Part shown: in pieces, positions 1-64,000 of the stretch
Layout: the number at the start of each line of letters is the position of its first letter
How positions within the stretch are numbered: position 1 is the stretch's first letter
Assembly (NCBI GenBank): GCA_020718085.1
Contig: DYDB01000001.1
Span: 218,891 to 282,890 of the forward strand
DNA: 64,000 nucleotides
Direction: 5' to 3'
Source of the DNA: Micavibrio sp.
Lineage (GTDB): Bacteria > Patescibacteriota > Minisyncoccia > Moranbacterales > GCA-2747515
The notes under the pieces: generated by a model
The model's input: the letters and a program-made list of their open reading frames with translations, nothing else
Database searches by the model: none
Told to the model about the DNA's origin: nothing
Position numbers and translations under genes: made by a program

Positions 1-264
1 GGGGTTTATTTGTGCGGATGGTGCGATGGTCTCGTTTTTTTCATTTGAAAGAGCTTCTTTATCTGCGACAATATTTTCTGTGGCGGGCATGGGAAGATCT
101 TGATCCGAGGTTTGTGATTGTGTGGGTGATGCCTGATTATAAATGACGATCGGAGTAAATGCGTCAGAACGATTGATAAAACGAAAAAATACAATTGCAA
201 TGACGACAAAAAGACAGAGCAATGTAATGCTGACAGCTAAGGATAAAATCCATTTTTCTTTCAT
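1..264 (-). CDS. Hypothetical membrane-anchored protein, 3'-truncated by the window edge; ATG at 262-264 on the minus strand
   Basis: Manual minus-strand translation reads MKEKWILSLAVSITLLCLFVVIAIVFFRFINRSDAFTPIVIYNQASPTQSQTSDQDLPMPATENIVADKEALSNEKNETIAPSAQINP with no stop before position 1. N-terminal hydrophobic helix. The ORF runs off the window edge (no in-window stop), so it is absent from the track. Confidence 0.45.
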   Translation of the reverse strand, partial: MKEKWILSLAVSITLLCLFVVIAIVFFRFINRSDAFTPIVIYNQASPTQSQTSDQDLPMPATENIVADKEALSNEKNETIAPSAQINP

Positions 265-320
265 AAGTGTATTATACAATAAAAAACAGAGCATACATAT
301 CTATAAATAAATAATTTTGG

Positions 321-372
321 TCTTTACGCCTGTCCGCCTCTGGTGGAAGGAGCGTTGTGACGAAGCAATGGG
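321..372. repeat. Copy of the dispersed hairpin-module repeat (CGCCTGTCCGCCTCTGGTGGAAGG + ..GACGAAGCAATGG)
   Basis: The same modules recur at 34589, 37425 and 39140 (CCTGTCCGCCT(C/T)TGG(T/C/A)GGAAG) and in the GAAGCAATCC family. Confidence 0.5.
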
Positions 373-456
373 TAGTCGATAAATTTGCAGTGGTTTCAAG
401 GTTTACATTTTTGACCAAGATGTGTCATGATGGAATTGTTATAGTTGATATATTTT

Positions 457-975
457 ATGACAGTGAGCACAGACAAAAAGATTGTTATCGTACATGATAA
501 AATGCAAGACAATTATTCCTATCGGCTCACAGAGTCCATGGGTCGCAATTTTGATCCTGCATTTCAACCGGAACTCACACCAGAACAGATGCTTGCTTTG
601 GGAGTATTTGGTGGAAAATACATGACGGATTGTCGGGATGAGTTTCCTGCAAGTTGGTTTGCGCATGCAAAATTGTGTAGTGTAGAACATGATCCAATGC
701 TAAATTATTTTGGGGTAAATGCATCTCAACCGCTATCCGTGTGGCGCGCAAAAGGATGGATCTATCATGAAGATCCAAGAGGATGGTTCCAGTGGTATTG
801 TCGCTATTATATGGGACGGCGATCTGATGATGATGCGCGGCAAATTCGCAGATGGAGAGCGATGAAGCGACATGTGGCACAACTGATAAACGGTTGTCAG
901 AAGGGAGATTTTCTCTGTCGCACCAAACAACGTCAAGCGCTTTTGCATTGGGCATACGACAGTCGAAAAATGTGA
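457..975 (+). CDS. Conserved hypothetical protein
   Basis: ORF track 445..975 (TTG); first ATG at 457. Trp/Arg-rich C-terminus (GWFQWYCRYYMGRR). No family recognised. Confidence 0.5.
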   Translation: MTVSTDKKIVIVHDKMQDNYSYRLTESMGRNFDPAFQPELTPEQMLALGVFGGKYMTDCRDEFPASWFAHAKLCSVEHDPMLNYFGVNASQPLSVWRAKGWIYHEDPRGWFQWYCRYYMGRRSDDDARQIRRWRAMKRHVAQLINGCQKGDFLCRTKQRQALLHWAYDSRKM

Positions 976-982
976 TAAATAT

Positions 983-1011
983 TTGACAAATTATAAAAAA
1001 TACGTTAAATT
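983..1011 (+). promoter_or_regulatory. Sigma70-like promoter (TTGACA-17-TAAATT) upstream of the 1104-5713 operon
   Basis: TTGACA at 983-988, 17-nt spacer, TAAATT at 1006-1011. Confidence 0.3.
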
Positions 1012-1103
1012 TCTAAGTTGCAGATTGGGTCTGTAACGGAGGTTGTTCGTTGAAAATTTGGCCAAATTTTCAAATTCTGTCAAAAGAAAAAGGAGTTGAG
1101 ATC

Positions 1104-2681
1104 ATGAACATGAGCACAGCGGCAACGGCAGTAAAGGTCACGGAGGAACATGTGCAAGCTTTACGAGAGGGCACTGCAACAATTGAGACTGTTATGGAAA
1201 TGGGTGGCGTAGCGAATCTGGAAGAGCAGATCTCGCAGTTGACCATGGAAAAAACGGCGGAGTATTTCACGCGACGTACCGCATTGGAAGCGAGAATCCG
1301 CGAATTGACGGATCTCGATAATCAGGAAGGACTAGCAATGGCAAAGGCCGACCTGGAGTCAGTAGAGGTCGAGATTGCCAAGCGTGCAGAAAATGTTGGT
1401 ATGATCTTGTCTCAGATTGCTCAGAAGCTTGGGTATTTCAAGGATCTCGGAACAAAGCTGCTTGAGGATTCCCCTGAGGATGTTGCGAAACGGCAAGCGG
1501 CACTGGATGCCGTACAGGCAATCCGTGATCAAATTGCTAAAGCACAGGAACGTGCTGCAGCGGCTGAAACGGATAGAGCCACCGCTGAAACGAGCAAAAC
1601 AAATGCAGAAGCCGATCTGAAAAAAGCACAAGGCTCGTGGAATCTTTTAACCAAGGGCGGAAAGATCAATACTGCCAGAGCGGCAATTCAGTCGGCACAA
1701 CGGATCATCGATGCCAAACAAAGTGTCATCGATAATATGCCGGATGCCATTGCTGACCTCAACGAACAGTTTGAGACAGCACAGACCAACATCGTCTCCG
1801 TTGAGGAGCAAATCAAGGTTGATAAGGAGCATCGGATCCAGACATTGAGCCTTGATTCACTTTATGCAACCTTGACGGAGTGGGAGAGTAAGGTCTTTAA
1901 GATCATCGAAGCAGACATTGATGCAAATCAAGTCTGTATTGGTGACTCTGAAACAGCGCTTAAAGAATCTCGTGAGTTTGGTATTGCCGAAACTCGACGA
2001 CTCAAGGGCATTGAGGAGAGTATTGCAACTCTTGAAGTCGAGCTCGACGAGAAGCAGGCGGCATTGAAAGGCATTCTCGATCATGAGAGTGAAGAGTATT
2101 TCAAAGCTCGTGATGCGGCAAAAGACTGTGCAATGCGCCTTGATGAGCTTAACAAAGAATCTACGATCGTTCGTGGAAATCTGAGCAAGGCTGAGGTCAA
2201 GATCGCGGAACACGAGGCATCGCTGATGGCAATGAAAGCTGATCTGCAGTTACAGAAACGCAATTATAACGACTTTGCACTGGATGCCGAAGCGGCACGT
2301 AGCGTGGGTAACGCAATCGCCCAATTGATCAAAAATCAAACGGGAAAAACGGTCAGTGACTCATTGTCCAGAAGCAGAGATGCTATGACATTGACAGTAG
2401 TTGATGTATCGCTGCAAAATGCAACTGCAACAGTGAGGAGTCTTGCGGATCGTGCTGAGCGTGGTGTAACCTTGCTTGATAAGATCCAAAAGAAGCAAGT
2501 TGAAGGAGATGCGAACATTGCACTTCAGGAAGAACGGCTTGCCAAGGCTGAAGATCAATATCGGAAACAGTATGGTGGTGAGCAGGTTTTCCCCTCTTCA
2601 TCAGAACATGCTGCTCCAATAGAAACGATAGCGCCGGAAAAAAAACCGGCTGAAAGTGGTGGAAAAAGAACATTATTCTGA
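1104..2681 (+). CDS. Long coiled-coil protein (possibly TelA-like); first gene of a 3-gene operon
   Basis: ORF 1050..2681. Internal ATG at 1104 follows AAAGGAG with an 8-nt spacer. Sequence is dominated by heptad-like Ala/Glu/Lys/Gln repeats. Confidence 0.65.
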   Translation: MNMSTAATAVKVTEEHVQALREGTATIETVMEMGGVANLEEQISQLTMEKTAEYFTRRTALEARIRELTDLDNQEGLAMAKADLESVEVEIAKRAENVGMILSQIAQKLGYFKDLGTKLLEDSPEDVAKRQAALDAVQAIRDQIAKAQERAAAAETDRATAETSKTNAEADLKKAQGSWNLLTKGGKINTARAAIQSAQRIIDAKQSVIDNMPDAIADLNEQFETAQTNIVSVEEQIKVDKEHRIQTLSLDSLYATLTEWESKVFKIIEADIDANQVCIGDSETALKESREFGIAETRRLKGIEESIATLEVELDEKQAALKGILDHESEEYFKARDAAKDCAMRLDELNKESTIVRGNLSKAEVKIAEHEASLMAMKADLQLQKRNYNDFALDAEAARSVGNAIAQLIKNQTGKTVSDSLSRSRDAMTLTVVDVSLQNATATVRSLADRAERGVTLLDKIQKKQVEGDANIALQEERLAKAEDQYRKQYGGEQVFPSSSEHAAPIETIAPEKKPAESGGKRTLF

Positions 2682-2750
2682 TCCATCGCGTCCATCATGA
2701 GCGGCAGTCAATATTTGGCTGCCGCTCAATTGCTAGAAAGGAGTTTTTCC

Positions 2751-3785
2751 ATGAGAGAATTGATGATCACAGATCCAGAAAAATTGCATGCATACATGAG
2801 ATGTATGCATCAATCGATTGATGCGTGGGAAGATTCCTTGAAAAAACGCAATGGAGTTGACTGGCTATCATTCGATGAGATTCAGGTATGGCTTAAAAGA
2901 GTTCGTGTAACATTGGAGATCATGGAAAATGTCTATATCTTTGATGAGAAGCGATCTCTGATCGTAGAAACGTTGGGGTCAGGATTTCCAAAGAGACAAC
3001 ACTTTGATCATATCAATTTTACCAAAAGAACTGCGCGTTATGATAAAGGGCGCATACAAACGGTAAAGAGATCGTTTTTGAACGAGTTGTTCTCAAATGG
3101 CAATCAAATGCCGTCATTGGATCGTATCGCACGCTCACTGGCTTTTGATCTCCTTTTTCAAAATGAAGTTCTCGAAGCATTCCATTTTTCTGGAATTGAG
3201 AGAATCACAAACAATAATACGAGAGAGGATGCATTTGTATGTTCATGGGAACGCATCTCTGATGGCGTGCCTGTGAAGTACGTTATGTTATTTGACGTAT
3301 CGGATGGTTGGTCAATTCGAGAGCAAGATATGAATGAATTAGTGCTCATGTTACGTGAAAGGACGCTCTTTTTGGCACCAATGGAAAGAATTGCCAGAAG
3401 CATTGATGTGGCACATACTATGATCCATCCGAAATGGGTTGGACGCATCATACTTGGCCCTGTATTTATATCAGGCGTCACGTGTGATGATCATGCATTG
3501 CAATCAGCGCTGAACATTATTTCTTCCGAAGATATGATGAAAAGCGCATCGCGGATCATATACGAATACGTGATCTCGGAAAAAGAAGCTCCCGTTGATG
3601 GCGTGCATGATCAAAAGGGCAGGCTTCATACCACCATGCAGAAGTATGTTGTGCGATATGAACAGGAGCATTATCAGCGTGGTGTCACACATCTGGAAAA
3701 AATTCTTTTTGCAGAACATGACATTATACAAAAATTGGAGCCAGATTTTTTAAGAGAAATTGGCCATACGATATATGGTCATTGA
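2751..3785 (+). CDS. Hypothetical protein (operon member)
   Basis: ORF 2697..3785. ATG at 2751 is preceded by GAAAGGAG with a 7-nt spacer. Stop overlaps the next gene's start region. Confidence 0.6.
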   Translation: MRELMITDPEKLHAYMRCMHQSIDAWEDSLKKRNGVDWLSFDEIQVWLKRVRVTLEIMENVYIFDEKRSLIVETLGSGFPKRQHFDHINFTKRTARYDKGRIQTVKRSFLNELFSNGNQMPSLDRIARSLAFDLLFQNEVLEAFHFSGIERITNNNTREDAFVCSWERISDGVPVKYVMLFDVSDGWSIREQDMNELVLMLRERTLFLAPMERIARSIDVAHTMIHPKWVGRIILGPVFISGVTCDDHALQSALNIISSEDMMKSASRIIYEYVISEKEAPVDGVHDQKGRLHTTMQKYVVRYEQEHYQRGVTHLEKILFAEHDIIQKLEPDFLREIGHTIYGH

Positions 3786-3799
3786 CGGAGGAGATGAAG

Positions 3800-5713
3800 A
3801 TGAATAGCAAGTCACTGAACGCAGTTCCAATTACCCAAAAGGATCTGCGTGAAAAAATGTCAGGTGCCAAGGCTCTAATCAGATCGGCAAAATGGGAGAT
3901 CACGCCGACGGTAAATAAAAATGATCCGAATTACCATCAAAAAATGCTACGCAAACAGGAAGTTGAGGTGAGTATTCGTGGTTTGATAGAAAGGATCAAT
4001 GTTGAAGATGATCTTCTCAATGAAAGGCAGAATCACGTCATTCGTACTATTCGTGAAGCGTTGCAGTTGGCATTGCATGTTGCTGGCGACTACAGCAAAA
4101 GAGCGGGTGTGCCTGCGGTTATGCCAAAAGGTGCAACTTCTTTGCAAAAAACAGAGATCAAAGAAAAGGAGCAGACAGCAGCGGTTATCGCTTTGTTTGT
4201 CATGTGTCGATATATTATATGGAATTTGACCACGGACATCGGTAACAATTCTTTCCTTGCAACGGTCAGTCCTGAATTTACAGATCTTGATCTTTCAGGT
4301 GTGAATCAATCATTGATCTGCGGGACATTCTTTCTGGGAAGATCACTGGAAAAAGAGATGCAGGGAGATGATGCAAGGCTCATCGCGATTGTCTACAAGT
4401 ATGCAGATAGCTTGCAGCGTGACATGATCGATCGCACAATGTCTCTAAAGCACGGCGTGCCATTTACGGACATTTCGTATCAACTGGAAGAAACAGAATT
4501 TACCATTTCAGGTTTTGATACGATGCTGTCAAATGGGGAACGTATACAGGTCAGTGAAGTATATCCTGACCAGGTAATCGGCAATTCAAATGCGGTGGAT
4601 GGAACAGAAGATGGGATGAAAAAATTATTTCTGTATGATCCAATCGCACGTGAAAATCCCATCGGTGCTTTTGGCGGATTCCAAACTGTTAGATTGTATT
4701 CTGGCAGTCCAGGTAATGGTAAGACGCTTGTCCTTTCTGTGGCTCGAACGCTCGGAAGAGACTATGCGGAAGAATCAGGGCTGCCGTATCGAGATCTTGT
4801 TGTGCCAAATCTCGTGTCAAAAATGCAGGGTGAATCGTCGGATCTGGCAATTGAATTTTTAAGGAAATTGTTCGATCCAAACACGATCAATCTCGGCATC
4901 GGCGATGAATTTGAAGCAGTACTACCAGATCATGGAGGTGAACATATTTCAGAAGGTGACAAAAAAGTTGCAGTAGAATTTCTGAAAATGTTCAGTGGCG
5001 TCAGCAGTGTAGAACTTTATAACAAATTGTTCTTAGCTGCGACGAACTATCCGGAAAGTGTGGATCCAGCATTTATGAGCCGTATTAAGGTGCGGTATCA
5101 TGTTGTAGGAGCTGAGACCATCGATGATTACATCAGATTCATCATCTTGAATTTGAAGAAGGTCAACAAACAGCATCCAGGTCTGATCAATCTCAAAAAA
5201 GTAGATTGGGATCGAGACCTCCGAGGATCGCGTATACCAAATAGCTCAGTTATCAATGTTAATCCACTGGCAACAGTGCAAGACATTTATGATCAAGCGA
5301 TTGATATGTACGATCCCGATGACATCCGGTTTTTAGCGCATTTTTTCTATATGATGAAACTTCGCGAAGGAAAGTTCTCATTACGAGATTGTGCAAATAT
5401 CATTGATGCTGTGAAGGCAAGGATTGCTGGGTTTGATGTGCCAATGGAATTTATCAAAGCCAGTGGAGAATATCAGAATGGGAGCATTGAGGACAAACGA
5501 GGACTCATATCCGAGATCGCCTTCGGCCATGTCAAAAAGAGTGGCATTGACGTAGCAGCCCTTTTGGCACAAAATGCTCTGGAATATTCTGGAGAAGCAC
5601 TACGCATGGCAGAGACCAAGCGAGAACGTGATGCCGAGGCAATGGCAGAACAAATGGTTGTAAGTGAGCTTGCTCGGCAAAAGTTCAATAAAAAAATGGG
5701 TATGTCGTCATAA
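3800..5713 (+). CDS. Classic-clade AAA ATPase with a large N-terminal domain
   Basis: Walker A GSPGNGKT, Walker B IGDEFEA, second region of homology ATNYPESVDPAFMSRI. GGAGGA RBS 7 nt before the ATG at 3800 (ORF track 3782). Confidence 0.75.
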   Translation: MNSKSLNAVPITQKDLREKMSGAKALIRSAKWEITPTVNKNDPNYHQKMLRKQEVEVSIRGLIERINVEDDLLNERQNHVIRTIREALQLALHVAGDYSKRAGVPAVMPKGATSLQKTEIKEKEQTAAVIALFVMCRYIIWNLTTDIGNNSFLATVSPEFTDLDLSGVNQSLICGTFFLGRSLEKEMQGDDARLIAIVYKYADSLQRDMIDRTMSLKHGVPFTDISYQLEETEFTISGFDTMLSNGERIQVSEVYPDQVIGNSNAVDGTEDGMKKLFLYDPIARENPIGAFGGFQTVRLYSGSPGNGKTLVLSVARTLGRDYAEESGLPYRDLVVPNLVSKMQGESSDLAIEFLRKLFDPNTINLGIGDEFEAVLPDHGGEHISEGDKKVAVEFLKMFSGVSSVELYNKLFLAATNYPESVDPAFMSRIKVRYHVVGAETIDDYIRFIILNLKKVNKQHPGLINLKKVDWDRDLRGSRIPNSSVINVNPLATVQDIYDQAIDMYDPDDIRFLAHFFYMMKLREGKFSLRDCANIIDAVKARIAGFDVPMEFIKASGEYQNGSIEDKRGLISEIAFGHVKKSGIDVAALLAQNALEYSGEALRMAETKRERDAEAMAEQMVVSELARQKFNKKMGMSS

Positions 5714-5735
5714 TATGTGATACATCCATATAAAT

Positions 5736-5767
5736 GCGATAAGGAACATTTCCTTATCGCATTTTTA
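5736..5767 (+). terminator. Intrinsic terminator after the AAA ATPase gene
   Basis: GCGATAAGGAAC-ATT-TCCTTATCGC hairpin followed by ATTTTT. Confidence 0.6.
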
Positions 5768-5769
5768 AT

Positions 5770-5798
5770 TTGACAAATGATCTTATGTATAGTACTAT
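5770..5798 (+). promoter_or_regulatory. Sigma70-like promoter (TTGACA-17-TACTAT)
   Basis: TTGACA at 5770-5775, 17-nt spacer, TACTAT at 5793-5798, upstream of the 5877 gene. Confidence 0.3.
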
Positions 5799-5876
5799 GA
5801 GCAGTTGATATTTAAAAAAATATCATAATATTACATGTTATTTAACACTGTCACCATATAACGAGGGGATTAAAAG

Positions 5877-7118
5877 ATGCAAGAACTTATAGATGCTGGT
5901 CTGTATGGAAAGGGACTCATCTGCATTGATGACGCAGAACTTATTAGAAGATATAATGCATGTCTGGAGATGATTGGAGTGAAAAAAGTACGGCGAAAAA
6001 GAATTTGTATTGATCGCATGGGATGGAGTCCTGATGTTGCTGCGACGCTTGGTAATAATTTTTACTTGTCGAGAGGAGAGGCAAATCCATTCGCTATTAT
6101 CATCACGCCAAAACAAAAGTATGCGCCGATCTACTTTCCATGTCATTCGTTTGATTGGGAGCTCATGCATCAGTGGTTTGTGATATATGAACAAGAAGTT
6201 TCTGAGATCACAAAATATACTGGCATCTTGCTGGACATAGATCAGGAGGTTAATGCTTATGAAGATGAGAGAGATCTGATTATGGTTGATCATGTGATCG
6301 TTCGTGTGAGCACACCTGGTAGTTTAATAGAAGAAGCGCGATCACAAAAAGTGCTTGTGGAACGTTTTATGCAAGAAAGAAAGATCATCGAGATCCAACA
6401 TATTGCACGTGATCTCATGGTATCGCGTGCAAAGATTGGTGATATGCGCAATCAAAAAGTCTTCATTGACGATCTGCGTTTTGAGGGTTTATGTGTATAT
6501 TATACCAGAGCGTTTGGAGGCACATTTGTGCTTTGCCAAAATGGTGAACATGCATCCGATGAGTACTTTATTCTCAATAAGAGCATTGCTCGTAGTTCAT
6601 CTGGAATTAACTCAGTGATTGATAAGAATATTTTATCAAAGCTGGAATCTTTTCATTTGATCGATCTGGGAGTCACATTTTGGATCGATAATGTAACTTG
6701 TTTGGAATTAATAAGAGATTCCTTTTTGATGGAGTATTTAGACAAGTATGATCCTGATCTCAATTTTGTTGAGCTGAGCCCCGCACTCAAAAAGGGCATG
6801 ATCGCTGAGATTTCATCAGAATTGCCGATCGAATATCACGAGCTTGATATCTTGATACGGTCTATTCGTAGCAATCGTAGTCCGGCTAACATTCCTGACA
6901 TTATAAGACCATTTCTCATGTATCCGCGGAGGGAATTGTCGATCGTTACTATTGAAGTGATCTGGCATATCCTCACTCTGGTGTGTGATGGAAGAAATGT
7001 GCTCATGCTCTATCTGTATGATAAAGATAGTTTCATGCAAATGTTTGGAACGTGGAAAACTCCCCGTAAAACATGGGCGATAAAGGTCATCCAAAAATAT
7101 CATGTAAATCGGTTATAA
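5877..7118 (+). CDS. Hypothetical protein
   Basis: 413-aa ORF with a GAGGGGA RBS; no recognisable domain. Confidence 0.6.
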   Translation: MQELIDAGLYGKGLICIDDAELIRRYNACLEMIGVKKVRRKRICIDRMGWSPDVAATLGNNFYLSRGEANPFAIIITPKQKYAPIYFPCHSFDWELMHQWFVIYEQEVSEITKYTGILLDIDQEVNAYEDERDLIMVDHVIVRVSTPGSLIEEARSQKVLVERFMQERKIIEIQHIARDLMVSRAKIGDMRNQKVFIDDLRFEGLCVYYTRAFGGTFVLCQNGEHASDEYFILNKSIARSSSGINSVIDKNILSKLESFHLIDLGVTFWIDNVTCLELIRDSFLMEYLDKYDPDLNFVELSPALKKGMIAEISSELPIEYHELDILIRSIRSNRSPANIPDIIRPFLMYPRRELSIVTIEVIWHILTLVCDGRNVLMLYLYDKDSFMQMFGTWKTPRKTWAIKVIQKYHVNRL

Positions 7119-7128
7119 AGATCGAAAA

Positions 7129-7165
7129 GCAAGCATGTGCCCCAACAGGGACCATGCTTGTTTTC
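7129..7165 (+). terminator. Intrinsic terminator
   Basis: GCAAGCATG..CATGCTTG stem followed by TTTTC. Confidence 0.5.
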
Positions 7166-7274
7166 ATTTGACCGATTTTTGATATTATGGTAGAGTTATA
7201 TGATTTGTAAATTTGGAAATGAAATATGAGGCAAATCAAAACAGTTATTTAACATTACATGGAGGGTGGTCTGT

Positions 7275-7787
7275 ATGGTCAAATACGAGATGATCGGGGC
7301 AAGTATACTTCTTGTTTTGGGTATATTAATACTTGTGCCAGCTATTCAGAAAAATGTAGCACGACTAATCGGTAGTTTTATGCCGCGTCAGTGGCTTTCT
7401 TATGCAGGTGTCATATTCATCGTGACATGGATCTACGTTGTGGTTCCGCGACTCAATTTTGTTTTGGGACTGACATTCATATCTCTTTCGCTTGTCATGA
7501 TCTTTGCCGTACCGAATAATCCGCAGATCAGAGCATGGGTCAGTGAGATGTTCTTCACAGGAAATGACATTTTTGATGTAAATGCGCCGTATGCGGATGT
7601 TGTGGATCTTTTCAGGTGGCCACTATTCGGATTGGGCGTATATATTGTTTGTCAACAAATGCTCATTGTGTTGGATCTCATGCCTATTGCATTTGCATTG
7701 TATGTGTGGCGCAAGCGTGTGAAAAAAGCAGAGATCAAAATGCAACAAAGCAATTCAGGTGAAATGCAGTCAATGTATAATATTTGA
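7275..7787 (+). CDS. Integral membrane protein (4-5 TM helices), hypothetical
   Basis: ORF 7266..7787. ATG at 7275 follows a GGAGGG RBS. Hydrophobic helices throughout. Confidence 0.6.
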   Translation: MVKYEMIGASILLVLGILILVPAIQKNVARLIGSFMPRQWLSYAGVIFIVTWIYVVVPRLNFVLGLTFISLSLVMIFAVPNNPQIRAWVSEMFFTGNDIFDVNAPYADVVDLFRWPLFGLGVYIVCQQMLIVLDLMPIAFALYVWRKRVKKAEIKMQQSNSGEMQSMYNI

Positions 7788-7834
7788 TTTGGTCGTAACA
7801 CACAAAAAATCAGAACTGAAAAAAGGAGGAAGTG

Positions 7835-8371
7835 ATGCACAAGCTGACGTTCATTTTAGGACTCGTTGCAATCGTGATCGGTCTCGGAGCTATGATAGCG
7901 AAAAACAAGAAGGATGGACTGACGTTCCTGGCCGATAAGTTTGGTGATGGATGGGAATCCAGTCTTGCCGGCATTTGGCTGGGATGGCGACTGGTGGCAT
8001 TGGGTATGGTATGCTTGATGTTCTCCTGGCAACATCTGACTCTTGGGAGCTTGTTCTCAGGAGGTCATCTCGTCGGCACACTATCAATATTAGCCGGCAT
8101 CATTTTCATTATGATGCGACACAATCCTTCTGGTCTTGTATGGTTCGAAAAGTATTTCGGCGCAGGCTGGCGGACAAATATTTTTGCCAGGTTTTTTGAC
8201 TGGCCGCTCCTAGCAGCTGGAATTGCCATGTGGTTTCCCGACAAGGATTGGTACGATGTTCTGAAACTATTTGGATTCTTTATTGCGTTTTGGTTGTGGA
8301 CCATGTTTGGAGGCAAGCGAGCTTCCAAGAGCACTGGTGTACCGCCAGCCACGGATAAACAGCAAGCGTAG
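7835..8371 (+). CDS. Integral membrane protein, hypothetical
   Basis: ORF 7832..8371. AAGGAGG RBS. Multiple TM helices. Confidence 0.6.
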   Translation: MHKLTFILGLVAIVIGLGAMIAKNKKDGLTFLADKFGDGWESSLAGIWLGWRLVALGMVCLMFSWQHLTLGSLFSGGHLVGTLSILAGIIFIMMRHNPSGLVWFEKYFGAGWRTNIFARFFDWPLLAAGIAMWFPDKDWYDVLKLFGFFIAFWLWTMFGGKRASKSTGVPPATDKQQA

Positions 8372-8394
8372 CAACGCTTTTGCGTGAACGATGA

Positions 8395-8426
8395 AGGGCT
8401 CGAGAGTAATATTCTCGAGCCCTTTT
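8395..8426 (+). terminator. Intrinsic terminator
   Basis: GGGCTCGAGAGTAATATTCTCGAGCCC followed by TTTT. Confidence 0.6.
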
Positions 8427-8429
8427 ACA

Positions 8430-8458
8430 TTTGACAAATTGTGTAAAAGTTGATATTG
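8430..8458 (+). promoter_or_regulatory. Sigma70-like promoter (TTGACA-17-TATTGT)
   Basis: TTGACA at 8430-8435 and TATTGT at 8453-8458, upstream of the 8529 gene. Confidence 0.3.
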
Positions 8459-8528
8459 TGAAACGTTGTTCGTTACAAATTTAGAACAGGTTGTTCACTC
8501 ACATATCACTCAGACAATGGAGGTTGTC

Positions 8529-9746
8529 ATGGCAGAACTGAATGAAGAAATGGTAGAAGAGAGAAGAAGTGCGTTTGGGCATGTGCTCGACGAAATTGTG
8601 AGCATTTTCAATGCGGAAAAGCGTCAAAATGTCAAAGATCAACGTAAAGATGAGAAGATCGTCAAAAAGATCCTGTATTTTTTATGGGATTATCTGATCG
8701 CCGGTCCGTTGTATGGTTTCTTTTGTGCTGTTGTTTCAATTGGTAAAGCATCGTGGGATGCGGGGTCGTCGTATAATAGTTATGTCAAACAGGTGATCGC
8801 TCGCAAGGAAAAGCCACTCGTGCATTATCTGATGTATGCTGCGTATGTGCTATGGCCCGTTGCGTTGTTTATTATTCCAATAGGCATTTGTGTTATCACC
8901 ATAACTCTACTTGTTGTGGTGGATCAAGTTGTCTACCCGGAATTTCCGATCAATCCAAAATTTGACCAAAAATCAAATGCGGAACTGTCTTTGGATCGCA
9001 AAAGCGCACTGCTATTTGAGGCAGCGACTCATCAAATGAACAAAGAAATGCAGTCACTTACCGGTTGGACGCCGAATGACTTGTCTTGGATGCCGACGAA
9101 GTGGTTTGATAATAAACTGAATCGTCAAATAGGCGTGCGAAACGCAACGCGATTGTTGACTGCTGCGATGTCTGTAAAATTTACAAATCTCGGACATGGT
9201 ACGAAAGAAAATGATGATACGCGAGAAGGTAGCGCAAATCTCAGCTCACCAGAGAACAAATGGAACATGGGCTTTGGTGATACGGAAGTTAATTTCATTG
9301 ATGGGCTTAACCTCTTGCAAAAGTATATTACAGAGGCAAATGCGGCGAATGGAAAAAAAATGTCCAACATTAATCCACCTGATCTGCTTGATATCATGAA
9401 TGTGATTATTTATGATGTTCTGCGAGAACCCCTGGGACGATTGCAGGAACAGGAAAAGCCTCTTACGTTTAGTGAATTGGATGACGAAGTGTATTATGCA
9501 CAAGGTACGGCAATTGTAGTGCGTGATGTGCTTGTGGCACTGCGGTCTACATTTCCGAGTATCATGGTCAAAGGAGAGTCAGAGAATCTCAATATGGCAA
9601 TCGAAAAATTAAGCAAGATGGCTGATGATAATCCGTATTGCGTATATTCGATCATGGAATTGGGAGATACACGTGCGATCTTTGCAACGTTTTACAACAG
9701 CGCAATGGAGCAGTTGAAAGTTGTCGCAAGTTCCATCAAAGTGTGA
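8529..9746 (+). CDS. Hypothetical protein with an N-terminal TM segment
   Basis: ORF 8466..9746. ATG at 8529 follows GGAGG with a 5-nt spacer. Confidence 0.6.
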   Translation: MAELNEEMVEERRSAFGHVLDEIVSIFNAEKRQNVKDQRKDEKIVKKILYFLWDYLIAGPLYGFFCAVVSIGKASWDAGSSYNSYVKQVIARKEKPLVHYLMYAAYVLWPVALFIIPIGICVITITLLVVVDQVVYPEFPINPKFDQKSNAELSLDRKSALLFEAATHQMNKEMQSLTGWTPNDLSWMPTKWFDNKLNRQIGVRNATRLLTAAMSVKFTNLGHGTKENDDTREGSANLSSPENKWNMGFGDTEVNFIDGLNLLQKYITEANAANGKKMSNINPPDLLDIMNVIIYDVLREPLGRLQEQEKPLTFSELDDEVYYAQGTAIVVRDVLVALRSTFPSIMVKGESENLNMAIEKLSKMADDNPYCVYSIMELGDTRAIFATFYNSAMEQLKVVASSIKV

Positions 9747-9755
9747 GGAAAGACT

Positions 9756-10220
9756 ATGGAGCATATGACTGCTGAAGTACAAAAAATTGCGCACGCGCTC
9801 ATGGCATTGATCGATGGCGTTCGATGGACCGTTACACATATCGGCATTGAGAGGTATGTGGAAAACGGTCCGCAGTGGGTGCGTTTGGAAGTCGCGCTCG
9901 GTGATCAAAGGCATAAGTATCTGATTGCACGCAAGGAAATGGTTAGGGCATGGATTGCTTTGGATCAACGCGGAGAATCAATTGTTGAGGGTATGCAAAC
10001 ATTTGTCGATGGTCATGAATGGATACCTGTCGAGACGAATATCGTGCAGATCGATGGTGTACGGTGTGTACAATTGACCTTGCAGACCACGGATGCGATA
10101 ACTCGTCAAACAGTTATCATTGATCATCATGGTCTCGTGGATGCGTATTACGCACTACGAACTGGCATAGAGCTTCTTTCAGATGCACAAGAGGCAATGG
10201 GCTATCTTACCAGCTTTTAA
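9756..10220 (+). CDS. Hypothetical protein
   Basis: 154-aa ORF with a GAGGAAAG RBS. Confidence 0.55.
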   Translation: MEHMTAEVQKIAHALMALIDGVRWTVTHIGIERYVENGPQWVRLEVALGDQRHKYLIARKEMVRAWIALDQRGESIVEGMQTFVDGHEWIPVETNIVQIDGVRCVQLTLQTTDAITRQTVIIDHHGLVDAYYALRTGIELLSDAQEAMGYLTSF

Positions 10221-10248
10221 TCAAAAAACAGACAAGAGGAGGAAAGTG

Positions 10249-10605
10249 ATGGGACAGTTTATTGGTCCGGAAAATCTGGACTTTATCGTAAAACATTCAT
10301 GGACATGGTATCTGATTGGCGCCGTGTTCTTGCAGGCACTTCTCATTATTTGGGCAATGGTCGTGATCCGGCGTAAAACTGCTGAGATCAAGGAATTGGT
10401 TCTTGATGTTTTGGCAAAGGCAGAAAAAAATTCGTCTGCTGATGTAAATATCGCCAAATTACAGGCTGAGATTACCACAAAAGGAACCATGATCAGCGAT
10501 TTGAGACAGCAGCTTGCCAATACGAAACAACTGGTGATGGATGGAGTCGCAGCGTACTTCGATAAGAAGGAAGACGTTGCAATTCCACCGGCCACCCAAG
10601 AATAA
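10249..10605 (+). CDS. Small membrane-anchored coiled-coil protein
   Basis: ORF 10183..10605. ATG at 10249 follows GAGGAGGA. One TM helix then a coiled coil. Confidence 0.55.
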   Translation: MGQFIGPENLDFIVKHSWTWYLIGAVFLQALLIIWAMVVIRRKTAEIKELVLDVLAKAEKNSSADVNIAKLQAEITTKGTMISDLRQQLANTKQLVMDGVAAYFDKKEDVAIPPATQE

Positions 10606-10641
10606 CCGAGGGAAAACCCAAAGAGCACTCATGCGATCGCT

Positions 10642-10687
10642 ATCGCTGAGTGCTCTTTCTTTTTTTGTCATTCGTGAGATGATATAA
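10642..10687 (+). terminator. Intrinsic terminator
   Basis: AGAGCACTCATGCGATCGCTATCGCTGAGTGCTCT hairpin followed by TTCTTTTTTTG. Confidence 0.6.
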
Positions 10688-10724
10688 ATTATGAGAGGTG
10701 TATAAATAATAGCGAAAATGCATT

Positions 10725-11696
10725 ATGAAAAACATGATATGGAGCGCGATCTTCCTCTGTTTTGCGGGAATGGGTTTGGCGTGGGGATATGTGTTTTTGT
10801 ATCATCATGCGAAAGTTGAGACGACTCAAGAGATTGCAGAACCTGTGATACCTGTTACACGTCCGGCGACGATCATATTTGCCGGCGATATGAATTTTGA
10901 TCGGTATATTCGACAGACGGCAGAGCACAATGGTTACGACAGCATTTTTACACATATAAGAGATGTGATGTACGAAAGTGATTGCGTATTTGCAAATCTT
11001 GAAGGACCGATCACAGAACATGGGTCAGTGTCTCAGGGCTCAGCGTTCGGCTCTGCTCAAAATTATCAATTTACGTTTGATCCCGTCATACGTGATACAT
11101 TGAAAAATATGAATGTCTGTGCGGTGAATCTCGGCAACAACCACATACATAATTTTGGTGATGATGGCATTTATAGCACAAAGAAATTTTTGGAAGAGAA
11201 AGAGTTCTTGTATGTTGGTGATACCGGTCTTGCAGAGGAAAAGCGATATGATGTGATCACGATCAATGACATAAAAATTGGCGTAGTAAATTATAATGCA
11301 TTTGTCGTGCAGTCACCGGAGCATGCGCGTGCAGATATGATCGAAATTAAAGATCAGAGTGATTTTGTTATCGTGTATACGCATTGGGGCGTGGAATATG
11401 CTAGTGTCCCACGTAGTATGGAAAGAGCGTTGGCACATGAACTGATCGATGCCGGAGCAGATGCGATCATCGGGTCACATCCGCACGTCGTCCAAGAAAC
11501 GGAAGAGTATAAGGGAAAGATGATCTATTATTCCTTGGGCAATTTTGTCTTTGATCAATATTTTCGCGCAGAAACACAAAAAGGACTTTTGGTTGCCGTG
11601 ACTTTTGATAAAGAACATGATACACTGACGTTTCGCGATTACGCCGTGTGTATGAAAAACACCGGTCAAACAGTATTGTGTGACAGTAAAAAATAA
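10725..11696 (+). CDS. CapA/PgsA-family metallophosphatase (poly-gamma-glutamate synthesis-like)
   Basis: N-terminal TM. Motifs GNNHIHNFG, HWGVEY and GSHPHVVQ are typical of the CapA family. Confidence 0.8.
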   Translation: MKNMIWSAIFLCFAGMGLAWGYVFLYHHAKVETTQEIAEPVIPVTRPATIIFAGDMNFDRYIRQTAEHNGYDSIFTHIRDVMYESDCVFANLEGPITEHGSVSQGSAFGSAQNYQFTFDPVIRDTLKNMNVCAVNLGNNHIHNFGDDGIYSTKKFLEEKEFLYVGDTGLAEEKRYDVITINDIKIGVVNYNAFVVQSPEHARADMIEIKDQSDFVIVYTHWGVEYASVPRSMERALAHELIDAGADAIIGSHPHVVQETEEYKGKMIYYSLGNFVFDQYFRAETQKGLLVAVTFDKEHDTLTFRDYAVCMKNTGQTVLCDSKK

Positions 11697-11704
11697 GAAA
11701 TATT

Positions 11705-12733
11705 ATGGACATTGCATATTTATCACGTTATCTTACAGAACATAAATATCCTGCTTTTCGTACAAAACAGATCATTAAAGGTGTCATACAAGATGGCTGT
11801 GCGACATATGCAGAAATTACAACAATTCCGCGAGCCCTTCAAGAAGAATTGACGCGTGATGTACCAATTTTACCGTTCGCTGTGGTTTCTGTGCATACAT
11901 CACATGACGGGCAAGCAGTGAAAGCATTGCTTCAACTGACGGATGGAGGGCATATGATCGAAACGGTTCTGATCTCTCCAAAACCGGGCATGTGGTCTGC
12001 ATGCATCTCGTGCCAGGTGGGTTGTGCCATGGGCTGTGCTTTTTGTGCAACAGGAAAACTTGGATTGAAGCGCAATCTTACAACAGACGAGATCACATCA
12101 CAAGTGCTTTTCTGGCGACAATATTTAAAAAAGCAACAGATTGCTGGCACATTTGATAACATCGTCTATATGGGCATGGGAGAGCCATTTATGAATTGGA
12201 AAAATGTGAGAGAGAGCATCAGCATTTTGACAGATAAAACACTATTTAGTTTTTCCAATCGCGGACTTTCCGTATCAACTTCCGGCGTTGTTCCGGGAAT
12301 CAAAGATTTCGCGGACACGTGCCCGCAGGTCAACCTGGCGATCTCACTGCACTTTGCGTCAGATGAAAAGCGTACAATGTATATGCCTGTCAATACAGGA
12401 TATGATCTTTCTGCACTCAGAGAAGCATTGCAATATTACTTATCAAAAAACAAACGTAAAATATTTATTGAATATATCATGCTCAAAGGGATCAACGACA
12501 CGCCGGAAGATGCGCGACTACTTGCACAGTATGTGTCGTCGATCGGACACATGCAGCTCTTACATATCAATTTGATCCGCTATAATTCCATCGGAGAAAA
12601 TTTTATACCATCAGATCGTGATACAGTCAAAAAATTTCAATCTGTCATGCAAAAAATGCATATTCCCTGCACAATTCGCAAGAGCGTGGGAGATGATATT
12701 AGTGGTGCGTGTGGGCAACTTGCAGGGAAGTAG
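11705..12733 (+). CDS. rlmN: Radical SAM 23S rRNA/tRNA adenine C2-methyltransferase RlmN
   Basis: CxxxCxxC radical SAM cluster (CQVGCAMGCAFCATG) and RlmN-like length and motifs. Confidence 0.9.
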   Translation: MDIAYLSRYLTEHKYPAFRTKQIIKGVIQDGCATYAEITTIPRALQEELTRDVPILPFAVVSVHTSHDGQAVKALLQLTDGGHMIETVLISPKPGMWSACISCQVGCAMGCAFCATGKLGLKRNLTTDEITSQVLFWRQYLKKQQIAGTFDNIVYMGMGEPFMNWKNVRESISILTDKTLFSFSNRGLSVSTSGVVPGIKDFADTCPQVNLAISLHFASDEKRTMYMPVNTGYDLSALREALQYYLSKNKRKIFIEYIMLKGINDTPEDARLLAQYVSSIGHMQLLHINLIRYNSIGENFIPSDRDTVKKFQSVMQKMHIPCTIRKSVGDDISGACGQLAGK

Positions 12734-12755
12734 TCTGGAAAAATATAAAAATATA

Positions 12756-14750
12756 TTACACAATGGAGATTGGATCTACATCGATCGCCCATGCGAGATC
12801 GCAGTCGCGCAGAATATAATGAAGATGCTCAGGAATCTGCGCATGTGCACTGCGGATGACGATCTGACGATAGTACTTTGTGCGCACTTTATTTACGATC
12901 GGATCATGCGGTTCGGAAATGCGGATATTTTTATCATCTTTACATGCAATGCACAGTTGTCCATATTTTTCGTCTACGATTTTGTGAACTTTTTCTTTTA
13001 CATCACCCTTACAAGTGATCTTGATGATCTGTGCATAGGGAGGATAGGATAGAACTTTGCGCAGTGCCAATTCTTCCTCATAAAAACCGTTGAAGTCATA
13101 TGTGGTGGCAAAGAGCAGAGCCGGGTTTTCTGGTTGAAATGTTTGTACAAGTACAGTGCCGTGATTTGTGCGCGCAGTAAGTTGCATGATATATGAAAAA
13201 GCTTTCTCGTTCCCATCATATGTCGGCAGACTGAGCAAGTCGTCCATGTCAATGATCCCGCAGAGCGCAACATGATCACCATGCCAACCTTTTGTGATCA
13301 TTTGTGTGCCGATCACTACATCGATCTCTTTTTTACGAAAAGCATCATAGATATTTTTGTGGGCATCCGCTTTTTTCATCGTTGAAGAATCAACCACGGC
13401 GATGCGGGCATTGGGAAGTATTTTGTGCAATTCTTTTGCAATGCGTTGAGTGCCGATCCCAATGTGTTCGATTGGCGCTTTACATGCTGCACATTTTGCA
13501 TTGTCCGGTTTGGTAAAAGAACAATGTATGCACACGTATTTTTTGGATGTGTGATGAATGAGTGCGCGATTGCATGTGGGGCACAATACAACACTCCGAC
13601 ATTTGCTACAGATTGAAAAAGCACTCTCACCTTGACGATTGACGAATAGGAGCACCTGTTTGTTTTTTTGAATAGCTGTTTTGATCTGATATGTTAGCGT
13701 GCGTGACAAAGGAGATTTATTTTTATCCCATCGTTCTTTTTTCATATCTACGATCTCGATTTTTGCACAAGCGTTTTCCGGTGACTGTATGAATGTGAGA
13801 GAGTCGTCCTTGGTCAGCTTGTGGACATAATCAACCGCGCGCGGTGCGGCCGATGTAAGAATATGCGTTGCATTGTGCATTTGTGCGAGTGTGCGTGATA
13901 CTGTACGTGCATCATAAAGCGGATAGTGGTCCCACTGTTTATGCGAAGGATCGTGGGCTTCATCAACAATGACCATTTTGAGATCGGTGAATGGTGCAAA
14001 AAGTGCACTGCGTGTTCCAATGACAATACGCACTTTGCCGGCGCGAATGGCGCGCCATTTATGATAGAATTGCCCACGGGGAATTTTGCTGTGGAGGATG
14101 GCAATTTCTTCACTGGGAAAAAACTGATGAAAGAATTCAGAAATGTACGGTGTTTGCATGAGCTCGGGAAGAATGTAGATCGCTTGAGCAGTGTCATCGG
14201 CGCGGATCTCTTGCAAAAGCGCCAAGAGAATTGTCATTTTATCACGTACAACAGGCGCATGGAGAAAAAATGATCGCGATGACGCATGATCGGCAAGAAG
14301 TTTCTTGATGATCTTTTTTTGTGTCGGACCGGTTTCCACAATTTGTTTTTTTACGCGTGATGAAACCGGCATACCGCGCATCATGGTGCGTTGTGGAACG
14401 AAGTGCTTAAGGACGAGTCCCAAAGGTGCGTAATAATATGTGGATATATAATGCGCTAACTGTAATTGGCGCTCAGTTAAAAATGCGTTTTCAAGTACTT
14501 TGGCAATGCGTTTGAGTTGAAATTGACTGTCGCGAGGAAAATCTGGAGCGCTATTGGTCACAACACCTTCAATGGTGCGTCGTCCAATTGGGATAGTGAC
14601 CAGTGTGCCAACAGGCAAGGATTCATGCCAGAGATAGAAAAACGACTGATCACGCGTGAGAGAGATGCGCGTAAGCGGTGCCACGGATATGAGATATTTT
14701 TGATCTTCTTTATTCATGAGATTATTGTAGCATAATCGCCACTCATTCAT
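12756..14750 (-). CDS. priA: Primosomal protein N' (PriA helicase)
   Basis: DEAH-type helicase motifs (VIVDEAHD), Cys4 zinc-ribbon insertions (CSKCRSVVLCPTCN..CIHCS) and a 664-aa length. Confidence 0.9.
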   Translation of the reverse strand: MNEWRLCYNNLMNKEDQKYLISVAPLTRISLTRDQSFFYLWHESLPVGTLVTIPIGRRTIEGVVTNSAPDFPRDSQFQLKRIAKVLENAFLTERQLQLAHYISTYYYAPLGLVLKHFVPQRTMMRGMPVSSRVKKQIVETGPTQKKIIKKLLADHASSRSFFLHAPVVRDKMTILLALLQEIRADDTAQAIYILPELMQTPYISEFFHQFFPSEEIAILHSKIPRGQFYHKWRAIRAGKVRIVIGTRSALFAPFTDLKMVIVDEAHDPSHKQWDHYPLYDARTVSRTLAQMHNATHILTSAAPRAVDYVHKLTKDDSLTFIQSPENACAKIEIVDMKKERWDKNKSPLSRTLTYQIKTAIQKNKQVLLFVNRQGESAFSICSKCRSVVLCPTCNRALIHHTSKKYVCIHCSFTKPDNAKCAACKAPIEHIGIGTQRIAKELHKILPNARIAVVDSSTMKKADAHKNIYDAFRKKEIDVVIGTQMITKGWHGDHVALCGIIDMDDLLSLPTYDGNEKAFSYIMQLTARTNHGTVLVQTFQPENPALLFATTYDFNGFYEEELALRKVLSYPPYAQIIKITCKGDVKEKVHKIVDEKYGQLCIACKDDKNIRISEPHDPIVNKVRTKYYRQIVIRSAHAQIPEHLHYILRDCDLAWAIDVDPISIV

Positions 14751-14889
14751 GCAAATTTAATGTTCACTTAATGTAAATTTTCGTATTATTTTATTTTCGC
14801 ATGTTAGAGTAAAATATGACATTGTGCCATGATCGTGTGTGCATGGTTGAATTTGGCGTAAATAAATGATAGTCTAATGATATAACCCT

Positions 14890-15465
14890 ATGACAACAGA
14901 TACTATGCAGAGAAAGATCTTTATCGGTATTGACCTTGATGCACGCATTAAGCGTATGGCATCACGTGCGCTTGCACCATGGCAAGACCTGCCGATCAAA
15001 TGGCACAAAGAAGACAGTTTTCATATTGAATTGATCACCATAGGATGGATCGGGGAAAGCGATTTTTTGCGCATTGAAGATGTGATGACAGAGTTGAGTG
15101 CGCGAACACCAGCCTTCACATTGAACTTTTCACAGATCATTGCACGCAGTAAGGATATCACCGCAACTGCCCCGCGAGAGATGCAATTGGTACAATTGAT
15201 GGGAGAAGAAAGCGATGTTTTAAAAGAGTTGTATAACACAATTGGCAAATCATTGCAGATCCCTTGTGGAGAAAAGAGGTCTTTTCGTCCGGTGGTGACA
15301 CTGGGTCGCATGCGTGCGCAAAAATGGCAAGAGTTAGAAACCTATCCGGAAATGTTGTTGCCCCTTACTGCAGAGATGGATGTATCCGCACTGACACTTT
15401 TTGAGAGTGTGAATGTGGATGATACATGGCAATTTGAACCCGTGGAAATATTTGACTTACAATAA
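14890..15465 (+). CDS. 2H phosphoesterase family (LigT/ThpR-like RNA 2',3'-cyclic phosphodiesterase)
   Basis: The N-terminus (RKIFIGIDLD..FHIELITIG) resembles ThpR. The second HxT motif is degenerate (VVTLGR). Confidence 0.55.
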   Translation: MTTDTMQRKIFIGIDLDARIKRMASRALAPWQDLPIKWHKEDSFHIELITIGWIGESDFLRIEDVMTELSARTPAFTLNFSQIIARSKDITATAPREMQLVQLMGEESDVLKELYNTIGKSLQIPCGEKRSFRPVVTLGRMRAQKWQELETYPEMLLPLTAEMDVSALTLFESVNVDDTWQFEPVEIFDLQ

Positions 15466-15471
15466 AAAAAC

Positions 15472-15512
15472 CTCCCAAACAAAGAAATGCGATCTTTGTA
15501 AGGGAGGCTGTG
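15472..15512. terminator. Bidirectional hairpin terminator between convergent genes
   Basis: CCTCCCAAACAAAG..CTTTGTAAGGGAGG with A-run and T-run flanks. Confidence 0.4.
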
Positions 15513-15670
15513 GAGGCTCATTTGCGGACATTTCCTTTCAGAAAGTCCATTGCAACAACCTGCTCATTTTTATGAGATTTGCCGAGTTTATCAGCATGAT
15601 GTGCCAGAGTGATTCCGGCAAAGAACAATGATGAACAAAGGACAAAAATGGAAAGAACTTTTAATAACAT
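15509..15670 (-). CDS. Possible small secreted or membrane peptide (~50 aa)
   Basis: Manual minus-strand ORF MLLKVLSIFVLCSSLFFAGITLAHHADKLGKSHKNEQVVAMDFLKGNVRK. Below the track length cutoff. Confidence 0.25.
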
Positions 15671-15741
15671 GGCTCATCTCCGATATATAAGTTTTTGCTG
15701 GGATCTAAACTGAAGGTTAATTATAGCACAAATTAATACAT

Positions 15742-16458
15742 ATGTCAAGTATCAAAAGCGTCTATTTGTGTGGTGTGCATGTGTCAAATCACACGTGCAG
15801 AGAGATCGAGCAAACGATCGGTGGCTTTTTGCAAGGTGCAGAAGCACGACACATCGTCACGGTCAATCCAGAGTTTCTCTACAGGTCGGTGCATGACCCC
15901 ATTTTTCGCGAGGTGCTCAATACTGCAGATCTGCAGGTAATTGACGGTTTTGGCGTGACATGTGCATTCTTGTGGCATGGTCAACGTGCGCAGTGTCGTA
16001 TGACGGGTGTGGAGCTTATGTGGCAATTATTAGATCATGCAGATCGTAAAAACTTGTCTGTTTTTCTTGCTGCAAATGCATTTGGACTTACGCTATGGCA
16101 GGATATGCAAGATGTGATCCAATTGCGTTATCCGCACATCAGAATTTCAGGCGCAAATATCGATCCGCAAAAACCGCATATTGATGCGGATACAAAGGCA
16201 GATATCGTCCTCTGTAATTTTGGGGCACCATATCAAGAATTATTTTTACACGAACTCAAAAAGCGTCATGCATGCAAGGTGGGCATCGGCGTGGGTGGGG
16301 CATTTGATTTTGCATCTGGACGCATTGTGCGTGCGCCAAAATGGATGCGCATGTGCGGATGTGAATGGTTATGGCGACTGATCAGACAACCGAAGCGATG
16401 GCGACGGATCGTGCGAGCGGTCATTGTTTTTCCGATCTATGTTGTGTTGGGCAAATAA
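15742..16458 (+). CDS. WecB/TagA/CpsF-family glycosyltransferase
   Basis: Family-typical layout (VNPEF..DG.GV..) and a 238-aa length. Confidence 0.7.
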   Translation: MSSIKSVYLCGVHVSNHTCREIEQTIGGFLQGAEARHIVTVNPEFLYRSVHDPIFREVLNTADLQVIDGFGVTCAFLWHGQRAQCRMTGVELMWQLLDHADRKNLSVFLAANAFGLTLWQDMQDVIQLRYPHIRISGANIDPQKPHIDADTKADIVLCNFGAPYQELFLHELKKRHACKVGIGVGGAFDFASGRIVRAPKWMRMCGCEWLWRLIRQPKRWRRIVRAVIVFPIYVVLGK

Positions 16459-16531
16459 AGGCTTTTGTGGACGAATGAAGGGTTTTTGTGTTATGCTGTA
16501 AGTACGTTTTAATATCATTTTCACACCTCTT

Positions 16532-18034
16532 ATGACTGACCTCAAGGGTATTCGCGTACGTTTTGCACCGTCACCGACAGGAGAACTACATATTGGCAGT
16601 TTGCGTACAACGCTGACAAACTATCTTTTTGCACGCAAAAATAACGGTACATTTATATTGCGTATTGAAGATACTGACCAAAAACGTTTTGTAGATGGCG
16701 CAATTGAGCGCTTGATCGATTCTTTGGCATGGGCCGGCATGACGATCGATGAGGGTGTGAAGATCGATGAAAGTACCGGTGTGGTGATCGAAGACGGACC
16801 ATGTGGACCCTATATTCAATCCAAAAGACTTGCAATTTACAGAGAATATGTACAACAATTGCTAGATGAAGGCAAAGCATATCATTGCTTTTGTAGCGCA
16901 GAGCGTCTAGCTGAAATGCGTGCAGTGCAACAAGCGCGTAAAGAAGCACCAAAATACGATCGTCACTGTTGCGCACTTACCACAGAAGAAGTACAAGCAA
17001 AGATCGATGCAGGAGAATCGCACGTGGTACGCTTTAAAATTCCGGAAGGAATGACATCTTTTGATGATATGATCTTTGGACACATTGAAGTAAACAATGA
17101 CACGCTGGATGATCAGGTGCTCATGAAATCGGATGGATTTCCCACATATCACTTGGCAGTCGTGGTGGATGATCATCTTATGGAAATCTCCCATGTGATT
17201 CGCGCGACTGAGTGGTTGGCAAGTACGCCAAAACACGTTTTACTTTATGAAGCGTTTGGATGGAAAGAGACCATGCCTCAATTCTGTCATGTTGCGCCGA
17301 TTCTCAACCACAATCGCAAAAAACTCTCCAAGCGGGAGGGAAGTGTGAGCGTGCAGGATTTTCGAGACAAAGGTTATCCCAAAGAGGCAATTATCAATTT
17401 CATTGCACTTTTAGGATGGAATCCCAAAACAGAACAAGAGATCTTCACAATGGATGAGCTCATTTCACAATTTGATACTGCCAAGATGAATCGTGCAGGG
17501 GGCGTGTTCGACATGGATCGTCTCAATTGGATCTCACGTGAACATATCAAGCGCATGACGATCGAGGATCTGTATCGTGAGGGATTGCCTTTTTTGGAGC
17601 AGAAGGAATTTTTTGAAAAAGCAAAAGTTTCCAAACATAAAGAAGACTTCATTAAGAGATTGCTTACAGTGGAACAGGATCGTCTTGATACGTTTGTGCA
17701 AATCGGTGAAGAAAATCAATTCTTTTTTGCTGATGCTGTCACTGTGGATAAGGACGTTCTGCGTTGGAAAGAAAATACGGACACTGACACACAAGAGGTT
17801 CTTGCACGAGCACAAACAATTCTTGCAGCGGTATCGGAAGAGGACTGGACGCGAGAAAATGTGGAAAAAATTCTCATGGAAGCTGCTGGAGAAAAACGTG
17901 GAGATTTTCTGTGGCCTTTGCGCGCGGCACTTACCGGAGAGAAGCGTTCTCCAAGCCCCTTTGATTGTGCATGGGTACTTGGTAAAGACGAGACACTTGA
18001 GCGTATTACACATGCATTGACCTGCTATATGTAA
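16532..18034 (+). CDS. gltX: Glutamyl-tRNA synthetase
   Basis: HIGH motif (ELHIGSLRT) and KMSKS-like KLSKR. Class I GluRS architecture. Confidence 0.95.
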   Translation: MTDLKGIRVRFAPSPTGELHIGSLRTTLTNYLFARKNNGTFILRIEDTDQKRFVDGAIERLIDSLAWAGMTIDEGVKIDESTGVVIEDGPCGPYIQSKRLAIYREYVQQLLDEGKAYHCFCSAERLAEMRAVQQARKEAPKYDRHCCALTTEEVQAKIDAGESHVVRFKIPEGMTSFDDMIFGHIEVNNDTLDDQVLMKSDGFPTYHLAVVVDDHLMEISHVIRATEWLASTPKHVLLYEAFGWKETMPQFCHVAPILNHNRKKLSKREGSVSVQDFRDKGYPKEAIINFIALLGWNPKTEQEIFTMDELISQFDTAKMNRAGGVFDMDRLNWISREHIKRMTIEDLYREGLPFLEQKEFFEKAKVSKHKEDFIKRLLTVEQDRLDTFVQIGEENQFFFADAVTVDKDVLRWKENTDTDTQEVLARAQTILAAVSEEDWTRENVEKILMEAAGEKRGDFLWPLRAALTGEKRSPSPFDCAWVLGKDETLERITHALTCYM

Positions 18035-18095
18035 ATTTGTCCTCTAAATTTTTTGTTGCAATTGTTAAGTAACTGTCTGATGTAAAGGTAAACAT

Positions 18096-18725
18096 ATGCA
18101 CACACAGCAGTCTTTAGTTGACCATTTGGTGCGTAGCGGGGTATTGACGACACCGCATATCATACAGGCATTTAGAATTGTCGATCGAAAGCATTTTGTA
18201 TCGGAGGCATATAACGCTGAGACGGCATATGCAAATCAGGCATTGCCTCTCGGCTATGAACAAACGACCTCACAACCATCGGTTGTCGCATTTATGTGTG
18301 AATTATTACAACCGGAATCAGGCGAGAAGATCTTGGATGTGGGTAGCGGTTCCGGATGGACAACGGCAATTTTGGCACAGATCGTTGGTGAAAACGGTTC
18401 TGTGCATGGTGTGGAACTCGTGCCGGAGTTGGTAGCATATGGTTCAACAAATCTGGCACAATATCATTTTGCACAGGCATCGATCGTGCAAGCAACAGGA
18501 ACATACGGACTGCCTGCATATGCACCTTATGACAAAATTCTTGTTTCTGCCTCCAGTATGCATATCCCACAGGAATTGATCGATCAATTATCTATTGATG
18601 GTGTGTTGGTCATGCCCATGCACAATGAGATCATTCGTTATCAAAAGCGCAGTAATGGACATAGCACGATCGATCGATTTGGCGGATTTGTTTTTGTGCC
18701 ACTAATTGATCCAAGAAATTATTAA
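18096..18725 (+). CDS. pcm: Protein-L-isoaspartate O-methyltransferase
   Basis: SAM motif DVGSGSGW; PIMT length and layout. Confidence 0.8.
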   Translation: MHTQQSLVDHLVRSGVLTTPHIIQAFRIVDRKHFVSEAYNAETAYANQALPLGYEQTTSQPSVVAFMCELLQPESGEKILDVGSGSGWTTAILAQIVGENGSVHGVELVPELVAYGSTNLAQYHFAQASIVQATGTYGLPAYAPYDKILVSASSMHIPQELIDQLSIDGVLVMPMHNEIIRYQKRSNGHSTIDRFGGFVFVPLIDPRNY

Positions 18726-18864
18726 TCTTTCAGACATACCCACAACAGGTGATCGGAGCAGTGACGGTATACCCGTCATTTTTTATTATGGGATTACTCT
18801 CTCCAATATTTTCATATATTGAAAATTAAAAGAACCCCAATGAAATTACTTATATAACAGCAAT

Positions 18865-18926
18865 GCCCCCTCTCCCTACAGGGAGAGCCTGCCTGTCCGG
18901 TAGGCAGGGGCTGGGGTGAGGGTTGG
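18865..18926. repeat. Nested-hairpin miniature repeat (CCCCCTCTCCC-N-GGGAGAG..GGGGCTGGGGTGAGGG)
   Basis: Family copies at 26742, 31745, 37365 and 38996. Confidence 0.8.
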
Positions 18927-18974
18927 TAAAAATGTATAAGAATTAAATATGCGCGTGTTGGTGGTCAAAAAACA

Positions 18975-19003
18975 TTGACAAATTGACGATTTTGGTGTAT
19001 AAT
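18975..19003 (+). promoter_or_regulatory. Perfect consensus sigma70 promoter TTGACA-17-TATAAT
   Basis: TTGACA at 18975-18980, TATAAT at 18998-19003. Drives the 19061 gene. A TTATCCACA 9-mer lies at about 19028. Confidence 0.55.
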
Positions 19004-19060
19004 CGAAAGTTAGTCGTTATTTTACATTTATCCACACATTCAACCTGAAGAGGGAATGAC

Positions 19061-19885
19061 ATGATGAAATTTTTTGCAGTATGCATGATGTTCTTGTGTT
19101 TTTGTGGCAGCGTTTCTGCAGAAGTTAATTCATACGCAGAACGTACGGAAGTGTATGATCAATGGATGAAAGCCGCAAAAAACATCGCTGGTGACGATGA
19201 GGGAGCAAAAGATGTGCTTGATTTCATCATTGCCAATGAGCAAAAGTCCATGCCGATCTATACAGATGAAGGACTCGGAATTCGTCCACTATTAAATGGT
19301 GTGCAAAAAGAAGCAAAAAGTTTGCTGGTCATCTGTCTCATGCCTGGAGATGAGAATACATCTCCGGAATGGTTTGAAACGACGGATAATAGTTTTGCTG
19401 CAGGGTTCATGGGAGATGAAAGTATGTCTATCATCGTTTTGCGTGCACAAGCACAAATGAGCGATGTGTGGAAAGGTCTACTCTTTCTTCATGAAGGTTT
19501 TCACGCTATGGCACACGTCAAAAAATTCTTTGCAGAAGAAAAAGATCCCTTACGTCATCGTGTGATCGAGGAATACTTCGCATATGCCATGGAATTCAAT
19601 CTTTTGAGAAAGTATGGAGGCAAGGCGTATGAAACACTTCTCGATAAGGAGGTTGTCCGTATCAAAAAAACCGACAAAGTTGCACCAGAGTATGGTATGT
19701 ATGAAAAAGAGCTCACACGAATCTTTGGTAAGTCTGTTTCACAGCGTGAAACGTTTTTGCGAGAGACGATCTTTTGGCTCAATGCACAGTTTCAAAAGAT
19801 TGCCGATGAGGTGAAGCCGGAAAAGGTGGATGATGCCATTGCAACTTTTCTTCTTGGATGTTATCAAAATGAAATTTTGCAATAA
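19061..19885 (+). CDS. Secreted protein with an HExxH zinc-metallopeptidase-like motif
   Basis: N-terminal signal peptide (MMKFFAVCMMFLCFCGSVSA) and an HEGFH motif. Confidence 0.55.
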   Translation: MMKFFAVCMMFLCFCGSVSAEVNSYAERTEVYDQWMKAAKNIAGDDEGAKDVLDFIIANEQKSMPIYTDEGLGIRPLLNGVQKEAKSLLVICLMPGDENTSPEWFETTDNSFAAGFMGDESMSIIVLRAQAQMSDVWKGLLFLHEGFHAMAHVKKFFAEEKDPLRHRVIEEYFAYAMEFNLLRKYGGKAYETLLDKEVVRIKKTDKVAPEYGMYEKELTRIFGKSVSQRETFLRETIFWLNAQFQKIADEVKPEKVDDAIATFLLGCYQNEILQ

Positions 19886-19901
19886 GTGAAAATGAACGAC
19901 A

Positions 19902-19943
19902 AATACCCCGTAGATGTAAATCATCTGTGGGGTATTTTAATTT
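19902..19943 (+). terminator. Intrinsic terminator
   Basis: AATACCCCGTAGATG..CATCTGTGGGGTATT hairpin followed by TTAATTTT. It lies inside the GTG-extended recQ ORF, which argues for the later ATG start. Confidence 0.5.
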
Positions 19944-19986
19944 TGTCCGGTGGCAGAAAAGTGCAAAACGCGGTATATTAAAAGCT

Positions 19987-21762
19987 ATGAAAAAACTTCT
20001 CAAAAAACATTTCGGATATGATGATTTTCGCTCAATACAAGAGGAAGTGATCACGCAGTTTGTCAACGGTCGAGATGTTGTGGTGGTAATGCCGACTGGC
20101 GGGGGAAAATCTCTCTGTTTTCAGTTGCCTGCGCTCATGCGAGACGGTACGATGATCGTGATCTCCCCGCTTATTTCATTGATGAAAGATCAGGTGGACG
20201 CACTTCGCGCCAACGGTATTGCGGCGACTATGATCAATTCTTCCATTGCACCGGAAGAGATCGACATACGCATGCGCGATGCACAAAAAGGGAAATTCAA
20301 ACTGATCTATATCGCACCGGAACGACTTGCCAATGCCCGGGTACGCAATTGGTTGGAACAGATCAATGTAAATGCGCTTGCAGTGGATGAAGCACATTGT
20401 ATCTCGCAATGGGGCCATGATTTTCGGCCGGACTATCGTAATTTAAAACTCTTTCGTGAAAAATTTCCACAGATTCCGATCATAGCACTTACAGCATCAG
20501 CAACACAACATGTGCGTGATGATATTGTACGAGAATTAAATTTACATGATCCGGAGATCTTCGTATCCGGATTTTATCGAAACAATCTTCATCTGCGTGT
20601 CGTACCAAAAAGCGGGGCAACCGATACGATCATGCGATTGATCAAAAAACATGCGGGAGAATCTGTGATCGTCTATTGTTTTTCACGTAAAGAAACGGAA
20701 GAGCTGGCACGTATTCTCGTGGCGGAAGGTGTGAGCGCGGGAAGTTATCATGCAGGCATGAGCGTGGAAGATCGACACAACACACAAGATGCCTTTGTGC
20801 GTGATGAGATCAACGTGGTTGTTGCAACGATCGCTTTTGGCATGGGTATCGACAAGCCCGATGTGCGATTGGTCATCCATAAGACATTTTCCAAAACGAT
20901 CGAAGGCTATTATCAAGAGATTGGACGCGCCGGTCGTGACGGACTTACGAGTGAATGTGTGTTATTGTTTTCCGCGGGAGATAAAATGAAATTGGATTAT
21001 TTTCTCAACGATATTGCAGACGATGAACATCGCGCTCGTGAAGAAAAAAAGATCCGAGAAATGATGGATTATGCACAATCCCGTGTGTGTCGTTGGCAAT
21101 GGATCACGGCGTATTTTGGGCAAGCCGGCTTACCCGCATGTGAAACATGTGATGTCTGTATGAGTGCACATGATACGGAAGACGCTACTGAGATCGTACA
21201 GAAGATCCTCTCTGCTGTTGTGCGTACAGGCAATGTATTTGGCAAAGGGCATATTGTAAAAGTGTTACGCGGCTCGCAGGACAAAAGTGTTCTGGCACGC
21301 GGACATGAGAAGCTTTCTGTTTGGGGCATTGCCAAAGAATATTCTACGGCAACGCTGATGGAATACTTTGCACATATCGTGGCACGCGGTTTTGTTGTGC
21401 GTAATAGTGGAGAATTTGAAACATATCGCATTTCAGCAAAAGGCATCGTTTTTCTCACACAACATGAAAAGATCCAGCTGCCAAAAGTAAAAGAGATCGA
21501 TACACATGTGACACGTCGTGATCATGCGCTTTCGTATGATGCGGATGTGTTCAATGCACTGCGTGCACTGCGTAGGCACATTGCAGATGAGCAAAACGTT
21601 CCGGCATTTGTCATTTTTGGCGATGTGGCGCTTCGGGAGATGTCACACTATTTACCGACAACGCCGCATGAATTTGCCAAAATTTCCGGTGTAGGTAGTC
21701 AAAAACTGCAAAAATATGGTGATATTTTTACAGCACGCATCAAAGAATTGAAGGGTGAGTAA
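19987..21762 (+). CDS. recQ: ATP-dependent DNA helicase RecQ
   Basis: Helicase motifs (MPTGGGKS, DEAH, SAT), a zinc-binding domain and a C-terminal HRDC domain. ORF track starts at 19927 (GTG); ATG chosen at 19987. Confidence 0.9.
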   Translation: MKKLLKKHFGYDDFRSIQEEVITQFVNGRDVVVVMPTGGGKSLCFQLPALMRDGTMIVISPLISLMKDQVDALRANGIAATMINSSIAPEEIDIRMRDAQKGKFKLIYIAPERLANARVRNWLEQINVNALAVDEAHCISQWGHDFRPDYRNLKLFREKFPQIPIIALTASATQHVRDDIVRELNLHDPEIFVSGFYRNNLHLRVVPKSGATDTIMRLIKKHAGESVIVYCFSRKETEELARILVAEGVSAGSYHAGMSVEDRHNTQDAFVRDEINVVVATIAFGMGIDKPDVRLVIHKTFSKTIEGYYQEIGRAGRDGLTSECVLLFSAGDKMKLDYFLNDIADDEHRAREEKKIREMMDYAQSRVCRWQWITAYFGQAGLPACETCDVCMSAHDTEDATEIVQKILSAVVRTGNVFGKGHIVKVLRGSQDKSVLARGHEKLSVWGIAKEYSTATLMEYFAHIVARGFVVRNSGEFETYRISAKGIVFLTQHEKIQLPKVKEIDTHVTRRDHALSYDADVFNALRALRRHIADEQNVPAFVIFGDVALREMSHYLPTTPHEFAKISGVGSQKLQKYGDIFTARIKELKGE

Positions 21763-21879
21763 TGACAAATATCACTAAAAAGAGGTTTGACATCAGTAGA
21801 TATTTATATTATCATATAAGTTCGTTCTTTAATTATGCAAGAAGCATGAACATCAAAAATTCTTTCAGGGAGAGAGAAC

Positions 21880-23031
21880 ATGGCATTTACTTTCAAAGGT
21901 AAGGTTGCAGAAGTTGGTGATCTGGAGCAATTAGCTCGTGTAACTGAAAACATTGCGATATGGAATCGTATAAAACGTTGTGATGTTGTGATAGCGAAGG
22001 CAAGTGAGATTATGACACAGGATATTGATCAGATAATCGCCTTCATACGAAGTTGTAAGCACAATATTTTGATCTACGCTATTTTGCGCCTGTACATTGT
22101 AAGATATGGTGCAAAAGATTTTGCGAATGCTGATGCGATAGTTTCATTGATCAATGTTGTGAGGAATTTTTCACAAGAAGGCGCAGCACAATTGATCGAT
22201 CTGCTCTTTGCTCAAACCCCGCAATTTTTTGTTGTACCGGACAATGCAGACACATCGGTACTGACGGATTTATTGCGTAATGTCTCTCAGCTTATCACGA
22301 AAATAGATAACTTTGATCTTCTGCGAGATGGTGTCATACGTGAATGCGATCTTTTTGCAAGTGATATTGTCACATACATGGCGCAAGCGATCGTGAAGGG
22401 GCATCCTGTGAAAACGTTTTTTGAATCAACGATGGTTGTGAACTATGAATGCGACCTGATCGTTGCAGTGGCACTGACAGAGAATGTACGCGTTGCTGTG
22501 TTGATGGAATTGCTTGCCAGTGATGTTTTCACTGATCCGCGAAAAAGAACAATAAATTTCATCAGAAGCACGGTTCATTTTTTTATTGAATCTTTAATCG
22601 TCGCGGCCCGACGTGAGAAAACTATATTCACGTTGCATGAATTGTGCGTCATCGCGCAAAACATCATTGATGTGAAAAATGATGGCAAGTCATCAATGGT
22701 CGAGGAAATGTTCGTGATCACAGCAGCACTGCCACTCTTTTGTAAGGAAAATGATGTGATCACTTTAAGCAAGGCGTTTGGTACCGCATCGGGTAGGCAT
22801 GCATTGATATGTTCATTTTTATCCGCGTGTACGAGTCTTACCAATTACCAGCTGAAAATGCTTGCGGAGTTGGTGGGAACAACAAAATATGGTGGTAAAG
22901 AAGCAATGGATCAATTGCGTATCGCCAAAGAAAAATTCGGTTTAACAGCTGATATTGAGAAAGATCTTGATTTTGCAAATAACAGATTTCCACTTATGTC
23001 TGGTTTGTTTATCGAAATACGCGAAGTATGA
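21880..23031 (+). CDS. Hypothetical protein; paralog of the 26908..28203 protein
   Basis: Shared C-terminal block L(T)xxQLKxLAxxV..G.EAxxQ.xxAKExF.L..D.EK.L with the 26908 gene. Confidence 0.6.
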   Translation: MAFTFKGKVAEVGDLEQLARVTENIAIWNRIKRCDVVIAKASEIMTQDIDQIIAFIRSCKHNILIYAILRLYIVRYGAKDFANADAIVSLINVVRNFSQEGAAQLIDLLFAQTPQFFVVPDNADTSVLTDLLRNVSQLITKIDNFDLLRDGVIRECDLFASDIVTYMAQAIVKGHPVKTFFESTMVVNYECDLIVAVALTENVRVAVLMELLASDVFTDPRKRTINFIRSTVHFFIESLIVAARREKTIFTLHELCVIAQNIIDVKNDGKSSMVEEMFVITAALPLFCKENDVITLSKAFGTASGRHALICSFLSACTSLTNYQLKMLAELVGTTKYGGKEAMDQLRIAKEKFGLTADIEKDLDFANNRFPLMSGLFIEIREV

Positions 23032-23057
23032 GATCCAATCTTTCGGATGATGGGAAA

Positions 23058-23094
23058 CTGGCATGATCTCAAACAGATCTGCCAGTTTTTATTT
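23058..23094 (+). terminator. Intrinsic terminator
   Basis: CTGGCATGATCTCAAACAGATCTGCCAG followed by TTTTT. Confidence 0.6.
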
Positions 23095-23145
23095 TGTATG
23101 GATCATATAGTTCCATATTTTGTGTTTTTATGATTAAATATACAG

Positions 23146-23577
23146 ATGGCTACAGATCACTATACAACGCTTGGCGTACAGAGAACAGCAACGCAAAAAG
23201 AAATTAAGGCGGCTTTTCGTGCGCTTGCGCATACACATCATCCGGACAAGGGTGGTGATGAAAAGAAATTTCAAGAGATCAATCGTGCCTATCAAACGCT
23301 CTCCAACACAGAAAAGCGTTCGCAGTATGATCGTTATGGCGAGGCGGCACAAAGTTTCAATGGATTTGGCGGGGGTCAAGGTGGTTTTGAACATGCACAA
23401 TATTATACGCATTTCACACGAGGGTATACAGATCAACGATTTACAATGTCGTCACTCAAAAAGATCCCTTTTTTGACATGGATCATGCTCTCGCCGTTGA
23501 TCATTCTGGTTATATTTTTTGGTGCGATTATTTTGGGCGTGTCACTCATACGATCAGTGAGTCGCAGTTTGAAATAG
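23146..23577 (+). CDS. DnaJ (J-domain) protein with a C-terminal TM helix
   Basis: J-domain with an HPD motif ([23 protein letters not shown]). C-terminal hydrophobic segment. Confidence 0.75.
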
Positions 23578-23599
23578 TTGTATATGATAGAGAAATGTA

Positions 23600-23634
23600 A
23601 AAAGGATGAGAAGATCGATCTTCTCATCCTTTTA
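23600..23634. terminator. Bidirectional terminator between convergent genes
   Basis: AAAAGGATGAGAAGATCGATCTTCTCATCCTTTT. Confidence 0.6.
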
Positions 23635-23645
23635 TCTTTGGGTTA

Positions 23646-24851
23646 TTAGGATAAAACAACCATGCGGCGATTCTTGATCACTTGGCACAGATGTTCCGAC
23701 GTGAACAACACTGCATCAAACATGACATGCAACACGATCGCATAGATCAGTCCATGTGTGAATGCAACGTAGAACATATAGATCCCGATCACATAACTGT
23801 TCAACATCCCTGAAGGTCCTTGGTATTTATGACCATCGCGAAATTTTGCGTTGCTCCATAAAATCGCGCCAACATACAAGAGATACGTCCAGTGGTCGCT
23901 ATTTTCAGGCAGAATCGGCATGTGAGCAATTGCGCCAATTCCCAGTGGAATGCAGTAGGTGCTCCACGCTGAGAAAGATAACACGCGTGTGAAAAATTCA
24001 ACGATGCTCATCGAATAATTTTCCTTTGCGCGGCATACGGCTACTGTGATACCCAGACATACTGCCATAGACAGTCCAATGCTGATTGCAAGAGTTGATA
24101 TGTCGGAGGCGAGCCACTGGAAAAGCGCAAATATATATCCGTTGAATTGATAGATCACATTCTCCGGAATATATGCTTTCATTTTCAGCACAACAATGAA
24201 CGAAAAAAGAAAGACCGGTCCAGAGATCAAAAAGGGAACTTCAAATTTTGCCAGAATGAATACACAAAGACATACAGCCAGTGCAACGATGATCCATGGC
24301 AGAAATGCGTTTGAAAGATAGACCGAGATCAATCCAACAAATATCAATAAACTTCGGTGGTTAAACTCTTCGGTTACGCCAGCCTCAATTGATACGAGCC
24401 ATTTGAGTGGCAGGGATTCTGCCATAACGGTTCCGTCTTCATGGGCGTCATTACTTCCAAACCAGTCTAACTGACCACAAAAGAATGCATAGAGCGCCAT
24501 GGGTGTGCCGATTACAACAATCGCTTCCCAGAAATGTCCGTTAACATCCATATAGGAGAACGGATCAAATTCTGTGAAAAACCACTTGCTGAGAACATAC
24601 CAGAGTAAGATGTTGAATAGCATAAGTCCGACCTTGAGGAACATGTTCAAATAAATTCCTGCCCGGACTTTTGCATCTCCTTCGCGCGATGCTGTGAGAA
24701 AATGCTTCCATAAACGGAGTTGATTTTTTGTAAACTGTGCACCGGATACGACTGAATCAATGCCAGTGTTCAGCCAATTGATCCAGGTAATATTTCTGCC
24801 TTTTCGTTGCACGAGACTGCTGAGGATGTATTTTACAAGCATTTCTAACAT
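23646..24851 (-). CDS. Polytopic membrane protein, CPBP (CAAX protease / Abi)-like intramembrane protease family
   Basis: At least 8 TM helices, an EExxxR motif (EEFNHR) and a downstream conserved His. AAAGGAG RBS. Confidence 0.55.
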   Translation of the reverse strand: MLEMLVKYILSSLVQRKGRNITWINWLNTGIDSVVSGAQFTKNQLRLWKHFLTASREGDAKVRAGIYLNMFLKVGLMLFNILLWYVLSKWFFTEFDPFSYMDVNGHFWEAIVVIGTPMALYAFFCGQLDWFGSNDAHEDGTVMAESLPLKWLVSIEAGVTEEFNHRSLLIFVGLISVYLSNAFLPWIIVALAVCLCVFILAKFEVPFLISGPVFLFSFIVVLKMKAYIPENVIYQFNGYIFALFQWLASDISTLAISIGLSMAVCLGITVAVCRAKENYSMSIVEFFTRVLSFSAWSTYCIPLGIGAIAHMPILPENSDHWTYLLYVGAILWSNAKFRDGHKYQGPSGMLNSYVIGIYMFYVAFTHGLIYAIVLHVMFDAVLFTSEHLCQVIKNRRMVVLS

Positions 24852-25067
24852 GAGTACACTCCTTTGGTAGAGTTTTGCGATTGGATAATTAGTATCCTAA
24901 ATATTTTGGATAAAAAAGAACAACTGCGAATCATAACACAAACACAATAATATGTCAAAGATCTAAAATCACATGAAATTAGTCTAAAAGAAGAAATAAT
25001 TGTAGAATAAAAGGAGAAAAAGGCTTGTGTAATGATATGAGCTTTACAAATAATTCACAATAATATT

Positions 25068-25511
25068 ATGCATGTACAAGAATTTCGCAGAAAGATCTCA
25101 GCTGGAGCAACGATCATCGTAGACGGCAAAGAGCTCGATGTTTTGGAAGTGGTGTTATTTCGCTTTAAAGATAAAAGTTTTTATATCAAGTGTTTTCTTT
25201 CAGATGGCTATGTATTGGCCGATGATGCGCACAGTGATGCATTTGTACTTGTACGTGAAGTGACATGTGATATTACAGAACCATTCCCCAAGGAATTGAC
25301 ATTTGATGAAAAAAGCTTTACATTCCTTTTTGAAGCACATGCTGTAGCGGAACGCATCAGTGGCGAAGAAATTTTCAAAGAGGGTGATAGTGAGACTTTT
25401 TGGGATTATGAATCTGAGGATGGTTCCTATCTGAGTTTGGGCATACATGATCACAGTGGTGAAAGACAGGATTTTTACGGGAAAACCGTTCATGACATTG
25501 AATTTGTGTAA
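25068..25511 (+). CDS. Hypothetical protein
   Basis: 147-aa acidic ORF; no family recognised. Confidence 0.5.
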   Translation: MHVQEFRRKISAGATIIVDGKELDVLEVVLFRFKDKSFYIKCFLSDGYVLADDAHSDAFVLVREVTCDITEPFPKELTFDEKSFTFLFEAHAVAERISGEEIFKEGDSETFWDYESEDGSYLSLGIHDHSGERQDFYGKTVHDIEFV

Positions 25512-25553
25512 AAAATAGACGTTTATTTTACAATTGCAGAGAGGGGGAAAGTG

Positions 25554-25847
25554 ATGGAGAAAGAACTAAATTGTTTTGTTGTATCGGCATTGTTTAGCGC
25601 GCACACGTCGCAAGGAAGGTTTTTATGTCAGCAATATTTCAAAAAGTGCATTGAAGCACAAGGCGTGCGGGACGCAAAGGAGATCTTTGAACGATTATTT
25701 ACATCGCACATGGCAAAAAGATATCATCTCGCAGTGGAAGATATTCAATTGCTGCAACATGGATCAATGACCGTAAAAAAAGTGCCATTTGAAAGCTGTA
25801 TTAAAAGTAAAAAGCGTGCAGAAAAAAAATTAGCAAAAAAGAATTGA
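25554..25847 (+). CDS. Hypothetical small protein
   Basis: GAGGGGGAAAG RBS; 97 aa. Confidence 0.5.
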   Translation: MEKELNCFVVSALFSAHTSQGRFLCQQYFKKCIEAQGVRDAKEIFERLFTSHMAKRYHLAVEDIQLLQHGSMTVKKVPFESCIKSKKRAEKKLAKKN

Positions 25848-25859
25848 CTGCATACGCAT

Positions 25860-26197
25860 TTTTCTTGTATGATGTATGCAACCGGAATCAGTGCGTAATC
25901 CTGCTGTGCTGATTCGGCGACGAGATAACACCGGTTAACACTTGTCGTGCACCCATCCTGGCGGATTTTGCAGGGCCATTACTGCAGGGAGTTTCTCATC
26001 GGAGAACGTGCTTGTCTGATTCGGATGTTCTGAATTGTACATGAGACATGCAGTCTGTGAATGAATGGCACAACTCGTGTCCACAAACTACCGCGCGAAT
26101 ACGTGGGTTAGTAGCGGCGAGCGAACAGCACGGCGCATCTGTTGTGGATCACAAAAACAAGCAGCATATCTGCATAAGATATGCTGCTTTCTTTTTG
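25860..26197 (+). ncRNA. Candidate structured non-coding RNA of unassigned family
   Basis: About 330 nt with no ORF of 60 aa or more on either strand. GC-richer than its flanks. Several internal stems (e.g. CCGGAATCAG..CTGATTCGG) and a strong intrinsic terminator at 26159-26197. Contains the 17-mer AGTAGCGGCGAGCGAAC, identical to a conserved 23S rRNA segment. Confidence 0.3.
26159..26197 (+). terminator. Intrinsic terminator
   Basis: AAGCAGCATATCTGCATAAGATATGCTGCTT followed by TCTTTTTG. Confidence 0.6.
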
Positions 26198-26225
26198 ATA
26201 CATGTATAATATATTTTTGCAAATG

Positions 26226-26265
26226 AAAAACGGATCGGATATGAGTTCATATCGGATCCGTTTTT
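26226..26265 (-). terminator. Intrinsic terminator for the minus-strand gene 26288..26689
   Basis: AAAAACGGATCGGATATGAGTTCATATCGGATCCGTTTTT. Confidence 0.6.
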
Positions 26266-26287
26266 ATCGTAATGGGGTCATGATCGT

Positions 26288-26689
26288 CTATGGGAGAAAG
26301 TTGTCGATGATCAGTCTGCTTTCTACAACTACATCAACGGTTTTGAGGATTGTATACTCATTATCATCCTCACCATAGGCAATGAGCTTGATCGATAATT
26401 CACCACAGGCATCACATTTTACATAGGGTCTGATCTGGTATTTTCTACCAGCCATGAACACTCTCATGATAACTTCCTCCTGTAATTGCGGGTCTGGAGT
26501 GTTATCGGTCGTGAGGACACCTTTACTATGCGGTGTCTTGCGCCAATACAGATCTTTTTTACACAAAATTTCGGGTAACATAGAGAGGATCTCCTTTTGG
26601 TTGTGAATGAATCGAATAGTACAATTGAGAGAATATTGTCGTGCAAAATTGTAACAGAACATCGTAACAGAAATATCATGATCGGTCAA
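26288..26689 (-). CDS. Hypothetical protein
   Basis: 133-aa ORF followed by a terminator. Confidence 0.5.
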   Translation of the reverse strand: MTDHDISVTMFCYNFARQYSLNCTIRFIHNQKEILSMLPEILCKKDLYWRKTPHSKGVLTTDNTPDPQLQEEVIMRVFMAGRKYQIRPYVKCDACGELSIKLIAYGEDDNEYTILKTVDVVVESRLIIDNFLP

Positions 26690-26741
26690 TTGTAAAATTC
26701 AGCAATGTAAAAACTTAAAATATCACTAATATATCAAAAGA

Positions 26742-26790
26742 ACCCCCTCTCCCTCCGGGAGAGGGTTGGGGTGAGGGATAGCGTGAGGGT
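26742..26790. repeat. Nested-hairpin miniature repeat (CCCCCTCTCCCTCCGGGAGAGGGTTGGGGTGAGGG..)
   Basis: Member of the family seen at 18865, 31745, 37365 and 38996. Confidence 0.8.
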
Positions 26791-26907
26791 GAAATTGACT
26801 TTCAGTCAATTTTGACGTAGTATAATATGTTGTACATTAACAGGTTTATAAACTGCATATCTGTTTTTTGCATGTTATTTGGTAGATCAATCTATGGAGG
26901 AAATGAG

Positions 26908-28203
26908 ATGAGTAGATTAGCATACGTTGGTGGACAAGTGCGTGCAGCACAAAATATTTTGCAACTCGTAGCGATTGCAAATGGAATACAACCCACAATT
27001 AAGGACCTGACCGATCCGGAAAAGAAAAAGGAGTATGAAAAAAGTTTGGACGTTTTGCGTGCAGGGATCGATCGATTGATCCCAAGCAGTGCCAGGGTCG
27101 TGGGAAGTTTCGCTGTGGGATGTAATTATCCCGATCTCCGTCATTTTGCCATACGTACGTATATGAAAAAACATGGCATACAAGAACTCGAAGATGTGGA
27201 GATATTTCTCGCGGTACTTACCAAAGATCCATATCCGGAAAACGATATCGCGAGAACGCTTCTGCGTGATATTTTTATCGCTGCAAAGGATGTGCTTATC
27301 CTTCCATGTAATTCAACTGTGCTCGATCTGCAGCAGATAAGTGCAAAGATCGATAACATTCTGAGAGAGCTTGTCGCATTGAAGTTGAGACGATTTGATC
27401 ACATGCCGGCACTTGATATTTTCATTGCGGAAGTTGCCGATGCGATTGCACAAAGAGTTGAGGATGGTTTTTCTGTGGACTATTTTTTGAATGAGAGCAT
27501 ACGTACGGCAAGTTTCATTTGCAATATCGTTGTTGCAATTACGCAAAAAGAACGTGTAACCGTGGAAACGCTCCTCACTGCTCTGCAAACACCATTGTTT
27601 ACAAATGACGCATGCAAAGAAATGATGTTATACGAACCATACATCGGCGAAACCTACGATCTATTCTTGCAAAGATTCATTGCCTTGGTAGAACAGGAAG
27701 GCTACGATCTGACGCTCGATCACTTACGGCTTGTGGCGTTCAATATCATTGTTGATCCTGATCATGATGATCCGATTGTACGAATGCGAGAAGATTTTGT
27801 GATCTCGCGTGCGGTGCCCCTGCTTGTAAATGATGCAGAGGAATCTTATGCTGTTGCACGATCGTTTGTCTCCAGAATAAGTGCACATCGATTCATTGCT
27901 GCGTTCTTGCGACAGTGTAAAGTGCTTACAGATGCGCAACTGAAACACCTTGCCAATTGCGTCGACAAAAAAGAACCTTTTGGTGCAGAAGCCGCCGAGC
28001 AGGTCCTTGCAGCGAAGGAGAGATTTCTTCTGGATGTTGATGTAGAAAAGGTGCTCAAATCTGTGGAAGACGGTACAACAATGGGATTGGCGATCATTAT
28101 CGGTGGCCCGGAAGGTGTGCCAGGCTCTATCACCTTTGAACAAATGCAAGCGTTTATAAAAAAAATGCAGGACCTTGCAAATCCTGACAATACCGTGCAT
28201 TAA
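26908..28203 (+). CDS. Hypothetical protein; paralog of the 21880..23031 protein
   Basis: ORF 26827..28203. ATG at 26908 follows GGAGGA. Shares the C-terminal conserved block with the 21880 gene. Confidence 0.6.
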   Translation: MSRLAYVGGQVRAAQNILQLVAIANGIQPTIKDLTDPEKKKEYEKSLDVLRAGIDRLIPSSARVVGSFAVGCNYPDLRHFAIRTYMKKHGIQELEDVEIFLAVLTKDPYPENDIARTLLRDIFIAAKDVLILPCNSTVLDLQQISAKIDNILRELVALKLRRFDHMPALDIFIAEVADAIAQRVEDGFSVDYFLNESIRTASFICNIVVAITQKERVTVETLLTALQTPLFTNDACKEMMLYEPYIGETYDLFLQRFIALVEQEGYDLTLDHLRLVAFNIIVDPDHDDPIVRMREDFVISRAVPLLVNDAEESYAVARSFVSRISAHRFIAAFLRQCKVLTDAQLKHLANCVDKKEPFGAEAAEQVLAAKERFLLDVDVEKVLKSVEDGTTMGLAIIIGGPEGVPGSITFEQMQAFIKKMQDLANPDNTVH

Positions 28204-28223
28204 AAATGCGCAAAGGAGGTGAA

Positions 28224-28265
28224 AACCGGGTAGTTCTCAAAAGAGATCCACCCGGTTTTAATTTT
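28224..28265 (+). terminator. Intrinsic terminator
   Basis: AACCGGGTAGTTCTCAAAAGAGATCCACCCGGTT followed by TTAATTTT. Confidence 0.6.
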
Positions 28266-28486
28266 GCTTGCGAATACGTGTTCAGTATAAGAGTGAAATG
28301 GTTGTAGCTGGAAAATGAAAAATCGACATTACTATAAAAAGAAAACCACCACAGAAGTGGCAGCTCTTTTGGTGTTTGGCACCTTCTGATATTATACACC
28401 AAAAAATACCTTTTGTAAAGTATCGGATGTACATATGGCAGTTAGTGACTATTCACCATTTTTCAAAAAATACCTTTAAGATCATT

Positions 28487-28563
28487 GTCATTGCGAGGAG
28501 GAACGACGAAGCAATCTAATTCATCAGATATGCCGTTCGTCACCGTGTTCCTCGCGAAGACGC
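28487..28563. repeat. GTCATTGCGA..GAAGCAATC module repeat with a partial inverted partner
   Basis: GTCATTGCGAGGAGGAACGACGAAGCAATC; family copies at 31702, 36356, 37425 and 39048. Confidence 0.6.
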
Positions 28564-28593
28564 TACTCTTATGGCAGTTATGCTGGACAGTGA

Positions 28594-28618
28594 TATTAAG
28601 TAGTGATACAATATCACT
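28594..28618. promoter_or_regulatory. Palindromic candidate LexA operator upstream of lexA
   Basis: TAGTGATACAATATCACTATA (inverted AGTGATA/TATCACT) about 25 nt before the lexA start. Confidence 0.35.
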
Positions 28619-28641
28619 ATAATTATATAATAATACAAAAA

Positions 28642-29322
28642 ATGAATGAGACAAAAGAACTTACGCGCAAGCAACATATGATCATGGAGACGATCCGTGA
28701 GATCCTCGAGCAAGGATCCAAAAACCCCACAGCTTATAAAGTGCACAATGCACTCAAGACGGATGGACATGATGTGGGTTCGCTCAAAGGAACAGTGCAA
28801 GTTGTGGAAGCATTGGAAAAGAAGGGAATTCTCAAACGTGATGAGGATCGCAAGATCTACATTGTGAGAAATGAGACATTTATGGATCTGGACAACATCT
28901 TTTCGATTCCCACATACGGTCTTGCCTCATGTGGGGAAGCGTTGGCTTTTGCAGATAATAATGTAGAAGGATATGTGCAAGTATCCAAGAGTCTTTTTCG
29001 CAAAGAAAAACCCGCACAGCTTTTTGCGGTAAAGGCACTTGGAGATTCCATGAACAAAGCTGATATCAATGACAATGATTATGTCGTTTTTGCAAAATAT
29101 GATCATGGTGAAGATCTTGAAGGAAAAATTGTTGTTGCGGTGATCAACGGTATGGCAACGATCAAGATATATCAGAAACTCAAAGGAAATATGATTGGCT
29201 TATTCCCACAATCCAAAAACAAGAAACATCAGCCCATCTATCTTGACCGCTCAGATCAGATCCTCATCGCCGGTGTGTTTCGCAAGGTCCTGCCGACGTC
29301 GTACAGAAAGGGTCGCAAATAA
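28642..29322 (+). CDS. lexA: LexA-family repressor (wHTH plus S24 peptidase)
   Basis: C-terminal S24 domain with the catalytic Ser in GDSM and a Lys in TIKIYQ. N-terminal winged helix. ORF 28603; ATG at 28642. Confidence 0.8.
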   Translation: MNETKELTRKQHMIMETIREILEQGSKNPTAYKVHNALKTDGHDVGSLKGTVQVVEALEKKGILKRDEDRKIYIVRNETFMDLDNIFSIPTYGLASCGEALAFADNNVEGYVQVSKSLFRKEKPAQLFAVKALGDSMNKADINDNDYVVFAKYDHGEDLEGKIVVAVINGMATIKIYQKLKGNMIGLFPQSKNKKHQPIYLDRSDQILIAGVFRKVLPTSYRKGRK

Positions 29323-29350
29323 AAGATTGTTTTACATAAAAAATTAAAAA

Positions 29351-29383
29351 CCACTGTCTCCAGATAAAGGCAGTGGCTTTTTG
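29351..29383 (+). terminator. Intrinsic terminator
   Basis: CCACTGTCTCCAGATAAAGGCAGTGG followed by CTTTTTG. Confidence 0.6.
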
Positions 29384-29405
29384 TATGATGTGCAATATGC
29401 ATGTT

Positions 29406-29597
29406 TCATGATGCGCGTTTTCCCGCAATATATCCCATCGTTCGTTCATCGGGATTCAGACGATCAAAGATCCGATTGAGAATGTCTTCGAAATGATCAC
29501 CAAATGTTGCGGTGCCATCAGCACATTTTTTCTTGTACTCACAACCCTCCTTGAATCCTTTTTGAAATACAGTTTCAACATGAAAAATTGTGGTCAT
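29406..29597 (-). CDS. Possible small protein (63 aa)
   Basis: Isolated ORF in an otherwise empty 480-bp gap; weak support. Confidence 0.25.
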   Translation of the reverse strand: MTTIFHVETVFQKGFKEGCEYKKKCADGTATFGDHFEDILNRIFDRLNPDERTMGYIAGKRAS

Positions 29598-29807
29598 ATG
29601 CAGTCTCCAAAAGTATTTTCATCAATATGTGATGAATTCATGAAATTTATTAATGAACGATGATCAAATTAGTTTATAAATATAACACAAATCTATGCCC
29701 TAATCAATTGACATTATGTGGTTTGCTGAATTAGAATGAAAGACCGCAAAGAGAAGAAGTATATTAACTGTGCATTGTACTTTTATACATGAAGGAGGTA
29801 AATCCCA

Positions 29808-30203
29808 ATGATACGTACCAAATGCATTATATTACCACCATCCGCAGGGGATGGACTGCGCATATCTGTGATGTCACGACACACATTAAATGATGGTGTT
29901 ACACCAGATCCACGCATATGGCCATCGTCATATGATCTGTGGCTCAAAGATGTCGCACCGCCGGACGCGATCGTTGGTAAATATTATCGTGGAGAGATCA
30001 CTTTTGATCAGTATTACAACCTGTATCAAGCGCATTTGCGTAAAGACCATATTGCAGTGATCGTACAAACGATCGCACGCTACGCTCTGCACAAGAGGAT
30101 TACTTTTCTGTGCATCGATTGGATGCCGGTCATGTGCCATCGCACACAATTGGCATACGAGTGCTTGTATTATGAGCCAACGCTCCATATCCAAAACTTC
30201 TAA
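29808..30203 (+). CDS. DUF488-family protein
   Basis: C-terminal ..FLCIDWMPVMCHRTQLAYECL matches the DUF488 C.E.....CHR motif. GAAGGAGGT RBS. Confidence 0.5.
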   Translation: MIRTKCIILPPSAGDGLRISVMSRHTLNDGVTPDPRIWPSSYDLWLKDVAPPDAIVGKYYRGEITFDQYYNLYQAHLRKDHIAVIVQTIARYALHKRITFLCIDWMPVMCHRTQLAYECLYYEPTLHIQNF

Positions 30204-30237
30204 AAAGCCGGATGTTCCAAAAGGAACACCGGCTTTT
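30202..30237 (+). terminator. Intrinsic terminator
   Basis: AAAAAGCCGGATGTTCCAAAAGGAACACCGGCTTTT. Confidence 0.6.
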
Positions 30238-30319
30238 ACTCTATAAAATTCACATAATTAAATTAGCAAAATGTGAAAATTGGGAATAGAATAAATAGAG
30301 AGAACATTTATACACACAC

Positions 30320-31678
30320 ATGGAGCATAACGATCTGACAAAAGGTAATATCTCCAAGCAGATAAAAATGATCGCAGTACCCGCGAGCATCGGCTTCTTT
30401 TTTAACACGATGTACAATGTTGTGGATACCTATTTTGGCGGACTCGTGTCAACCGATGCTCTGGCGGCATTATCTTTATCCTTTCCTGTGTTTTTTATTA
30501 TCATTGCACTTGGATCAGGCGTGTCAACTGGAGCAACTGTTCTTATTGCAAATGCACTTGGCGCCAAAGACGAAGACCGTTCACGATTGTATGCATTGCA
30601 AGCATTGAGTTTTTCTGTGATCACAAGTGTGATTTTGACAGTCGCCGGATACTTTGTTGCACCTTTTCTATTTACTGTTTTGGGCGCAACAGGTGATTAT
30701 CTTGCAATCTCGGTATCATATATCAATATCATATTACTGGGGTCGGTATTTTTTGGATTGACATTTGTAATGAATGGTATCTTGAATGCACGAGGGGATA
30801 CCAAAACGTTTCGGAATTTTTTGATCTTTGGATTTTTTCTCAATTGCATTTTGGATCCAGTATTTTTATTTGGCCTATGGGGCTTTCCGGAGCTTGGTCT
30901 TCCGGGTGTTGCGTGGGCTACATTTTTGATACAAGTGATTGGTGTTGTATATATGGGAAGCGTTCTTATAAAAAAAGATATTTTTTGCAAAGGTTGTTTT
31001 CATATGTTCTATCCGAAAGTGCAATATTTCAAAGAGATCGCACAACAAGGATTTCCCGCAAGCTTGAACATGTTGACGATCGCTGTTGGTATTTTCATCA
31101 TCACGTATTTTGTTGCACCGTTTGGAAAAACCGCAGTCGCTGCATATGGCATTGCAACAAGGATCGATCAGATCGCATTATTACCGACAATTGGACTAAA
31201 TATTGCAGCATTGACTCTTGTGGGGCAAAACAACGGTGCTAAGAAATTTGATCGATGCGTCACGGTCTTCCAGACGTCGTTGCGATACGGGTTTTATGTT
31301 TGTGTGATTGGCATGATCGGTGTGTATTTTTTTGCGAGTCAACTTATGGGATTATTTACACATGATGCAGATGTATTGCATGTAGGTATACATTATTTGC
31401 GCATCTCCGTTTTCATCTATTGGGCATATATGATCTTGTTTATCACCGTATCGGTGTTACAAGGTCTCAAAAAGCCGAACTTTGCTCTATGGATCGGTGT
31501 GTATCGTCAAATTCTTGCACCTGTATTGTTTTTCTACGTGTTTAGCAAAATGCTCGGATGGGGAGCTGATGGTGTGTGGTGGGGAATCTTTGCGATCAAC
31601 TGGACAGCTGTTGCAATCACACTTTTGTATGCGCGACATGTAATGAAAAATATTTTATCAGTTACTGCCAAAGAGTAG
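30320..31678 (+). CDS. MATE-family efflux transporter
   Basis: 12-TM profile, 452 aa and MATE-like conserved loops. Confidence 0.8.
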   Translation: MEHNDLTKGNISKQIKMIAVPASIGFFFNTMYNVVDTYFGGLVSTDALAALSLSFPVFFIIIALGSGVSTGATVLIANALGAKDEDRSRLYALQALSFSVITSVILTVAGYFVAPFLFTVLGATGDYLAISVSYINIILLGSVFFGLTFVMNGILNARGDTKTFRNFLIFGFFLNCILDPVFLFGLWGFPELGLPGVAWATFLIQVIGVVYMGSVLIKKDIFCKGCFHMFYPKVQYFKEIAQQGFPASLNMLTIAVGIFIITYFVAPFGKTAVAAYGIATRIDQIALLPTIGLNIAALTLVGQNNGAKKFDRCVTVFQTSLRYGFYVCVIGMIGVYFFASQLMGLFTHDADVLHVGIHYLRISVFIYWAYMILFITVSVLQGLKKPNFALWIGVYRQILAPVLFFYVFSKMLGWGADGVWWGIFAINWTAVAITLLYARHVMKNILSVTAKE

Positions 31679-31701
31679 TTTTATCACCATCTCTCCCTAA
31701 A

Positions 31702-31785
31702 CGTCATTGCGATCCGCCTCGGGCGGAGAAGCAATCAGAAAGATTTTTAACCCCCTCTCCCTATGGGAGAGGGTTGGGGTGAGGG
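31702..31785. repeat. Composite miniature repeat (GTCATTGCGATCCGCCTCGGGCGGAGAAGCAATC + CCCCCTCTCCCTATGGGAGAGGGTTGGGGTGAGGG)
   Basis: The two hairpin modules are juxtaposed. Its translation gives the spurious ORF ending PSPYGRGLG. Confidence 0.8.
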
Positions 31786-31941
31786 ACAATACCATAAAAA
31801 CGAAGGTAAATAAAAATGTAATGAACTCTTTAATTCATTGTTGACAGCGCAATGCAACTACGGTACGGTCTCAGTATACAGAGTTCTTTAATTGGGTGTA
31901 GAAACATATCAACAATCACGGCCAAAAAGGAGACGATGATC

Positions 31942-32808
31942 ATGCAAAAAAGAGAAGTTGTTGTGGCGATGAGCGGACTGCCTGGGAACATGCCCACAAA
32001 GATCGTTGAGCACATTTTGCGAGCGGATAAAGAAAAATATCCATTCATATTATGTCCGCATGCATTGACTGGTCCCGAGGTCACACAAAAAACGGTGACC
32101 ATATATAGGAAAAAGATCAAGCTATATCAACCTGATCGTGCAGAAGAATTTTTTGATGCAGTAGAGCGTTTCGAAGATACGCGTCCCGTGGTCATTGTGG
32201 ATTACACGCATGCATCGGCAATTGAAAAAAACGTGCAGCTGTATTGTGCTGAGGGAATCCCGTTTGTTATGGGAACAACTGGTGGAGATGAAAAGTGGAT
32301 CAAAAAGATCGTAAAAGAAACGACCAACTGCGCCATTGTCGGCCCGAATGCATCCGCACAGATCGTTGTCTTTCAAGCGATGATGACCTATGTGGCTACA
32401 ACGTTTCCCGATATTTTTCGTGGATTCACACTTGAAGTTGTAGAGAGTCATCAAAAAGGGAAAAAGGACACCAGCGGTACTGCCAAGGCCATTGTAAAGA
32501 ATTTCAATGCCATGGGCATTCCGTTTACGTTCGATCAGATCAGAAAGATCCGCGAACCCAATGAACAACGTGCCATTGGCGTACCCGAAGAATATCTTAC
32601 CGGACACGCATGGCATACATATACTGTGCGTGCGCCGGATGATAGTGTATTCTTTCAATTCACGCACAATGTCAACGGCAGAGATACGTACGCTCTCGGC
32701 ACATTGGACCTTATCAATTTTTTGATGAATAATATCAAGATCGGAAAAACCTATTCCGTGATCGACTGTGCAAAAAAAGCACAAAAAATGAACACGATGG
32801 TCAATTGA
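31942..32808 (+). CDS. dapB: Dihydrodipicolinate reductase (DapB) family protein
   Basis: Motif ESHQKGKKDTSGTAKAI matches the DapB E(x)HHxxKxDAPSGTA signature. N-terminal Rossmann GxxG. ORF 31852; ATG at 31942 follows AAAGGAG. Confidence 0.65.
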   Translation: MQKREVVVAMSGLPGNMPTKIVEHILRADKEKYPFILCPHALTGPEVTQKTVTIYRKKIKLYQPDRAEEFFDAVERFEDTRPVVIVDYTHASAIEKNVQLYCAEGIPFVMGTTGGDEKWIKKIVKETTNCAIVGPNASAQIVVFQAMMTYVATTFPDIFRGFTLEVVESHQKGKKDTSGTAKAIVKNFNAMGIPFTFDQIRKIREPNEQRAIGVPEEYLTGHAWHTYTVRAPDDSVFFQFTHNVNGRDTYALGTLDLINFLMNNIKIGKTYSVIDCAKKAQKMNTMVN

Positions 32809-32828
32809 GAAGATCAGATCTCACGAAC

Positions 32829-32872
32829 CAAAACAGCACATGACGACACCGTCACTGTGCTGTTTTCTTTTT
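32829..32872 (+). terminator. Intrinsic terminator
   Basis: ACAGCACATGACGACACCGTCACTGTGCTGT followed by TTTCTTTTTTTT. Confidence 0.6.
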
Positions 32873-33057
32873 TTACGTGGCGGTATTGCCAAAAATAATT
32901 ACATCAAGACCGCTTTCATTTTGACATTTTCTCTATTTCCTATACTCTTCAGAGTAAGAAAAAAGGTTTAAACAACAGTAAAGAATAAACTTTTTTGAGC
33001 ATAAAAGTCCATTAACAATGCTTCATAACCGATCAATCACATCTGGAGGAGATTGCC

Positions 33058-34479
33058 ATGAGCAAAGTGCAAGAAGAATTGTTGAAATTACCTGACTTTG
33101 TACAATTGCCAACGTTAGAAAGCCAATTATGTGCTCTGACACCGCACGATGGCCGCTATGCCGAATCGACATATTTACTGGCAAACTATTGTTCCGAAGC
33201 CGGTCTGCAGAGACTGCGTCTTTTGACGGAGATCGAATATCTGATCTATCTCAACCCGCATTTGATCAACAAAGTGGACGAACAGCAATTACGCAATATC
33301 TATGGAGGTTACGACGTAAGCGCCGCCATGCGGATCAAGGAGATCGATCGAAAGATCAATCACGATGTCAAAGCGGTCGAATATTTCATTTGCGACCGCT
33401 TAGATCAATTGAACAAGGGACATCTCAAACCGCATGTACATAAATTTCTCACCTCGGAAGACGTGACCAACGCGGCGATCGGTATGATGTTCTCCTTGGT
33501 GTATGACAAGATCATGCGTCCCGAAATGATGAAACTTCTGCAGATGATTTCTGCCCATGCAAAAATGTGGCAGGGTCAGCCAATGCTTGCTCGTACACAC
33601 GGTCAACCGGCAAGTCCGACAACTGTGGGAAAAGAATTTGCGATCTATGCATCGCGCATTGGTCAGATCATGCAAAAACTGGATGAACTGCCCATCACGA
33701 TCAAATGGAATGGCGCAAGCGGTAACTACAATGCGCACATTGCTGCAGATCCTGCACGTGACTGGTTTGATTTCAGCATCAATTTTGTGGAAATTCATCT
33801 CGGTTTTACGGTTGAGTTGTACACCGCACAGACAAATCATTATCTGTATGTTGCGGACATTTTACATCAATACAAAAATCTGTGCTCTGTTCTGATCGAT
33901 CTGTGCCAAGATATCTGGCTCTACATTTCCTACGACAATTTCAAATTGAAACCAAAGGATGGGGAAGTGGGCTCATCGGTGATGCCACACAAGGTCAATC
34001 CCATTGATTTTGAGAACGGGGAAGGTAACCTGGGACTTGCAGAGATCAATTTTGGCTACTTGGCGAGTAAATTGCAAAAATCCCGTATGCAACGCGATCT
34101 TTCTGATAGTACCACTTTGCGCAATCTGGGTGTGCATTTTGGTTCGTTTCTCATTGCGATCAAAAGTATCATGCGCGGTTTGGGAAAGATCGATATCAAT
34201 GAGCAGAAACTTCTGGAAGATCTCGAAAGAAATCCTGCCATACTTTCAGAAGCGATCCAATCTGTGATGAGAGGGCATAATATCCCAAATGGCTATGAGC
34301 GACTCAAAGAGATCACCAGGGGCAAAGTCGTGGATCTGGATATATTGCGAACGTTCGTTGCTTCACTGAAAGGAGAGCTGCCTGCGGGAGCTTTTGATTA
34401 TCTCTTTCATACAGTTCCCAGTGCATATACCGGACTAGCCGAGCAGTTAGTGGAAAATTGTTTGGATGAAGTGACCTGA
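33058..34479 (+). CDS. purB: Adenylosuccinate lyase
   Basis: Fumarate-lyase signature GSSVMPHKVNP. 473 aa. GGAGGAG RBS. Confidence 0.9.
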   Translation: MSKVQEELLKLPDFVQLPTLESQLCALTPHDGRYAESTYLLANYCSEAGLQRLRLLTEIEYLIYLNPHLINKVDEQQLRNIYGGYDVSAAMRIKEIDRKINHDVKAVEYFICDRLDQLNKGHLKPHVHKFLTSEDVTNAAIGMMFSLVYDKIMRPEMMKLLQMISAHAKMWQGQPMLARTHGQPASPTTVGKEFAIYASRIGQIMQKLDELPITIKWNGASGNYNAHIAADPARDWFDFSINFVEIHLGFTVELYTAQTNHYLYVADILHQYKNLCSVLIDLCQDIWLYISYDNFKLKPKDGEVGSSVMPHKVNPIDFENGEGNLGLAEINFGYLASKLQKSRMQRDLSDSTTLRNLGVHFGSFLIAIKSIMRGLGKIDINEQKLLEDLERNPAILSEAIQSVMRGHNIPNGYERLKEITRGKVVDLDILRTFVASLKGELPAGAFDYLFHTVPSAYTGLAEQLVENCLDEVT

Positions 34480-34513
34480 TAATAATCACTGTGTCAAAGA
34501 CACGCAAAAATGA

Positions 34514-34549
34514 ACAGCATATAGCCGCGCTATATGCTGTTTTCCTTTT
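34514..34549 (+). terminator. Intrinsic terminator
   Basis: ACAGCATATAGCCGCGCTATATGCTGT followed by TTTCCTTTT. Confidence 0.6.
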
Positions 34550-34588
34550 ATTCGATATTTTTTCTCATGCTATAAATAACTATAAATT

Positions 34589-34635
34589 GTCATTTCGGAC
34601 ATGCCTGTCCGCCTCTGGTGGAATCCGGAATCTAG
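34589..34635. repeat. Miniature repeat modules (GTCATTTCGGACATGCCTGTCCGCCTCTGGTGGAATCCGGAATCTAG)
   Basis: Shares modules with 321, 37425, 39100 and 39140. Confidence 0.7.
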
Positions 34636-34786
34636 AAAAATTTAATATGTAATGCAAAAATGTTAGTAAAAAATATATTTTAGTCATATCTTGTCGTCCT
34701 GATTTTGTTATAGTATAGTTCCATGTAGAAGTTGAAAGTGAAAAAATTAGTACCTACACAACCATTTTCCAAGAAGGAGACATCGT

Positions 34787-35479
34787 ATGAATTTACTGGC
34801 AAAGGAACAGGAACGGACAGTACAAATATCAGCATTCATGAGTGGTGTATATCTGTGGATGAGCATAGGTCTTCTCATTACCGGCATGATCGCACATTGG
34901 TTCGGCACGACGGGAGAATTGAGCCAGTTCGCACAAAAGAACATGTTTCTCTTATGCATTGCAGAACTGGGTATCGTATTTTACCTGTGTGCACGTATTG
35001 AACGCATGACCGCATTAACCGCACAGATGGCATTTGTCATCTATGCAGCGCTCAACGGCATCACGTTGTCAACGATCTTCATGATATATACACAACAGTC
35101 GATTGCGACCACCTTCATGATCTGTGCAGCAACATTTGCAATGTGCAGTGTCTATGGGTATACCACAAAAAAAGATCTGACGTCCTGGGGAAGCTTTTTG
35201 TTCATGGGGCTCATCGGTCTTGTGATCGCTACGTTTGTGAACGTTTTACTGCAAAGTCCGGCCATACATTTTGCCACATCAGCCATCGGTGTTATTGTTT
35301 TCGTTGGGTTAACGGCATATGATACGCAAAAACTCAAAGCGATGTCTGGCGTGGAAGGTTATCTCGTTCGCAACAAGCAGGTCAGCAACGCGGCGATCAT
35401 GGGCGCATTGGCTCTGTACCTTGATTTCATCAACCTCTTCTTGTTCTTCCTACGATTCTTTGGTGTTTCTCGAGACTGA
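34787..35479 (+). CDS. Bax inhibitor-1 / YccA-family membrane protein
   Basis: 7-TM profile with BI-1-family conserved residues. AAGGAG RBS. Confidence 0.8.
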   Translation: MNLLAKEQERTVQISAFMSGVYLWMSIGLLITGMIAHWFGTTGELSQFAQKNMFLLCIAELGIVFYLCARIERMTALTAQMAFVIYAALNGITLSTIFMIYTQQSIATTFMICAATFAMCSVYGYTTKKDLTSWGSFLFMGLIGLVIATFVNVLLQSPAIHFATSAIGVIVFVGLTAYDTQKLKAMSGVEGYLVRNKQVSNAAIMGALALYLDFINLFLFFLRFFGVSRD

Positions 35480-35506
35480 GATCATTCCACGTAGAAGATG
35501 AATATG

Positions 35507-35545
35507 TGGCGGCAAATCACCGAGTTGATTTGCCGCCATTTAAAT
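35507..35545 (+). terminator. Probable terminator hairpin
   Basis: TGGCGGCAAATCACCGAGTTGATTTGCCGCCA followed by a weak T-tract. Confidence 0.4.
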
Positions 35546-35664
35546 TGTCTTCGCGAGCCCGCTATATGCGGGCGTGGCGATCTATACAAAATTTTGATTA
35601 TTTGATCTGCACATGCTACAGTACAAACATTATTTGGGATCTGTAAACAATCATATTTTTGTGT

Positions 35665-36336
35665 ATGTCACCGATCCTACATCTTCCAAAACATGCTATG
35701 CCGCGTGAAAAACTCATTGAAAAAGGCCCTGAAAATCTCAGAGACAGCGAGCTTTTGGCAATCCTTCTCCGTACGGGTGTAAGAGGGAAGAACGTCATCG
35801 AACTGTCGCGAACTATTTTACAAGATCATCCGACCAAAAAACTGTTGTCACGAAATTACAAAGATCTCGCAAAGATCAAGGGCATCGGCCCGGCAAAGGC
35901 GTGCAATATGTTGGCAGCATTTGAACTGACCAAGCGCGCATTGGACGTGCAAGACAATAATCTTCCATCACTTACGCGCGCGATCGATGCCGTAGCACAA
36001 CTTCAAGAATTACGTCATGCAAAACGTGAGTATTTTGTTGCGCTCTATCTCAATGCACGCAATCAATTGGTGCACAAGGAAACGATCTCGATCGGCACAC
36101 TGAACGCCAGTCTCATCCATCCGCGCGAGATCTTCAAACCGGCAGTGGATCATCTTGCTGCCTCACTGATCGTTGCGCACAATCATCCCTCAGGTGACAC
36201 AGAACCGTCACATGACGATATGATGGTCACCAAAAGGATCACAGAAGCAGGACATATCATGGGCGTGGAGCTCATCGATCACATCATCATCACCCACAAC
36301 GCATTTTACAGTTTTCAAGAAAGAAACATTTTATAG
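35665..36336 (+). CDS. radC: RadC-family (UPF0758) JAMM-motif protein
   Basis: HNHPSGDTEPSHDD JAMM motif and MPREKL..ELLAILLRTG at the N-terminus. ORF 35659 (TTG); ATG at 35665. Confidence 0.85.
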   Translation: MSPILHLPKHAMPREKLIEKGPENLRDSELLAILLRTGVRGKNVIELSRTILQDHPTKKLLSRNYKDLAKIKGIGPAKACNMLAAFELTKRALDVQDNNLPSLTRAIDAVAQLQELRHAKREYFVALYLNARNQLVHKETISIGTLNASLIHPREIFKPAVDHLAASLIVAHNHPSGDTEPSHDDMMVTKRITEAGHIMGVELIDHIIITHNAFYSFQERNIL

Positions 36337-36355
36337 TGCCATACCGATTCGATAT

Positions 36356-36390
36356 GTCATTGCGATCCGCCTCGGGCTGAGAAGTAATCC
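36356..36390. repeat. GTCATTGCGATCCGCCTCGGGCTGAGAAGTAATCC module repeat
   Basis: Family copy. Confidence 0.7.
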
Positions 36391-36490
36391 AGAACCCTTA
36401 AAGATTGAAAAAGCAATATTTTTACAGGTTTCAATAAAAGAATATAATCATATTAACAAGTAATAAATCAATAAATACGGCAATACTTTT

Positions 36491-37261
36491 ATGAAAAATA
36501 ATCTAAACACGATATTATCGCAAATATTAAAAATCATGATGATCTTCTTTTTACTGATCTCTTCCGTCTATATATTTATGCATCTCTTTTTCTACAAGTC
36601 ACATACATTTATCATTGTAGATAACGTTCAAGATGACAGAGCCTCTTTTATTACCAAAAGCCTCAAAAAAATTGCTGAATCATCCGCATTCACCAAAGTC
36701 ATGGATAGTCAGGATGTTTTGCAACTGATAAGTATCTTTGCGATTTTCGGTGGTGTGTTGGCATACATCTTTCAAACCATCGTTAAAGCCGATTTGATCA
36801 ATGAAAATGAGAAGGCAAAATTGGATAATAGAAGATTTACAGAAGCACAAGCATTTAAGACTATAGGACTCGTGGGATATTATCACTATGAGATGGTTAG
36901 AGAAATTGATGAGAAGGACGAGGAAGAAGAAAATGAAGATGATGATGATATTTGTGGAAAGGAAGATCTTTTGAATAAAAATGTACTACTTGATGATGCA
37001 ATAAAACAGACGTACAAAGCTATGGAGTTTGCAAGTGAACTTAACGAAAAAGATTTCAATCATGGACCGCTGTTGTACATCTGCAAAAATAATCTAGCAT
37101 GGTATCTGGCAGAGCGAAAAAATGAAAACGATGCCGAAGAGGCGTGTGCACTTATAAATGATTGCATAGAAAAACTGCACACATACCCCACACATGCGCA
37201 TGCTTGGAAATCAACTTTATGTTTCGTGAATGAAAGATTCAAAAAACAAACAAAATGCTAG
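36491..37261 (+). CDS. Hypothetical membrane-anchored protein with an acidic stretch
   Basis: N-terminal TM helices and an acidic EEEENEDDDD run. Confidence 0.55.
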   Translation: MKNNLNTILSQILKIMMIFFLLISSVYIFMHLFFYKSHTFIIVDNVQDDRASFITKSLKKIAESSAFTKVMDSQDVLQLISIFAIFGGVLAYIFQTIVKADLINENEKAKLDNRRFTEAQAFKTIGLVGYYHYEMVREIDEKDEEEENEDDDDICGKEDLLNKNVLLDDAIKQTYKAMEFASELNEKDFNHGPLLYICKNNLAWYLAERKNENDAEEACALINDCIEKLHTYPTHAHAWKSTLCFVNERFKKQTKC

Positions 37262-37364
37262 AATTCTGGAATAAATTTCATATTTAAAAGCCTGTTTATT
37301 TTTACATTAGTAACTACGTACAGTATATCATAATACTTTCAATATTCAAACATAGAAGAATGAT

Positions 37365-37471
37365 GCCCCCTCTCCCTCTGGGAGAGGGCTGGGGTGAGGG
37401 AAATATTTTCATCCTAACCAAACACGTCATTGCGCCTGTCCGCCTTTGGCGGAAGCATAGAGAAGCAATCC
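37365..37471. repeat. Composite miniature repeat (CCCCCTCTCCCTCTGGGAGAGGGCTGGGGTGAGGG .. CGTCATTGCGCCTGTCCGCCTTTGGCGGAAGC..GAAGCAATCC)
   Basis: All three module types are combined. Confidence 0.8.
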
Positions 37472-37583
37472 ATGATCCGAATTGACACCAATCAGTATTC
37501 CTGCTTTTATTATGGCAAGATATTTTTGTTGTTTTGACAATTACATATAATACACGAAACCACTACACAGGAGGTAAAAAGAG

Positions 37584-38930
37584 ATGGAAAAAAAAGCATT
37601 CACTTCTGCACAAACATTTTTACAATGTATCAATTGTCAGCATACCGCCGATCTGCTGGATGAGCGCACGTTCTCTTGTCCGAAATGTGGCAGTCTCTAT
37701 GATGTTGTGCATAACTCAGATGTGAGCAAGTTACTCGATTTTAACGCATATACAAAGATCTTTGACGAACGCGCGCAATCAAAACATCATCTGTACCTCA
37801 ATCCACGTTCGCGATCCGGCGTATGGCGTTTTCAGGAATGGATCATGCCATATCTGCCAACGCAATACATCACGACGCTTGGCGAAGGTAATGTGCCGAT
37901 CGTTCGTGCCGGCAGATATTTACAGGCATGGATCGGTGATATTGAATTGTGGATCATTTTGGAAGGCATGACACCGACAGGATCTTTCAAAGATTTTGGC
38001 GGTACGGTCATGATCTCTGTAGCCAAGGCTGCCGGGATCAACGCAATCGGATGTGCTTCCACCGGTGATACGTCCGCTATGGCCGCTGCATATGCATCAG
38101 CAGCGGGTATGAGATGTGTCGTTGTATTGCCAAAAAATTTGGTGACTGCGGCACAAATCGCACAACCACTTGTACACGGTGCAACAGTGATCATGCTCCC
38201 GGGAACTTTCGACGTATGCATGCGTGTTGTACGTGAACTTGTGCAAGCAGGTTTACTTTTTCCGGCAAACAGTCTCAACCCCACACGCATTGAGGGACAT
38301 CAGGCGACAGTATTTCTCACAGCACAATTCTTCAATTGGGAATTGCCCGATTTCTTTGGAGTACCGGTAGGCAACGGCAGTAATGGCAGTTCCATTGGTA
38401 AAGGTATTCGTACCATGCAATCGTTCGGCTATACAGGAAAAATTCCGCATATTTTAGGTTGTCAGTCAGAAGCAGCGCATCCGTTATCACTGTCATGGCT
38501 CAAAGCATGTGATGCACGACAAAAGAACGTAGAATCAGCATGGCGTGAAATTTACAAGCCCCAGATGAGCGTTGGCGTTACGACCGCAACTGCTGCATTG
38601 ATTGGTAATCCGGTATCGTGGCAGAAAGTCATTCGCGAAGTGGTTCACACTGACGGGATGATGAACATCGTACCGGAAGCTATGCTCAATGAGGCGGTAG
38701 CTGTATGTGGTAAAGATGGACACTTTGTCTGTCCGCAAACCGGCACAGTTCTTGCAGGCATCAAACAGGCTGTAGAAAGTGGGCAAATCGCCAAGGGATC
38801 ACGCGTTGTCGCTGTGTCCACAGCAAATGGTCTCAAATTCACAGAGTCAGCGACAATGGGGTTGCAGGATACGATCATTCATGCACAGGACTGTAACACA
38901 GAAACAGTTGCAAAGATCATGGGTTTCTAG
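37584..38930 (+). CDS. thrC: Threonine synthase (long form with an N-terminal zinc ribbon)
   Basis: PLP-lysine motif (GSFKD). N-terminal CxxC..CxxC. AGGAGGT RBS. Confidence 0.85.
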   Translation: MEKKAFTSAQTFLQCINCQHTADLLDERTFSCPKCGSLYDVVHNSDVSKLLDFNAYTKIFDERAQSKHHLYLNPRSRSGVWRFQEWIMPYLPTQYITTLGEGNVPIVRAGRYLQAWIGDIELWIILEGMTPTGSFKDFGGTVMISVAKAAGINAIGCASTGDTSAMAAAYASAAGMRCVVVLPKNLVTAAQIAQPLVHGATVIMLPGTFDVCMRVVRELVQAGLLFPANSLNPTRIEGHQATVFLTAQFFNWELPDFFGVPVGNGSNGSSIGKGIRTMQSFGYTGKIPHILGCQSEAAHPLSLSWLKACDARQKNVESAWREIYKPQMSVGVTTATAALIGNPVSWQKVIREVVHTDGMMNIVPEAMLNEAVAVCGKDGHFVCPQTGTVLAGIKQAVESGQIAKGSRVVAVSTANGLKFTESATMGLQDTIIHAQDCNTETVAKIMGF

Positions 38931-38945
38931 AGAACACTCTACAAA

Positions 38946-38985
38946 AACAGTAGTGTCACACAATGTGATACTACTGTTTTCTTTT
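38946..38985 (+). terminator. Intrinsic terminator
   Basis: ACAGTAGTGTCACACAATGTGATACTACTGT followed by TTTCTTTT. Confidence 0.6.
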
Positions 38986-38995
38986 ACTCCAAATT

Positions 38996-39180
38996 CCCCC
39001 TCTCCCTATGGGAGAGGGTTGGGGTGAGGGCATTTTTTATCCCAACTAAACACGTCTTTGCGATCCGCCTCGGGTGGAGAAGCAATCCAGCCCCTTTTGT
39101 CATTCCGGACTTGATCCGGAATCTAGTCTTATGTCATCCCGCCTGTCCGCCTTTGGAGGAAGCGAAATCGAGGAATCCAG
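38996..39180. repeat. Largest composite miniature repeat: all four hairpin modules in tandem
   Basis: CCCCCTCTCCCTATGGGAGAGGGTTGGGGTGAGGG; CGTCTTTGCGATCCGCCTCGGGTGGAGAAGCAATCC; TCATTCCGGACTTGATCCGGAATCTAG; CGCCTGTCCGCCTTTGGAGGAAGCGAAATCGAGGAATCC. Confidence 0.85.
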
Positions 39181-39256
39181 AGAACAAAATCAACATGTTC
39201 CAAGATGAAAACAGTTGGAAATTATAGCAACTATCCGGAAACTCCGAATAGTTCAC

Positions 39257-39280
39257 AAAACCCCATCAAATTGGCAAAAA
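39257..39280. repeat. Direct repeat AAAACCCCATCAAATTGGCAAAAA (left copy)
   Basis: 23 of 24 nt identical to 40377-40400. The pair brackets the promoter + ORF-free transcript + HD gene. Confidence 0.7.
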
Positions 39281-39293
39281 TGAATAAAAACAT

Positions 39294-39321
39294 TGATTTA
39301 TTGGTGAAAATGTGCTATAAT
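39294..39321 (+). promoter_or_regulatory. Near-consensus sigma70 promoter with an extended -10 (TTGATT-16-TGcTATAAT)
   Basis: TTGATT at 39294-39299, TGC + TATAAT at 39313-39321. Confidence 0.5.
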
Positions 39322-39329
39322 AAGGGTGT

Positions 39330-39510
39330 AGAGAACTTAACAATATTACAAAATACGGATCTTTTCTTGTGAAATACACAGGATGGGCAAACTGGGAAAT
39401 CTGCGGTGCGCCTTACGGGATCTGTAACTGACATGCTTTACAAAGCGGTTGGGAGATTTCATTCAGTTGTCGAACTGGATCAAAACTCTTAGCCGCTTTT
39501 TTTGTTTGGT
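39330..39510 (+). ncRNA. Candidate small RNA or 5' leader transcribed from the consensus promoter
   Basis: ORF-free stretch of about 180 nt ending in ..GCCGCTTTTTTTG. Downstream HD-domain gene at 39587. Family not identified. Confidence 0.25.
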
Positions 39511-39586
39511 TAAGAGATAATCAAAGAAAGTGAGGCACGCCTATGATATATCGCACAAAACATTTTAATCAGTAATAATATTCATT

Positions 39587-40378
39587 ATGACAATTTACAC
39601 ACCAAAGATCCAAAAAGCGATTCAATTCGCGATCCAAACGCATGAGATCGATCAAAAACAAAAAAGAAAAGGTAAAGACATTGCGTACATCATCCATCCG
39701 TTGACTGTGGGACTGATCCTCGCACGTGCAGGTGCATCGGAAGATGTCATTGTTGCGGGCATTTTACATGATACGATCGAGGATTCGCTGGAACAGCATA
39801 AAGTCACAGCAGAAACAGTAGAAAAACTGTTTGGCAAAGAGGTGGCAACGTATGTGCTGAGCGTGACAGAAACAAACAAGGCATTGCCGTGGGAGGAACG
39901 CAAAGAACACGCCCTGGCACACATCGCGACATTATCAGAAGGATCCCTGCTAATCAAATCTGCAGATATCCTGGTAAATGGTACAGAACTTCTCGATGAC
40001 CATGCACAGCATGGTGATGCTGTATTTAAACGATTCAACGCCCCGAGCAAGGAACTGCTCATCAAAAATCAATTGCGTCTCATTACGGCGATCATAAAGA
40101 AGTGGGCTGATAACCCATTGGCACAGGACTTGAAATTCTTGGCGTATAGTTTATTTGGGATCTGTGAGTTGGCATTTATGATGGCTGAGCCGGCACGGAG
40201 CATTCCACACAGAGAATATGATGAGAATGCTGTGATCTCATGTCCAGTGTGTTTATGGCAGGGAATGGGGAGGGATGCATTATCGGAATCTGGGCATGTA
40301 TGTGTTGAGTTACGATGCCCAATCTGCGATAAGATGATCATTGTGGCTGAATTCGCGATGTTGAATAAAGCTTTATAA
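39587..40378 (+). CDS. HD-domain phosphohydrolase (RelA/SpoT-type HD) with a C-terminal zinc ribbon
   Basis: HPLTVGLILARAGASEDVIVAGILHDTIED matches the HD motif of (p)ppGpp hydrolases. C-terminal CPVC..CPIC. Confidence 0.7.
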   Translation: MTIYTPKIQKAIQFAIQTHEIDQKQKRKGKDIAYIIHPLTVGLILARAGASEDVIVAGILHDTIEDSLEQHKVTAETVEKLFGKEVATYVLSVTETNKALPWEERKEHALAHIATLSEGSLLIKSADILVNGTELLDDHAQHGDAVFKRFNAPSKELLIKNQLRLITAIIKKWADNPLAQDLKFLAYSLFGICELAFMMAEPARSIPHREYDENAVISCPVCLWQGMGRDALSESGHVCVELRCPICDKMIIVAEFAMLNKAL

Positions 40379-40400
40379 AACCCCATAAAATTGGCAAAAA
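40377..40400. repeat. Direct repeat AAAACCCCATAAAATTGGCAAAAA (right copy)
   Basis: Partner of 39257-39280, at the left border of the defense island. Confidence 0.7.
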
Positions 40401-40458
40401 GGGAAGAAAAGGGGTAGAATTATAATTATGTATTATAGAAATTTGAAAGAAATTAATT

Positions 40459-43400
40459 ATGACCTCCAAAAATAGCATTATCGACAATCATAGTCATAAT
40501 AACCTCTATCGAGCCATATCCGACGCAATAGGGTCTGACACAATAGGCATAGATATTGAGGTCGGATATTTTTATCTCTGTGGTTTTGAACTTTTGTCAA
40601 AAAAACTCAGTAAAATCAAAGTGCGATTATTAGTTGGTTCTTATATTGACCCAGAAGCTATGCCAACTTTGATAATGGAGTCGATGAAAAAATCAACGAT
40701 AAATCTTGATCCTTTTCAGCCTAGAAGCATTCCGTCATCAAAACAAGAAAGAGTCCGAGCTTTTAGCGAAGGCATTAAAAAACTTGCAAACCAAACGTCA
40801 ATATTTGACGCGCCGGAAGCACAGGAATCATACTCAATTCTCGAAAAAAAACTCGAGGATGGCTCCCTTGAAATTAAAATGACCGAAACACAAGCACATG
40901 GAAAATATTATGTGATCCATAATAAAAATGTAGGCAAAGTCTTTATGGGCTCGAGCAATTTTACGTATAATGGCCTAATTGGACAACAGGAAATAAACGA
41001 ATCTTTTGATTCAGAAGAAAAATATATAGAATATTCAAATAAATTTTCTGATCGATGGTCTGATGCTCGCAATATTGTCATTCAAGAAAAAGGAAAATCA
41101 GACATGTTTTTGAGAAAATTTAAAGATGAGCTGTGGATGAATGTGGTGCCGACCCCGTATCTTATGTATATTCGACTTCTTAATGAAATATTTGGTGCCG
41201 AATATGAAATTGATGTAACTAGCGCCTCGCAGGCAACACGAGGACAATATTTAAATCTTTCATATCAGATGGACGCGGTGAAGATGGCACTTGAAAGATT
41301 AAAAAATTATGATGGTGCTATTATTGCAGATGTTGTTGGTTTAGGGAAAAGTGTTATAGCTACTACTATTGCTGTAAACTGTCCTGACTTAAAAACGATC
41401 ATTATTGCTCCGCCACATTTAGTTCCGATGTGGGAGGATTATGTTGAAGAATTTAAACTTCGAGGACCAAAGGTTTTTAGTTCTGGGAAAATTGATGATG
41501 TTTATAATAAATACAAAAATTCTACAGAGCCTATATTATTTATCTTTGATGAAGCCCATAGATATAGAAATGAGGACACACAAGACTATCAGTCACTTCA
41601 TCAATTGACTCGCAGCAATAGTGAAAATAAGGTTCTAATATTATCCGCAACACCTTTTAATAATGATCCGAGTGATATCTTTGCGTTGATTAAACTTTTT
41701 CAAACCCCTGGTGCAGCTACACTCCGAACAGTGGAAAATTTATCAGCAAAGTTTGCAGATCTTGCAAATAGATACAAAATGCTGCGACGATTTCAAGCAA
41801 AGGGAGCCGTAACCGCAGATCAACGTAAAGAATTGGATATCAAGCGCGACGACATTGCTTCTGAACTTCGACGATTGCTCGAACCTATTATAATTAGACG
41901 TTCAAGGATAGATCTTGAAAAAATTACTCGATACCGAGAGGATTTAAAAGCTCAAGAAATTGAATTTTCAAAGATGAACGATCCAATTATCCGGGAGTAT
42001 GAGTTAGGTGAATTTACCAGCATATATCTGGATACTATAGAGCGAATTGTGCCAAATTCTAAAATCGCGGGTGGTTTAACTGGTGCGCGATATATGCCAA
42101 CGACCTACGCATTAGATATTGTTGAATTTGCTGAGAAGTATCCAGAATTGGAGGATATCAGAACTGCTCAAATGAACGTGGCTTCTTTTATGCGCAAACT
42201 TTTGGTAATGCGCTTTGAAAGTTCAAGAGCGGCGTTCAAAAGCACTCTGCAAAAATTTATCGATTCACATCAAAAAATTCTTGATTGGGTAGAAAAGAAA
42301 CAATTAGTACCGATTTCCAAGAAAGCCTACATTCCCTCTCCAGATGAGATGCCGGAAGAGGATACCGAAGAAATCAATTTGGAAGAACATGCTGAATTTG
42401 CAAACACTGAAGTTAAAAATAGTAAAAAGATTGTTTTCGTCAAACTTGAAGATCTGAATGAAAATTTTGTACCTGAGCTTAAGCGCGATATCAGTGTACT
42501 AAGAGATATTTACGAAAAATGGTTTGGTTCGCGATCGCCATTTTTATCGATGCCAGACCCAAAATTAAAACAACTCACGCTAGATATTCAAGAACATCTA
42601 GAAAATGATCCCCATCGAAAAATAATTATTTTTAGCATGTATGCTGATACTGTTGTTTATGTGGGAGAATCTCTGCAAAAGTCTGGAATTTCAACATTAG
42701 TTTATACTGCCCAGAATAGCAGAAATGATCGCAAAATAGTGAGAGAGAATTTTGACGCCGGTATCCCGGACAATAAACAATCTGATGATTTTAGAGTTCT
42801 TGTTGCAACTGATGCTTTGAGCGAGGGCGTAAATCTAAATAGAGCAGGACGAATTATTAATTATGATATTCCATATAACCCAACCAGAGTCATACAGCGA
42901 GTGGGCAGAATAAACCGCATAGATAAAAAAATGTTTAATGAGCTTTTTATTGATAATTATTTTCCTACCGAACACGGCGAGAAGGAAACAAATATTAGAG
43001 GGGTATCAACATTAAAGATGCAGATATTTAATTCCGTGGTAGGAAATGACTCGCGCACTCTCACGAAAGATGAAACCCCAGAATCATTTTTTATCGATGA
43101 ATTTAGAAAAGCAACGACTGAAGAAGAGAGTTGGGACACTACTCATAGAGAAGCATATGAGCAAGCAAAGAAAAATATTGAAGTAATTGAGCTTGCAAAA
43201 AAAATACCGATGCGAGCGCGAATTATTAGAAAAAATAAACAAGTTCAATTGGGAGTTGGCGTTGGTATTCGCGGCGAAAATAAAATTTATGCTCTTGAAA
43301 ATAGTGGACAGGCTGAGTTGGTTGATGCAGAAAAAGTATTAAATCATTTTGCGGCGAAGCAAGATGAAATTGGCGAGAAAGCCGATGATCAGTTTGGTGT

Positions 43401-43746
43401 TGTATTTGATGCAATTAAAGAAAAATTATTTGAAAAACCGCCGATGGGAAGAATGTCAAAAAACCGAACTGATGTTGTAAATATATTACGAAGCGTTCAA
43501 GAATCTCAGTATCAGAATTATTGTGATGATTTATTGCAAGTTGTGAGTGATCTTGACGATCTTTCAGAAGGTCAACTCAAGGCAATAATAAGGCTCGCAA
43601 AAAATACAGACGTATCTGATGATAAATTGCTGGAAGGCATTATTGAAATAGCGCCAGAACAGCAGATAAGAGTTAGTTTAGAAAGACAAAGCAATGAAAC
43701 AAAATCAGCAAATCTTCTATTATTCACTCAAGAGCACCGAGTATGA
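40459..43746 (+). CDS. PLD-family nuclease domain fused to an SNF2/SF2 helicase (restriction-type motor-nuclease)
   Basis: N-terminal PLD-like HxK..GSxN (HGKYYVIHNKNVGKVFMGSSNF). Helicase motifs I (DVVGLGKS), II (DEAHRYRN), III (LSATPFNN) and VI (QRVGRINR). Confidence 0.85.
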   Translation: MTSKNSIIDNHSHNNLYRAISDAIGSDTIGIDIEVGYFYLCGFELLSKKLSKIKVRLLVGSYIDPEAMPTLIMESMKKSTINLDPFQPRSIPSSKQERVRAFSEGIKKLANQTSIFDAPEAQESYSILEKKLEDGSLEIKMTETQAHGKYYVIHNKNVGKVFMGSSNFTYNGLIGQQEINESFDSEEKYIEYSNKFSDRWSDARNIVIQEKGKSDMFLRKFKDELWMNVVPTPYLMYIRLLNEIFGAEYEIDVTSASQATRGQYLNLSYQMDAVKMALERLKNYDGAIIADVVGLGKSVIATTIAVNCPDLKTIIIAPPHLVPMWEDYVEEFKLRGPKVFSSGKIDDVYNKYKNSTEPILFIFDEAHRYRNEDTQDYQSLHQLTRSNSENKVLILSATPFNNDPSDIFALIKLFQTPGAATLRTVENLSAKFADLANRYKMLRRFQAKGAVTADQRKELDIKRDDIASELRRLLEPIIIRRSRIDLEKITRYREDLKAQEIEFSKMNDPIIREYELGEFTSIYLDTIERIVPNSKIAGGLTGARYMPTTYALDIVEFAEKYPELEDIRTAQMNVASFMRKLLVMRFESSRAAFKSTLQKFIDSHQKILDWVEKKQLVPISKKAYIPSPDEMPEEDTEEINLEEHAEFANTEVKNSKKIVFVKLEDLNENFVPELKRDISVLRDIYEKWFGSRSPFLSMPDPKLKQLTLDIQEHLENDPHRKIIIFSMYADTVVYVGESLQKSGISTLVYTAQNSRNDRKIVRENFDAGIPDNKQSDDFRVLVATDALSEGVNLNRAGRIINYDIPYNPTRVIQRVGRINRIDKKMFNELFIDNYFPTEHGEKETNIRGVSTLKMQIFNSVVGNDSRTLTKDETPESFFIDEFRKATTEEESWDTTHREAYEQAKKNIEVIELAKKIPMRARIIRKNKQVQLGVGVGIRGENKIYALENSGQAELVDAEKVLNHFAAKQDEIGEKADDQFGVVFDAIKEKLFEKPPMGRMSKNRTDVVNILRSVQESQYQNYCDDLLQVVSDLDDLSEGQLKAIIRLAKNTDVSDDKLLEGIIEIAPEQQIRVSLERQSNETKSANLLLFTQEHRV

Positions 43747-46700
43747 AAAATCCTATTTTTGAAAATAAATTCAACGAAGAGGCTTTTAATGACTTTATTC
43801 ATGGCATTATTCCAAATCTTTCCTTGGGAAAAAAACGAGCCGAGGTTCGCACTGGCTTCAAATCAATTCAACAAATCGCTGAAGCCGGCGGAAATACACT
43901 AGATTTAGTCGTTTTTGTTGCAAAAATTGAATCATCACTTCATGCTCGTGTCGAAATTACAAAAAATACATACTCGATACTAAAAAGTCATGCCCGGTCT
44001 AATGCTTTAGTTGCCTATATTTCAGATGATTCTTCAGAATGGCGCCTCTCTCTTATTACGACAAAAGTTACGAGGACAAAAGACGGGATAAGGGAATCAA
44101 TATCAAATCCTCGCAGATTTTCATATGTCTTAGGGCCAGATGCAAAAGTGGCAACCCCTTCAAAAATGCTCCAAGGACATGTTGATTCAATTATTGATCT
44201 GGAAAATAAGTTTTCTTTGGCAGTGGTTAGCAAGGAATTTTTTACTCAAATAGCAACACAATATTCTAAACTTGTTGGAGGTACGAGGGGTGCAGGCAAA
44301 AAGGCAATAGTTTTCAAAAGAACGCTTAAGCTTGGGGATGAAAATGATGCCGTCAATGCAAATTTTGCCATTCGACTTATTGGTCGATTAGTTTTTTGTT
44401 GGTTTTTGAAACAAAAGAAAGGACATGCGGACAATCCGCTTATACCGTCTGAGATTCTATCTGTTTCCGCAGTAAAAACAATTAGTGATTATTATCATTC
44501 AGTTTGTGTGCCACTTTTTTTTGAAGTGTTAAATAAACCACAATCATCTAGACCGACATTTTATTCTCATGCTGAATTATTTGATAAAGTTCCTTTCTTG
44601 AATGGTGGTTTGTTCCAAGACCATGTCGAAGATAATCACAAATTCAATCGTGCCACCGGGATGAGTGAACGTCGCGGTGTGGTAGATGTGCCGGATGTTT
44701 GGTTTTCTGAATTATTTCAAATTTTTGAGGAGTATAACTTTACTATAGACGAAAACACTTCAATTGATACCGAGCTTTCAATCGATCCGGAAATGTTAGG
44801 ACGAATTTTTGAAAATTTATTGGCAGAGGTAAACCCGGAGACGGGCGCAAGCGCTCGCAAATCAACTGGCAGTTTCTACACACCTAGAGAGATTGTGGAT
44901 TTTATGGTGGAAGAATCACTCATCGCTCACCTAAAAACACAAATTAATATATCCGAAGATAAGTTACGTGCTCTTTCATCTTACGATTTGGACGATGATG
45001 TATCACAACCAATAGACCCGCAAGAACGAAAACTTATAGTTGAAGCAATTCATAATACCACAGTTTTAGATCCGGCCTGTGGCTCGGGCGCATTCCCAAT
45101 AGGAGTTCTCCAGAGATTGGTTCATATGCTCGGTGTTCTTGACCCGGAATGTTCAATTTATTTAAGCAAGATTCCGCCCGAAGTTCGCAGGGAATTACAA
45201 AAACATAGCCTTACTTATGTGCGGAAACTTGGAGTAATTAGAGAGTGTATTCACGGAGTAGATATTCAGCCCATCGCTATAGATATTTCGCGTCTGCGAT
45301 GTTTTCTGACGCTTGTAGTAGATCAGCAAGTTGATGACAGCGCTCCAAACAGAGGCATTGAACCATTGCCAAACCTTGATTTTAAGTTTGTTTGCGCCAA
45401 CACTCTTGTTAAACCACCAGTTCATGAAGGTCCGCTATTTGGTGATGAGTTTGCGACTGCTTTAGGCGAGCTTATTGATGAATATTTTGCGCCGGTTGAC
45501 CAGTTGCACAAACTGGAGACGGCGCGAAAATTGCAGCAATTGATTAGTGATAAAACAAAAAAAGAGTTAGAAAATATTTTGAAGTCATATAGTTACATAA
45601 AAGATGAAAAATACAAAAAAGCACTGGCTCAGAAAAATGAAAAATCAGACGCTGAAAGAATGCGCATAAATAATTTGTGGGGAAGTTATGAAAATATTTT
45701 TCAAAATAAACCAGTTGGCTTTTTTGATACCAGATATTTTTTCCCCACAGTATTTCGCAATGGTGGATTTGATATTGTGATTGGAAATCCACCTTATGTT
45801 GGAGAAAAAGGACATAAAGAGATGTTTAGGGAAATTAAATATTCACCACTGGGAAAGAGATTTTATCAAGGAAAGATGGATTTTTTCTATTTTTTCTTTC
45901 ATGTAGCTTTGGATAATTTACAGGATGATGGGGTGCTGGCGTATATAACCACTAATTATTACTTAACAGCATTGGGTGCGCGGAAACTTCGGGAAGATTT
46001 TAAAAACCGTACTATTATCAAAAAACTTGTTAATTTTAACGAGCTTAAAATTTTTAAATCGGCTGCGGGTCAACATAACATGGTTACAATTTTAACTAAA
46101 AGACAAAACAACGGAACATTAGTTAAAACATGTATAACGAAAAATACAGGCGATACAACTCCTGCTGTACTAGAAAGTATTATTGGTTGGAAAGACAATA
46201 ATACAGACTACTATGAAGTTGCTCAAAAAGATTTATATGATGGGGAAGAGAATTATTTGCGTCTAGCTGGAACAAATAGTGAGCGTAATCCTCTACAGTT
46301 CTTATTGAATAAGATAAAAGAGAAGGGTGAATTATTAGAGAATATTTGCAATATTAATACTGGAATAATGGGAGGCTGCGATTATATAAATAAAAGTAAT
46401 ATTGAATATTGCACACAAAGAGAAAGGTTACAAAAAGATATTCAGGTAGGAGATGGTGTTTTTGTTCTTGATATAAAAAATGATCGAGATAAAAAAGTAT
46501 TTGATATTATTCAAAACAATAAATCTCTAGTGAAATTTTTTAAAAATTCAGATATTGTTAAGTATCATACAAGCTATTCAACAACAAAATATATCATTTT
46601 CTCATCTAGAGAAAATGATGCAGTAAAAGATAGCAATGTAATGAAGCATCTGGATAAATTCAAACAAGTTCTTATAAAAATTCGTGAAATAAATAATGAG

Positions 46701-47201
46701 AAAACTTCAGATTACCCATTTCTTAGACGAGGAACTTCTCATCAGGAAATATTTGTATCGCCTAAAATAGTTACTCCATATCGATGTTCTGTAAACTTGT
46801 TCGCATATAATGATATTCCTTGGTATGCGAGAACTGATGTGTATTATTTATCTGAAAAAGACAAGAGAATATCTCTTAAATATATACTCGGCTTGTTAAA
46901 TTCAAAACTTTATTATTTATGGCTCTATCATCGTGGAAAAAGAAAAGGAGAGCTTTTAGAAATATTACAAAAACCTTTATCTGAAATTCCAATTAAAAAA
47001 ATACCAGAGCTAGAACAAAAACCCTTCATCGAAATTGTTGATAAAATTTTGACAATTACCAAATCCAGCGATTATTTAGAAAATCCAGCAAAAAAAGCAG
47101 AAGTCGAAAAGTACGAAGAGGATATTGATAAGCTTGTTTATAAGCTCTATGACCTTACGTATGAAGAAATTGAAATTGTGAAAAAATCAATTAAAAAATA
47201 A
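43743..47201 (+). CDS. Gamma-class N6-adenine DNA methyltransferase (Eco57I/PglX-like) with large N- and C-terminal (TRD-like) regions
   Basis: SFYTPREIV, DPACGSGAFP (motif I) and NPPY (motif IV, IGNPPYVGE). Start overlaps the upstream stop (ATGA), so translationally coupled. Confidence 0.85.
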   Translation: MKNPIFENKFNEEAFNDFIHGIIPNLSLGKKRAEVRTGFKSIQQIAEAGGNTLDLVVFVAKIESSLHARVEITKNTYSILKSHARSNALVAYISDDSSEWRLSLITTKVTRTKDGIRESISNPRRFSYVLGPDAKVATPSKMLQGHVDSIIDLENKFSLAVVSKEFFTQIATQYSKLVGGTRGAGKKAIVFKRTLKLGDENDAVNANFAIRLIGRLVFCWFLKQKKGHADNPLIPSEILSVSAVKTISDYYHSVCVPLFFEVLNKPQSSRPTFYSHAELFDKVPFLNGGLFQDHVEDNHKFNRATGMSERRGVVDVPDVWFSELFQIFEEYNFTIDENTSIDTELSIDPEMLGRIFENLLAEVNPETGASARKSTGSFYTPREIVDFMVEESLIAHLKTQINISEDKLRALSSYDLDDDVSQPIDPQERKLIVEAIHNTTVLDPACGSGAFPIGVLQRLVHMLGVLDPECSIYLSKIPPEVRRELQKHSLTYVRKLGVIRECIHGVDIQPIAIDISRLRCFLTLVVDQQVDDSAPNRGIEPLPNLDFKFVCANTLVKPPVHEGPLFGDEFATALGELIDEYFAPVDQLHKLETARKLQQLISDKTKKELENILKSYSYIKDEKYKKALAQKNEKSDAERMRINNLWGSYENIFQNKPVGFFDTRYFFPTVFRNGGFDIVIGNPPYVGEKGHKEMFREIKYSPLGKRFYQGKMDFFYFFFHVALDNLQDDGVLAYITTNYYLTALGARKLREDFKNRTIIKKLVNFNELKIFKSAAGQHNMVTILTKRQNNGTLVKTCITKNTGDTTPAVLESIIGWKDNNTDYYEVAQKDLYDGEENYLRLAGTNSERNPLQFLLNKIKEKGELLENICNINTGIMGGCDYINKSNIEYCTQRERLQKDIQVGDGVFVLDIKNDRDKKVFDIIQNNKSLVKFFKNSDIVKYHTSYSTTKYIIFSSRENDAVKDSNVMKHLDKFKQVLIKIREINNEKTSDYPFLRRGTSHQEIFVSPKIVTPYRCSVNLFAYNDIPWYARTDVYYLSEKDKRISLKYILGLLNSKLYYLWLYHRGKRKGELLEILQKPLSEIPIKKIPELEQKPFIEIVDKILTITKSSDYLENPAKKAEVEKYEEDIDKLVYKLYDLTYEEIEIVKKSIKK

Positions 47202-47278
47202 TTATATTAACGCTGGTTTTTCATATCTCAAATATTATTAGTAGACTTGGGGGAATAACATAATTAATAATTAAAAAG

Positions 47279-47680
47279 ATGAATTACAATAATTTTTATC
47301 AACCAAAGAAACGCGTATTTATTAGCTTTGATTTTGACAACGATCAATTTCTCAGGGATTCTCTTATTGGTCAATGTAAAAACAATGGCACGCCGTTTGA
47401 TATGGAGGATTGGTCAGTGAAAGAGCCATGGAGCCAATGTGATTGGAAAGAAAAATGTTTGTCTAAAATCAAGAGATGTAATTTAGTTATTGTTATGGTG
47501 GGAGAGAAAACACATACTTGTAGCGGAGTGTTAGCTGAAATAGCAATGGCGAAAGAAGCTCGTGTTCCAGTTGTTGGATTAAAAGGCTATTCTAATAAAA
47601 ATTGCCCCAGACCGGAAGGATTGGATGGTTACTATAATTGGGCATGGGAAAATGTAAAAAAACTAGTTAATAGATATTAG
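47279..47680 (+). CDS. Short TIR-like (ThsB / DUF1863-type) domain protein
   Basis: RVFISFDFDND..CNLVIVMVGEKTHTCSGVLAEIAMAKEARVPVVGLKG parallels ThsB SVTVVLIGAETSNRRWVKYEIEESYKRGNGLLGIYI. Confidence 0.65.
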   Translation: MNYNNFYQPKKRVFISFDFDNDQFLRDSLIGQCKNNGTPFDMEDWSVKEPWSQCDWKEKCLSKIKRCNLVIVMVGEKTHTCSGVLAEIAMAKEARVPVVGLKGYSNKNCPRPEGLDGYYNWAWENVKKLVNRY

Positions 47681-47685
47681 ATAAT

Positions 47686-48168
47686 ATGGATAAAAAGCTT
47701 CTTAATAGGTCTGTGCAAGAATACGGTGAGAATTATTATGCTCATTATTTCGAACAATACAAAATGTATATTGAAAGCACCGAAAGAATTAGCGATAGAA
47801 GGCAGAATGCAAATAATTTCTTTTTAACTATTAATACCGTTCTTATATCCGCATTTGGATTGTCTTTTCAACTTAAAGTACTAGAAAATCTTAATTGGAT
47901 AAAAATGATTTTAGCATTACTCGGGCTTGTTATTTGTGTGATATTTTGGTTTCTGCTTAGGGCTTATAAGCAGTTAAATTCTGGCAAATTTAAAGTTATT
48001 CACGAAATAGAACAAAATTTGCCATTAGGATTATATGATTATGAATGGGAGCTTCTTGAAAAAGGAAAAAATAAAAAAATTTATTATCCATTTTCTCATA
48101 TCGAATTGTTAATACCGTGGGTATTTGGTTTATTCTATTTTGTTTTAGGAGTTATTTTTATAGTATAA
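47686..48168 (+). CDS. Small 2-TM (SLATT-like) membrane protein, putative effector partner of the TIR protein
   Basis: 5-nt gap after the TIR gene. 160 aa with a soluble N-terminal helix, two adjacent TM helices, a helical C-terminus and a terminal hydrophobic segment. Confidence 0.45.
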   Translation: MDKKLLNRSVQEYGENYYAHYFEQYKMYIESTERISDRRQNANNFFLTINTVLISAFGLSFQLKVLENLNWIKMILALLGLVICVIFWFLLRAYKQLNSGKFKVIHEIEQNLPLGLYDYEWELLEKGKNKKIYYPFSHIELLIPWVFGLFYFVLGVIFIV

Positions 48169-48227
48169 AGGTTTCGCCTAAATGAATAATGCTGTTCATT
48201 TATTAATTACTTACATAATTTTAAAAT

Positions 48228-49652
48228 ATGGCAAAAAAAGAAGCTACAAACGAGCTGGTAAATTACGATAGGCAAATGGCTCAACATCAAGAGCAATTTT
48301 TGACTTTGCTTGGTAGCAAGGGTTTGCCAACAGAGAATATATTTGTTCCAATCAAAGAAAGATCCACTGTTTTTTCAAATGCTAATTCTTTGTTAGATAA
48401 TATTGATGATACAAGAAGATTTGAAGCAGTTTACGTTTCTAAATTTTTTGCTGCAGTTGCCGTTGGTTTATTTGATGCTGCATTGAATTATCTTTGGGAT
48501 GAGACGGTCGTTCATTTACGAAAAAGAGTTGAAACATATGATCTTGAATATTTTTATGACATAGCAACTTCAGCTGACAAAAGAAAAGAGCTCAAAACCA
48601 TAGATGATATTTCTAAGCTTACAGATGATGAACTGTTGAGAGGATCACTTACAATTGAGCTTATATCTGAGGTTGGATTTAGGAATATGGATCTTGTAAG
48701 GCATATGAGAAATAATGCTAGTGCAGCACATCCAAACCAAATGAATATTACGGGCCTCAAGTTAATTTCGATGGCAGAAGATTGTCTGAGGGAAGTTATC
48801 TCAACACCAATTCCGCCTGCAGCTATAGCTGTCCAGAAGCTACTTGAGAACATAAAAACTACCACAATGAAAACTGGCGATGCACAAGACGTGTCAGTGC
48901 ATTTTTCTAGTATGGGGCCAGTTCGAACACAAAGATTGGTCGAAGGGTTATTTGGAATTTTTTATAAAAGAGAAACAACTGAGGCCGTAAGACAAAATAT
49001 TAGACTACTCGCACCAATGCTTTGGCCTTACGTGGATGAACCTACTAGAAAGAATTTAGGCCTAAAGCATGCATATTTTAGTGCAAATAATCATATTGTA
49101 GAAAAGAATTTTTCCAAAGAGTTCTTGGCTGTTGTTGATGGTCTTCAATATATAACTGATCAGCATAGAGCAATAGAAGTTTCTACAGTTCTTGAGGAGC
49201 TAAAAAATGCGCATTATGGTTTAAATAATTTTTATAATGAAGTGTTGCCTGCACGGAGACTTAAATCAATAATTGGAGATGTGCCCAGTGTTCCCATGGG
49301 GATTCAAAATAAGTATATAGAAACCTTAATTGATGTATTTCTGACGAATGGATATGGCGAAGCGCGATCTGCAAATGACATATATTTCGAATTAATAAAT
49401 GGCTTTACCCCAAAACAAGCCGTTTATGCGATAACCTTAATATTTGATGAGGGAATTTCGAGTAAATTAAGAATTAAATTGTGTGCAGAAAAATATTACG
49501 AAATGATTAAAATTGTTGAACCAAAAATATCTACACATGCTGCCAAGCAGTTAATCGAACAGATAAAATTAAAAAAAACACAGGCAGGAGATATTAGGTC
49601 TGATGAAAAATTAAAGCAAGTCGTAAAATTAGCGCTAGAGGAAATTAGATGA
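48228..49652 (+). CDS. Hypothetical 474-aa protein with an Rx6H (HEPN-like) motif
   Basis: RNNASAAH within LVRHMRNNASAAHPN. No other recognisable domain. Confidence 0.55.
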   Translation: MAKKEATNELVNYDRQMAQHQEQFLTLLGSKGLPTENIFVPIKERSTVFSNANSLLDNIDDTRRFEAVYVSKFFAAVAVGLFDAALNYLWDETVVHLRKRVETYDLEYFYDIATSADKRKELKTIDDISKLTDDELLRGSLTIELISEVGFRNMDLVRHMRNNASAAHPNQMNITGLKLISMAEDCLREVISTPIPPAAIAVQKLLENIKTTTMKTGDAQDVSVHFSSMGPVRTQRLVEGLFGIFYKRETTEAVRQNIRLLAPMLWPYVDEPTRKNLGLKHAYFSANNHIVEKNFSKEFLAVVDGLQYITDQHRAIEVSTVLEELKNAHYGLNNFYNEVLPARRLKSIIGDVPSVPMGIQNKYIETLIDVFLTNGYGEARSANDIYFELINGFTPKQAVYAITLIFDEGISSKLRIKLCAEKYYEMIKIVEPKISTHAAKQLIEQIKLKKTQAGDIRSDEKLKQVVKLALEEIR

Positions 49653-49692
49653 AAAATTATAATAATTTCATTAATATTTATAAACAAAAACT

Positions 49693-49726
49693 GTAACATA
49701 ATCCAACGGCCGTGGAATTATGTTAC
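49693..49726. repeat. 34-bp palindromic cassette-boundary repeat, copy A (GTAACATAATccaACGGCCGTggaATTATGTTAC)
   Basis: 10-bp AT-rich arms, ACGGCCGT core, followed by TTTTAGAGAATAATTTA. The next start codon lies 29 nt downstream. Confidence 0.9.
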
Positions 49727-49754
49727 TTTTAGAGAATAATTTAAAAACAAAATT

Positions 49755-50477
49755 ATGACGAAAAAAATATCGTTTAGTGATAAATTAATTGAGTTTTATC
49801 TGACTGTTTTTGTTGTTACTCTCATTTATCTTTATTTACATCACGAATATTTTGCAATGGGTGTTTTAGTCGTTACAATGCCTTGGCCAGTAGTTGCATA
49901 TATTTTATATAAAAAGAGAAAAAAGCGATCTTTTTTTGAAAGTAATAATTCACTGGAAAAAATTAGAGCGTTGACTCCGATGCAGTTTGAGGATTTTATC
50001 TGTCACTTGTTTGATAAATTGGGTTATGTGACGGAAAGGGTGGGTGGCTCGAGTGATGGTGGTATTGATGTGATTGCAACAAAAAATGGGGTGAAGCACT
50101 ATATTCAATGTAAAAAATTTATTACTAGTCAGGTAAGTGTTGGTGCGATGCGTGATTTTTATGGTGCTGTGACAGATAAACTTACAGATGCAAAATCATT
50201 TTTTATCACAACAAATATTTTCACGCTTGAAGCAGAACAGTTTGCTGAAGGGAAGTCGATAGAGTTAATTGATGGGAAAAAACTGATGGACTATGTAAAA
50301 CTGGCAGGTATCGATGCGCCAGCATCGGATCAGACAAGTTCCAGTGGTGATACTGCAGAAAAGTGTCCAAATTGTGGAAACGATTTGATTCTAAGAACTG
50401 CACGAAAAGGCACTCACGCCGGAAAAACTTTCCTCGGTTGCACAAACTACCCCCACTGCCGATTTGTCAAAAAGTAA
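49755..50477 (+). CDS. Membrane-anchored Mrr-type (PD-D/ExK) restriction endonuclease with a C-terminal topoisomerase-type C4 zinc ribbon
   Basis: Mrr_cat signature GGSSDGGIDVIATKNGVKHYIQCKK..FITTNIFT..LIDG; CPNCG..GCTNYPHCRF. Its stop codon lies inside repeat B. Confidence 0.75.
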   Translation: MTKKISFSDKLIEFYLTVFVVTLIYLYLHHEYFAMGVLVVTMPWPVVAYILYKKRKKRSFFESNNSLEKIRALTPMQFEDFICHLFDKLGYVTERVGGSSDGGIDVIATKNGVKHYIQCKKFITSQVSVGAMRDFYGAVTDKLTDAKSFFITTNIFTLEAEQFAEGKSIELIDGKKLMDYVKLAGIDAPASDQTSSSGDTAEKCPNCGNDLILRTARKGTHAGKTFLGCTNYPHCRFVKK

Positions 50478-50507
50478 CATAATCCCACGGCCGTAGAATT
50501 ATGTTAC
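50474..50507. repeat. 34-bp palindromic cassette-boundary repeat, copy B
   Basis: GTAACATAATCCCACGGCCGTAGAATTATGTTAC followed by TTTTAGAGAATAATTTA. Confidence 0.9.
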
Positions 50508-50537
50508 TTTTAGAGAATAATTTATAATATAAGAAAT

Positions 50538-50762
50538 ATGATAAAAAATAGCACTGCACTGATCAAACCAAACAAATATATCTCAATAGCGATTTCATTA
50601 TTATTTGCTGGTGTATTTCTCTATCTATGTGGAAGAGATGTTAAGATGATTCTGGACAGTCAGGTGACTCTTGAGCCGATAAAATATGTGGCTGCAGTAA
50701 TATGGGGCGCGGCTACAGTCGCAATGGTTGTACGGGCATTTAAGACGATCTTTGCCAAATAA
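50538..50762 (+). CDS. Small 2-TM membrane protein
   Basis: 74 aa with two hydrophobic helices; starts 31 nt after repeat B. Confidence 0.4.
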   Translation: MIKNSTALIKPNKYISIAISLLFAGVFLYLCGRDVKMILDSQVTLEPIKYVAAVIWGAATVAMVVRAFKTIFAK

Positions 50763-50775
50763 TAACAAACCACAT

Positions 50776-51129
50776 ATGACTGATGCAGTACGAAAATATA
50801 TAGCTAAACAAGATCCCCAGAAAAAAGCGATATTGGAGAAATTACGCACATTGATCCAAAAGGCTGCACCGTTGGCGCAGGAGTGTATGAGCTATGGTGT
50901 ACCGGCTTTTAAAATTAATGGTGGCAATCTGGTCATGTACGCCGCATTCAAAAACCATATTGGCATCTATCCCGAGCCCGATACGATTCTGGCATTTACC
51001 AAAGAGCTTGCGGGATACAAAACCGCCAAAGGGTCGATCAAATTCATGTTGGATGAGCCGATCCCTTATCCTTTGATCAAAAAGATCATCACATATAAGT
51101 ACAAAAAACTCAAGGAAAATTCTAATTGA
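50776..51129 (+). CDS. DUF1801 (YdhG-like) family protein
   Basis: ORF 50728; internal ATG at 50776. Sequence resembles the YdhG/DUF1801 family. Confidence 0.55.
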   Translation: MTDAVRKYIAKQDPQKKAILEKLRTLIQKAAPLAQECMSYGVPAFKINGGNLVMYAAFKNHIGIYPEPDTILAFTKELAGYKTAKGSIKFMLDEPIPYPLIKKIITYKYKKLKENSN

Positions 51130-51145
51130 GTAAAATGCAAAATAT

Positions 51146-51394
51146 ATGACAAAAATCGCCACTGGCGTTGTGCATAAAGTCCCAAAAGATCTAAAAGAAA
51201 TGTTGATAGGAAATCCAGACATTTTGACAATATGGAATAGTTTAACCCCGCTTGCACGCAATGAATGGATCTGTTTTCTCGTAAGTGTAAAGCAGGAAGA
51301 AACACGAAGAAAACATCTGACTCGAATACAAGAGGATCTTAGCAAAGGAAAGAAACGTCCCTGTTGCTGGGCCGGATGTCCACATAGAAAATAA
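51146..51394 (+). CDS. YdeI/OmpD-associated family small protein
   Basis: C-terminal ..KQEETRRKHLTRIQEDLSKGKKR matches the YdeI-family ETRxxRi..L..GKK motif. Confidence 0.5.
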   Translation: MTKIATGVVHKVPKDLKEMLIGNPDILTIWNSLTPLARNEWICFLVSVKQEETRRKHLTRIQEDLSKGKKRPCCWAGCPHRK

Positions 51395-51411
51395 GTAAAA
51401 AACACTCAAAA

Positions 51412-51445
51412 GTAACATATTCCCACGGCCGTAGAATTATGTTAC
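51412..51445. repeat. 34-bp palindromic cassette-boundary repeat, copy C
   Basis: GTAACATATTCCCACGGCCGTAGAATTATGTTAC. Confidence 0.9.
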
Positions 51446-51474
51446 TTATTAAAATTTAATAAGATTTACATTTT

Positions 51475-52029
51475 ATGAATATTGACAATAGAAATAATCA
51501 CAACGCACGTGAAAAATCGCACGCAACGACAACTCGATCTTCCTATTTTATGATGTGGATCATTGTTGGTATCGTAGTGTTCTTAATATTTTTTATAATA
51601 CTTGTTTTTGGTATATTTTTGTTTCAAAAGAATGGGGATAATATGACAACATATGTTTCCACGTCGACTACTGATAAAAAAAACAACCATACATCACTGA
51701 AACCACATGATCCATGTCAAGATTTACTTGCAGGCATGTATCCAGACGGACGGGTTGAGATTAGGGATGAGTCAGACCTGCGCATCATATTGAATGAAAC
51801 TATGCAAAGATTGGCGCAAGTCAACAAAGACCTTTTAATTACATATGACGAGTCCTGCTTGATTTATATAATCACGACTAAATCACTTGTACACAATGAA
51901 AATGATAGCCTAGATGTAGCATACTACAATACGATTGCAAATGAATATATTACTTACTATGACATGGATTCTGATAATCTAAGAAAGGCTCTGGAAATAT
52001 TATTCAATGGAACTCCCAGATCAAAATAA
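51475..52029 (+). CDS. Hypothetical membrane-anchored protein
   Basis: 184 aa with an N-terminal TM helix; single-gene cassette between repeats C and D. Confidence 0.5.
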   Translation: MNIDNRNNHNAREKSHATTTRSSYFMMWIIVGIVVFLIFFIILVFGIFLFQKNGDNMTTYVSTSTTDKKNNHTSLKPHDPCQDLLAGMYPDGRVEIRDESDLRIILNETMQRLAQVNKDLLITYDESCLIYIITTKSLVHNENDSLDVAYYNTIANEYITYYDMDSDNLRKALEILFNGTPRSK

Positions 52030-52116
52030 TACGTCAAGAGAATCAGGTCAAGAACTTTGTGTTTTTGTGCCATATTACCTAATGATATAATATAGCCGCT
52101 ACAAAATTTCAAAAAA

Positions 52117-52150
52117 GTAACATATTCCCACGGCCGTATAATTATGTTAC
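52117..52150. repeat. 34-bp palindromic cassette-boundary repeat, copy D
   Basis: GTAACATATTCCCACGGCCGTATAATTATGTTAC. Confidence 0.9.
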
Positions 52151-52162
52151 GCTTGGTATGTT

Positions 52163-52726
52163 ATGTACAAAATAGGGAAGGTACAAAAAAAGATCCTTAT
52201 TTCACTTTTTGGTGGTGTCGCACTTGGTCTTTCACATTCGCCACGACAGTATTTTGCAACACTTTCGGTTATCCATAAAGATTGGCAAAAGATCAATCAA
52301 CGCAGTTTTGCGCGATCACTCAAGAGACTATCTCAAGAAAAACTCATCAAAGAATGTAAGATGCCGAATGGGTCATATAAACTTGTTTTGACTGCAGAGG
52401 GGAAAAAGATAGCGCATCAGTTAGACCTCTTTGGATCGGTCAAAACATTTATAAAACCCAAGAAATGGGATGGAAAGTGGCGCATTGTGATCTTTGATAT
52501 ACCGGAAAATGATCGTGTATTTCGTGATATTTTGCGCAAGCATCTCTATACATTGGAATTCAAACAATTACAGCAAAGTGTTTTTGTCTCACCGTATCCG
52601 TGTGAAAAAACGATATTAGATCTCGTGCGTCTATACAATGCAGGCAAATATGTTCGAGTAATTACAGCATCAGACATCGACAACGCTTCTGATCTCAAAA
52701 AACATTTTTTCAAAAAGGTAAAGTAA
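52163..52726 (+). CDS. PaaX-like regulator with a Cas2-fold C-terminal domain
   Basis: WRIVIFDIPENDRVFRDILRKHLYTLEFKQLQQSVFVSP resembles the Cas2/PaaX C-terminal fold. N-terminal wHTH-like. Confidence 0.5.
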   Translation: MYKIGKVQKKILISLFGGVALGLSHSPRQYFATLSVIHKDWQKINQRSFARSLKRLSQEKLIKECKMPNGSYKLVLTAEGKKIAHQLDLFGSVKTFIKPKKWDGKWRIVIFDIPENDRVFRDILRKHLYTLEFKQLQQSVFVSPYPCEKTILDLVRLYNAGKYVRVITASDIDNASDLKKHFFKKVK

Positions 52727-52756
52727 CATAATTATACGGCCGTGAGATTATGTTAC
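52723..52756. repeat. 34-bp palindromic cassette-boundary repeat, copy E
   Basis: GTAACATAATTATACGGCCGTGAGATTATGTTAC; the preceding gene's stop is in the repeat's left edge. Confidence 0.9.
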
Positions 52757-52808
52757 AATAAATAAATTATAAGTATTGTATCAATAAATTATATTAAATT
52801 GTGAATTT

Positions 52809-53309
52809 ATGAGTAAAGTTATTTGTACAGATAGAGATGGTAATACACATGAGGTTTCATCTGAAGAGTTGCGTTTTCGTCCCTCTGTGTATGGTGTGAT
52901 CATAAAAGACGGCGCACTACTTTTGTCCAAACAGTGGGATGGCTATGATTTTCCCGGAGGAGGTATTGAGATTGGTGAGGAAATCAAAAGCGCTCTTGTG
53001 CGAGAAGTCAAAGAGGAAACCGGCATGGATGTGACGGTGGGAGAAATTGTGGCATGTGAAAATTCTTTTTATAAGCCCCTTTTAGATGATTCACATAATA
53101 ACGGTTGTTTACATTCTATCCTGATCTATTATCTGTGTAATGTTATAGGCGGGGAACTCTCTATTGATCATATTGCAGATAATGAAAAAAAATACATCTC
53201 CATGCCGGAATGGATTCCCCTTGAAAATGTTGACAAGGTCAAATTTTATAATTCAATTGATAGCATGCAAATCATTCAACAAGCGCAACATGTTCTAAAT
53301 TCAATTTAA
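52809..53309 (+). CDS. NUDIX hydrolase
   Basis: Nudix box GGGIEIGEEIKSALVREVKEETG. Confidence 0.8.
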   Translation: MSKVICTDRDGNTHEVSSEELRFRPSVYGVIIKDGALLLSKQWDGYDFPGGGIEIGEEIKSALVREVKEETGMDVTVGEIVACENSFYKPLLDDSHNNGCLHSILIYYLCNVIGGELSIDHIADNEKKYISMPEWIPLENVDKVKFYNSIDSMQIIQQAQHVLNSI

Positions 53310-53330
53310 AAATTTATTAGTATACTTAAT

Positions 53331-54131
53331 ATGGATAAAGATAAAAATAAAGTTGCAATAGTTACTGGAGGTGCCTTGGGGTATATGAATGGTGGCCCAT
53401 CTATTGGTGGTTCTATAGCAATGCGCTTGGCTAATGATGGATACAGGGTGGTTGTGGTCGATCTCGGAGAGATGGGTCAAAGAACTGTAGATGTCATTGG
53501 CAAAAATGGTGGCGAGGCCATTTTCTTGCAGTTGGATGTCACAAAAACAGAAGATGTAAGGAAGATCGTGGAAACAACAGTGGACACGTTTGGTGGTGTG
53601 ACCTGTTTGGTAAATTGTGTTGCACGGTATAGTCCTGGTATGGCCAAGAATGTGGTTGATATTTCCGAAGAAGAATGGGATGAGACGCTCAAAGTAAATC
53701 TCACAGGATATTTTTTGATGGCGAAATATACTATCCCGGAAATACTGAAAACTGGAGGTGGTACGATCATAAACATCTCTTCAATCGAAAGTGACATTGC
53801 ATTGCCGAACTTTAGTGTATATTCAGTTTCAAAAGGTGCAATTGATGCACTGACACGAACTGTTGCAACTGATTTTGCCCCGCTTATCAGATGCAATTCT
53901 GTATTACCAGGGTTTGTAAAGATCGCAAATTCTGAAAATGATCGTTCGGAGCACGAATTAGAGGAATGGTATCAAAACATTGCAAAAAAATATCCGATGA
54001 AAAGAGTGTGTGAAACACATGAAGTGGCCAATGTCGTTTCCTTTCTTGCTGGCGATGAATCGTCATATATAAATGGTCAATCAATTGTTGTGGATGGTGG
54101 AAAAGGAATTGCAGATGCACATGAGTTTTAA
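53331..54131 (+). CDS. Short-chain dehydrogenase/reductase (SDR)
   Basis: TGGALG cofactor motif, YSVSK catalytic YxxxK and a 266-aa length. Confidence 0.85.
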   Translation: MDKDKNKVAIVTGGALGYMNGGPSIGGSIAMRLANDGYRVVVVDLGEMGQRTVDVIGKNGGEAIFLQLDVTKTEDVRKIVETTVDTFGGVTCLVNCVARYSPGMAKNVVDISEEEWDETLKVNLTGYFLMAKYTIPEILKTGGGTIINISSIESDIALPNFSVYSVSKGAIDALTRTVATDFAPLIRCNSVLPGFVKIANSENDRSEHELEEWYQNIAKKYPMKRVCETHEVANVVSFLAGDESSYINGQSIVVDGGKGIADAHEF

Positions 54132-54190
54132 AAAATGAAATAATTCAAGATGCTTTAGAGTACTACATAACAAGTAACTTATTAACTTTT

Positions 54191-54397
54191 ATGCATATGC
54201 AAGTCAATGAAAGCGCTATGGACCGTGTTTTGCGAGCAATCGGTGGTGTTGTGGTGTTATATTTCTCCTATATGGCATTCACAGGATGGATACAGATCGT
54301 AGGTTATGTGATCGCTGCAGTGCTCATTTTCACCGCTATTACGGGGTTTTGCGCGCTATATAAAGTACTTGGTATCAATACCAACAAGGCTGAATAG
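54191..54397 (+). CDS. DUF2892 (YgaP-like) small 2-TM protein
   Basis: RAIGGVVVLYFSYMAFTGW..IAAVLIFTAITGFCALYKVLG. Confidence 0.5.
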   Translation: MHMQVNESAMDRVLRAIGGVVVLYFSYMAFTGWIQIVGYVIAAVLIFTAITGFCALYKVLGINTNKAE

Positions 54398-54429
54398 AAG
54401 AAGTATTTTTGTTATTAAGATCATAGAGT

Positions 54430-54924
54430 ATGGTTATCGAAGCAATTCAAAAACGCAGAAGTATGCGTATGTACAAAACCGATGCGGTTTCTGAAGATGT
54501 GATCAATGAGATCATCAAAGCCGGGCAGTTTGCGCCAACAGCACATGGTACTGGAGCTGTTGAATTTCTAGTAATTACCGATGCAAAAATGAAGAAAGAT
54601 ATTTTTGACATTGTGGGTCAAGATTATGTTACAGAAGCGCCTGTGCTTATCATACCTGTTGCAACTGATGCAACAGTGCTTCCTGTGCAAGATATCTCCG
54701 TAGCAACGCAAAATATGCTTTTACAAGCGACCGATCTGGGACTAGGCAGCGTATGGAAGCATGTCGTACCTGAATGGGCAGGAAAGATCAAAGAAATGCT
54801 TTCTATTCCAGAAGGTTATCATGTGATCAATATGGTACCCATTGGATTGCCAAATGATCCGGATGTTATAGAACATGCAGATGATGATTTCAAGATCGAA
54901 AAAATTCATCGAGAAAAATGGTAA
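54430..54924 (+). CDS. Nitroreductase-family protein
   Basis: IQKRRSMRMYK..QFAPTAHGTGAVEFLVI is a typical nitroreductase N-terminus. Confidence 0.7.
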   Translation: MVIEAIQKRRSMRMYKTDAVSEDVINEIIKAGQFAPTAHGTGAVEFLVITDAKMKKDIFDIVGQDYVTEAPVLIIPVATDATVLPVQDISVATQNMLLQATDLGLGSVWKHVVPEWAGKIKEMLSIPEGYHVINMVPIGLPNDPDVIEHADDDFKIEKIHREKW

Positions 54925-54952
54925 GGATGGTGCACTTTTGAAGAATAAAATT

Positions 54953-54983
54953 AAAAGCTCCAGGAGTTATCCGGGAGCTTTTT
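54953..54983. terminator. Bidirectional terminator between convergent genes
   Basis: AAAAGCTCCAGGAGTTATCCGGGAGCTTTT. Confidence 0.6.
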
Positions 54984-55009
54984 GTGATACAAGATATAAA
55001 CGAATCAGA

Positions 55010-55510
55010 TCATTCACTGAAAAACGTGAATAGTACTTCTTTGGTGAGTCGCTTTGGAAGTCCGAAACAATGTTTCAAAATTTCGGCGACACGTTTCTGA
55101 TCCTGCTTATTGTTGAAATGCGTGATGGAGGAAAATGTGATCGGCAGAAATGTCGGCACTTTTTCAATTCCTTGTGCACTCAAGCGAGATACACATTCTT
55201 TGTCGTCGCAACACGTGTATGCCGCACTCATCGAATAACCAAATCGTTCAGAACCAAGATATGAAAAGAAAGAAACCGTTTTTTTGTTGCACTGCGGACA
55301 AATCATTTTTGGTATACGACTGCTGCCTTGTGCAAGCACCCACTCAATGTGCTTGTGCAGTTTATTTTTGGCTCCGGCACTTTTTTCGTTGAGCAAATTT
55401 TTCATGAACACTAACCAACCATAGTCAGTGAACATGAGTTGCTCGATACTTTTTCCTTTTTTCTTGCCACTTTCAATTACATATGGTGCACACGGGTTAT
55501 ATGCTGTCAC
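55010..55510 (-). CDS. Hypothetical Cys-rich protein
   Basis: 166 aa with CPQC..CCDDKEC. Confidence 0.5.
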   Translation of the reverse strand: MTAYNPCAPYVIESGKKKGKSIEQLMFTDYGWLVFMKNLLNEKSAGAKNKLHKHIEWVLAQGSSRIPKMICPQCNKKTVSFFSYLGSERFGYSMSAAYTCCDDKECVSRLSAQGIEKVPTFLPITFSSITHFNNKQDQKRVAEILKHCFGLPKRLTKEVLFTFFSE

Positions 55511-55668
55511 TGGTCAATCCTCCTGTATTTTTCTGATATGTTGCTGTTAAATTACGTTTACCAATTGTCTATTTTACTACTTTTTAAGGTCTTTGTCAAT
55601 CATTACTGCAATAAAAATCGTGCTATACTATCAAAAAAGCATGACTTTATTATAGAATTTCAACTTTT

Positions 55669-56652
55669 ATGCATAAAAGAAAAATTATCACATTACTGGG
55701 TGGCAGTCTGTGTATTATCATCATTTCAACAATGATATACTTTTTCCTTTTTAGTAAAAATCACGAGGAGGAGAGTGTATTTGTGGTGGGAAGAAATCAA
55801 ACGGAATCAGAGATCATTGCTAAATTGTACGCGCAAAATTTGATAAAAAACAAAACGATCTTTTCGGCAGCGCTTTTTCTCAGAGGAAAGCATGATAAGA
55901 TCGAACCTGGCGGTTATTATATGTCACAAACAATGACCTCTTGGCAGATCATTGATAAAGTCACTTCTTCGCCTGATATGAAATGGGTGATTGTACGTGA
56001 GGGATTACGCAAAGAACAGATCGGAGAATTACTGGCAGAAACATTTGGATGGAATACTGAGGATGTGGAAAAATGGAATACAATATACACAAAGATGGAC
56101 ATTGATCATGTGGAAGGAACATATTTTCCTGACACCTATTTGATCCCAATCGATGAAGATGGTTTGGCAATTGCAAAAAGAATGACGCGACGATTCAATG
56201 AACAGTTTGAACCATACATCACCCAATTTGCCGAGCAAAACATCAAATGGACAACTGGTCTCACATTGGCATCGATCATTCAAAGAGAAGCCGCTGGAAA
56301 AGAGGATATGTCACTTATCGCCGGTATTTTGTGGAATCGTTTGGAGAAAGATATGAAGTTGGAGATCGATGCAACCGTACAATATGCGCGAGGCAAGACA
56401 GAGGAAGGATGGTGGACACTTATATCATCAGAGGATATTCAAACGATCGATTCTCCATATAACACATATATGTATAACGGATTACCGCCACACCCAATTG
56501 CCAATCCGGGAATAGATGCCATTGACGCTGTTTTACATCCTACCCAAACAAATTGCTTGTATTATCTTCACGACAGTAACCGACAGATCCATTGTGCGGA
56601 AACATATGAAGGACATAAGGAAAATATTGAAAAGTATCTTCGCAATGAGTAA
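55669..56652 (+). CDS. mltG: Endolytic murein transglycosylase MltG (YceG-like)
   Basis: N-terminal TM and YceG-family conserved blocks (GLPPHPIANPG). Confidence 0.8.
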   Translation: MHKRKIITLLGGSLCIIIISTMIYFFLFSKNHEEESVFVVGRNQTESEIIAKLYAQNLIKNKTIFSAALFLRGKHDKIEPGGYYMSQTMTSWQIIDKVTSSPDMKWVIVREGLRKEQIGELLAETFGWNTEDVEKWNTIYTKMDIDHVEGTYFPDTYLIPIDEDGLAIAKRMTRRFNEQFEPYITQFAEQNIKWTTGLTLASIIQREAAGKEDMSLIAGILWNRLEKDMKLEIDATVQYARGKTEEGWWTLISSEDIQTIDSPYNTYMYNGLPPHPIANPGIDAIDAVLHPTQTNCLYYLHDSNRQIHCAETYEGHKENIEKYLRNE

Positions 56653-56654
56653 AT

Positions 56655-56693
56655 AAAAAAGGCTCTATACAAACTGTGATTGTATAGAGCCTT
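56655..56693. terminator. Bidirectional terminator between convergent genes
   Basis: AAAAAAGGCTCTATACAAACTGTGATTGTATAGAGCCTT. Confidence 0.6.
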
Positions 56694-56723
56694 CCGCCTA
56701 TCATGATAGGGAAAATCCTCTCC

Positions 56724-57044
56724 TTACTTTTTTTCTTCTTTTCTGAAAATGTCCGTGGTGATGCCAAGAGCATCTGCAAAATCCATTACATTTTTTTCGG
56801 TACCCTCGACCATGTAAATGATCTGCATGTCTGCGCCAATTTCCAGTGAAATTCTCAGAAAATCTATATTCTCCTCGAATTCTGCTGCATCATCATCCCT
56901 CATAATGCTCCATTTGACTCGATCCAAGGGTATTTTTACCGGAAGACCTGAGATACGGTGTATTGTGACGATGTCGGAATCATGTAAGACCGAACGGTCA
57001 ATGCCAAAGATCTCTTCCTTTAAAATTTCAATTTTTTCACTCAT
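56724..57044 (-). CDS. Hypothetical small protein
   Basis: ORF 56724..57140; internal ATG at 57044 preceded by AAAGGAG with an 8-nt spacer. Confidence 0.5.
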   Translation of the reverse strand: MSEKIEILKEEIFGIDRSVLHDSDIVTIHRISGLPVKIPLDRVKWSIMRDDDAAEFEENIDFLRISLEIGADMQIIYMVEGTEKNVMDFADALGITTDIFRKEEKK

Positions 57045-57271
57045 AGAAAGTTCTCCTTTTGTGAGAGGTGATATCATTTGGTGATGAAAAATTAACGAAC
57101 TGCGAAAAATCAATATAGCATAATATAAGTACATTGTCAATCATACACCAAAGGAATTGACAAGCGTGACATGCGGGATTTTTGATATGCTCAAAATGTC
57201 TACTTTTATGCTTTGTATTTCGCGTATTTATGACATACAATGAAAATGGTTCGACATGTGTGAATAAATTT

Positions 57272-57802
57272 ATGGAGAAAAATATTCTCAAAGAATTACA
57301 GAAAATTCCCGGAGTGGGGAAGAGCATTGCGGCTGATCTCTATGAAATTGGCATAAGATCTGTGAGTGATCTGCGCAATAAAGATCCGGAGGATCTCTAC
57401 GAAAGATCAAATATGATCGCAGGCCAACAGCAAGATCGCTGTTTGTTATATGTTTTTCGCTGTGCCATATATTTTGCCAAAACAAAAAAACCTATCCCAG
57501 AGAAATTACAGTGGTGGTATTGGAAAGATCCTCAAAAAAGGAAACGTTCCTCCTATTATCTTTATATCCTTCAGTGTGCAGATAAAACGCTCTACACAGG
57601 TATCACAACAGATGTCTCGCGTCGTGTGACTGAACATAACAAGAGTGTGCTAGGAGCAAAATACACGACTTCGCGCAGACCGGTAAAACTCCTTTACACA
57701 CAAAAATTCACGGATCGCTCTTCTGCATCTGTAGCAGAAGCAAAGATCAAAAAAATGAAACGGAAGGAGAAACTGAAACTTATTATTTCTTCACATCCAT
57801 AA
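57272..57802 (+). CDS. HhH plus GIY-YIG nuclease-domain protein
   Basis: LQKIPGVGKSIAADL (helix-hairpin-helix) and YYLYILQCADKTLYTGITTDVSRRVTEHN (GIY-YIG). Start uncertain (ORF 57182). Confidence 0.55.
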   Translation: MEKNILKELQKIPGVGKSIAADLYEIGIRSVSDLRNKDPEDLYERSNMIAGQQQDRCLLYVFRCAIYFAKTKKPIPEKLQWWYWKDPQKRKRSSYYLYILQCADKTLYTGITTDVSRRVTEHNKSVLGAKYTTSRRPVKLLYTQKFTDRSSASVAEAKIKKMKRKEKLKLIISSHP

Positions 57803-57818
57803 ATCTTATTATTTCGTT

Positions 57819-58928
57819 ATGACAACTTTTCTTTTTATATTAACGATATTCTTTGCCATCCTATGCGCAGGACACTATTTTTTGTATATTTCCACAATTA
57901 CATTTTTTACAATCAAAAATACTTGCACCAAAAGGATATTGATGACCATTTTTTTACTTGGTTGTGTGAGTTTTGTAATTTCTACATTTCTTGTACATTA
58001 CAGTGATAACACTATCACACGATTAATATACATTGCTTCTGGTTTGTGGCTGGCCATAGGCTGGCATGTGATTATGGCATTTACCCTTGTGTGGCTGATC
58101 ATTGGTATGAACATGCGCATGCATTATGCTCTGAATTTCAAAAAAATCGCTGTAATATTGCTCTCATGTGCACTTATATGGTCTGGCTATGGCTTATGGT
58201 GTGCTTTTCATCCAAAGGTCGTCCATGTCACCGTAAAGATCAAAGACCTTCCAGACTCTTGGAAAGATAAGACGGCAGTGCAACTATCGGATATACATTT
58301 AGGCAATATCTATGGTGCAAAATTTATTGAAAATGTGATCTCAAAAGTAAATGCTGAGCATCCTGATATTGTATTCATCACAGGAGATCTGTTTGACGGT
58401 ATGGACGGTGCACGTGAACACTTGCTCACACCGATCAAGAATCTACACACAACTGACGGTATATTTTTCATTACCGGTAATCATGAAATGTATGTTGGCG
58501 TAGATGCCGTGTATAAAACGATCGAGAACACGTCCATACATGTTTTAAATGATGAAATGAGATCTGTTGATGATATGCAAATTGTTGGAATAGCCTATCC
58601 TGAACGGGGTGCAGTAAAAAATATACGAGAAACACTACAAAATATCCAAGATTTTGATCCACAAAAACCAAATATTTTACTTTATCATACACCGGCTGGT
58701 GCATCGGAAGCGCAACAAGCGGGGATAGATCTTCAATTGGCCGGACATACACATCGAGGACAATTATTCCCATTTCAATTGATCACGCGATACATTTATG
58801 GTCCATATTTTTATGGGCAAACTAAAGAAGATGATTTTACGATGTATACATCTGGTGGTGTAGGTACATGGGGACCGCCGATGCGCACATCAGGACGTCC
58901 GGAAATTGTGATCATTCATTTTAAATAA
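57819..58928 (+). CDS. Membrane-anchored calcineurin-like metallophosphoesterase
   Basis: 5 N-terminal TM helices plus GDLFDG, GNHE and GHTHRG motifs. Confidence 0.8.
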   Translation: MTTFLFILTIFFAILCAGHYFLYISTITFFTIKNTCTKRILMTIFLLGCVSFVISTFLVHYSDNTITRLIYIASGLWLAIGWHVIMAFTLVWLIIGMNMRMHYALNFKKIAVILLSCALIWSGYGLWCAFHPKVVHVTVKIKDLPDSWKDKTAVQLSDIHLGNIYGAKFIENVISKVNAEHPDIVFITGDLFDGMDGAREHLLTPIKNLHTTDGIFFITGNHEMYVGVDAVYKTIENTSIHVLNDEMRSVDDMQIVGIAYPERGAVKNIRETLQNIQDFDPQKPNILLYHTPAGASEAQQAGIDLQLAGHTHRGQLFPFQLITRYIYGPYFYGQTKEDDFTMYTSGGVGTWGPPMRTSGRPEIVIIHFK

Positions 58929-58946
58929 ATTAAAATATACAAAATT

Positions 58947-59654
58947 ATGCCAACAAAAAAATGTCCGCATTGCAAAAAAGATATGCATGGTATCGACATG
59001 CTTTCACATTATGGTATCAATATCAGCATTGATCAATGTACGATCTGCGGTGGTATGTGGTTTGATAATGCGGAATTGTATCAAATTGATCCGGCGGAAT
59101 CTGCAAGAGCTGATCTGGCGCAACTAACATACAACACGACTTTGACACAAAAAATTACCTGCCCGAATGATGGCACGCCGCTTGAATCCTTTCATGACCC
59201 ACAATATCCAAAAACACTTACAATCAAGCAATGCTCCGTATGCTTTGGCACATGGCTCAATAGGGGGGAGTTTCATACATTTAGCTCTGAGCGACAAAAG
59301 ATCGTTGCACAACATACGCCGGAAATAAGCCCTGAGGACAAAGAATATCAAGAAACTCTACGACAGATCATGCATGACAGTGTTGATAAAAAAGATATGA
59401 AACGCGTACAGCACCTTGTAGATTTCTTAGCAGGACCAAAACCGAATGTTTTGCAAAAAGAAGAATATACAGATGAAATGTCCCATGCAATGAATCTCTT
59501 TTCCTCTCGTGGCAAAACATTTATTCATGGCATGAGCATGATCGCAAAAACCGTGCCATTACCATATCAACCGATTGCCGGTCTCATCCTTTTAGTTGCT
59601 CTGATCCTGGACATGACATTTAAAACAATAATTGAAAAAGAAAAACAAATTTGA
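58947..59654 (+). CDS. Zinc-ribbon-containing hypothetical protein
   Basis: CPHC..CTIC and CPNDG..CSVC pairs; C-terminal TM. Confidence 0.5.
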   Translation: MPTKKCPHCKKDMHGIDMLSHYGINISIDQCTICGGMWFDNAELYQIDPAESARADLAQLTYNTTLTQKITCPNDGTPLESFHDPQYPKTLTIKQCSVCFGTWLNRGEFHTFSSERQKIVAQHTPEISPEDKEYQETLRQIMHDSVDKKDMKRVQHLVDFLAGPKPNVLQKEEYTDEMSHAMNLFSSRGKTFIHGMSMIAKTVPLPYQPIAGLILLVALILDMTFKTIIEKEKQI

Positions 59655-59869
59655 CAAAGATCTCTATTTTATGTTAAAAGAGAATCACAAATAGTAATTA
59701 AGATTTATGAGCCATCATAGATACACATACATGACAAAGCCATGTAGCGATCAAATCGTAGCGGATCGCGGGCTTTTTAGTGTGTGTGACCAAGCTTGTT
59801 TTTACAAGGATATCTATGTGCGTATAATTACATAAAAAATACTTTATTATCCTTCATTTTTGAATCAAA

Positions 59870-59902
59870 AACAATCTCGGTCAGACACTGACCGAGTTTT
59901 TG
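59870..59902 (+). terminator. Intrinsic terminator
   Basis: CTCGGTCAGACACTGACCGAG followed by TTTTTG. Confidence 0.5.
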
Positions 59903-60056
59903 TTTGTTGTCTGTTAATTAATCACTTCACATTTCAGTTCTTTCACAATTCCATACAAAGGAGGTATTTAGTCATGAAAACGTAAATGCGCACTATTTAA
60001 CTGACAACTGTTTTTTTCATCTGTCAAAATTACTGACCTTAAAAAGGAGAATCATC

Positions 60057-60593
60057 ATGTTACAAGATAATAACATCGTTTTACGGCCGTTATCTCTCAC
60101 TGATCTCGACGAGATCATGACATGGATCAACGATCTGGAAGTAAATCAATACATTCTTCGCGTTTTGCCAATTACCAAAGAGAGTGAATCCGCATGGATC
60201 ACATCTTTGTCGGACAGTAAGACTGATATTGTCTTTGGCATTTGCTATCAGGACAATGCCCAGGAAAAATTAGTTGGCACGTGCGGTCTGCACAAGGTCA
60301 ATTGGATCGATCGTTCAGCAATCACGGGCATTGCAATCGGAAATAAAGACTACTGGCAGAAAAAGATCGGATCGATCACCTTTCACCTGCTGATCACCTA
60401 CGCATTCGTGAATCTCAATCTTCATAGAATTTCTTCTAGTGCGTTATCATTCAATGTGCGAAGCATTGCAATGCATAAACGTCTTGGCTTCACAGAGGAG
60501 GGCAGGGAACGAGAAGGGGTATATCGTCATGGTGTCTATCATGACATAATCAACTTCGGACTTCTGCAAAAAGAATATATGGATAAGAAATAA
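60057..60593 (+). CDS. GNAT-family N-acetyltransferase (RimJ/RimL-like)
   Basis: GNAT fold motifs (..GTCGLHKV.. and HRLGFTEEG). AAAAGGAG RBS. Confidence 0.8.
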   Translation: MLQDNNIVLRPLSLTDLDEIMTWINDLEVNQYILRVLPITKESESAWITSLSDSKTDIVFGICYQDNAQEKLVGTCGLHKVNWIDRSAITGIAIGNKDYWQKKIGSITFHLLITYAFVNLNLHRISSSALSFNVRSIAMHKRLGFTEEGREREGVYRHGVYHDIINFGLLQKEYMDKK

Positions 60594-60596
60594 TAT

Positions 60597-60630
60597 TAAA
60601 AGACCTGTGTAAATAATTACGCAGGTCTTT
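60597..60630. terminator. Bidirectional terminator between convergent genes
   Basis: AAAAGACCTGTGTAAATAATTACGCAGGTCTTTT. Confidence 0.6.
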
Positions 60631-60674
60631 TCCTTTTATTCAAAATAATAGGGAAGAATGGAGCTGTTAATTCC

Positions 60675-61028
60675 CTAGTTCACTTTACGAAAACTCACTG
60701 TGTATACCGGTTCATATAATGCATCATATTCATCACGCACTTCTACTGTTTCCCCATCCATCATCGTTGAAAGGGAGATGTCAGAGATCATTTCCTGCAA
60801 TGCTTTTATTTCACCTTTCAATTCCTCCATGCGCTCCCATCGAGAACCCATGTCGCGTTGTGCACCAAGTTCATGTTGTCTTTTCATTTCTCTCACCTCA
60901 TTGGATTTTTCTACAATCTTTTGATATTCAGCATCTTGTGCGAGGATATCTTTGAATTCCTTACGAATTTCTTTCATTTCCTTTTTGATGTTCTGAAATT
61001 CACTGAATACTTCTTGAACGTCTTTCAT
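60675..61028 (-). CDS. Coiled-coil hypothetical protein
   Basis: 117-aa Glu/Lys-rich ORF. Confidence 0.5.
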   Translation of the reverse strand: MKDVQEVFSEFQNIKKEMKEIRKEFKDILAQDAEYQKIVEKSNEVREMKRQHELGAQRDMGSRWERMEELKGEIKALQEMISDISLSTMMDGETVEVRDEYDALYEPVYTVSFRKVN

Positions 61029-61182
61029 TGTGTTTTTTTTAATTTATTACGTATAAAACAGAAATAATTCTACCATATTTATTGTAAATTGACAAACAAC
61101 TATTTTTATGCTAAAATTTTGTTCAGTTGATACATTTATGTTCTTTTGTCATCATTTTTTCTAGCAAAGGAGAGCAGGAATT

Positions 61183-61638
61183 ATGAAAAAAATTCATTTT
61201 TTTGTGGGCATCTGTATGGTATGTTCTTTTTTAATGGTAGGATCATCATCGGCATTTGCAGAGGATCTATCACAAAAGATCGTTACTGTCTGCACGAACG
61301 ACACTACCGAAGTTTTTGTGACTTATCCTGTCATCGATACAATTGGTCCAGGATTTGGTTCAACTGCCGTTGATCTACCACGACAGATCGGTACAGTAAT
61401 TCGTCGCGCATGTTTCAATGAACAAGATCACGTGATCACTGGATGGTTCAATCAATATCCGCAAGGACTTCATGAACATTATGGTGGGGATGAGGAGGAA
61501 TTACCAGAAACTCTTTCATTGTTCAACATCGATCCTAAGCGTGATCACATCACAGATTTGAAAGTGAACGCACCAAAAGGGGGAAGGGATGTAGTGCCCT
61601 TCATCATAAGCATTTATCATCGCTTTATTCCTTCATGA
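61183..61638 (+). CDS. Secreted hypothetical protein
   Basis: Signal peptide MKKIHFFVGICMVCSFLMVGSSSAFA; AAAGGAGAG RBS. Confidence 0.6.
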   Translation: MKKIHFFVGICMVCSFLMVGSSSAFAEDLSQKIVTVCTNDTTEVFVTYPVIDTIGPGFGSTAVDLPRQIGTVIRRACFNEQDHVITGWFNQYPQGLHEHYGGDEEELPETLSLFNIDPKRDHITDLKVNAPKGGRDVVPFIISIYHRFIPS

Positions 61639-61684
61639 GAGCATAAGAAAGTAAATAACTTTTTGTCACTAAAAGAATTACAAC

Positions 61685-61736
61685 AAACGCCACCTGAACT
61701 TCATAAAGAAGTATTCCATGTGGCGTTTTTATTTTT
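61685..61736 (+). terminator. Intrinsic terminator
   Basis: AACGCCAC..GTGGCGTT followed by TTTATTTTTG. Confidence 0.5.
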
Positions 61737-62066
61737 GTTAAATATTATAAAGATACACGCTATCAACCAACTTTATGTCGCACAATGTAGAGTATACATT
61801 TTACATAAAAACAGGGGACTTTAATAATTTTTTATAATACATTCAGACTCTCCCCAAGAAATCTTATAATTATTTAAATCCAAACGACGTATCGACGATG
61901 TTACTAAATTTTTTTTATACTATTCTTTAATCATATAAATAAATTTTTTTGCAATCATAAACTATAAAATCCAAATTTAAATTCTTATAGATTTTGTTAA
62001 GCGCACATTGATATATGATTCATATCGAACTCAATTTAATATGTAAATTTTTGTCCATACAACGCG

Positions 62067-62099
62067 TAACATAATTCTACGGCCGTCAGATTATGTTAC
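62067..62099. repeat. Palindromic repeat copy F (GTAACATAATTCTACGGCCGTCAGATTATGTTAC)
   Basis: Same family as the cassette-boundary repeats A-E, located 9.3 kb away in a non-coding region. Confidence 0.9.
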
Positions 62100-63039
62100 T
62101 GCTTTTAGATTGTTTCAGTATAGGTGAGCACAAAATAATATACTTATGCAATATCACGCAGTTTAGTACCACATATAGTTTTTATCATAATACTTTATGT
62201 ACATACCATACTGCATATAGTGCTTTTGCGTTGTTTCCAGTGGTACATGTATACCACTTAGTTCATGTCGCACAATGTAGACTCTATTTTTCACAAAAAG
62301 GTGAGAGGGTTATTGCTGCAACTTATATATGTATCGTGTGCGCCCTTACACATAAATTACAAATCACATTACCATGCTATGCAATACATATGATCCACAG
62401 ATATACGTATTGAATTAATAAGTTATAGATCAATATATTTTGATCAATGAAAGTTCATTCTAATCTAATATAATATTAATAAAGATTGGACACGGATAAA
62501 TATTCATATAAGCAGTGAAGGGTGTATAAGAGAAACATCTGTGTGATGTATATAATCAAAAGATATGCGAAAAGTAAAGAAATGAGAGATGAGATCTTAT
62601 GTATATGATCAGACGCTTTTTACTGCCTATGTCGCATAATATACATTGTGCGACGTATTATCACATAAACCTTATTGTCACCTTTTTGTACAACAAATGC
62701 AATATTTACAGCATTTATCGTATCTTATGATACATTATTTACATGATTCACTCTTCTACTGCTCTGCAACTATAAAGTGAATACAGTGTAACATTTTGAA
62801 AATGGTTTTCATGAACTTTTTCTAATAGGGGTTTTGTATGCTAGTAGTGTATCAATAAATTTTAAATGAAAATCTGCAGATACATATAAAAGGATCTTAT
62901 AAACACAATTGAAAAGAACAAGTATTTAATTTTTTAATCAACGACCACAACTATATATATGGGAATTGATTCTATACCCCCTACCCCTTTAAAAGTTATC
63001 CACAGTTGCCTTTTTACACTTAAAACAAATAACCACTCA

Positions 63040-63068
63040 AAAGAACATTTGAGTGGTTATAAATATAT
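63040..63068 (-). terminator. Terminator for the minus-strand gene 63086..63793
   Basis: AACCACTCAAA..TTTGAGTGGTT with a T-run on the minus strand. Confidence 0.5.
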
Positions 63069-63085
63069 AAGATGTAACTATATTT

Positions 63086-63793
63086 CTAATTATTTTTGAT
63101 CAATGTGCCTTCAAATTTTTCTCCGTTAAGATACGCGCGTAAATTATCAAGGTTTGTTCCCTTCAATGTTACTGCTTCCAGATCTTCTTTTTCCGCAAAT
63201 TGTGCAGCTACTGGATCAAATGGCGCATTCATACCTGGTGTCCATTCGTCAGTTGTCATTTCACGATATTGTGCCCACGACATTTCCTCGATCTTCTGTG
63301 CATCTGGAAATTGACTTGGGTCCTTATCATACACATATGCGATGTTGGATAGATTCACAACTTTTTTAATGCCCAAATAACGTGCCAATAATGCGGAATC
63401 ATAATCTGTAGAAAATCCAGGTTTCCATCCTGCAGCGATCATGATTGGTTGTGTACACTGATGAAAATCTTCCAGATCATGAGGGTTTGTATTGATACGC
63501 GGATGTGCCACATCGCGAAATATTGTGCGAATCAAGTGTGCATTTAATCGTGTAGAGTGAATGCCGAGCCAATCTTTATCTTCATTATTAACATCTTCCA
63601 GGATCTCTTGCGCAGCTTGTGCATAGCGACGCGCCGTTCTTCCGCCTCCTGTAATAAAAACAAATCGCTGCTCTTGTTCTGTGATCTGTTGAATGATCAA
63701 TGCGCGAAAATCTCTCAAAAATTCAATGTTTATTTCATCTGGCACGATAAGTGATCCACCCAAGTTCACGATAAATGTTTTTTTTGCATCCAT
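63086..63793 (-). CDS. pyrH: Amino-acid-kinase-family protein, UMP-kinase-like (archaeal/short type)
   Basis: FVFITGGGRTARRY and GFSTDYDSALLA..VYDKDP resemble PyrH motifs. Confidence 0.65.
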   Translation of the reverse strand: MDAKKTFIVNLGGSLIVPDEINIEFLRDFRALIIQQITEQEQRFVFITGGGRTARRYAQAAQEILEDVNNEDKDWLGIHSTRLNAHLIRTIFRDVAHPRINTNPHDLEDFHQCTQPIMIAAGWKPGFSTDYDSALLARYLGIKKVVNLSNIAYVYDKDPSQFPDAQKIEEMSWAQYREMTTDEWTPGMNAPFDPVAAQFAEKEDLEAVTLKGTNLDNLRAYLNGEKFEGTLIKNN

Positions 63794-63834
63794 ATTTTAT
63801 TAAATTAATTTATATTAATTGATTTTATTATACA

Positions 63835-64000
63835 CTAAGTTCCGCAAGAAGTGGATTTTGTATAACCCTTATCGATCGCATCTTGATCTGAGCGAAAGCA
63901 TCGCAGATTCTCAGGATCAATTTTAGTTGCATATGAACAGTCCGGTGTATAATATTTTGTGCCTTTTGTACTACCAACATAGACACAATCCTCTGGGCGT
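63835..64000 (-). CDS. Partial CDS (C-terminal end only) with an Ada-like Cys-rich metal-binding tail
   Basis: Minus-strand translation ..PEDCVYVGSTKGTKYYTPDCSYATKIDPENLRCFRSDQDAIDKGYTKSTSCGT*. Runs off the window edge. Confidence 0.4.
   Translation of the reverse strand, partial: RPEDCVYVGSTKGTKYYTPDCSYATKIDPENLRCFRSDQDAIDKGYTKSTSCGT

Follow-up and report, generated by a model that had tools for sequence, protein, structure and literature searches.

The gene analysed here encodes a membrane-anchored nuclease in which two N-terminal transmembrane (TM) helices precede an Mrr-type catalytic core and a C-terminal zinc ribbon of the topoisomerase I type. We see about an even chance that this protein is a stand-alone DNA endonuclease, which would be held on the cytoplasmic side of the membrane and defend the cell against DNA entering from phages, plasmids or transformation. 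The protein itself is an ordinary member of a large and already annotated family. The less expected feature, and the one that deserves follow-up, is the array in which the gene resides together with a PaaX-like resident gene: to judge from sequence comparisons, the nuclease gene is a repeat-bounded module of an array that exhibits real cassette-like turnover at the repeats. Unless a related locus is named, positions refer to the window, i.e. the whole 64-kb stretch of DNA that was analysed.

Table. Features of the nuclease gene, of the palindromic sites (S1 to S6) and of the neighbouring modules in the window.
Feature	Positions	Strand	Basis or remark
Site S1, palindrome GTAACATAATCCA-ACGGCCGT-GGAATTATGTTAC	49693..49726	.	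ends 28 nt upstream of the nuclease ATG
Membrane-anchored Mrr-type nuclease gene with C-terminal zinc ribbon	49755..50477	+	ATG start, 240 aa
Codons of the TM hairpin (TM1 aa 11-29, loop HHEY, TM2 aa 33-52)	49785..49910	+	hydropathy and AlphaFold2 model
Mrr_cat PD-(D/E)xK nuclease domain, aa 70-179	49962..50291	+	Pfam, alignment, fold matches
Topoisomerase-I-type C4 zinc ribbon, aa 202-240 (C204, C207, C229, C235)	50358..50474	+	Pfam, alignment, model
Site S2	50474..50507	.	overlaps the nuclease stop codon
Module: 74-aa membrane protein, DUF1801 protein, OmdA/YdeI-like protein	50538..51394	+	next after the nuclease module
Site S3	51412..51445	.	pattern search
Module: 184-aa membrane protein, no family match	51475..52029	+	ORF
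Site S4	52117..52150	.	ends 12 nt before the PaaX-like gene
PaaX-like protein (wHTH + Cas2-fold, 187 aa)	52163..52726	+	Pfam PaaX_M match, model
Site S5	52723..52756	.	overlaps the PaaX-like stop codon
Site S6	62066..62099	.	outlying copy, 9.3 kb downstream of S5

The three-part architecture had been proposed in a sequence-only reading of this DNA and was borne out by Pfam searches, hydropathy analysis, an alignment of 29 homologues and an AlphaFold2 model. The central domain matched Mrr_cat (PF04471; aa 70-179) with 92.8 bits, well above the cutoff of 21 (E=2e-26). The motifs DGGIDVIA and HYIQCKK, on which the assignment had been based, are both found in the protein, and the catalytic residues E79, D101, D105, Q118 and K120, as well as C119, are invariant in the alignment of the 29 homologues. 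At the C-terminus, Zn_ribbon_Top1 (PF01396; aa 202-240) was detected with 49.7 bits against a cutoff of 32 (E=3e-13). Four cysteines are conserved in this part of the alignment: all homologues have the zinc ligands C204, C229 and C235, and at least 90% of them also have C207. The N-terminal 60 residues are hydrophobic throughout the 29 sequences, yet the sequence itself is not conserved. The two TM helices that had been claimed for this region correspond to hydrophobic segments at aa 11-29 and 33-52 (Kyte-Doolittle score >1.7), which are linked by HHEY. Basic residues precede TM1 (K3, K4, K10) and a KKRKKR stretch (aa 53-58) follows TM2. From hydropathy and the positive-inside rule, an N-in/C-in hairpin is predicted, which would place the nuclease domain on the cytoplasmic side. 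The alternative that the hydrophobic region represents a cleaved signal peptide was checked and rejected on account of the two hydrophobic helices, the lack of an obvious small-residue cleavage motif after the first of them and the basic cluster after the last. The reading frame ends with a TAA stop codon at 50475-50477. An identical 240-aa protein, surrounded by the same neighbouring genes, is recorded from a groundwater metagenome.

In the AlphaFold2 model, which was built on the 29 homologues (pLDDT 83), a helical hairpin is followed by an alpha/beta core and, beyond a disordered, low-confidence linker (aa 191-200), by a small beta-ribbon. The core adopts the restriction-endonuclease-like alpha/beta fold, and the best PDB matches retrieved by Foldseek were MspJI (4f0q, E=1e-5), AF1548 (1y88) and AspBHI (4oc8). 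Further fold relatives of the core are NucS and archaeal Hjc, the distant ones including Holliday-junction resolvases. The zinc ribbon aligns with the C-terminal ribbons of E. coli Topo I (4rul). Neither Pfam nor NCBIfam gave a match to a reader domain for modified bases (Mrr_N winged helix or SRA-like), residues 1-69 consisting of the TM helices and a linker, and neither DUF4041 nor GIY-YIG was detected in the nuclease by Pfam. The PADLOC models cover the nuclease domain alone, with mREase_IV matching at 1e-14.

Membrane tethering of a restriction-type nuclease had been considered unusual, a claim that fails in view of the size of the family. A word-indexed search retrieved 513 relatives, nearly all of which are 210-260 aa long and carry the same Pfam pair; those named belong to Moran-, Nomura- and Falkowbacteria and other Patescibacteria. 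Scanning of one genome per GTDB species yielded 98 relatives, overwhelmingly from Patescibacteria, and an exhaustive profile search among 1.84 billion representatives returned 798 clusters (50% identity) at E<=1e-30. According to a simple hydropathy test, at least one N-terminal TM segment is present in 117 of the first 120 matches and in about three quarters of the next 148. A net charge of at least +2 in the 12 residues following the last TM was observed for 75% of 224 family proteins. The TM anchor and the positive juxtamembrane cluster are thus kept across the family, but not the sequence of the TM segments, whose number varies from 1 to 3 or more.

The family also occurs on plasmids. A tblastn search of PLSDB returned 609 plasmid records, 141 of which cover at least 80% of the query, with E. 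coli, Klebsiella, Citrobacter, Bacillus, Vibrio, Nitrosococcus and Alteromonas as hosts. Four examples were checked; all possess Mrr_cat and Zn_ribbon_Top1 behind 1-3 TM helices, and they are annotated as 'restriction endonuclease' or 'DUF2034 protein'. Family members such as WP_052684030.1 (E. coli/Klebsiella MOBH plasmids), WP_150154382.1 (Alteromonas) and WP_025809639.1 (B. subtilis plasmid) have the same domain order and an N-terminal anchor as the protein analysed here, with 28-36% identity over 80-98% of the length and both Pfam domains above threshold. They differ from the CPR proteins, which form a tight subgroup of their own (42-65% identity), and the number of TM helices is one in the Bacillus protein and three in the E. 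coli plasmid protein, as compared to two here. A further homologue (L092), encoded at 217946-218968 of E. coli plasmid pECTOK-001_1, is a 340-aa protein with three TM helices, Mrr_cat and the zinc ribbon. This homologue also travels on related Klebsiella, Citrobacter and Serratia plasmids, the carriers being MOBH/MPF_F conjugative plasmids of clinical Enterobacteriaceae, and it would be an easily testable representative of the family. NCBIfam holds no model for the combination of TM segments, Mrr_cat and zinc ribbon. The family is widespread and has been annotated already, but it is apparently uncharacterised. The present protein adds a CPR branch to this very large unstudied family, which also rides on plasmids of clinical Enterobacteriaceae and Bacillus and is easy to test.

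The genomic neighbourhood points to defence. Ten relatives with long flanks were inspected, and in each of them the gene is located among defence genes or next to them. Its neighbours are Type I RM genes and a Shedu-like gene in L004, ThsB-TIR and 8xMP in the window and in L006, DpnI and a methylase in L009, Type III RM genes, AAA_13 and DUF2779 in L011, and methylases, HNH and a serine recombinase in L010. All-against-all clustering of the neighbour ORFs from 85 loci revealed no conserved or obligate partner gene. The nuclease gene is found at the 3' end of diverse defence operons: it is preceded by DUF2779 in 6 of the 85 loci, by Type I HsdR in 4 (with a gap of 50-266 nt), and in ~6 by an SLFN-g3/DUF2075 helicase gene, which is accompanied by a MazG-like gene and located 2-70 nt upstream on the same strand. 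N6_N4 methylases are nearby in 16 of these loci, and RadC is encoded 5-13 kb upstream in 6. As no partner is conserved and the upstream defence modules vary, the nuclease is most likely a stand-alone accessory defence gene rather than a subunit of a fixed system. The possibility of a conserved housekeeping factor, which had been raised as a further alternative, was ruled out by the patchy distribution, the variable neighbours, the location in defence islands and the plasmid homologues.

Additional observations were made in the defence island of the window. A 39-nt direct repeat (39252-39290 and 40372-40410, 82% identical) around an HD_4-domain gene (39587-40378) lies at the left edge of the island. 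Positions 40459-47201 hold two overlapping genes, one for a PLD(HKD)-SNF2 helicase of 1095 aa and one for a methylase of the Eco57I/TaqI_C type of 1152 aa, which together make up a Type IIG/DISARM-like restriction module. A ThsB-like TIR protein (133 aa) and, 6 nt later, the 8xMP 'octameric membrane protein' (160 aa) are encoded at 47279-48168. This pair is kept together in L006 with 83-84% aa identity and is likely a two-gene defence module composed of TIR and a membrane effector, which PADLOC does not recognise as a system. A 474-aa ORF (48228-49652) between this pair and site S1 is without match in Pfam, PADLOC and NCBIfam; it matches phage family phrog_27609 of unknown function (E=3.5e-60).

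The nuclease gene and the next three modules are bracketed by 34-nt palindromic sites. In the window, the site can be written as GTAACATAATnnn-ACGGCCGT-nnnATTATGTTAC, i.e. its frame consists of 13 nt, ACGGCCGT and another 13 nt. Searching the 64-kb window with this pattern detected 12 strand-matches, whereas 0 were expected. The six copies are located within 12.4 kb and none is present in the other 51 kb of the window. The interval between S5 and S6 contains NUDIX, SDR and nitroreductase genes and, in addition, the housekeeping-type gene mltG/YceG, which shows that the sites do not bound small accessory modules alone. Three other Moraniibacteriota (L004, L009, L015) carry related sites, with the same frame and different arms, downstream of their nuclease homologue. 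Such sites are also found in four CPR-like metagenome contigs; a 597-kb contig carries one cluster only. In the Moraniibacteriota-like locus L014, the nuclease homologue lies between 46-nt direct repeats that are non-palindromic (9965-10010 and 10727-10772, 85% identical).

A gap-free alignment of 30 distinct site copies revealed an invariant central CGGC.GT. The arms vary between sites, even inside one genome, but remain complementary. Compensatory changes were observed in 13 of the 15 pairs. Double-change cells amounted to 82 as compared to 40 +/- 5 upon shuffling, none of 500 shuffles reaching 82, and the covariation signal collapsed in slid controls. An invariant core with covarying arms indicates that the element is selected as an inverted repeat or as a hairpin with a fixed apex. 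A.C mismatches, which correspond to G.T pairs on the bottom strand, occur 44 times versus 16 G.T pairs on the top strand. Moreover, most copies are preceded by an A-run; seen from the bottom strand, this is a T-run behind the hairpin, and the site is possibly read on this strand. No match for the repeats was obtained in Rfam at a permissive E-value, and a consensus terminator scan did not call them as intrinsic terminators. IMG/VR, searched in regard to a phage origin of the sites, contained no match for either site pattern. An assignment to genome-wide REP elements was rejected because the copies are clustered, as evident in the window and from the single cluster in the 597-kb contig; a Y1_Tnp gene is absent from the window.

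The gene had also been described as an integron-like cassette, and this description holds in part. Indeed, co-oriented ORFs are located between structured repeats and the content of the modules varies at the repeats. However, no integrase or other recombinase domain was found among the window ORFs scanned (~100 aa or more, 64-kb window), and no recombinase is listed in the annotated flanks of five related loci (L004, L009, L106, L107, L108). The sites are not attC-like either. attC sites are 57-141 nt long and possess conserved outer R''/R' boxes (RYYYAAC...GTTRRRY) and a variable centre, while dif sites follow an 11-6-11 scheme. At 34 nt, the present sites are too short for attC, and their conservation is inverted, the centre being fixed and the base variable; when compared with the attC boxes, the outer boxes match at 5 of 7 positions in the window and at none in L004. 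A canonical integron was rejected for these reasons. A literature search on integrons or attC in Patescibacteria returned nothing relevant, and no flanking repeats were found for the Vibrio chromosomal homologue, which was considered as a possible integron cassette.

Comparison of related arrays provides the evidence for turnover at the sites. L004 and L015 have the nuclease gene and the first site in common (88% identity) and again everything from the PaaX-like gene onward (95%), but the intervening modules differ and the breakpoints coincide with sites. A GNAT module is located downstream of the nuclease gene in L004 and upstream of it in L009. L106, which represents the array of the closest relative, carries the site type of the window and a PaaX-like protein of 88% identity, and is devoid of the nuclease gene and the next two modules; only the site-PaaX-site unit is common to both arrays. 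In addition, site s3 of L004 (9901-9934) is a hybrid of two adjacent sites of L015 (12806-12839 and 12874-12907), joined inside the shared core TGACGGCCGTC, and at this hybrid site the two loci differ by a 68-bp segment without ORF. As read from the two sequences, the hybrid site marks a crossover or slippage event within the core. Tandem sites without ORF are also present in L098 and L106. Turnover could result from a site-specific recombinase encoded elsewhere, or from homologous recombination or slippage between the repeated sites. A related observation concerns L103, in which positions 2589-3311 encode a 240-aa protein that combines two TM helices at the N-terminus with a NERD nuclease domain. 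The gene follows a methylase gene and directly precedes the first site, which is the slot occupied by the Mrr-zinc ribbon (Mrr-ZnR) gene in other arrays. The two-TM NERD protein in the equivalent slot suggests that 'membrane-anchored nuclease' is the trait selected at this position of the array.

The PaaX-like gene is the resident of the array. It encodes a protein of 185-187 aa and has a site on either side in each of the nine distinct loci examined (window, L004, L009, L015, L101, L103, L106, L107, L108). In these loci, one site is located 10-100 nt before the ATG and the other at the stop codon or up to ~1.2 kb beyond. The fold of the protein is nearest to E. coli PaaX, Rv0674 and Cas2, with the N-terminal half of the model being of low confidence, and the NCBIfam PaaX score is far below the cutoff. 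There are more than 790 homologues, the best 120 of which exhibit at least 60% identity. The PaaX-like protein may bind the sites. On the simplest reading, the palindromes would serve as operators, possibly also as terminators, of a PaaX-like repressor and would double as recombination hot spots. A more far-reaching proposal, which we put forward tentatively and consider rather doubtful, is that the palindromes with the CGGCCG apex and the always-adjacent PaaX-like protein constitute an undescribed, integrase-less platform for the exchange of gene modules in Moraniibacteriota (CPR). Crossover would take place within the conserved 8-12-bp core, and small defence and accessory genes, including Mrr-ZnR and the TM-NERD gene of L103, would be stored and shuffled beside the defence island. 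Little mobile-element machinery is attributed to CPR bacteria. Exchange of small genes at structured sites beside a defence island would therefore be a new handle on how reduced CPR genomes diversify their defences.

How might the nuclease work? In the mechanism that we favour, the N-in/C-in hairpin of two helices and the basic juxtamembrane stretch would anchor the protein, and the Mrr-type PD-(D/E)xK core, with all catalytic residues intact, would represent the cutting module. The four-cysteine zinc ribbon, which is of the kind used by topoisomerase I to bind DNA and is held on a flexible linker, would capture DNA near the membrane, which the nuclease, probably as a dimer or oligomer, would then cut. 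Confinement to the membrane would keep the enzyme off the nucleoid, and location would thereby provide at least part of the discrimination between self and non-self, as has been shown for the unrelated SNIPE. From the position of the palindrome 28 nt upstream of the ATG, the nuclease gene is probably controlled by the local PaaX-like repressor. Some observations speak against a stand-alone membrane defence nuclease: identities of 42-65% across CPR classes are above what is usual for fast-evolving defence genes, the PADLOC matches are confined to the nuclease domain, and a sensor or phage-contacting surface comparable to DUF4041 of SNIPE was not identifiable in the nuclease sequence.

The strong Mrr_cat match, the proximity of the fold to the catalytic domains of MspJI and AspBHI and the mREase_IV domain match in PADLOC would also fit a classical Type IV restriction enzyme, which cuts DNA with foreign modifications in the manner of E. 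coli Mrr or MspJI and for which the anchor would be incidental. Type I/II/III RM genes in the neighbourhood, an arrangement like that of 'immigration control' loci, are consistent with this as well. However, no modified-base reader was found, the protein being composed of membrane helices and the zinc ribbon besides the nuclease domain, and no other accessory feature is retained as consistently across the family as the anchor. We regard this explanation as unlikely. Distinctly unlikely, in our view, is an Abi effector, which would stay inactive until infection and then kill or arrest the cell through degradation of the chromosome and/or holin-like membrane damage by the TM hairpin. A number of TM segments varying from 1 to 3 or more and their unconserved sequence are expected for a plain anchor rather than for a pore, and a conserved sensor domain or partner gene is missing, even though Mrr_cat serves as effector in Avs/NLR and Lamassu systems and an Abi role had been suggested in the sequence-only reading. 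The authors describing Epona likewise report fusion of Mrr_cat to a holin-like 2-TM domain (10.1101/2024.07.02.601686).

The remaining two explanations leave defence aside. Auxotrophy of CPR bacteria is established, and the nuclease could degrade DNA arriving through the competence channel, feeding a cell that is unable to make nucleotides. Within Patescibacteria, members of the family are very common and show strong conservation, and a position at the inner membrane face together with a ribbon of the kind that Topo I uses for binding single-stranded DNA would suit ssDNA leaving ComEC. A role in nucleotide salvage or DNA uptake is nonetheless improbable: presence of the gene is patchy, it resides in variable islands and not beside competence genes, it is missing from the array of the closest relative (L106), and plasmids of free-living bacteria capable of nucleotide synthesis encode proteins of the same architecture. 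Alternatively, the nuclease could recognise or cleave the palindromes with the CGGCCG apex and thus help to move gene modules. Its gene is located in the first module or directly before the first site (window, L004, L009, L015), and Holliday-junction resolvases are among the distant fold relatives. But the family extends far beyond the arrays: the gene occurs without such sites in L012, L013, L017, L039 and L011, arrays exist without the gene in L103, L106, L107 and L108, and in two arrays (window, L009) sites lie on either side of the gene, as they would for a passenger. An array nuclease is thus highly improbable.

Among known systems, integron attC/IntI arrays and the pdif/Xer modules of Acinetobacter plasmids resemble the array in that co-oriented small genes are located between structured palindromic repeats and the content of the modules differs at the repeats, including here one hybrid junction inside a conserved core. 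They differ from it in several respects. No IntI or Xer gene is nearby in the window, the sites measure 34 nt (13-8-13) and vary in the arms but not in the centre, and the PaaX-like regulator is a conserved resident gene. The Type IV enzymes E. coli Mrr, MspJI and AspBHI have the family and the fold of the catalytic domain in common with the nuclease, but they are soluble and equipped with a modified-base reader domain, neither of which applies here. Judged by its published description, Epona is alike in being a single protein with Mrr_cat and two TMs that is carried as a cassette of an array; it resides in the sedentary chromosomal integron of V. cholerae and possesses anti-phage activity (10.1101/2024.07.02.601686). 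A zinc ribbon is not mentioned for Epona, and the array that carries it is a genuine integron, having both IntI and attC, unlike the array studied here.

SNIPE, a membrane-bound nuclease of the GIY-YIG type, cleaves phage DNA as it is injected and is kept from self-cleavage by its anchor (Nature 2026, PMC13190303). By way of analogy only, the layout is the same, i.e. an N-terminal TM anchor is combined with a cytoplasmic DNA-binding module and a nuclease. The folds are unrelated, since SNIPE consists of GIY-YIG and DUF4041 behind one TM with the N-terminus outside, whereas the present protein employs a PD-(D/E)xK core and a zinc ribbon. A second, unrelated and much commoner fold with a SNIPE-like layout would suggest that spatial confinement of nucleases is a general strategy.
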